Positions 1 through 41,951 of a stretch of DNA of 41,951 bases are shown in pieces. The DNA comes from Diploschistes diacapsis. Lineage: Eukaryota. The notes under the pieces are model-generated. The model worked only from the letters and a program-made list of their open reading frames with translations. It did no database searches and had not been told where the DNA came from. Each line of letters begins with the position of its first letter. Position 1 is the first letter of the stretch. The position numbers were made by a program, and so were the translations under genes. Location of the stretch: the NCBI GenBank assembly GCA_023645945.1, contig JALAIB010000044.1, positions 1 to 41,951 on the forward strand, written 5' to 3'.

Positions 1-16
1 CTCCTCTCTCAACCAT

Positions 17-3000
17 CTACGCCTGCTCCTCCTCCTCATCATCCCCCAACAGCTCATCCTCATCCGGATCAACAACCGCATAGTCGCCCCTCCCCCTCGC
101 AAAGCTATCTCTCGTCGTATACCTCCTCGAGCCACCCCCCCACAAGCCGCTTACAAACCTCCAGCTCGCACCCAACACAAGCGGCACCGCAGCCAAAACG
201 GCAATGACCCCCGCCACGAGAGCGACGGGATACTTGACCCACGGCTGTTCCGCGTCGAATGCCGGGCCCGCACCCGTGTCTCCGAGCCGGATGCGCCCGA
301 AGCTGCCCTGCTGGTAACGCGTCCATACGAAGTATCCGATGCCCGCGGCCGCGGCAACGGGCAGGCAGATGGCCACGAGGAAAAAGGCGAAGCCCGAGAG
401 GCCGGCCGGGTGGCTGCCCTCGTATTCGCCCTCGTGGCCGGGGCAGGGGATGTAATCGCCGAGGTATTTTCGTTCTCCGCCGCCGGTGCATGAGCTTATT
501 GGAATCTTGCGGTACCCTTTGGGCTCGTAGTATGTTTTCAGTGACGGATCCTCTGCGCAGGCGGCTGCGCGGTCTTTTGGCTTGAGGCCGGGCACGAGCT
601 CGCAGATGTTGTCGCTGTTGCGCTGGTAATTAAAGTCGCTGCAAGCGGTTAGCGATGAATACATTGGAGAAAGCTAGCGCTCACCATTCGAAGTCGAGCT
701 TCGTGCAGGTGCAGTTCGTGATCTCGCCGTGGTGTCCTTCCAATTTCGGTCCGTTCCAGCAATCGGCTTCCGGTTTCTTACGAAGGTACTTTACGGTGCG
801 ACCAAAGAGGCAGTCATTGTCCTGAAGAGGATGCTTGGGAGACCAAAGGTAGTAGTCACTGTCGGCATGGTCGTGCTCTTCGTCGACCTTGCAGAACCGA
901 TCGTTACGAATGTTGGAGAAGTCGACATTGACGGTGCCAACCTGACCGTTGCCGTAGCTTAGCCAGATGAGGAATTGCTTAGAGTTGTCTGAGGGAACGG
1001 TACTGAGATCAAGAACTGTAACCGGCTTCTCAGCAAAATTAAACTCTTTCCAATTTGCTCCCTCGTCCGTCGTGTAGTAACCAATGTTTGTCTCCGCCCT
1101 TTCTACGATAACGATCACCGAGCCCTGATCTCCGTACTCCCACTTAAACCGACCCTTCATCACGGCCTTCCAAGTTACACCGGCATCGGTCGATATGAAG
1201 GTGTAGGTGTCATCAGGATCGTAGATGAGGCCCAAGTACTTGCCAACGTTTCCGACTCCCATCATGATACCGATGGCAGTAGGCGACGAGAACGTATCCC
1301 GAGGATCAACTCGCTCGGTGTACGAATGCAAATGCAGGGAACATTCTTCTGCCTTCGTTATATCGCAAGCCCAATCGCTGCCATCAGGCTTCTTGGCCGG
1401 AGCCTGAAGTGGTGCCCACTCTGATCCGTCGTTGTGCGTCACAAGACTCCGAAGCTTCTTGGCCTTGCCAGATATCTCGTCCTCTACGTTGGCAACCACG
1501 TTGATCATGGCAACGCCTTCCACACCCTGCATCTTCTCGAAATCGACATAACCATCATAGTTCCGGTTCACGGCATCGACGCTCAAAACGTACGAGGTTC
1601 CGTTGCTGTTGCTCTTCATGATCCTGCCGTACTCGAACCCTTGCGTGCTGCCAACGGTCACATGCATAAAGACGGCGTGCGTCGAGCTGTCCAGCAAGGT
1701 GTAAGCGGTGTGGATCGGCACGTTGAAATCGGGAGGAAACTCTGCGTCGGCAAAGGTCTTGCCGTCAATACTGGCCTTGACTTTCAGATTGGATTTGAGA
1801 TCTTTCTGCGCAACGATGATGAACTCGGACATGGTGGCAAAAGTCAGGACATTATCAGCCCTGGTTTCGTAATTGCTAAAGAAGTCATCGCTGGAGCGAA
1901 GCTCGAGAACTCCATCCGACTTCTCGCCCTTGTGCTGCACGCAGTAAAGGAGCTTTTCGTTGCCAGCACGGCCTTCCTCTTTAATAAATTCGCATTTCTG
2001 GCTGTACCGCGCAATGGTCTTCCAGTGAGCGCCACGGTCTTCCGAAAAATAGGCCACGTTGTGGCAGTCGCCATTGTCCGAAAAGCCACAGTTCTGCGTA
2101 CCCGTCCAGACGATGTACTCTTTCTCCGTAGGATGAAAGCTAAGGGGTGTCAAAGACCAATCGGTCAGCAGAGGTGCTTCGGCTTCAAAATCTTCAAATG
2201 TATCAGCTCGGTTCACCGTGTACTTTACTTTTTTGGAGTTGGGTGCTACGAAAAAAGCCCGGTCATTCTGGTAAGGATGTTGTAGAATAGCCTGAATATT
2301 GTCCTCATCCTCGAGTATACGCTTCCAGGTTTTACCATGATCCTTGCTCATCCATAGGCCAGAGATGAGGCCTGACATTCCACGCGTGGTACTCATGATG
2401 ATCGTCTCGTCCTCTCCTTGGGCTCGCTCAGCCCGTTCGAGATAGACTTTCTGACCAAAGCCTTCTCCAGTGAACATCGTCGTTGTGATATACAGGTTGC
2501 CGTCAGGTTTAGGCCCGAGCTTAGTCTGATCACATGATCGTTCGACCGTCTCTTCATCCTTTCGTAGCCCGTCGTGACATTGGTTGCCTGGAATCTTTCG
2601 GAATCCTGCACGCCCTTGAAAAATCTTGTCGCCTTCTCTGCAGGCGCCTTCGGGTGGATCGAGCTTAACCGCGGGAATGCAATTCTTCTTTTCGCCCTCG
2701 CCGTCAGGTTTGAAATCAAAATCGCACTCGAAATCCTCCCATGTGCATTCACAAGGTTCGAATTCTGGCTTGGCTTCTCTGAATTTCTCACCCACATAGC
2801 AATCCGCATCTGCCTTGCGTCGACGGTACTTTTGCTTCTGGCCCATCAAGCAATCAGGCTTGCCTTCTTCATTTCGTCGAGCATCCCATTCTTCAAAGTG
2901 GCTGTCACCGCACTTGTCTTTGTAAATGCCATTGAAATCGATCGAGTAAAGGTAGAAGCCGATTCCATCATCCTCGCGCCTGGTAGCCTCAAGGATGAAC

Positions 3001-4562
3001 TTGAGACTGGTAGAGTCCGGTACTGTGGTTAGAAAAGCTGCTCTGATTTCGTGATCATCAATCTCGACTTCTGTCCAATTGTGGCCACGATTGAGGGAGT
3101 AGGATATTGACTTGGTAGATGCTTGGTCGGCTATTGCGACGAGAACGGTACCCTGATCACCAAATTCGTACTTGTGGGGTTCGTCTAGAGCAAGACGCCA
3201 TGTTACACCAGCATCATCAGACACGTATAAATCACCCTCCTGGTAAGGTTTAAGATAATCGCCCGTGTTTCCAACACCCATGATGATGCCTGGTGCAGGA
3301 CTGCTAAATACTCGGCCAACGTTTTGGAGATCGGTGACCGAATGCAAATGAAGCTCATTCTTCCCAACAGTCAATGCCTTGAATGTCCTTCCATCGTCAA
3401 AGCTGATCTTGCTCTGGACCTGTTTCCGTACCAAAGGGTTCCGTTCTATCTCTTGAAAGTTCTTCACGACGTTGACCATGACGATGCCTTGTATGCCCTG
3501 GACCTTTTCAAAGTCCACAATGCGCTCGAAATTCCGATTCGTATGTCGAATGTTTTCAGTGAAATATCTACCGTCCGAGTTGCTGCTGAATAGCACGCCC
3601 ATTGGATTGAAAATATTCGTGTTCATGACGTCCACCTGAATGCTGTAGTTCGTAGACTCCATGATGGTATACTCATTTTCGTTGAGCTTCTGATCTCCTG
3701 AGAACTCGGCCTGGTGCCACCTTTCGCCATCGACCGTCACATAAAGCGAGAGCTCGCTGGACCCTTCAGACTTGGCTGCGGTTATGATATAGCCCTTGAC
3801 AACCGTAATGTTCAGGATTCCCTTGACGGTCCGACCCTCAGCCAAGGGAGGCTCTTCCTTTGTCTCAAAGAAATCGTCGGACATGAAGATACGCTGATCG
3901 AAGACTGAGGTAGAACCGTCACCTTTAAGGACACAGAGTATGCGGTCCTTTTCTTCTAATATCCTGTCCGAGTGCCATTGTGGTGTAGCATGAGCCCACA
4001 CGCAGCCTCGACTATCGCCTCGCAGCTCTTTCACGTCCTTGAAATCGTTTGTGGTGAAGAACGAGACCTCATCGCACAGATAAGGGTTTTCGCAGCGCAT
4101 CCCATTGAATATCACTTTCTTGCTATTACCCGCATGGAAAGCCAAAGGCAGTCTCATCTGGGTGGCCATAACGTTTGATCCTGGTATGGTGAACGGTTGC
4201 CACGACTCGCCTTTGTCTTTTGTGAACCAGTGGACATTGTTGCGGCCGAGAGCGTAAGCCTTTGTGTTATCATAGGGGTGCATCCAGAGAGACACCACCA
4301 TTTTCGTGCCATCTTCATCTCCTTCAGTTTCTAGAATCGGTTTCCATTCCCCGCCGCCGTCCGTAGATCTCCAAACCCTACCGATCTCTTCATGCGCGAG
4401 ACTGATATCGCTGTCGTCGAAGTACTGGACAGATATAGGTCGGCTCTGAAACTGTTTGGACTTTATTCGCGGAATGTCGTCTTTGGCATGTGCTGACCAG
4501 ACGGTAAAGAAGAGTATCAGCGGTAACCAGATCATGGTTACTGGAGAGCTGCGAAGCCGCAT
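17..4562 (-). CDS. VPS10: Vacuolar protein sorting receptor Vps10/Pep1 (two VPS10 domains, TM segment, cytosolic tail); 2 exons, intron 639..684
   Basis: N-terminal signal peptide, repeated Asp-box/BNR motifs (STDGG, SDDAGVTW, SKDHGKTW, STDAGVTW) and two VDFEK(V/M)QG + Cys-rich modules. Intron GTGAGC...GCTAAC...TGCAG joins ORF 681..4562 to ORF 17..664, giving DFEC-DFNY. TM segment FFLVAICLPVAAAAGIGYFVW; tail has YAVV and DEDELL. Confidence 0.96.
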
Positions 4563-6703
4563 GATTAGGTCTCACTAACGAAGTATTGATAGGTGAAAGA
4601 TCACGCAGGCAAAAGCCGCGAGAGATTTCTGGGAGTTGAACACCTCTTCTCGCACATGAAGGTACCACTGTGTCAGGAGGCGGCGATGAAAGCATCAGCC
4701 CTATAGCCTTACGTACTTCAGCTCATTGTGTGCACGGACCATGATCCGGACTCCAGTACGGAAGTTGTATCTACCAAAGATTCACCAAATGCTAAAGTAC
4801 CTCTATCAGAGCCTCATATGAGACAATTACTATCAAGGGAAATCTCGCGATAACCAAGAACGCTCTACTTGCGAGACTCGATTAGCGACCCAAACGGAAC
4901 CTTCATAAGCATCCTCTCCCCCATCCTTACTCTGAGCGAAAATCCAAGGCCAACGTATACCTTTTTGCAACGCTATCGCTTTGGTCCTCGATGCATACAT
5001 AGATCGCTCCTGATCACCGTTGAATACTTTTCAAATGTCTGCTAATAAAAAAATACCTCACAATTCATAGGCACTATGGCGACTGAACCCCTTGCTTGCC
5101 TGGAGTAAGCCAAGTGCGTGAACCAAACCAATTCACATGGGAGACATCCACGTCGGTGACGGCTGCATCTCTTCCCTTGGCCTAGGTCACCACTATCTCT
5201 ATAGCATTGACCTTTTCTTCATAAGCCTAGAGCTCGGTGGCGTAAACCGTTAAACGATCCATTCCCACTAGCGCTACCTATATCTCCCGGGCAGACCGGT
5301 GCAAAACTCTGCTCGTTGTTGTTGGGGGCCTCTGCGCGCCTCAAGGGGTTCGGGATCGTAATTTCAAGTTTCAATCCCGCGAGTTCCGGAATAGCAAAGC
5401 TAAGGCGAGTCTGCTAGAATACTCCGAACCGTGACTACGGAGCTCGAAGCCGATATCGATGTCCTAAGCTTCGAAGGGAAATACAAGACAAGAAGGTGCA
5501 GACATGTATATTTCGGGGCCTGTACAAAGGATAACAGGCGGTACGTACCAAACATCTACTGCGGCAGTATGTCCGGTTCACTCCTAGCAAGCTCTTGAGC
5601 ACACTAGCTAAGATAGAAGTTCGAAGAAGGCACACTGCAGCAGAACTAGCTTTTAGAATCTCGCTCTCTTGGTTTTTCTAGCTAGACTACAAGCATAGAG
5701 GTGGCCCCATCGAGGTAGGTATTGCATTAGCAATAAGCGAATACCTCTGTACCGTTGGATGTGATTGCTCTGTACCGGTTGACATTATGCATCGATAGCC
5801 ATGCCCATACGTATCCCCATCTACCACTCCAGAGCATGGATTGGGGAACTCAATACCGCGGTATTCGAAAAATATAGGTCGGCGCGGTCGAGAATGACTG
5901 AGTCTATAGCCAATACTTCTATGATATTGTAGCTTGACTCAATCGAAAGAGTGATTCGCCGCAAATTTTCAAATTTCAAAAAGTCCAAGCGTCACACCAC
6001 TGTTACTCTCGGCATACACCAGATCCATGGATATAGCAAGAAATCAATTGGGGGATTCCCTACCTATTCAGGTCATACCTCCCAAAGCAGGAAGAAGAGA
6101 CCTCATAGTAAACAGTCGGTACCGCAATGACCCATCATCAATTCAACTCAGAGCCTTCTTCCAAGCGACTGCTCTAGGCTGGTAGGGTAGTCCATAGCAC
6201 ACTGAACGAGCAACTGATGAAAAACTCCAGTATTAGTATCCTGAAAAATCAGGTGCCCTCGAAAACAGGAATGTCATCGTCACAAGACTTTCGTGCCCGT
6301 ACAAGACTTCCTAGCGGTCGCTCCCCGGCAAAACCATTATTCCGCGTTGAGCAATCCCCTGACTCCTTTCACGAGGACTTACATGTGCCCTTCTGCAGAA
6401 ATCAGGTGTTTAACACACACGCAAACACCGCAATGACAAATACAGATACCATAATGCAGAATATACTATGTATATAGCAGAGCGTCATTACGATACTTTC
6501 CGTTCCTCCCTACTTTTGCGTGATTCCTCCAACACTGCCTATTCTTATCCTCCGTACCGCTGGTCCCCCATCGGCGCTCTGACAATATCTCGCCAGCGCA
6601 TTGGCCTCCGCTGGGCCATTGCTATTGCCATGGCGGTACTGCTAGTAGAACCCCGCGGCGCCGGGTTGGGAGCTTGTCAGTCCAGACTGGAATCGAGGAG
6701 GAC

Positions 6704-7034
6704 TCATAGCAATAGCATTGAGAGGCTGTTTGCTAGGATGCAAACTCTGCTGCCTTTCTTCCCTCCTTCCCCATCTTCTTCCCCATCTTCATCTTCTTCC
6801 TTCCAATCGTTGGCTGGAAAGTACTTCTCCTCATCTTCATCATCGAATCCATCCTCTTCGTTACACTGTTCCTCGCATTCATCCTCATCCTCATCATTAG
6901 CACTCAGCGACGTACTGTGTCAAGCGTTAAAAAGCAAGCGGCAGCAGCGTATCCAAGCACTGCATCCTCCTAGCTTCCTTCTGCCAGCCAGGAGCCTCCC
7001 TTTACCTCCCGTCGTCACAAAAGAATCTTTCCAT
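6704..7034 (-). other. Possible small very acidic protein (~79 aa, 2 exons, intron 6915..7005), or relic of a longer gene
   Basis: ATG at 7034 gives MERFFCDDG, then an AG|GTAAAG donor and a TTAAC...CACAG acceptor, continuing in frame as STSLSANDEDEDECEEQCNEEDGFDDEDEEKYFPANDWKEEDEDGEEDGEGG to TGA at 6704-6706. Not in the ORF track; the splice model is inferred. Confidence 0.3.
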
Positions 7035-7121
7035 TCAAGGTAGCAAACAGAATTATCGCCTCTCAACGTTTGGACTCTGACCAACTGCAGTAGCACGCAT
7101 TCACAGACAGCGAGCGAAAAA

Positions 7122-7898
7122 ATGGCCATCATCAGACGTGGTCCAGCCATTCCCGGCGCTACCAAGCTTCCCATGCCGCCAGGCGTCGTCAAAACCGCAG
7201 ACGGAAGGTTCACCTTGACTGCCGCATACCCAAGAATGACTGTAGTCATCCGCCCCTCCAAGAAATCCTCCATCGCCGCCACACGGAAGGCTACGAAATC
7301 CTCCGCCATCTCCGCCGCACGCAAAGCCAGGAAATCCTCCGTCAAGCGTAACTCCGGGGCAAAAGCATCTCTCCCCCGTCTCACTATCATCACCCGCTCC
7401 GCCGCGGCCAAACGCTGGTCTAAGACGAAGGCGCCCCTCCCGCCCCTGTCCATGATCACCCGCTCCGCTGCGAAGAAGGCAGCTGCCCGACAACGTGTAG
7501 TCCTTACGCTCAAGGTCCCCAAGCCGCAGGAGCCCCCCTCTCGCCCACCCACCGGCCTCGTCTCGCCTCTCGGATGCGTTCCCATCCCCGACGAGCTCGA
7601 ACCATTCCCGGACTTCGACGAGAGCATGGCAGATTTGGCTGCCCTAGAAGAGGCCGAGGCCGCAGCTCGCAGAGAGGCCGAGGCTCGGGTCGCGCCTAGG
7701 CGGCTTCGTCTGGTGTGCAGACCACCCGGCGAGAGCGGCAGCAGTGGCAGCAGCGATGGAGGAAGCAAGGGCAAGAAGAGGTCCCACGAGGAAAGCGAGG
7801 TTGGAGATGAGAGCAAGGAGGTGGGAGGGCAGGAGAAGAGGCCGAAGATTGTACTTCGCCTCAGGGTGGGTGACAAGGTCACTCACCTTAGAGAATGA
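7122..7898 (+). CDS. Orphan Lys/Arg/Ala/Ser-rich basic protein (258 aa) with internal repeats
   Basis: Intact ATG-to-TGA ORF with AAAAATGG start context and coding-like GC3 bias. Internal repeats KSSIAATRKATKSSAISAARKARKSS and LPRLTIITRSAAAK / LPPLSMITRSAAKK; KKRS NLS-like segment. Confidence 0.65.
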   Translation: MAIIRRGPAIPGATKLPMPPGVVKTADGRFTLTAAYPRMTVVIRPSKKSSIAATRKATKSSAISAARKARKSSVKRNSGAKASLPRLTIITRSAAAKRWSKTKAPLPPLSMITRSAAKKAAARQRVVLTLKVPKPQEPPSRPPTGLVSPLGCVPIPDELEPFPDFDESMADLAALEEAEAAARREAEARVAPRRLRLVCRPPGESGSSGSSDGGSKGKKRSHEESEVGDESKEVGGQEKRPKIVLRLRVGDKVTHLRE

Positions 7899-8702
7899 GG
7901 TAGACGTGTTTTGGCGACCCATTGCGGAAGGTGCATCTGGGAAGGCAGTTTGTCTTTAGGTTTTTGTTTTTTCCCTTGAGCATGGCGATGAATAAGGGCA
8001 TTGGCTTGTGATACCCCAAGGAGCATTGGGTGGTAAGGATATAGAATTTGGATTGGCGTACGCAGAAATGGAAAGGTGCAGTCAGTGAGACCAAATGGCA
8101 TGCCTATGTGATTCTGTACATGACATGGCGTGCTTTGGAAGTGGGAGGTACATATCCCAGTGCTCATGTATATGAAGAAGAGTCCGGTGTGCTTACCTGT
8201 CCTACCGTTGCTGATTTCTCTGCAGACCAATTAGGTCAGTTCCCTGCACAAAAATATCATGCACAATCTCAATGACGGTGATAGCAGCACGTCCCAAAAT
8301 GCCTCACAATCATTATACATGTTTGCAAATTTGCTTTCAATTGTGTTGGTGAAGCTGAGTTACATAAGCAAGCTCTAACTTCTTCAGCCCTACCCATCCA
8401 CAGCAACCTCCTTTCGACTTGTCATTACCACCTAGGTGAAGGGATGCCACATATTTGAAGGTCAGTCATTTCAAAAAGAACAAACAATATCCTGATACTA
8501 CCCCTGAGATAAACTATTATTGCTGAACACCTTGAAATGCTCTGGTCGACTGGTCACCCTGGAATACTGAACAGCCCCTGACAGACGAACAGATTTTGGA
8601 TGTTGAAACCCTTCCCTTCAACGATTTTAACTTCGAAAATCTGCTCTGGAACAAAGCGACGCCGGGTTTTTACATCCGAGGGTCAGGACAAAGGTGCTGG
8701 AA

Positions 8703-9670
8703 CTACGCCTTGTCCAGAACGCTTTCAAATTTGAGCTGAACATCTTCTGCGGTTATGCCCAAGAGGAGAAACCGCAGGACGGCACTGCACAATTTGCAGG
8801 ATGTTCTAGATATGAGGCTTCTCTTCCTGATGGGATCTTCCCGGGTGCCCTGCGTCCAAAGTCTACTGGCTTCCAACATTGTAGAGCAAAAAAACTCCGA
8901 GGCGATATAGTAGTGGTTGCACATCGGCACATCGCAGGGGGCCATTGCCTTTTCCAAAACGGAAGTAGATCTGAGAGCTTAGGATCGGACAAACGGCTAG
9001 AAAGGAAGCTCAGCCACGGAAAACTGACCGTGACGGTAGTCTTCAGATAAACGTTTGTGGGGCCACTGGGGAGACTCAGGCCCATCCCAAATCTAATCAC
9101 GTTGCTCTGCTTTGTCTCTGGACTGTTGCCACCGATATGTTTGATGATGTTGGAAAGCATAACCCTCTGTATTTTCGTGTACATGCTGCCATAATGATTG
9201 TTTCTGGGATGGGTGACGTGAAGATAAAAGTGAGGATCCGAGCCCGCGAGGACCGACGGGTTGTGGCGTGCCTTTTCAAGACATTCCCAATCCATATGTA
9301 CCTCCTCCAACAGAAAGATTGTGCCCGTCCAACCGATGCATTTATGATCAAAGTTAGTCTCCCACTTCTGCGCATCTTCGAACAGGCTAATGTTCGTGAT
9401 GGGCCCTGCATCCCGAACAAAGAAGGCTATCAAAAGCAGGCCGTTGGAGTCGAATGGCGAGCGCGTACTTTCGAGAATGGTCAATTTGTTGTCTCAGATA
9501 ATCGATTTTGGCTTGTTAAGGTGCATGGATTCACCAAGCGCTATCTTGAGACAGAATCCATCATCACCGTCCAGAACCCCGTTCTCGATGATCTGCGGAC
9601 GTATCTCAGCTGGTAGCGAACGGATGGTTGTCGCTGTTTTCTCGTCAGTCAGTCGTGTCTTCCCCTGCAT
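8703..9670 (-). pseudogene. Disrupted gene with N-terminal F-box-like motif
   Basis: ATG at 9670 (TATAAA ~60 nt upstream) reads MQGKTRLTDEKTATTIRSLPAEIRPQIIE, hits an in-frame TGA at 9494-9496, and the same frame continues as ORF 8753..9484. A possible frameshift leads into ORF 8703..8957. Confidence 0.45.
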
Positions 9671-10506
9671 GCTCTATCAGTTGCTAAGCTATAATACCTT
9701 TTTATGAACCAAACAAGTTTGAGGAGCGCTTTATAAGCTCCCTCTTGGCTTTTGATGCGAAACAGCATGGCTGGATTCTGCGAAGTGGGTCCAGCTCCTT
9801 TTCCGACTTGAATCTCTTCAAGGGTTTGACAGTTTCCGACAACACCATATACTAGGATAGGGTCCTACGGTGTGCAACCGGCCATGCTGTTATTTGGGGC
9901 ATGATTGGAATGGACGCGGTCTGCGCAGAAATTCATGATTGAAACAGAAAAGGGACAATTTTTCCCAGCTGAATGGCTCTTTGGAAACAGACGCGCCCTG
10001 TATTCATGGACTAGTTAATTTGTACTGTGGTTACACGTTTTAGCATCATATACTCTTTTATCATAGACAATGTGTCCAGACTTGTTCAACGAAAGATATT
10101 ATAATCTTGAATGCATCAGAGTTACGGTGGCTCATCAAGTCATTCTATGTGAGCTTCAAAAAGAATGGAACTGTCCCTACGTTTAAACCAACGTCGTTGG
10201 TGCGAGTCGTTGGTGTGATAGTGTTTGAAGCACGGATAGTCTTAAAGGACAAACCTTCCCGTTCTAGTATGAGTGCACCATCAGAGGATTTTTAATGGGG
10301 TACAGAGACTGCTGTTTTTGGTCTACCGAAAGTGAATAAGTGCTCCATGTGCATCACTGCTAAGGCCCAGATCATCAGCAACAACACATCAATGCGATTA
10401 AGAGCATAGAATATTAAACGGGCAAATTATGATAAGGCCTTTGCGAATATATCCTGCGGGAGAATCGAGCCCACATGCGCAAACCGTAAAAGGGGAGTAG
10501 TTAGCT

Positions 10507-10945
10507 CTAGAGAGTATCGCACCAAGGCACTATCCAATCTTCACCCAGGTGTACTGATGTGTAAGAAGTAATGAGATTACGCAACAGTCGTCGGTCCATT
10601 GGGTCGGTGAGAGGCACTAAGTTGCGTTCCGTGCAAATCGTAAGCACTCTGTCCGACCTGACGACTCGAAATCGCAGACTGATTTTAGCTTCACACGCAT
10701 TACAGTACATGGCATCGCCAACTGTCGATGCGAAGGGATGCCGTTGTGATTCCTTGGTAATAATGCCGCTACCTCGGCCAAGAATCTCTCGTCTCGAAGA
10801 CGTAGGTGAGGACAGAGAGGGAAGTCCCAGGGCGCTGTTAGCTGTACGTAGACCTCCGACGTATGAAACCAAGCGAATGATTGATAGTGGGTAGATTGCT
10901 TTCCTCGATAACCGCCAATAATAGTTCGTTTGGCAAAGACACAGG
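10507..10945 (-). pseudogene. Degraded F-box protein relic
   Basis: Minus strand from ~10945 reads PVSLPNELLLAVIEESNLPTINHSLGFIRRRS* (F-box LPxELL...SLxxxxRR pattern). A different frame (10507..10872) has YCNACEAKISL...TERNLVPLTDPMDRRLL, resembling C-terminal CxxC...RxLG...PxD motifs of fungal F-box proteins. Confidence 0.45.
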
Positions 10946-11975
10946 CTGTTGATCTGCCTCCTAGCTGGCCTTGTATCGCTTGTACTAAGGTTGATAGTTA
11001 ACGGTGATAGTTCGAATATAGCAGGCTAGTGTAAACCTAGGGCTAGCCGATGTTGATACTGCGTAACCATGTGGTCCTTCTGTACTAGCGAACAGTCATT
11101 TTTGTCCGTAGAGTCGACTCGTCAAGTTGGCAGATCCTCTTAACGTCACGTAGGTATAAAACCTTATGCCATGGTACTTCAAGTCATAGTATTAAGATCA
11201 TCGCCCCTCGCAGAGTACTAGGGTGAAGGATAGAGCCACTGTTTGTATATGGAACAGACATCGGACCGAGGTTGTAGAAAGTTGTTCGTAAGAAAAGAAA
11301 AAAAGAAAGAATTCACTTCATCCTTAGTCTCTAGGCATGCTATTATTGCCTGGCATTTCCCGAGCCTTTGTGTCGCCATAAAGTGGTGAAAGAGAGCTAC
11401 TGGGTTCTTGATATTACTTGCCTCGATACCTCCTCCAGGTCGTGCTCTGCTTTGCTTAATAATTACCAGTGCACCTAACCCCTCCTAGCATAGTCGATGG
11501 CTGTGGAGTCCAGGTTACTTAACCAAGGTCGTTATTGCCGGGGATACTTGGAGTTGGAAGCGGAGAGATGAAGCTTCTGTGTAGCACTAACGAAGAGAAG
11601 GCAGCGTGAGCAAAGGGTTAGACCTGTGCGCTACCGTATGCAAGAGTGCATCAACCTCGCTCGCACCTTTGGCATCGCGTAGTAAGCACTCGAAACGTAA
11701 ATCGCTTGATCCTTTTTTGTCTATAATGTGTCTGTCTCTAAGCGCACGTATTAATTAAAATGCCTTTTCCGTATATGTACTGCTAAGAGTAGCAGCCCAT
11801 GCCCTTCCTCATGACCCTGTGATTCTCTACCGTTTGGATAAAGAGGTGCTAAGCAAACCCAAGTCCCCTGCCCAAAGAGAATGCTATAACCCGACGCTAT
11901 GCAATCGTGGCTATTATATACTCATCATCAAGCATGCTCCCAATCATTATATGCTCCCGTTCTGACCTAACTCTT

Positions 11976-14900
11976 TCACTCCGCGAGGACCTGTCGAAGC
12001 ATGACATTGAATCCATCCGCCAGCTTCGAGATCTCGGTAATCTCAGGCTTGACTGGCTCGCCAGCCGTTCTTCGCAGGTGTGTTGCCTTCTTTGCTCGTC
12101 GTTTGCGCTCCGCTGCTATGGGATCCATATCCTCGTCCGCCGATTCCTCGTCTTCGGATTCGGAGGTGTTGTAGTTGAATTCTTGCAGATCGGACTGGGT
12201 CACAATTAGCACTGTTAGAATGTAGGTTAGATAACAACTCACGTCGTTGAGCCCGAAGTCACTGCCCCTAAAAGTGTTAGCGCCAGGGGCATTCTGCGTT
12301 GGCATCCCACTGATGGTGTCAGCTGCCATCTTCTGTCGTGTCTTGTCTTGATGCCACTTCTTCCGTGCTGACTGCCATTGAATCAGCTCGTTGATCTCGG
12401 AGACAGCCTTGTACTCGTCGATTTGCTTCGACTCTGCGGCACCTTGGAAGAGGGCATTCATGTCCAGTTTTCCGCCAGCTGGCCCCTTTCGCAAAAATTC
12501 AAGGATACCCTCGAGCCAATCCATCAATTGGGCGAACAGACCGTTGTCGTGGATGTGAACCTCATGCACGAACTTGTAGAAGTCATCCTCATGTCGGGCG
12601 CAAAGGTCAATGAAAGCTTGAACCGTCTGATTTGGATCGGCAGACACATCTTGCCGCTGAGCTTTATCTATAACACCTATTGCATCGTCTGCGAAATTGG
12701 AAAAGTCAGTAACGGAGTTGTAGACGTTTGCCGATTTGTAGACTCGTATCAATGGTTCGTAGAAGATGGTGAAAAGATCCCGGAAGAGCCGAAGTGTCAC
12801 GGGTTCCTCAATGACGGAGAGCATCATAACTTTGTCTCGAAGGCGAGTGCTCATCCTAAGATATTGCTTGAGCGACGCAAAGAGCTGCGCGCCTTGCTTC
12901 ATCTCTTCATCGACGTTTTCAACCGCGCTGTTCCATGCAACGTAAGCATTGAAGACCTTGCCAATTTGTACCGGCGTTAGGTCTGGAGCTATCTGGTCGG
13001 ATCGTAAAATGGCTACAACAAGGTCCACATCATCCGCCACAGCTTCGCTTCGTATATAGTTCTTTGTATTTTCGGGAGAGTTGCAGAATATGTTGATCTT
13101 GTTACATAGTACGGGATCGGCAATCTTCGTTGCAAGAGCGTCTACCTGCTTATGAAACGACCTGATGCTGTCATTGATAGCCATGCCAAATACTCTCTGG
13201 GCCAGCGATTTCGATCCAAAAGGTTGCGCCAAAAATAGGTCGAGAACACCACTCATGACCAAGGCAGGATTGGCAAACCGGATGACTTGTTTCAGCGGTG
13301 TATAGGGTAACATGGAATGAATACGCTTGGCCTGCGCAAATAGCTCGGGAGAATTATCTTCTGCGAGAAAAAGGTGGTAAAGGGTAGCCGCAACTCTGCT
13401 GCACGTTAGCGAGAGCTTGAGATAGCGAGTCTGATACTTGCTCTATCCGCAGCCATTCTGCAAACTTCTTGTACTCAACCGCAAGGTCTGCTATCTTGTC
13501 CTTGGCTCGAATCTCCGCGAAAAGCCTTGATAGACCATCTGCGACGCGTTAACATCACACTGGTCAGTCGTCAAGATATACACACTGCTTTCAACGATAT
13601 CTCTCCTAAATTTTTCCATATAGACGTCCAGCTCCGCGGCACGCTGCCTAGCTACCTCATAGAACCGTTTCTGCTCTTCTATCCTCTTATGATCCATCTC
13701 CTTCCGCCTCTCTACATCCAGCATCTCTTCCTGGTTCAAGTTAATGGAAGGGCCGGAGAGGAACTCAGTGATTGCTTTCGAGCTCGCGATCTGCTGATTT
13801 TGTATCAGGTTTCTTAGAAAAGCTCGCAACGAAACTCTCTGATCCTCCCTATACAACACAACCTCCCTTTTCACTTCCGCTGAAGGCCTTGGAGATTGCG
13901 TTCTTGAACTCTTTTCAGAAGTCGAGACCGCCGACGTTGAACGCTTGTGGCTGATCGGCAACGCAAGTTTAACCGGATGGCCGTCCTCTTGAGTTGTAGA
14001 TACAGACGATATGGAAGAAGCATCGTTGTCTTCGCCAGATAGGTTGAAAATACTCATATGCCCATGTTGCTTGGTTTTCCTCGGCAATGGGACCAACGTC
14101 TTCCCGGGGAACTCCATCCGAAGCCTCTTGTGCAGCGCTCTGAAGTCACCGTACCGTCGGCCAATGTACCTATCGGACATGCCACCTTCTTTTACTCTTA
14201 TGATGAATTCGGCATGCTGATGATACCTAACCGTTCGCCTTACCGATGTTGTCCGCACGGCTGCTATATTGAGATCCCAGCCATTGATGTTTTGCCCTTC
14301 AGGCTCGTTCATGACCAAGCCTTGCTGGTTCGCCCCTCGGTCCACTACCTCGAGCTCAGAAAACTTGATTCTTTCCTCGTACCCAGATGCGGTCGGCAAA
14401 CCAGACACCATCATGATCTCCACCAACTTTTGTGCTTTCAAAGCCAGCTTTCTGCGCTTTGTCTCCTCAAGGCGATCCTCTGACGACGAGATATGCTTAT
14501 TCGCAAACAACTCCAGGAACTATGTGACTTTAGCATCCAATTTTATCCACATGAGCCGTGTTCCTAACCACTTGCAGCTTGTCCTGCCAAAATTCTTTTT
14601 CTCTTGCCTGGTCGAGGAATGGGAAGTTGCGGACATGATGGACGAAGATGTACCGTAGAATAGGCAACTCCGAATCGAGGGGGGCGACCTCGCCATAGTC
14701 CGAGCGGAAGGGTGCGCCAAACCTCTGGAGAGCTGTAGGTGAAGCGAGTTCGTTGATTTCATAGCTGACTTGCTGGGATATCAGCTCTCGCTTTAAGTCT
14801 GCAAGTATTGTCAGTGAAATGCCGAGGATGTGTTCAAGATTTCTGACAGTGTTCTTGCTTTCCGGTCAATACAGTCCCAGGCCGAGGCACTGACTGTATC

Positions 14901-15013
14901 GAGGTTTCAACATTAGGCTTAGGGCGTTCTGGGAGAGCTCTGCTCAGTTCGTTGCCGTTTGTATGCGTATCTTGGAGTAGTACCACTGGTAGATTACCAT
15001 TGATTTGAGCCAT
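11976..15013 (-). CDS. PX (Phox) domain protein with PX-associated (PXB) and DUF3818-type regions, yeast YPR097W-like; introns 14799..14847, 14520..14568, 13539..13585, 13396..13441 (GC-AG), 12195..12242
   Basis: Spliced N-terminus LTGKQEHYLKRELISQQV...SPTALQRFGAPF; PX core IGRRYGDFRALHKRLRMEFPGK..LPRK and REDQRVSLRAFLR; C-terminal NVYNSVTDF and DLCARHE. All five introns have branch-like and acceptor signals; four are needed to keep frame and the last is 3n. Confidence 0.9.
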
Positions 15014-16461
15014 GTTTGCTCTCGGACGTGGTGGTTGAAGGTATAGGATGCGGTTTTGTTAATGGAAAGAAAGTCGGATCCCTCATCAGAAGAACCGGAC
15101 AGAAGACATTAGATGGAATTGTTTCCAGCCTCGCGTGTCTTAAGGTTTGCTCCTCTGCTTTACCATTACGCTGTGCTGTACGTGTACAGTACAATCATTG
15201 AAACTTCCATTGCTAACCCCGAGCGGACTATGACGGAGTCGCTGACGGAAATGTTGTGCGGCAGCTCAAAGCCAAGCTTTCTGGTCCCTATCATCCGGGA
15301 TAAGCAATGAATAGATATCAAGCTGATTCTACAATGTCCACTGGCTTGACAATTGCAGTATAGATCTGGAGTATCTACTTCAGACATGCAATTTGACCGC
15401 TCGCCGATAATGCGTTGCTCCGCAGTTCATTGTATGCAGCAATCCACAAAAATTATGATAGCATGAGCTAGGCTACCAGCCATTGCCATAATGGGCACTT
15501 TACAAAAATGAGGATTGAATACCCTTACTCGAGCGAGTCGGACAGATACACTGTTACACGCAATTTGGGAAGTCTACACCAGCATGCACGGACACCGTAA
15601 TATCAGGTAGACATTGTCAGCTGAATCCTTTTGTTTGTACCTGCCACGGGTGAAAAATCCGTCCTCAATTGCAATGTCGTTAATCTTCCGGAAAGACCGA
15701 GGGACGCTTCAAAGCTTTCACTGATATATGGTAATGAGGAGCGTTCTGAGAACACCATAGAGCGTGGCAAGAAACCATCCCAAAGTTTTACCGAAGCTCT
15801 ACCGAACCGCTGGCACTGGGCAGGATTACGGCGTCGAACCGCCATCTCGATTTTGGAGATAGAATCTGTGGAGGCTCATAGCTCCACCCATCGTGGCTAT
15901 GCAAGTATGCTTGCACCTCATCGACGCGGCACAGCCAGACGTGTCTAGAAGTTCATGCAAACAAGGGCTATCCCTCCATGGCACTAATACACATGTCGAA
16001 CGCTTTGGGCTATGGGTCAAAGGGCTGAAAGTGGACGTCTGTACAAATCAAGGGCATATTCGCATAATGCTACGACACGTGGGACGGGTTGACTTAATGG
16101 ATCACAACTTAATGAAAACCAGGGGTTCAAGAAAAATACTTCGTTGTATTCTCGTCCAATGATACGATCTGAGTACATGCAAGAGCCACAAGGAAGCAGT
16201 GGCTGAAGCCGTTCTCTGAGACTGGCATCCATGGCCTGAAACTTACTCAGATTTTGGGACTACCTGGTTGGGGTGCTGACTTTGGCTTGTTAGTTAGCTG
16301 CTGATGGGAGTGCTTCAAGTCTCGAAGTTATCGTCGCGACCCATATGTTTGGGAAGCTAGGAGACAATTGCTACTCAAAGAACCCAACCCTCGAGAGTTC
16401 AGGCGCTGTTACTGTCCTAGCCGAGCGGTGCTGCGCACAATTATGACATTGAAGTATCCCT

Positions 16462-17959
16462 TCAGCGGAATACTACCTCTGCCGGCAGCCGGAAGCTGGC
16501 GCAAAGCATGCGCTTGCTGGGTGCTACATCCCTCACATCGAAGATGTCCAGCTCATTTTGCCCGGGCAGCATCGTGTGTTCCAACCTCCGCGAGAGCTCT
16601 TCGCATATCTCCTTCTTCTGCGATTCGTCGATATTGCTTCTAGAGGAGAAAGCAGAGAAGTAATACACATGAACCATGGGCAACTTGCTGTGTGTGTAAG
16701 GGCTGAATAGATCCTCCTGACCCTTGTACAGCCCTATAAAGGCATCCAGGAAGGCGGTCGCGCTGGCCGGCAGATTCATGACATAGTGATCAAAAGTCTT
16801 CGGCTGGGTGAGGAAAGACCGTGTTGGAGAAGGTTTGGAATGTATTTTCTTCATTGCATACAATTTCCTTCTTGGAGTAGCATCAACCCGGTGATTTTCC
16901 TTAAGGAGATCCCGTGCCGATCTCTTGATGAAATCACGCCCATCTTCATTGAAGGGCGTAACAAACGGACCAGCCTTATTGAGTGTGATAGCGGTGATGA
17001 GGCCATGATAACTGTCAGGGTTCAAGTCATTTGCCCAGACAAATACCTTTTTCTTGCCCGCAGGGATGGCAAATGGGCCGATCCCGGCCATCACGTCGCA
17101 TACAGCCTGGCCTGGTTCGAACTTGGCAACAAGGCGCTCATGCTCCGTACTCAACCTACCGTTCCAGTATACTTTCGAGTAGTCGAATTTGAACTGACAA
17201 TTTTGCTCTCTGACCTCCACTTCAAGGGATGGATCTCCGGCAAGTAGCTCATATTGAAACGTGCGAAATTGGCTTCGAGCTCCTACCGCATCGATTTTGT
17301 TAATAACCGTGCGGACTGCTGGGTTTTTGTCAAGCAGGACTGCAGCTATCATTTGTCTGTGTGGAAGCCATTCTTCACGAAGGTTGAGATGGGCTTCGAT
17401 TTTTCAGCATGAATACATGGGTGCTAAGAGTTCCCTTGATGAACGTACCCACATGTCCTACCATGGTAAACCCCACTGGTATACCGTGAGCCCCTTGGTT
17501 TGCTTCAGGGGGCAGGATGGCGGTTATGATGTCGCCTATGCTCAATTTAGCCTAGCATCAACCCCGGGGAAATCTCAGCTGACTGTAGGCCCAGTCCTCG
17601 TAAGATAGATGCAGGTCATATGGGAAGATCGAGATTCGGCCTTCATCCACAAGAGTTTGTAAAGTTGGGCTCCAGGTATGGGAATCATCGGGGCGAATGT
17701 CAGGCTGTAGAAGCATAGCCTTTTGTCCTCGTTTACTGGCCTGGTCAGATGGAACGGGTCTGATAGCTGATATGCGTTCTACCTCGAGCAGTTCCCGACG
17801 CAGATGCGAACGCAAAGGGCCAATCTGGTTGTCCTCGAAGACACGAGCGGCGGCAAGAGGTACAGACTTTTTGAAGAAGCTGCGGTCAAGGACCTGCATT
17901 GCGCGATTGGTAGGCGGACGGAACATGACTGGTATTTGCGACGTTCCTGCTGTGGACAT
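16462..17959 (-). CDS. TRM5: tRNA (guanine-37-N1)-methyltransferase Trm5; introns 17536..17583 and 17394..17448
   Basis: Motifs GFTMVGHVAHLNLR (after splicing), TVINK, FDYSKVYWNGRLSTEHERL, VCDVMAGIGPFAIP, ANDLNP, HYVMNLP and VRDVAPSKRMLCASF. Confidence 0.95.
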
Positions 17960-18830
17960 GACGGTTTTCTCGCTTCACATTACGTTGAATGTAACACCAA
18001 AATTTAGTGAAGCTGAGTTTGTTCCACTCCACTACCTAATGAAGATGCAAGGTCAAATCATGGCCACTATCGTGCTTGGTTCTTGAACGCTAGATGTTTC
18101 CCATAGTTAAAATCGGCACAATATGCAGCTAATACCAAATGCACTTCATATCCAGCTGGATAGATTTTCGAATGTTATGAAGGTGAACAAAGAAATTGGC
18201 CGCCGGCGTAAAATATCCACAAGATTTGGCTTGAGTGAGTGAAGATTCGATGTATTTCAATTCTGCCGTTCCAGTGAGTAAGGCTGCGATGTAACGCAGC
18301 CGTGAGTGAGTATGACGGAGAAACCAATTGCACCGGCTGACAGGGCTGACAGGGCTGAAAATAGATCTTTAAAAAATTTCAGCAGAGGCTTGGCCAGCTG
18401 TTGCTTCAACATGTTGCAACATCGCCGCAGTTCCAGATCACTGTTGGGCCTATGGTGTTGTGAATACACCAGTCCAGTGCAGAGTAACTTCAATGCTGTG
18501 GCAATCATTGGGTGAGGTATCTGCTTGTACCCAGTTCCTTCATTCTATTACAAGCCTGACACTGGCTCGATGGCAGTCAAGGTAGGCATCGAGTTTCCTA
18601 TAAGAATCCTGCCCCCACAAAAGATGCCATTCCAACGCCTTTTAACCAACGCAACTCTTCCGAGTTGCGCGCTTGCAACAATGTTAGGACGCCGCGTGAT
18701 CTAATTTACTTATACCTTGTTCCCTTGGCATTCAACCTTTTCAACCTTGAACGCGCAAACACCGTTTTTATCCTTCGTATCACGTTAATTCTGCACTATC
18801 TCAAGCGGCCTGCGCTGGGAGCAGGTAGAG

Positions 18831-20830
18831 ATGGCGTTGACCACCAATTTGCGACAAGCAGTGCGGAAATATCTGCCAAAGCATCCAAAGGAGATCCTCG
18901 TGGCAGACGACGATGTCACGCATTTCTCCATCGCTCATCCAAAGACCCTTCCATGGTTCTCTAGTCCTGTAGCCGACGGCGAGCACGCCGGCCACGGACA
19001 TGGTGCACATGGTCCGCACGCAGCTCCAGGCGAAACTCAGCTTGGCCTCGAGTCTCCTGAATCAAACTCTTTGGATGGGAAGGAAGGCACTCGAGTACAC
19101 ACTCACCACCTAAGGGCAGCGGACGGCGAGCCAGAGCTCAAGCGAGCACATGAATCAAGCGTGATCCAGTTGTTCTACGACCTTTTTTTCGTGGCCAACC
19201 TCACGACATTTACTTCCGTTCACGAAATCAACGATCCGGCGAGTATGTGATAAACCCTTTACCATTCCTCTAGCGCATGAGTTAACGTTTCTCAGCACTC
19301 AAATCCTACGTCGGTTTCTTTGGGATTCTATGGTTTACCTGGCTTCAGGTGGCGCTCTTCGATATCCGCTTCGGCGGTGATTCCGTCTTTGAGCGTCTAT
19401 GCAAGGGGCTACAATTTGGTGTTATGACCGGTTTTGCTGTTGTTGGGCCTGCTTATCAAATTGGGTGGGACGACAACAACACCAAGGCTGCCCAAGCATT
19501 AGTTTCCTTCCAGACATTGTCGATAATCCTAATGGTCAGCCGCCTCATTATTTGCGCACAATATGCGGTGGTCATCTTCTGGTTGAGAAAATATAAGAAA
19601 ACATGGGCCCCGCTAGGTCTCCACGTCCTCGTGCTTTTCGTAGCCGCCATGATCTTCTTCGGACTTTACTTCTCCTTTGGCGAAGAGTCAGGCGACAGTT
19701 CACTTATAGCGTGGTACGTTATCATTGGACTCGAGGCCTGCGTCATCCTCCTCATCTCCGCCAAGTACAAATTCTTGAGTTTCCGAAGAACCTGCATTGT
19801 CGAACGCCTGGGTCTTCTCACCCTCATCATTCTCGGTGAAGGCGTGATCGGCCTCTGTGGCTCCATCCAGAGAGTGGGTAGCGATCAACAATTCGGGCCA
19901 GACATTATAGGCATGATCATCTGTGGCGTGGTGATCATCTATGCCCAATGGATGCTCTACTTCGACCAGACGGAGAGCGAACGCGTCGGCACCTTGCGCC
20001 AGCTCATCTGGACCATTCTGCACTTCCCTTACCACGTCTCCATTCTTCTGCTCGTGGAAGGGGTGTCCCAGCTCGCTGTCTGGCGAAAGCTAATCGACTA
20101 CTGGATCATCCTCTACAACCAACTCAACACGTTAGACATGCCAACGAGCGCCGACACCGTCGACGAAGTCGTCCAGAACCTTACCGAGGTGATGAACGAG
20201 TATTTCAACATATTCTCAGAGGGCCTCGCACAGCTTAAGTACACGCCCCCGGACCTCTCACAGAACTACACCATCCTCGCCAACGCTTTCAAGGACTCTT
20301 TCGACGCTGCCAACCGCACGACAGTCAACTACACCTTTACAATTCTCGACCAGATCTCCGACATCTACGGCGCGGGCGCTGTCTTTGCGGCGGAAAGTTT
20401 CGGCGTCGAACCGCCCGAAAATCTAGCAGAGGAAGCCAACACGAGCGAGGAGTATCTGGCGGCGCTGATCCAAAATACCTTCAGCACCGTCTTCATCTAC
20501 ATGTTCGTCTGCGCCGGCCTCTCGCTGATCTTCACGTCGATCATGTTCTTCTTCGGCAAGCGCAACAAGGTCCGCGGCGACTTTCTGAACATCTTCTTCC
20601 GTGTTCTGATGGGCCTCGGCCTGACGCTGGTGGCGAACATGGCGATGAGCAGCGACCCGAATTTTCAGAATGCGTATCAGGTCTATGCCTTTGGTCCCTG
20701 GATATTACCGACGGTGACGCTCGTGTTTGCGGTCGTGGTGGTTGTGGATAATATGCTGATTAATTATGTGCGGCATCTGGTTACGAGTACGGGACAGAGG
20801 GGGAATTATGCCCATGCTAACAGCGTGTAA
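18831..20830 (+). CDS. Low-temperature-requirement A (LtrA)-like multipass membrane protein; intron 19243..19295
   Basis: Motifs QLFYDLFFVANL, LWFTWLQVALFDIRF, ERLGLLTLIILGEGVI and LHFPYH, plus many TM segments. Intron GTATGT...GTTAAC...CTCAG joins the two ORFs in frame. Confidence 0.88.
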
Positions 20831-21432
20831 GATGTGGCGTGCAGGTGGGGGTTGGAGCGTGTTCACTTCTTTGGGGATGCAAGATAGGGATCGGATTAGT
20901 CGCTGCGCTTTACGAAGCTAATGAATATGTTATGCCCGGATCGCAGGAACCAAAAGTCGGTTGTGGATGTGGCTATTTGCTGAAGCTACTATCTGAACTT
21001 CGTACAAGTCTTCGCGCTGGATTACGTTCCGGAAGTAGGTGCTTAGGGGCTTCTATAAACACTCCTGGAGTTGTCTCGATCGGCAGCTTCAGCCTGCTAA
21101 TGCCGAGGAGCCCAGCGTGCAGTAGGAGTTCATGGAAGGCAAGGTCACGAGTATCAAGCAAGAGCAATGGTAGGGACCGTGAGCGCTGCACACGTAGCGA
21201 GACGTCAGGGAAAATCGTGCAAAGAAAAGATTGAAAACCCTCTCAATCGCCGCAGCCACACTACCATAATTTCCCATTCGCTGTACCAGCACATATTGCC
21301 GAGCTCCCCCCTTCACCCAAAAGCCTTCTCGTAGCTCGATAATGCCACTCTGCTGCGTTCACATTGGGTCTTATTCTCCCATAAAGCTTGCAATATGCCA
21401 CAATCACCTTCAAATCCCCACTGACTGTCGCC

Positions 21433-21584
21433 CTAGTTCCCCTTCTTCTCATTCACGTACACGCTGTCCTTGTTGCTACGGGGCGGCATGCTGCGTTCTT
21501 TGCCGTGAAAGTCCCAGTTGTTAAGGTATCCGGTACCGATCTATATTAACCCGCTGGCGTTAGTCCTGATGACACCAATCCTCG

Positions 21585-21627
<43 letters not shown>

Positions 21628-22202
21628 AAACGCTACACTTACGCTGAGATATGTAGCAAAGCTCAACCAGCCCAAATAGGGCACCAAGCACCACCCCGCA
21701 ACCTCATCGACCTGGCCCCACGTGTACGTCAGGTAGCTCACGACGCCGGTCAAGCATACGATATCGACGGAAGCCTCGACGGGGCGCTTGAGGCCAAAGA
21801 ACAGCGGCATCCAGACGAGGTTCATGGCCAGCTGCAGCGTGTACAGGGTGGCGCCGTGTTTCGCCAGGTTGCGGACGGTGGGGTCAAGCGAGGCGCTGCC
21901 CGTGTGCCAGGCGCGGTGGGCGGCGTAGCCCATCAGGCCGTAGAGGGTGGTCCACACGGGGCCGAAGATCCATGGCGGCGGGCGGAGGGGAGGCTGCTTC
22001 AGCGCGAGGTAGGTGCTCTGGGTGTTCTTGGCTTTTGCGGGGTTAGCTGCCAGTTGCGTCGCTGGGGGGCATGTGCCCGGCGCGACTCACGCGAGACAGC
22101 GAAGCCGACGGCGCTGCCGGCGACGACGGGGGTGAGGATGGCGAGGGCGGGGATGGCGAAGAATTGGCTTGGGAGGGTGAGGGAGGAGATGTAGGTTGTC
22201 AT
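21433..22202 (-). CDS. TspO/MBR-family translocator protein; introns 22032..22090 and 21541..21642
   Basis: Spliced product has TYLALKQPPLRPPPWIFGPVWTTLYGLMGYAAHRAW, QLAMNLVWMPLFFG, LVPYLGWLSFATYLS|IGTGYLNNWDF; stop TAG at 21433-21435. Confidence 0.93.
21591..21624. repeat. (CT)17 microsatellite inside TspO intron 2
   Basis: Perfect dinucleotide run read directly; explains the ERERER artefact in the ORF track. Confidence 0.97.
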
Positions 22203-23799
22203 TTTGATGTTGAGACTGAAAGATTTGAATTCAATGGTCGATCTTGTGGAGGTCGGTTTTTGATTGCCAAGCGAAGCGCGGGAGAAAACAGAATTATTAA
22301 TTAACAGAGTGAGTTCCGTGCGAATATAAAGCTTTAGATTAAAATAAATCGAATCCTAGGTTTTTCACGACCCATTATTCTTATACCCTTTCGTCGTGTG
22401 TTTTATTTCTATTTAATAGTGTTGATTCTTAAAAATCGTTATTGTTGATATGGGCTTTCGAACCCTTTTGATTAACACATGGTATTAAAATATTTTAAAC
22501 TTAAGAGAATTATATCAAATATTTCATAATAACGTCCCCTTAAAATCAACCATAACATTCATAAATAAGATGACCAATTAGAAGGGTTTTCATCCTCTTC
22601 AAGGCGTAGGAGACCAGAGGCCATCATCATGCTACTGGAAGGAACTGAATTGCAGAACGTGTGCCATGCGTATCTCATGGTTGATCTTGTGTCAGTCGCA
22701 TTGGCTAATACTACGAACCTTTAAAAAAAGTTGGACCAGGCCAGTCTACCGATGAACGTTGGATGCAATATATATGGAGCAGCGTTGGGAGCCAAACTGA
22801 AAGATTTGGAAAGCACTGGACAAGTATAAACGCGTCTAACTAGGGAAACCCTCTTAATGGCATTGTGCTAAGGAGCTCCTGGAAGCCAGATGATAAATTA
22901 TCAACGAAGCGGAAGGAACCTTCAAAGTAGGTAAGCTTGGTGCTGGTTAACCGTCAGTGTTTTGTCAAATAGTAACGATTGGTTTAGAGCATATTGAAGG
23001 CCTTTAAGTTGTGCCAGGTCTTTGAGATGTGCCAGATAATTCCATTGTCGCAGTCCTCTCGGCAACCATCAACGTTCACGAGCTTCAAGAATCGAATGAG
23101 TGTGGAGCAGAGCAATGGGAACGAGTTTGCTTGCAAGAGCATCTGTGACAAGGTGCCTTGAAGCGCGCGAGATGTTGCTACCAATAACAGGATCTTTGCT
23201 CGGTGAGAATGCCCCTCAACATGGAACCATCCTAATACACGAAGCTGGTTACAGGTAATGAGAAAGGACAGTCAATATGATGTATGGGGCACGCACCGGA
23301 CTACAAAGTACGTAAATACAGTTGCCATAGTGCTTGCATTGCACTGCACGCCGGACGAGCCACATGAACGCTAGAACTAGTTCGAGAATCTGATACGGAC
23401 GAGAAAGCAGCGTCTATTGAACAGTACTAATCGAAGACCCTTACTCCTAAATGATGAGCTGCCATGCTCACCATCAGCCTTCAGAAAGCACGGTTGAATT
23501 TATTCTCCAAGCTTAGGGGCACGGTATGACGAGCAGCACAAGATAGTATTGAAGCGACTTAGGAGAATCGTACTCGTGTTTCATAGACTATGATTCAGAA
23601 GACGAGTCATACGCCTCTCTACCTCCATTACATCCACCTCCGGCCCAACAAAACCACCTTCGAACGATGACTGAGTATTTCAGTTGATCACACCTTCCTT
23701 ATCACTGAAATCCATAAGGCAGTTAGTAAATACTTAGGTCCAATTAGTCACCTGTCTGGATATGAGAAATCTGGCATACTTAGGTTCAACGGTCGGTGT

Positions 23800-25805
23800 T
23801 CACAACCATTCTATGAAGTTTGGCTCCCTCCTTGCTTGAGATAATCTCCTTTCCTGTTTACTAGGCTTGTAACCTTGCTCCTCCTCTTGCTCATAGCCTA
23901 TCGACATTCCCTTATCATGCTCAAGATCCTAGAAAGTTTTCAGCCAATACCCCATCCAAGATACCGCTGATAGGAGACTAAATACCTCTTCCTCCGACTC
24001 CTCCGAAGAAGGTTCAGGTGGGTCTTCCCCGTTTGGAGCCTCCGACTCTTCGGGCTCGGTTTTTTCTCCTTCCGAGTCCGGCTCGGTTTCTTCTTCAGCG
24101 GCCTCGGGGACGGTTTCAAACTCAGTTTCTTCGTCTCCGGATTCGGAGCTTGACGAGGTGGGGTCTTCGGGTTCGAGGGCGGCCTCGGACTTAGAGGGCT
24201 CTGGTAATGGAGGAAGTTGCTGCGGAATAGGTGCTGTGGGTGGTGGAAGTGGTGGGAGAGGAGCGAATTCCGTGACGACAATAGGTGGCAGTTGGGGAGG
24301 GCCTGCGTTTGATTTAGGCTGCGATGCGGGAGGCGGAGGTGCAGCGGGCGGAAGTGGCTTAGGCGCTGGTAGCTGAGGGATTTGTACAGCAGGGTTCTCT
24401 TGCTCATGTCCAGGGCCCTTTGGAAGCTGGACATCCGCTAAGTCTGGCTCAGCTATCGGTTGAAGGGGCTGAACGGCTGACAGCGATGACCCAGGTGGAC
24501 AAGATTTGGTCTCTACCACTTGCGGTACGGGCTTATGTAGAGGAACCTTGGACTCTAGAACTGGCGATGCGGACTCAGGTCGAGAAACCTTGGAATTTAC
24601 TACTGATGGTGCGGGCTCAGGTGGAGGAGCTTTGGACTCTACCACTGGTAGTGCGGGCTCAGGTAAAGGAGCTTTGGACGCTTCCACTGGCAGTGTCGGC
24701 TCAGCTAGAGGAGCTTTGCGTTCTAACGCTGACGGTGCGGGCTCAGGTGGAGGAGCTTTGGACTCTACCACTGGTAGTGCGGGCTCAGGTAAAGGAGCTT
24801 TGGACGTTCCCACTGGCAGTGTCGGCTCAGCTAGAAGAGCCTTGGAGCCTAACACTGGTGGTGCGGGCTCAGGTAACGGAGCTTTGGACGCTCCCATTGG
24901 CAGTGTGGGCTCAGCTCGAGGAGCTTTGGACTCTGACGCTGACGGTGCGGGGTCAGGTTGAAGATCTCTAGGTTCAAGCACTTGCACTGGTTTTGACTCC
25001 GGCTCACTCTCCACTGGAAGTTGATCGAAAGTATCCACCACAGGAGCTGATTTTGACATTGAAACATGCGGCTGCTGAGGCTGCTGGTCAAGCGTAACAA
25101 GTGTCTTACCCAGTGATAGAGTTGATATAGCTGCATGCGGAGCTATAGGCTCTGGGACTGTCACCTTGGGAGAAGGCGGATCAACGCGCACCTCAACCGA
25201 ATTCGGCTGCTCGGCCATGGAGATGCATTCGTGAACATTATCTGGCGATACGCTAGGAACAGCTGCTTGATCTAGGCGGGGCTGCGCTTGCGGTGATGGT
25301 GCCTTTGGAGGTGTTCGAGAGGCCTCTTTTCTCCGGTGGTATCTCCTGGGATGAAATATCCTATGGAAGATTTGTCGGATCGCAAGACGAGGCGATCCCA
25401 TTCTCCTTCCGGACCTGTATTGTTGTCCACTGGCCTTTGCTTTTCTCTTCTCCACGATAGCTTCTTTTTTGGCCTGCCGTTTCCTTGCCTTCACCTCAGC
25501 TTTCGCTTCCTTCTTTCTAATCTTTGCTTCCCGAGCACTCCTATGCCTCGCCGCTTTGAAGTCTAGCAAGGCCTTTACCCTGAGAACCTCCGCAATATGG
25601 TCGGCCTTCTTCCTCCTTGCTTTTGCATCCTTATCCACCTTCCTCACAGCTGCCTCTGCGTCATTCTCAGCCTGCTTCCTCTTCGCCGTTTGTGTGGTCG
25701 GAGCTAGCTATACGTCAGCACGCCTAAGACAGTCTTTGACATTCATCAAATTCGCCTCCTCTCAAGAACCATGTCCCAGGTCATACAGTAAACCATATAT
25801 GCCAT
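23800..25805 (-). CDS. Orphan protein: Lys/Arg-rich helical N-terminus, Pro-rich 14-aa tandem repeats, acidic C-terminus; probable introns 25704..25786 (uncertain) and 23929..23985
   Basis: 572-codon ORF 23929..25647 extends upstream to a GCTGAC...TAG acceptor. A GAG|GTATTT...GCTGAA...CTAG intron gives a 43-codon last exon ending TGA at 23800. The start codon is uncertain. Confidence 0.7.
24469..24955 (-). repeat. Coding minisatellite, 42-bp (14-aa) unit x ~11, with a 126-bp higher-order duplication
   Basis: Units such as SKAPLPEPALPVVE, SKAPPPEPAPSALE and SKAPRAEPTLPMGA; near-identical DNA blocks start at 24608 and 24734 (126 bp apart). Confidence 0.92.
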
Positions 25806-26485
25806 TGCACAGCATATTGGCTATGAATGAACGTACTGGAAAGCACGTAGCGAAAACTCAGGCGTGAAATTGAAACGCTTCCTTCTAGATCACCTCTCTT
25901 TCTCATACGCCAGCTCAGTGAGTAATGGTGCCGCAGACATGGTTGCGTCGTTCAAAGAGGTGCATTGATGGCCAACTTACAGTCTTCGGGCGTCACGCTC
26001 ATCCCCTCTCCCGAACGACAGACTTGGACGGCTTACCGTGACCTAAAGACAAGACGCCTAATTATACGATAAATCTAACGATACACAAAGAGGTGCGAGA
26101 GAAGGGGTATTATGGAGGTGAAGAGCAACTAGGTGACGATGAAGAGGGAGAAGAATGACCCTTCGAATCGGAAAACAATAGGATTACGAGAAGTATGGTT
26201 AGCTTCTTGTCTCTCGGGCTCCTCTCAAAGCAGGAGCCACAACCTCTCTCACCACTTCGCTTTCCAGTTTTGGTCTGAGGTAACTTCCGAATGTGGTGGG
26301 ACCGGACGCTCTTGCCTTTTCAAATGCTCTGACTTATCGTCACTAAACCACTGACACGTGATTGGCAGCTCAAGGAACAGATATTGGCTAGACATCATGA
26401 AATAAGGTGTATCGACCCATCTATATACCCAAGGGGGACTTTCCCCGTGCACGAACATAACTATACCAGCAGCTAATAACCGGCA

Positions 26486-27823
26486 TTAGTAGGCCTCTCC
26501 GTATGGCTTAGGTTCTATATCCACGAAGTCAACAAATCCATAGGCATATCCGCCCTGATCGTTCGACATCGTCTCCCTCCACGCGCCTATGGACTTTTTG
26601 AGTGACTCAACCCCTTCTTCTTTGCTAAGATCTAGCGGCTGCTGGTCCTTGCTCACCATCCGGATAAGCGAGCCAGCAGCGACGTTGCTGATCGCGAAGT
26701 CGTCCTCGTCGAGCTTCTGCTGGACCGCGCCTTGAACCTTTCCGGAGAGGATCTTGTTCGGCAGATCAAACTCCTGGCACGTTGGCCTAGCGATACCGAC
26801 GCCATCGACGGTTTTCAAAGCGTTGACCATGGCCCCTACGGACCTTAGGCCGCCAGTAACGTAGACCTTGGTCTTCGTCAGGGCTGGTATGATGACTTCT
26901 GCAAATTCCAAGAAAAAAGCCTCGCGCTTCTTGGTAGACTCTCTCTTGTGGGTGAAAGCAAGTTCTTGGTACGTGCCACCGCTCAACTCCACAAAGTCAA
27001 ATTGGTGTTGTTCCAGCCAGGTGCAAATTTGCTTGCATTCCTCTGTGCTGAAGCCTTTGTCCTGAAACTCGACGCTGTTGATCTTGATGCCTAGGATGAA
27101 GGATTGAGGTACGCGTTTCCGAATTTCCTTGGCGATCTCCAGAATGAGACGCGACCTGTTCTCTAAAGATCCACCATATTCATCTGTTCGTAGGTTCGTG
27201 GTTGGAGAAAGATACTGTGCAAGGAGATAGCCATGTGCGGCGTGCAACTGGACCCCATCGTAGCCTGCCTTGTACAGGTATTCAGCAGCATGAGCAAACT
27301 CGTTGATAACTTTCTTGATGTCCTCTTTCGTCATGGGCCTTGGCTTAGCGAAAGTCATACCCATGAGGTTTCCCTCCAGCTGGACGTCGCTTGCGGAGAT
27401 AGGATGAGGCTGGACCGCTTCGGCTGTCTGTCTACCCGGATGGCTGAGCTGGCCGACTACCAAGCTGCCGTGCGCCTTGGACTCTGCGCCCATCTTCTTG
27501 AATGCCTCGAAACGTTCTCCGGAGAAAGGGGCATCCTCGGGGATGATCGGATTGCCTCGAGCCTCAAGATGCTCGGGATGAACCATGATGTTTCCAGTCA
27601 AGATATGACCGAATCCTCCCTCACCCCACCTCTTGTAGACGTTAATGAGACCAGCAGAAGGGACTCCGCGCGCTGCGGTGTTCGTGGGATCCCAGCTTGA
27701 GAGGCGCTCTGTCATGGCTGCCTTCAGGAAGCGATTCGGCGCATCGCGTCCGCTGAATTCGAAATGGAGGGGCTTGCCCAGAGGGGCAGCCGAGACCTCT
27801 GCTCCGGTGGACGTTGGGGTCAT
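26486..27823 (-). CDS. NADH:flavin oxidoreductase / Old Yellow Enzyme family (FMN TIM barrel), intronless
   Basis: Motifs NRFLKAAMTE, GGFGHILTGN, QLSHPGRQ, GYDGVQLHAAHGYLLAQYLSPTTNLRTDEYGGSLENRSR, GIKINS and ELSGG. Likely start is the ATG at 27823 (MTPTSTG) rather than the upstream GTG. Confidence 0.95.
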   Translation of the reverse strand: MTPTSTGAEVSAAPLGKPLHFEFSGRDAPNRFLKAAMTERLSSWDPTNTAARGVPSAGLINVYKRWGEGGFGHILTGNIMVHPEHLEARGNPIIPEDAPFSGERFEAFKKMGAESKAHGSLVVGQLSHPGRQTAEAVQPHPISASDVQLEGNLMGMTFAKPRPMTKEDIKKVINEFAHAAEYLYKAGYDGVQLHAAHGYLLAQYLSPTTNLRTDEYGGSLENRSRLILEIAKEIRKRVPQSFILGIKINSVEFQDKGFSTEECKQICTWLEQHQFDFVELSGGTYQELAFTHKRESTKKREAFFLEFAEVIIPALTKTKVYVTGGLRSVGAMVNALKTVDGVGIARPTCQEFDLPNKILSGKVQGAVQQKLDEDDFAISNVAAGSLIRMVSKDQQPLDLSKEEGVESLKKSIGAWRETMSNDQGGYAYGFVDFVDIEPKPYGEAY

Positions 27824-28232
27824 GGTGACTGCGAAATAAAGAGATGTAGTATGTTGGGATTTCAATGCTTGGATTAAAGAAGCTTGGATAACAAGTGAGG
27901 GGGAAAGAGGGTCTCTCAATCCAAACTTATACCGTATGCGAAACCCCGTCTTCTCCACGCACCGATATTACCAATCCCAGGAACATGCCGTGATCTTCTA
28001 GAACGCGGATGCCCACTGATGTCATTGCATTCGCCTTCCATACAGAGTCTACCCCTAACAGGTAGGGCCACGCTGACGACTCAACGCCATACTCAAATCC
28101 CAGTTTTTCCTAGACAACCTGAATGTGTATGGCGCTCGCTAGTGTAATATTACAAAGCACCAGTTCAGTACCGCTAAGCCGCATAGCCAAAAGACCAACA
28201 ATACTGCATTGTGCTAGTATTGAACGAAGCTA

Positions 28233-28256
28233 ATATATATATATATATATATATAT
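28233..28256. repeat. (AT)12 microsatellite
   Basis: Perfect dinucleotide run upstream of the OYE gene. Confidence 0.95.
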
Positions 28257-29189
28257 GCAAAGATCACACTAGCGTAGAATCTATGGCTTACGTGATCCTG
28301 TAACTGTTGAGCAGACAGGCAGAGTGCATGGCTAAGTTCAGTTCGGAGGGGGTACTAGATTATTAATACATGCGTTGCCCAAAGGTAATGTTACATGAAT
28401 TTATGAGAATTATGCATGAAACATATATAAGGTTCTTGAGGGTCTTGGCGCCAAGTATCGACCTATATAAGCAGCTTCTTATATCCGAAAGCTGTCTTTG
28501 GGGTTAGATTGTTACTGTATATGGTGCTTCTTTAGGGCAAACCCTCCCAGTCAATAGTCGGAAAGGGCAGTCGCTGTAAAAGGCATGTCGAAGCGACATT
28601 GCGCCATAGCATACGGGTGAGAGGTTAGGGAACACCTGCATCTACATCTGCACTGTGCATCTGCATGTAACAACTATCTCCCATCTCGGCGAATGAGGAA
28701 GTTCATGGTCAATTATAGCTAGCTACCTTCGACATCCGGTCCGACGTTCCGAGGGTAGGGCATTAGCTAGCCATATCTTAACTCCGGAGATAAGATTAGG
28801 GTTCACCTACAGCCGAATGACTAATAGTATTTTGTACCTAGGTGAACAGTGTAGTCGTATTAGATAGATCTCTAGTCATGGCTCATGACTTCCATCATCC
28901 ATGTACAACTTGGTGTCCAGTTCACACTATTTCTGAATCCTCCTCATCGGGCGATAGATTGCTTAATTTGTTCTATATAAGTGTATGTGAATTGAAAATG
29001 TCGGTATCAAAGGGTAACTTCGTTGTTACTCTGGAGTCGGCTGTCTTTTCTTTGCTTCTTACTCTCAGACATACACCATATCCCAATGCAATGACGATGG
29101 TCTACAGCAGAGAAGTCCGAGGTTCATTGAATAGCCTACAATATACCGAGGTCCGACATCGACTCAGTTTGGACTAATCAAATCTTCAA

Positions 29190-30550
29190 GAACTCGCGCT
29201 TCACTAGCTAAGTAGGTGCAAGTGCCCGCGAATGCTGACAAATTGCGAATGCCCGGTTGCTACTAACCAAAGTCCCAACCGAATACTGAAATGGAACAGC
29301 TCATCTATTACTCGAACATATTGTTGAGGGAGGGTTTTTGGCTAGCCGTCCCATCAAGACCCGCATCGTGATCAGTCAAAGCCCACCGCTTCGAAGCTGG
29401 TAGTCATGCTAGGACATTCCATACACACCAGCAGCTGTAAAGAAAGTCCCTGCTTATTCCTCGCCGGCTGTCCTGCCTGCTAAGAGCACTACATACCTAA
29501 CGATGGCTAGGGCGTTGCCTGCAAGCAAGAAAATGCCTCGAAATCGAGGCCCGCCTAAAGCATACGAAGTTGCTACACAGAAGATGAGACCGACAAAGTT
29601 TGGGGGTACTGCGAATGGTTGAGCTACGCTCGCTTGAAACCTGCCTTGTATCCGAGGGCTCGGACGATGGTGGACAGGAAGAGCGAAAAAGAGTAGATGG
29701 GACTAATGATCAGGAAGTTGCTGATGCTCAGGAACAGCGTGTCCAGACTTTGCAGCGCCAGTCGCACCCAATGCCTAGAAAAACACCCCTGCTGCGACAT
29801 CTTGGCGAATTGTATGTCCCTGAGGAATTTTGTAGCCATTCGCTGCGTGGCCACGGCTTCCCCTTCCTCAAACGGAAAACTACGGCTTGCTTTATCTCCT
29901 AGCGCGATCAAGAACGCTGCGAGTCCGAGCTGGATAATAACAGCACCTTCCACGAAGAATATCCAGGCCATTCTGGATGCTCTATTAATCGCGATACGAC
30001 GACGCCCCGCTGGAAACCTATTCACTGACAGCCCGCATATGGAGTCTGACCGTGGCCTGTTGGAAGGAGGCCGCCTATAAAACCGCTAATGGGGATGCAG
30101 TGAAGAAAGATATACGCAATGCAAGCTTGTGCCGCTGATAGAAAGTTGCAATATAGATCACGAAATCACCGATCAAGCCTCCTTCGCCGAGACCGAGGAC
30201 TTTACGAGCCATGATGGGGTCTCTATACATCTCCATCGTGCGACGTTGACGATGGCTCATGCAATGACAAGTCCTGGCAGGTACTGGCGGGCACGGGATT
30301 GCTTGACAGCCTAGTTGATTCGGAGGGCAATGAGCGCTTATGGAGTATAGAAAGCTATCTATCCGCGCTCAAATCGCAGAAGACTCACCCATATTCACTC
30401 TATTCAATTCTGGAAAAAAATACAGGCCGAAAAGCCATGGCATGATGCGAAGGTCAAACTTGCGAACCCTACATTTTATGAACAAGTCGTTAGGCATATC
30501 CGTCCCTCTGTCTGGTCATTCTCAGTTACATTTTGCGCAGCTTCATAGTT
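29190..30550 (-). pseudogene. MFS transporter pseudogene, anion:cation symporter (Dal5/Tna1 allantoate-nicotinate permease) family
   Basis: Fragments in canonical order across stops and frameshifts: VRKFDLRIMPWLFGLYFFPELNRVNMG followed by a GTGAGT donor, LGLGEGGLIGDFVIYIATFYQRHKLALRISFF, AWIFFVEGAVII, IYSFSLFLSTIVRALGY, RFRGIFLL, NLSAFAGTCTYL. Ends are approximate. Confidence 0.85.
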
Positions 30551-31080
30551 ATTGCCTGTTGCCTCTATCATGTATATTCTGACCAACCACTAAGAAGGAG
30601 CGCTGAGCTATCACTGCTACACAGAAGGAGAACGGCCAATTGAACACGTCTTTTAAAGAAGAAGGCTTGTAGCTTCGAGGGCCGCGCCCTGGGATACGTT
30701 CCCCATCCGGTGAAAGCTATTCCTGCCCTGGCAGCCCTCAGATTAGGCTGCAAGATTCTCTCTACAGAAAGGCTCCGGTTGATGCAGGCATCATGCCCGT
30801 AACTTTAGGAACTTGAGTTGAATCTCAATTAAAGGTGCAGCATTTGAACATTGGGATTTGGCGATCAGATCCAATTGAGATTACCATTCCCGCAAACAAG
30901 GATCTTCGGCTGTGGCGGCTCGAGATAGCGGCATTTTGAGTAGGGTAAGCAAAAACAGAGCAAGGGCAGTCAGCGCTTTGAATTTGAAGATTAGATAGCG
31001 ACATTTTGTCGTGCACGGTAGGTTATATTCCTAATCTTTTCCGCATTTCCAAATCCGTGCAACTTTGCAATTGTATACCG

Positions 31081-32106
31081 ATGTCCAAATTACCCATCAC
31101 TTTCACATACGGGCCCTACAATCGTATGGCCGCTCTCGCGAAAGGAGAAGTTCAGCTTGCAGGAATAGCACTCGACTGCGTGGCAATCGACCACCGGCGA
31201 GATGTGTTGAGTGGAATGATTGGAAGCCACGAGTTCGACGCATCAGCGTCGTCTGCTTCGGAGTACATATGCCGTTGTGCTGCCGGTGATCGAGATCTCG
31301 TTGCTCTCCCTGGTTATTCATCCGGGGTCTTCCGACACGGCTTTCGCTGTGCATAAAAACTTCGTTAAGAAGCCTAGGGATCTCCACGGTAAGAAAGTCG
31401 GTGTGCAACTGCATACCATGACTGCTGCCGTTTCGATCCGAGGGTTACTACAACAGGCCGATGTCGACTTATCGAGCATAGCCTGGGCAGAGGGCGCATT
31501 AGAGAAGCCAGGCAGTCATGGCGTCTCTAGCGCAAAGCCGTTGCTGAAGCGGGTGAAAAGGGTGAGAAACGAGACAAACCAATCTCTGTCCCAACTTCTT
31601 GAAATGGCGAGATTGCCGCCATGATAGGTAAGTCTTTCTCTGTTAAGTCAGTTCGGGTAAAATTCAGATGCTTGCCAGGCCCAAAATATTCCCTTACCAG
31701 GTGCCGACCTTCCCCCCTGCTTCCACACTTGTCCGCACGTCAAGCGCCTCTTCCCCGACTTCAAGTCCGCCGAAAAGACCTATTTCCGCGGAACAGGCAT
31801 CTTTCCCATCGTGCACCTGCTTGCGATCCAGCGTAAGGTTCTCGAGCGATACCCCTTCGTCGCAACTTCTCTGTTCAACACATTCCAGGACTCTAAGCCG
31901 AAGCGCTACGGCAGATGCTCTTCTTTGGAGAGCTAAGGTATATGCTTCCGTGGTTGCCGGCAGAACTGGACGGGATTGACGAGGTGTTCCAGATCTCGAG
32001 AGGTGGTCCATCTGTTTATGGCTTGGAGGAGAACCGGAAGATTCTGGAGGCGCTGGTGGGCTTCTTAGAGAAGCGAGGCATGATCGAGGAAGGGTTGTCA
32101 AAATGA
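31081..32106 (+). pseudogene. 4,5-dihydroxyphthalate decarboxylase-like / type-2 periplasmic-binding-fold protein, frameshifted; intron 31628..31700
   Basis: MSKLPITFTYGPYNRMAALAKGEV, EFDASASSASEY, ALPGYSSGVFRHGF, PRDLHGKKVGVQLHTMTAAVSIRGLLQ, LSQLLE/GEIAAMI, VKRLFPDFKSAEKTYFRGTGIFPIVHLLAI, RYMLPWL and YGLEENRKILEALV match this family in order but lie in different frames (shifts near 31343, 31603, ~31725, ~31905). Confidence 0.85.
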
Positions 32107-32922
32107 GAAACTTTTTGCCGGTATTAACGGGCAGTATTTGAAGGTCTAAGGAAATGTTCGAGAACTTGCTGACGTCGAAGAACCTGCTATGGCAGCACAC
32201 GCGACAAATTAGGATCTGCTCAAAAAGAGAAGATTAATTGGGACCATAGAGGTCCGTGGAGTACTCCAAGGTCATCAATCTTGTGTCTCACCTCACTCAA
32301 AGGCGGCGAAAAGCCTCGAGGGTGTTCACTGACTGCTGGAGCAACCACTAATCACTCGAAACCAGGTCCTTTGTAAAATTCAAGCTGTTTTCCGACAGTC
32401 AGAACTTTCTCCTCTGACGCCATGCATCGTATCAACAGCCCGTGGCTTGAACTGTGGCTTGCCGTCAGCCCCAGGTTCCATCCAATCAAGACCCGCTAGT
32501 CACGAATGCCGGCCGCCTTTCCCCTCAAACCTACGGTCACGCTTCTCCCATGGAGCCGTTGCCGTATGAGCTTCATGCTCTGGCCTTGTGAAGTGTGCGG
32601 AAAAGGCATGGCAGGTTCTCTCCACCGAGCCGTACTGGATAAGCCAAAAAGCCTTTTGGCGACGGGCGATTTGCTGAGAGAAGCGAGCTGTGAGCACTAG
32701 CTAAGAGGATGTGAAGCCCTCGCAAGCCAAAGAGCAAGGCTTTGCTTCTTCTTGCCAGGCGCAAGACATGCGGTGACAGCTAAGAAAAACCAACGACATA
32801 TTAAAGATAGGAAGTAACCCATCTCGCGAGTCCCAATTTCAACGTTCTTTATCACTTCATATCTGTTCACCTTCTGCGTCAACAGCCATCGATCGCTCAC
32901 TTCCGCTCCACAGCCCATCAGC

Positions 32923-33596
32923 ATGCGCTCCTCCTTCTTCCTCTCTTCCCTCATTCTCTCTACCCTCTCCTCCGCCTCCCCTTTTCCCTCCCCCAACGGC
33001 GCCGCCAACCCAACACCCACCCTCTCCAACCGCGCCACCTCCCCCAGGCTCTTCACCGTCCAAGCCTTCGAATCCCCCAACCCTTCCGGCGTCGGCCTGA
33101 CGGGCTACTACCTCTCCGGCTCCGGCTCCGGCGCGCTGACCCTCACCTCCACCGCGCCCAAGCCGCCAACAGTCTTCTACGTCGACAGCGGCGCGCACGC
33201 CTTTATCGTATTTCTCTCCTCCCCCAAAAAGACGAAATAAATAAAAAACCTAACCACCAATCAAAGGACGCCAACCCCCCGATCCCGGTCTACATCGACA
33301 CCTCGCAGGGTCTCCTCGCCGCGGGCTCGAGCCCGCCCAGCACCGCGCTCACGGTCCCCTTCTACCACCTGGGCACAGGGACGACGCTGTACACGGTGCA
33401 GAACGGGTACGCGACCGAGGGCGCCGCGGTGTTCCAGTGGGTCGGGAGCGAGAACGGGGCTTGGTTTGCGTGTCCGCTGGGGACAGGAGGGAAGGGCGGA
33501 CAGGCGCTGGGCCTGGTGAAGCAGATGACGGTTGTGAATCCCGACGTGGGGAATTGCAGCGCGGTTGAGTTGGGGGCGGTGGATTACGAGGCGTGA
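32923..33596 (+). CDS. Small secreted protein (~204 aa), fungal IgE-binding/PhiA-like cell-wall-protein type; intron 33208..33266
   Basis: Signal peptide MRSSFFLSSLILSTLSSA-SP. Intron GTATTT...CCTAAC...AAG joins the exons in frame. C-terminal WFACP...NCSAVELGAVDY two-Cys motif; strong GC3 bias. Confidence 0.8.
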
Positions 33597-33699
33597 ATGA
33601 AATGATGAGGGCGAGGACGGGGGGAGAGGAGAGGATCGTATGTTGTTGAGGACAGAGAATGCTCGGTGCTGTCCTATTGTGTGGTACGAGGCAGTAATG

Positions 33700-34274
33700 A
33701 CACATAGCTTCAAACTTTGCGCAGCAAGAGGAATCGCCCACTCCCCTCCGTATCCCTTCCCCAACATCTTCAATCCAAAGTACAAATACAGCCATTCGTC
33801 CCCTGGGCCCTTGAATACCTCTGAAACCGCCACTCACCACCCCCATCCCAACACCGTCGGTTCGGCCAAACAAGATCGTCAGTGCCGTACCGCGTGCCCC
33901 CCCAACATCGACCAACGCTCCCTTCGCATCTCGCTTCCTTCCTATACGCCAGGTTCGTCTTCGGACTAATCGGACTCCCCTTCCGCGACGCCAAGCTCGA
34001 GCGACCGGGGCTACCCCCGACGCCGGAGCTGGCTCCCCGACACCGACCCCTTCGCACCCACCCTCAACGCTGGCGGGCACATTCGCGGTCATCCCGACCT
34101 TGCCGGCCGTTGATGGGACTCCCCTTCGTTGGTCTAAAGAAATTAATTCTGGTCGCGCGCGAGTTCGTCCATACACATAGCGCTGAAGGCATGCCTCGAG
34201 GAAAGGAACGGGATATACAAGCTGGGTATATCCGCTCGTACGGTGCTTCACGCCGTATGTTTGAAGCATTGTAG
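33700..34274 (+). pseudogene. Possible relic of a fungal HNH-endonuclease-domain gene
   Basis: HRPTLPSHLASFLYARFVFGLI (~33906-33971) resembles the H..r...l....FLFARFAWxIF segment that follows fungal HNH_2 domains. No intact catalytic core is visible. Confidence 0.3.
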
Positions 34275-34921
34275 TAACGGGGCACAAATAGGGCAGGAGA
34301 GAGGGGAGGGCTACAGGAGCAGGAACAGATGCTTCGAAAACAGGTCGTATCATGATACCACCCTATAGTCAGTTCTCGAGAGGACCATCAAGCGCCGTAG
34401 GCCAGCGCTAAGAATGAGCAGTTGTTGATGAATTTGCGTCAAATTGGAAAAGGAGGGAAGAGATATATGTTCCTAGATACCCTCGAACGTGTCTTCTTGG
34501 CCTGTGAGTTGCATGACATTCATCTCAAAGGTTGAAGTTCGTGTGCTTGCTTTGTCCTAATATGTTTTTCCAACATACTGTACTGATGAATATGGGATTG
34601 TATGAAGGAAGTCCTGGGTAACAATTTAGTGCCGCACACCATCCTCTTTGTGGAAAAGACGTCAATCATAATACCACCCTGAAGTAGCGATCTGGAATAA
34701 CAAGAATCAAGCATCGATATTCATAGAATTTCTTAGTATTCCTATATACTGCGCCTCCTTCGCTGTGTACGATTTCGGAACGACTACTAGACTCTTGGAG
34801 AAATCCATTCCTGATTCAAGAACTACAGGCCTGTTAATTTCCTATAGAGACATTCATAACTTCGATTCTATTGCTTTCTTGCTATTGTATATTTATTATG
34901 AAAAACACAAAAATTGGTTAA

Positions 34922-35018
34922 GACTAGGTGGCCGAGTGGTTAAGGCGACAGACTTGAATTTCCTTTGTTCAGGCATCTGTTATCTTCGGATGCGTAGGTT
35001 CAAATCCTGCTCTAGTCG
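34922..35018 (+). tRNA. tRNA-Ser(UGA) with 16-nt intron 34959..34974
   Basis: Acceptor stem GACTAGG/TCTAGTC with G discriminator; D arm/A-box TGGCCGAGTGGTTAAGGC; anticodon stem ACAGA/TCTGT with CT-TGA-A loop; long variable arm TATC-TTCG-GATG; T arm GTAGG-TTCAAAT-CCTGC. The intron contains TTCA, complementary to the anticodon loop. Confidence 0.96.
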
Positions 35019-35021
35019 ATA

Positions 35022-35026
35022 TTTTT
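35022..35026 (+). terminator. RNA polymerase III terminator (T5)
   Basis: Oligo-T run starting 4 nt after the tRNA 3' end. Confidence 0.75.
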
Positions 35027-35199
35027 GGCTAGCCTTCTTTTCTTTCATTTCATCTGTATATTTTTGGATCGTACTTGTCAGCTAGCTAGCTGTCTTTAAA
35101 GATACTCACCACGCCTGTAAGTGGAAGTTGGAACTAGCTTGAGTATATAGGCAGGCAGCGAATTACAGCATGAATGCTTGGCTGACTTGGGGGACTTGC

Positions 35200-35230
35200 T
35201 CACGTGACTACGCGTATATATACTACGCGT
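35200..35230. promoter_or_regulatory. Cluster of TCACGTGA (bHLH/Cbf1-type E-box) and two ACGCGT (MCB) motifs
   Basis: TCACGTGA at 35200-35207, ACGCGT at 35210-35215 and 35225-35230, within a duplicated ACTACGCGTAT, ~450 bp upstream of the MYND gene. Confidence 0.35.
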
Positions 35231-35677
35231 ATGCGCGACCCCACTCGTGCAAGATTTTCGCTGCTGTATCTAGTAGCTAAGAGCATCGAGCAGACTGATT
35301 AAAGCTTTCTACAGGCCCAGGATAAACCACTGAATAATCGCTCTGCAGATTCTGCATCGGACGTTCGACACTTTCGACGACAGAGGTGGGGAGTTGCTGA
35401 TTGCCCCCTCTTTTATATCCGTGTTCATTGGAGGACTAACAGTCTTTTACCTGCAGTCTACACGCCTTCTCCTTCTGAAGATTCTCGAGAGTTGTTGATT
35501 GTGCATCTAGGGCCCTAACCCTGAGAGCTGAAAGCAGGATCTCCTTATCCGTTATAACCTCGGCTTTTACACATCGTCCTTGAGCTCACAATTAACAACC
35601 GGGCAGAATCTTCACCAAGAGACCCCCCTCACCTGCTCTTCATCAACGCCTCACGTCGAGCAAAGACCTGACCTACA

Positions 35678-36451
35678 ATGAATGGCCAACAGCAGCCTGG
35701 AGCTTCCTCGACCCTGAGGAAATGCTCCCTGGAGTCATGCACCAATCGTGGTACGCTCATGTGTACTCGTTGTAAAACCACGTACTACTGCTCGCGCGAC
35801 TGTCAGAAAAGAGATTGGCGCTCGGGCCACAAGTCTGCTTGTGTGCAAGAGGTCGAATCAGCGAGCCATAGATCCATGGACCCGTCGGCCAATTGCTTCA
35901 TCATCCGTGCGAATGGCCGGAACCCCGTGGCTGCCGATATATCCAGCCAGATTGCGCCTCTCGACCTCAAGTCCTACGGGAGAGGCGAAGCGTACGAAAA
36001 GAAGGAGTTGTGCCAACGGCTTGGGTGGCAACAAGTATGGTCGATGACCGAAGAAATCAACTTTTACGGGCACGAAGGTGAAGATGGTTGGTACTATTTC
36101 GCATACGGTCCCAACCAGGAGCAGATGCGGCTGCGGAGCTTGCAGGACAAGACCGACAATCTTCCCAAGGGACCTAAATGGAATGGTATCGCATCCATGC
36201 TGACGGATGGGAAAAGAGACATATGGGGCGACGTGGCAGTGGTCAGGAGTGGACCAGCTAGCCCATCGAACAAGTACGAAGAGGTGTTCAATGGGAAGGA
36301 TCTAGAGGCGACGCTCAACTGGTATCTGAAAGGCCGGAAAGTCGGGAAGATATACGATGAGAGGGAGAAGAGTAGAGCTATGCGGATGTATTTCGGCAAT
36401 GGGTCGGCCATGAACATGAATGGTGCTCAATACATGAACTTTAAGTTCTAG
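35678..36451 (+). CDS. MYND-type zinc finger protein with uncharacterised C-terminal domain
   Basis: CSLESC...CTRCKTTYYCSRDCQKRDWRSGHKSAC MYND signature; intact 257-aa ORF with ACAATG start context. Confidence 0.9.
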   Translation: MNGQQQPGASSTLRKCSLESCTNRGTLMCTRCKTTYYCSRDCQKRDWRSGHKSACVQEVESASHRSMDPSANCFIIRANGRNPVAADISSQIAPLDLKSYGRGEAYEKKELCQRLGWQQVWSMTEEINFYGHEGEDGWYYFAYGPNQEQMRLRSLQDKTDNLPKGPKWNGIASMLTDGKRDIWGDVAVVRSGPASPSNKYEEVFNGKDLEATLNWYLKGRKVGKIYDEREKSRAMRMYFGNGSAMNMNGAQYMNFKF

Positions 36452-36814
36452 GAAGGCGCCGATGGTACTTAGCGACGCAAAAGGGCAGCAGAGCATTGGA
36501 AACCCCCAGTGGATATATTCTTGCTAATGATTGGAAATAACTCGAATATTGCTCTACTCAATTAATGCACGTCGTCCTTGTTGTCGGTTAGCAGCATCGG
36601 TACTTCCGTCTGCGCGACGCTCAGCCCTATCCGTCGCCATTAGGTGAGTCTAAGTCATCTCTGACAAACGCCCGCTTATGCAGGTAATGCTCATTGTGTA
36701 AGCTTTAGTCACTGATTGGGAGGAGTGAGTGTCTTTCAAACTATTGCTATAAAAGCATTGCTAGTCGCATTGAGAAGGTTCGAGTTTCTCGAGTTCAAGA
36801 ATATAAAATTGCTC

Positions 36815-37988
36815 ATGAATCTCTTCGTCTCTTCTTTCATTATCTATTTGGCAGCAATCTTCATCTACATCAACCCCCTGAACAACCTGGCTCTTAGCTC
36901 TCGGATAAGCTCTTTGTGGCAAACAAGCTCCTTCAAATTAGCGTTTAAGCCTGGTAGTACGAATTTGAGTTCCTCGTCTTTTGGCTTTCCATTTGCACAG
37001 TTGCACGTCCTATCGAATCAATCACGGAAAAATATGACGATTCCACGCAAGATCAACAAAGCCTTTCTGGCCATTGAGCAGTCGGAAGGTGCCGGTGCGC
37101 GAGTGCGACGATCGATAGGCACGCCAAAACTCCGCAACTTTTCGCCGTTTCTCATGCTTGATCACTTCACGATCCATCCTGGCGCTGGCTTCCCAGATCA
37201 TCCTCACCGGGGGCAAGAGACAATCACCTACCTGCTCAAGGGCGCTGTTGACCACGAAGACTTCGCAGGCAACGCGGGTACAATTTATGCAGGAGATCTG
37301 CAGTTCATGACTGCCGGTAGAGGAATCATGCACGCGGAGATGCCCAATCAAGGCTTCGAAGATAATGTCGGAATGCAGTTGTGGGTGGATTTGCCTGCGA
37401 GGCTCAAAGCCTGTGAACCACGTTACCGAGACTTGAAAGCGGCCGAGATCCCCACGGTCAACGTTGACGACGACCGAGTGAACATCAAGGTTATTAGTGG
37501 CCAAAGCCACGGAACGGACAGTGTGCAAGAATTAGCCTATACTCCGGTATGGCTTCTGGATATTGAGATCAAGCCAGGCGGAACCGTCACTCAGCAACTA
37601 CCACTCGGTTGGAACGCTTTCGCATACACTCTGGAAGGGACCGCAAACTTCGGCTTGGAGAAGGACAAGCAGACGGTGGGGAAGTTCCACAATGTTGTAT
37701 TCGAGAGGGAAGGAGACGAAGTGGTCGTAGAAGTGCCTGAAGACGCGAAGGAGAACGCAAGATTCAGTAAGCTGACACTTACACCCTTAGAAGTTGCCCA
37801 TGCTAACATGTGCTCTAGTCCTTGTTGCAGGGCTTCCTCTTGACCAGAAAGTCGTGCAATATGGGCCATTTGTTCTTAACTCGCAGGAGGACGTGTATCA
37901 GGCAATGAAGGACTACCAAACCCACTCCAACGGATTTGAGCGTGCGTCAGGCTGGGAGAGCCAGATTGGGAGGACGATGAGAGAGTAG
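36815..37988 (+). CDS. Pirin (bicupin); intron 37767..37818; alternative start ATG at 37034
   Basis: Motifs EQSEGAGARVRRSIG, SPFLMLDHF, GFPDHPHRGQETITY, LQFMTAGRGIMHAEMP, QLWVDLP and VVQYGPFVLN; intron GTAAGC...GCTAAC...CTAG. Confidence 0.95.
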
Positions 37989-38511
37989 ATCCTGCTTTCT
38001 ATTGCAACAATGGATAACAGAACTTCCTGGATATATTTGCGATAAACCTATCCTATGATTCAACGTTGTAGTCGAAGGCAATAAGCCAATCGGTTTCGTG
38101 GCTTTGAGGACCTCACGAGGGCGATCAGGTTCTTGGATCATACATTGATTTTTATCATGTAATGAATAGCTATCAACGCGATAAAGTTGAGATATGTCAG
38201 GCTGGCCGAATTCATCAAAGTAAAAGTGTGCGCTTCACCGGAGCGATAAGTGATCCAAGCTGCACGCAACCGAGAATATGCTAGAGGCTTAGGCCAGCAG
38301 AGGTTGCCCCGCAACAACCTAATGTAAACACATTTTCAAGCGAACCATCTAGTTCTACACCTTCACCTTCACCTCCAACTCTACGTGATATTTCTCGAAA
38401 CACTAATTTTGGATACATCTCTAGAGGCATTGCACGTGCAAAATGGTTTGAGCACTCGTTTTTGACCTTTCCGAATCATTTTCTTGCTCGGTACTACCAG
38501 CGCTCACTATT

Positions 38512-40965
38512 ATGGCCAGCGTGCCATCGCCAACGCCGATGCTTGGCGGCCGCGACGGAGTCCCTCGACCAACTCTATCAAGGATACCACCTGCGAGACC
38601 AAACCTGAAGCGCAACTCCCCCCTTCTAGGTTTACATAGACCTGGTGAAGGCTTACCCAAGTCGAGAGGCGAACAATCGATCAATGACAGCTCCGATGAC
38701 GAGAAATCCATTCCAAAACTAAGCGCGGAGGCCGAAGAACTGCTTGGTGTGAGAACAGGGGAAAGACCAATAGCGAAAGGGGCACTGTCGAACGTCTCGC
38801 AATGGCCGCGGCATAGCGAAGGAAGTCCGATCGGGAAGGGGGATCTCAAGGCATCTAGCAGTTTGGGCAGAGAGCGCACGGTTTCACCCATCACCCACAG
38901 ATCGGGCAGCCCACGCGTCGTCAAGCTCAACGGAGGAACCAGTGGATCGAATCGACTGCGACGTGCCATGTCTGCAGCATATGTCAATGATGGAAGTCCA
39001 TTGGGTAGTCGAGGCCTGCAAGACATGAAGACGCCGGCGCCAAGGCCCAAGAGTGTGATGGAGGAGTCTGCATCTGCTGGGACTGGTGGCGGTTCCTCGG
39101 CAAAGCCGTCATCGGGAGAGTCAGTACCTATGGGAGCTTCGACTATCTACAAAACGAAGGGGGAAGATCCTGGAATGCACAACTCGTTACGAGTGAAGCG
39201 GATCGGCAAAGTTGCCGGCTCCTTTCTGAGCGGACCTGCGCGACGGGGGATGATCCGACGGCAGAGCGAAGAAGACCAAGGGCCTTATGTTGCAAAGGAA
39301 GGGGAACAGGCAGCAGATGGCAACGCGGAACGCATGGAAAGGAAATACTATGGGGACGAGATGCAGCACCTACGGTCATCACCACTCAACGAGCAGGCCA
39401 GGGCATTGCAGCATGTACGGTTCGCCCACGGATCTGCATCAAATCTACATGATAACCATCAAGAGCCCAAGCGATCTCCATATGATTATGCCCAACTGCA
39501 CAATGCAGCAGCTGCAGGAACCACTGCTCGTACAAGCGCCTCGAGACGGGCAGTTGCAGCAGAGTCAGTAGAAAAGCAGTCACGTCCAGTCTACAAAGTT
39601 AGAGATCTACCAAACCTGCCATCGGCGTATGACCAAGAAAACGCCCCTCCGCCGACTTTCAAGAGAGACAAACCCGGCCTGGACGCGCTCGGTCAACTAG
39701 AGAAACCTCGACTTGGTTCAGCCGCTAGCAAAGCGCAAGTGAACTCATCGCCCTCAAGAAAACCGCTGGCACCAAGAAGCCATAACACGCCTCTCCGACC
39801 AGCGCCGCCTCCTCCAAAGATGACCGTCCTCGAAACGGCCACAGCCACGGCAGGAGCAGCATCAGCAGCCCAATCAAAGAAGAAAAGCCGCAATCTGATT
39901 TCCGTCAACGGCAAGCACTTCACACGAATGGAATGCATCGGCCGTGGCGGTAGCGGTCGCGTCTACCGGGTGATGGCGGAGAACTTCAAGCTCTTCGCCC
40001 TGAAATCCGTGTCTCTCGAAGACCTCGATGAGCTTACGATTAGGGGCTTCAAAGGCGAAATCGAGCTCCTTCGGAAACTCGTCGACGTCGACCGCGTCGT
40101 ACGGCTGTACGACTTCGAAATCAACGAAGAGAAGAAAGTTCTACGCGTGCTCATGGACATTGGCGAGCTCGACTTGAAAAAGGTGCTGGACCCCCGCCTC
40201 GACGAAGAGACCGGAAAGTTGGACATTACCTTCACCCGGTATATTTGGAAGGAGATGCTCGAGTGCGTGTCCGCCGTGCACGCCTTCAACATCGTACACT
40301 CGGACCTCAAGCCAAACAACTTCGTCATGATGCAAGGCCGGCTCAAGCTCATCGACTTCGGCATCGCGAACGCCATCCAGGACGACACCGTCAACGTGCA
40401 CCGAGAACAGCAGGTCGGCACCCCGAACTACATGTCCCCCGAGACCCTCGTCGACACCAACGTCGGCCGCAGGGCATCCGGTGGCGCCGCACCACAACAA
40501 CAACCCCACTCGAAGCTCATGAAGGTCGGCAAACCCTCCGACGTCTGGTCCCTAGGCTGCATCCTCTACCAGATCGTCTACGGCAAGCCGCCCTTCGGCC
40601 ACATCCCGAACAACGTGCGCAAGGTAATGGCCATCACGGATCCGAACCACAGCATCTCCTTCCCCACGACTGGGCTGGGCAAAGTTTCCGTACCCACGGG
40701 CCTGATAAGGACGCTCAAGAAGTGCCTGGACAGGGACGCCAGCAGGCGGCCGACGGTCGAGCAGCTTCTGGACGAGGGGGATCTGTTCCTACATCCGGAC
40801 GCGCCGGGGACGGTCCCGGTCAGCCAGGAGCTGATCGAGAGGCTGACGCAGAATATCGTCAATCACGTGCAGAAGCTGGGCGTGCCGCCGGAGGAGGAGC
40901 TGAAGATGTGGCCGGCGAGGTTCTTTGCGTCAATTAGGGCGGCGGTTGAGGAGGGCAGGGCATGA
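38512..40965 (+). CDS. MPS1: Mps1/TTK-family spindle-checkpoint protein kinase
   Basis: Kinase motifs IGRGGSGRVY, FALK, IVHSDLKPNNF, LKLIDFGIANAIQDDTVNVHREQQVGTPNYMSPE and SDVWSLGCILYQIVYGKPPF; fungal Mps1 N-terminal motifs FLSGPARRG and DQENAPPPTF. Confidence 0.95.
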   Translation: MASVPSPTPMLGGRDGVPRPTLSRIPPARPNLKRNSPLLGLHRPGEGLPKSRGEQSINDSSDDEKSIPKLSAEAEELLGVRTGERPIAKGALSNVSQWPRHSEGSPIGKGDLKASSSLGRERTVSPITHRSGSPRVVKLNGGTSGSNRLRRAMSAAYVNDGSPLGSRGLQDMKTPAPRPKSVMEESASAGTGGGSSAKPSSGESVPMGASTIYKTKGEDPGMHNSLRVKRIGKVAGSFLSGPARRGMIRRQSEEDQGPYVAKEGEQAADGNAERMERKYYGDEMQHLRSSPLNEQARALQHVRFAHGSASNLHDNHQEPKRSPYDYAQLHNAAAAGTTARTSASRRAVAAESVEKQSRPVYKVRDLPNLPSAYDQENAPPPTFKRDKPGLDALGQLEKPRLGSAASKAQVNSSPSRKPLAPRSHNTPLRPAPPPPKMTVLETATATAGAASAAQSKKKSRNLISVNGKHFTRMECIGRGGSGRVYRVMAENFKLFALKSVSLEDLDELTIRGFKGEIELLRKLVDVDRVVRLYDFEINEEKKVLRVLMDIGELDLKKVLDPRLDEETGKLDITFTRYIWKEMLECVSAVHAFNIVHSDLKPNNFVMMQGRLKLIDFGIANAIQDDTVNVHREQQVGTPNYMSPETLVDTNVGRRASGGAAPQQQPHSKLMKVGKPSDVWSLGCILYQIVYGKPPFGHIPNNVRKVMAITDPNHSISFPTTGLGKVSVPTGLIRTLKKCLDRDASRRPTVEQLLDEGDLFLHPDAPGTVPVSQELIERLTQNIVNHVQKLGVPPEEELKMWPARFFASIRAAVEEGRA

Positions 40966-41459
40966 GATGGGGGACTGTTGATGATTGGAAGGAGGTTAGG
41001 AAGGGGTGAGTCGGCACAGCGTTTGGTTGTTGGTTAGTTTGGAAGGTCCCGCGGAAAGAGGTTGGAAAGTTGGTGCGGTCTTCTTGGATAGTCTCACTTC
41101 AGCGTTCTTTGTTTTTTGTTTTCGGAAGCGACCACGACGAAGTCGTTTCAGCGATTCAAGCATTGGCGCTGGATTGGTTCAGATAGTTGGTTATCCCCCG
41201 TCGCTACGGTCTGTTTTTGAGCGAGTAAGATAGTGGTGCATCAAAGCGGTCTGGCTGCAAGAAGCCTCTTCTCGCTCTGGACAGATACCGATACTTGTAC
41301 ATAGTCTAAAAAGAAAAGCGCTATGCCTGGGGACACACACATTCCCTCCCACAGCCAGTGCTAAGTAAGAACCCCCCAAAGTGCTCCCCAATACCACATC
41401 AGCAAGCCACCTTGAGCCTCCGATGTCCCCACCTCTTCACTCCCCCTCCCTTTGTTTAT

Positions 41460-41951
41460 TCAGCCCATAACAGCCTCCTCCAAGCCCCTGGCCACCAACC
41501 CTTCCACCTCCTCCTCCGCCGGCCTCGCCATCGCCTCCCTCTCCAAATCCTCCACCCGCTTAACCCGCAGCTCGCTGACCACCAGCTCCGTGAACCTGTG
41601 CTTGCTCTTCACCTTCTTGACCCGGCGGTTGCGCCGCTTCGTCTTCTCCATCACCCGCATCGGCTCGCTCTCCACGCCCTTGACCACGGCCCGGCACTCG
41701 AACAGGCGCGGGTCCACGTACGGCGCCCCCGTCAGCGTGTAGTCGCGCGACCCGATGCTCGACGCGCTCGTCAGCCGCAGCACGTCGCCCGGCTGCACGC
41801 GCGCCATGCGGAACGGCAGCCGCACCGTGTCCCCGGCCGTGACCAGGTAGCCGCGCGAGTGGAGGTGCACGGTGGCGTAGTGCGGCGTTTGGGTGGAGAG
41901 GGAGGGGAGGAGGGAGAGGATGGAGCGCGGGATGGGCTCCGTGGGCGGAGT
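41460..41951 (-). CDS. MRPL49: Mitochondrial ribosomal protein bL21m (L21 family), 5' end outside the window
   Basis: HYATVHLHSRGYLVTAGDTVRLPFRM...GDVLRL..ASSIGSRDYTLTGAPYVD...KTKRRNRRVKKVKSKHRFTELVV; the frame stays open toward the window edge. Confidence 0.9.
   Translation of the reverse strand, partial: TPPTEPIPRSILSLLPSLSTQTPHYATVHLHSRGYLVTAGDTVRLPFRMARVQPGDVLRLTSASSIGSRDYTLTGAPYVDPRLFECRAVVKGVESEPMRVMEKTKRRNRRVKKVKSKHRFTELVVSELRVKRVEDLEREAMARPAEEEVEGLVARGLEEAVMG

Follow-up and report, generated by a model that had tools for sequence, protein, structure and literature searches.

The stretch of DNA analysed here (the window) is a whole contig of 41,951 bp from the lichen fungus Diploschistes diacapsis, whose 29-Mb assembly comprises 4361 contigs, and it carries two adjacent, divergently oriented genes that are both broken. 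What did these genes encode, did they work and die as one unit, and on what compound would they have acted? A sequence-only reading had proposed an ACS-type permease and a 4,5-dihydroxyphthalate-decarboxylase-like enzyme that jointly served uptake and decarboxylation (or binding) of an aromatic acid. The layout of the locus is as follows.

28977..30571, minus strand: predicted ACS/Dal5-type MFS permease pseudogene, from frameshift-aware alignment and tree, with an approximate 3′ end
30572..31080, no strand: presumed shared divergent promoter, 509 bp between the start codons
31081..31627, plus strand: exon 1 of the predicted Pht5/OphC-family pseudogene, with frameshifts at about 31345 and 31604
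31628..31700, plus strand: 73-nt GTAAGT...CAG intron, its bounds read from the sequence
31701..32149, plus strand: exon 2 of the predicted Pht5/OphC-family pseudogene, with frameshifts at about 31901 and 32101

The permease pseudogene begins with an ATG at 30571-30569 on the minus strand and its tail runs to about 28977. Its alignable part, set against residues 35-400 of the Thelotrema lepadinum orthologue P0223, contains seven frameshifts and five in-frame stops (30361, 30340, 30313, 30259 and 29456) and has lost about 12-17 codons relative to that protein, and frameshift-aware alignment gave 59% identity to T. lepadinum MMC10_000720 (206/350 aligned residues). The enzyme pseudogene, the sole copy found in the genome, runs from its ATG at 31081 through a GT-AG intron to the original stop at 32147-32149 and is interrupted by four frameshifts (31345, 31604, 31901 and 32101), the last of which produces a premature stop at 32104-32106. 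It is 68% identical (223/327 residues) to T. lepadinum MMC10_000721 (P0206), its sister in the quick tree (SH-aLRT 97), and the database model LQ340_000658, which is 163 aa long and matches a portion of this gene at 100% identity, is stitched around the breaks. These alignments uphold the two divergent genes broken by frameshifts or stops but not the spacing of about 530 bp given for them earlier, since the ATG-to-ATG distance is 509 bp; the earlier span of 29190..32106 also fell short, as the permease reaches some 200 bp further and 32106 belongs to the frameshift-made stop.

The fragmented assembly might prompt the suspicion that the breaks are sequencing artefacts. Three runs were compared, X1, possibly the source of the assembly, and X2 and X3, which come from other studies and carry other letters at a few percent of positions. 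Among the differences listed, the X2 pieces spanning 31345, 31604 and 31901 show no gap at these enzyme frameshifts, the X2 piece 29335-30354 shows none at the permease frameshifts near 30241 and 29632, and the X3 piece 31272-32300 shows a single gap only. The two independent runs also have broken alleles, and of 108 columns invariant across fungi and their nearest bacteria the enzyme pseudogene has altered 21, compared with 0-8 in 17 intact fungal copies, which leaves assembly error a negligible explanation. The breaks in both genes are real and old, and both genes are pseudogenes. Since the permease indels at 29836, 29965 and 30105 differ in both X2 and X3, they are lineage-specific, and together with additional indels private to X2 they indicate that decay is still continuing.

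Whether the two genes decayed together depends on how the damage is counted. Without padding around the breaks, 32/110 invariant columns have changed in the permease and 18/107 in the enzyme (p=0.037), which would suit an earlier loss of the permease. Once columns close to the breaks are set aside, 18/71 and 17/88 have changed (p=0.44), and six padded settings gave p values of 0.15-0.68. A similar age of both decays is allowed by these figures rather than proven, so that the joint decay claimed by the sequence-only reading holds away from the breaks and not in the unpadded comparison. Its intact neighbours were confirmed in the flanking OYE, a single open frame of 493 codons, and as a further control all six other Dal5-type loci of the D. 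diacapsis genome have stops only inside apparent introns. RIP was considered as a cause of decay and set aside, the dinucleotide indices of both genes lacking a RIP pattern. No RNA dataset containing the locus was listed, a result without bearing on its expression.

A Pfam search with the genes' own fragments in the window returned no match, and both families were assigned through homologues. The intact fungal orthologue P0009 matched only one solved protein, 9jp7, the 4,5-dihydroxyphthalate decarboxylase of Comamonas testosteroni KF-1 (E 3e-60, residues 3-325), and its structural model (mean pLDDT 69) superposed on 9jp7 with a TM score of 0.81 at 36% identity, the next fold matches reaching at most 0.52. 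The enzyme is accordingly placed by full-length homology in the Pht5/OphC sequence family and is predicted by the model to have its periplasmic-binding-protein (NMT1/THI5-like) fold, to which PF09084 gave weak matches for the family; the frameshift-aware reconstruction agrees with the family proposed earlier. Residues common to the enzyme clade and to OphC of all three phthalate clusters compared include Y14, D15, R16, E57, S59, R83, R86, H87, Y113, T116 and H224. Whereas these core residues are shared, many putative pocket columns are unlike those of OphC, and the OphC motif PEYQ(L/M)TA reads QLYTMTA in the enzyme clade; our literature search found no paper naming the catalytic residues of 4,5-dihydroxyphthalate decarboxylase. 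By a hydropathy proxy for signal peptides, the best window scored 0.8-1.6 in 10/10 homologues and 0.94 in OphC versus 2.3-2.6 in 3/3 true receptors, consistent with a cytoplasmic enzyme without a signal peptide. The binding half of the earlier proposal is unlikely for the same reason, that the proteins have no signal-peptide-like N-terminus. NCBIfam offered no model (0 families for 3/3 queries) and an Atlas search returned only bacterial 'substrate-binding protein' clusters, a common label that does not fit since the leader is absent; identity as an ABC substrate-binding protein was rejected on this ground and because no ABC genes occurred among the fungal loci scanned.

For the permease, the Thelotrema orthologue P0223 matched MFS_1 (E 4e-25) and, both below cut-off, TIGR00893 (E 2e-43) and HpaX (E 5e-29); its best NCBIfam models are ACS members, which supports the earlier assignment to the ACS/Dal5-type MFS family, and the gene model of MMC10_000720 is poor, with an apparent retained intron and an end at 429 aa. 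In the permease tree the pseudogene is sister to the Thelotrema copy (SH-aLRT 100), and the two form a long-branch, fast-evolving second copy seen only in Thelotrema and the D. diacapsis genome, 49-59% identical to a widespread Pezizomycotina clade. A vertically inherited paralogue, grouping with Gomphillus, lies at C4235 in the same genome and looks intact.

The T. lepadinum orthologues of the two genes carry consecutive locus tags (MMC10_000720/000721) and consecutive accessions, and ENA fragments of both sit on equal-sized contigs. Because the tags are adjacent, the pair appears to be ancestral in Thelotrema/Diploschistes, known in Thelotrema from these tags alone; Thelotrema, which we take to belong to the same family (Graphidaceae) as Diploschistes, is a single relative, and therefore shared ancestry alone can account for the adjacency. 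When enzyme-bearing genomes were compared with the best 120 of 322 permease matches, a weak test, Thelotrema was the only genome shared, and no close permease orthologue among those 120 fell on the contigs of other enzyme-bearing lichens, the next ones being 49-59% identical. The syntenic conservation proposed by the sequence-only reading holds for Thelotrema, by its adjacent tags, but not for distant fungi, since the same pair was not found there and 0/9 fungal loci outside Graphidaceae had an ACS permease linked to the enzyme; on this point that reading is partly refuted by the standard it had set itself.

The enzyme itself has an unusual pedigree. In a careful tree, 13 fungal rows formed one clade (99/96) within Xanthobacteraceae-rich Alphaproteobacteria, and topology tests on a 38-row LG+G4 tree, with constraint groups picked after viewing earlier trees, rejected both a grouping of the 14 nearest bacteria that excludes the fungi (p-AU 0.003) and one that unites the fungi with OphC (p-AU 2e-38). 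A quick tree was also used, and ten of the 108 homologue loci, with short or interrupted matches, were omitted from the first tree. Identity is 60-70% to Xanthobacteraceae proteins versus 35-42% to OphC of three phthalate clusters, one of which is the predicted pht cluster of Sphingobium SHJ (PMC6051330). With the fungal clade nested in Alphaproteobacteria, these sequence trees show that filamentous ascomycetes acquired the enzyme horizontally, the donors being Xanthobacteraceae-like Alphaproteobacteria. Named fungi in which the enzyme was seen comprise Thelotrema, five Xylographa species, Meristemomyces, Xylogone, Rhizodiscina, Oidiodendron, Diaporthe and Penicillium, and 9/80 metagenome loci belong to the same fungal clade. 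A single clade of Xylographa and Thelotrema copies gave p-AU 0.058, which neither establishes nor rules out a passage of the gene between fungi. The lichen relatives P0001-P0006 stop matching at the residue of the intron and the other fungal copies are single-exon (one-segment matches), which suggests that the intron was probably gained after transfer. Our literature search, with supplements (where HGT catalogues could list the gene) outside it, turned up no work on fungal members or on how they were transferred, other than an annotation of 2007: A. niger An15g07340, a candidate member of the clade, is named 4,5-dihydroxyphthalate decarboxylase there and is said to lack homologues in seven other fungi (PMC2375020). 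A 2019 review calls the class of the 4,5-dihydroxyphthalate decarboxylase family unclear (PMC6644310).

Neighbouring genes were scanned at 108 homologue loci, many of them short. The 13 nearest GTDB loci, where Pfam covered 128/168 ORFs, contained a Mlr6791-like class II aldolase in eight (six of these loci being close kin), TctC in nine and an FAD monooxygenase in four. The best solved relative of the aldolase is Mlr6791 (2z7b; E 2e-46 for bacterial and 4e-20 for fungal copies), its top NCBIfam match in 3/4 cases was 3,4-dihydroxyphthalate decarboxylase, far below cut-off, and one neighbouring monooxygenase passed the cut-off of 3-hydroxybenzoate 6-monooxygenase. On the fungal side, five distinct loci had readable neighbours (104/141 ORFs scanned). 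A transporter adjoins the enzyme in four of the five, head-to-head in two, and an FAD monooxygenase and a transcription factor occur in two. L004 and L037, which are 82-89% alike and so count as one lineage, have a drug-antiporter-type MFS gene head-to-head with the enzyme. L036 carries an aldehyde dehydrogenase, a GMC oxidase, the enzyme, an MFS gene similar to that of L004/L037, a salicylate-hydroxylase-like monooxygenase, a regulator and a Mlr6791-like class II aldolase; at L040 a monooxygenase is accompanied by an apparent regulator, and L033 has an amino-acid permease and a PEX11-like gene. A transporter usually neighbours the fungal enzyme, but the ACS permease was seen beside it only in Thelotrema and Diploschistes. 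OYE, pirin, TspO, LtrA, MYND and a small secreted protein were tried as pathway partners and dropped (0/108 loci), OYE among them having been suggested earlier as a possible conserved partner. The only Mlr6791-like gene found in the D. diacapsis genome (G000:C2258) has two stops, one frameshift and no C-terminal half; it is unlinked to the permease-enzyme pair and could have died for other reasons. Neither this third broken gene nor the horizontal origin of the enzyme figured in the sequence-only reading. Three further class II aldolase loci of this genome match Mlr6791-type queries weakly, and an intact-looking monooxygenase, 46-47% identical to that of L036, persists there.

We favour, with a probability of about 0.55, the reading that the locus once served to take up and decarboxylate a hydroxylated dicarboxylate, aromatic or pyridine-based, and that this function has been lost, the substrate being a prediction. 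What survives in this lichen fungus of the Graphidaceae would be the remains of a unit of two genes. From its family and neighbours, the enzyme would carry out the non-oxidative decarboxylation of an aromatic or pyridine ring that is hydroxylated and bears two or more carboxyls, with a Mlr6791-type decarboxylase and a flavin monooxygenase as putative co-workers that ready the ring for cleavage. An anion permease of Dal5 type, duplicated in the lineage of Thelotrema and Diploschistes and the presumed importer of the acid, would have been put head-to-head with the enzyme there under a presumably shared promoter, other transporters being recruited by other fungi, and Diploschistes would then have lost the route, both genes decaying similarly and the unlinked Mlr6791-like gene breaking too. 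The aldolase and monooxygenase matches, the absence of phthalate-pathway genes and a side activity of OphC together suggest a ring substrate that is hydroxylated and carries several carboxyls. The probable compound is a hydroxyphthalate-like acid of natural origin rather than phthalate itself; the side activity, of the Comamonas 4,5-dihydroxyphthalate decarboxylase on 4-hydroxyphthalate, is described in a review (PMC13040137).

The most serious competitor, which we nevertheless consider unlikely, accepts the enzyme as described but makes the permease a chance neighbour, with gene order inherited within one family and the genes dying separately. Linkage known only from Thelotrema, the nine other fungal loci with no ACS permease and the unequal unpadded decay all speak for it, as does the paralogue at C4235, whose existence means that an extra permease copy could be lost freely. 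Against it stand the similar decay once break-adjacent columns are removed, the intact look of the flanking OYE and of all six other Dal5-type loci, and the unrelated transporters adjoining the enzyme in most informative fungal loci. Alternatively, the substrate could be a pyridine dicarboxylate of vitamin B6 or nicotinate breakdown, imported by a Tna1-like pyridine-carboxylate permease. Mlr6791, which we take to be a B6-pathway decarboxylase acting on 3-hydroxy-2-methylpyridine-4,5-dicarboxylate, is the nearest solved relative of the partner aldolase, and the GMC oxidase, aldehyde dehydrogenase, decarboxylase and monooxygenase of L036 parallel the order of the B6 pathway. However, that GMC oxidase is closer to fungal glucose/aryl-alcohol oxidases (E 2e-55) than to pyridoxine 4-oxidase (1e-33), and the monooxygenases come closest to salicylate or 3-hydroxybenzoate hydroxylases, MHPCO ranking far lower (E 1e-16), which makes the pyridine route rather improbable.

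The enzyme might instead not be a decarboxylase at all, but some other cytoplasmic protein with this fold, enzymatic or ligand-binding, as in the case of Thi5, MqnA or MqnD. Functions within this fold are varied, most database names read 'ABC transporter substrate-binding protein', the putative pocket departs from OphC and a second decarboxylase is often adjacent; yet other proteins of the fold are only 10-16% identical, far from 9jp7 in identity and TM score alike, and the missing leader argues against a receptor, so we regard this as improbable. Slightly less credible again is a fungal phthalate pathway in which a genuine 4,5-dihydroxyphthalate decarboxylase worked with an OphD-like permease. 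Family and fold are those of 9jp7, the permease is ACS-type, presumably the same family as OphD, and databases and one paper give fungal genes this name. Its case is weakened by the low identity to OphC, by the replaced motif and by the rejected grouping with OphC; in addition, dihydrodiol dehydrogenase, reductase and nadC of the phthalate pathway were found in 0/108 loci, Rieske matches occurred in 7/108 (24-35% identity, Rieske domain only), and one query found no phthalate dioxygenase in the D. diacapsis genome.

Beyond the lost uptake-plus-decarboxylation unit, a wider reading is offered tentatively, as unlikely in its full extent. One old transfer from Xanthobacteraceae would have given filamentous ascomycetes a module of Pht5-like and Mlr6791-like decarboxylases and a flavin monooxygenase for natural hydroxyphthalate-type acids of wood, lignans or orsellinate polyketides; unrelated permeases would have been recruited repeatedly, and Diploschistes would have lost the whole route, linked and unlinked genes alike, on leaving bark. 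Hydroxyphthalates derived from lignin, lignans or orsellinate are the candidate substrates, and a move away from bark would be the ecological setting; among the records listed, our literature search found no support for such hydroxyphthalates as substrate. If this wider reading were true, the natural substrate would account for the role that the phthalate decarboxylase family had before the age of plastics. Taken alone, the dead pair is unremarkable, its value being as a pointer to an uncharacterised, horizontally acquired fungal branch of this family that offers intact, easily expressed members and recurring partner enzymes. A substrate for the branch would give a natural role to a family known only from a pollutant, would put right the names 'phthalate decarboxylase' and 'substrate-binding protein' that are assigned automatically, and could yield a new cofactor-independent aromatic decarboxylase, while comparative genomics of lichens can test membership of the pathway through the co-decay of the three genes.

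Compared with known systems, the fungal enzyme resembles Pht5/OphC/PhtC (EC 4.1.1.55; PDB 9jp7) in full-length homology, predicted fold, a length of about 330 aa, the lack of a leader and the R83/R86/H87/H224/E57 core, but it differs in forming a separate clade at 35-42% identity, in its motif at 111-114, in having no phthalate dioxygenase, dehydrogenase or reductase nearby, in its transfer into fungi and in being dead in D. diacapsis. The permease resembles fungal Dal5/Tna1 (ACS) anion permeases in its MFS_1 and ACS matches and its identity to the Pezizomycotina clade, but is a long-branch second copy seen only in Thelotrema and D. diacapsis, placed by family models. The bacterial pht/oph cluster, which has the MFS permease OphD according to a review (PMC13040137), likewise pairs a gene of the decarboxylase family with an MFS gene for anion import. 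The permease here is a duplicated native fungal Dal5-type gene, whereas TctC/ABC receptors serve the donor bacteria, whose neighbourhoods lack phthalate-pathway genes; the likeness is convergent at best, and the bacterial Pht1/OphD and Pht5/OphC parallel drawn earlier fails as a conserved unit. The closest relatives of the enzyme (60-70% identity) belong to an uncharacterised Xanthobacteraceae/Pseudolabrys module (L082, L090, L014) of TctC, Mlr6791-like class II aldolase, Pht5-like enzyme and FAD monooxygenase, whose three enzyme types are also kept in fungal L036; it is an operon in bacteria, but the fungal transporter varies and the D. diacapsis aldolase is unlinked. Set beside these systems, the locus is a pairing peculiar to its lineage and now dead, and it points to a horizontally acquired branch of fungal enzymes that is real but unstudied.

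Several homologues of the window's Pht5-like pseudogene (P0001-P0006, P0008 and P0226) share 61-79% identity with its middle part and stop at the position of its intron; they are probably intact copies from other lichen fungi. At one fungal locus the enzyme sits in a gene cluster:

L036 (FTLB01000213.1), 40-15200: compact, intact fungal cluster

This cluster contains an aldehyde dehydrogenase, a GMC oxidase, the Pht5-like enzyme, an MFS transporter, an FAD monooxygenase, a transcription factor and an Mlr6791-like decarboxylase, and is the best target for elucidating the pathway. Two UstYa-domain genes lie directly downstream of the enzyme in a fungal locus (L004:7334-9506 and L003:3713-4030).

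The window's own genome assembly (G000) carries a second set of features on contig C2258, unlinked to the window pair:

about 17414-17843 (L124:1372-1800): broken Mlr6791-like class II aldolase/decarboxylase
about 1300-13200 (L137, L135): non-reducing PKS and upstream Zn2Cys6-like regulator

The aldolase gene is disabled by two TAA stops, one frameshift and an internal deletion, and its C-terminal half is absent. The PKS region lies ~4 kb away, separated from it by a fungal-rhodopsin-domain gene; Pfam identified AT, product-template, ACP and TE domains in the PKS, and the KS was recognised in translation.

The window holds further genes and open frames:

19286-20830, plus: long open frame encoding an LtrA domain, the bacterial low-temperature-requirement type (E 6e-20)
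21541-22086, minus: TspO/MBR gene adjoining the LtrA-domain frame
23929-25707, minus: Pro/Glu-rich frame of 592 codons in which ESKAPxPEPA-like units recur
32924-33596, plus: gene with one apparent intron, encoding a small protein whose N-terminus resembles a signal peptide

Neither of the last two matched Pfam, and the small-protein gene looks intact.

A distant Pht5-like gene was also located in Microbacterium:

L123 (NZ_CP038257.1), 5312-12969: plasmid-borne Pht5-like gene and flanking genes

Here the gene is flanked by a pair of class II aldolases together with a set of Rieske dioxygenase genes, indicating that the pairing of Pht5-like enzyme and aldolase also occurs beyond the Xanthobacteraceae-rich alphaproteobacterial donor clade.
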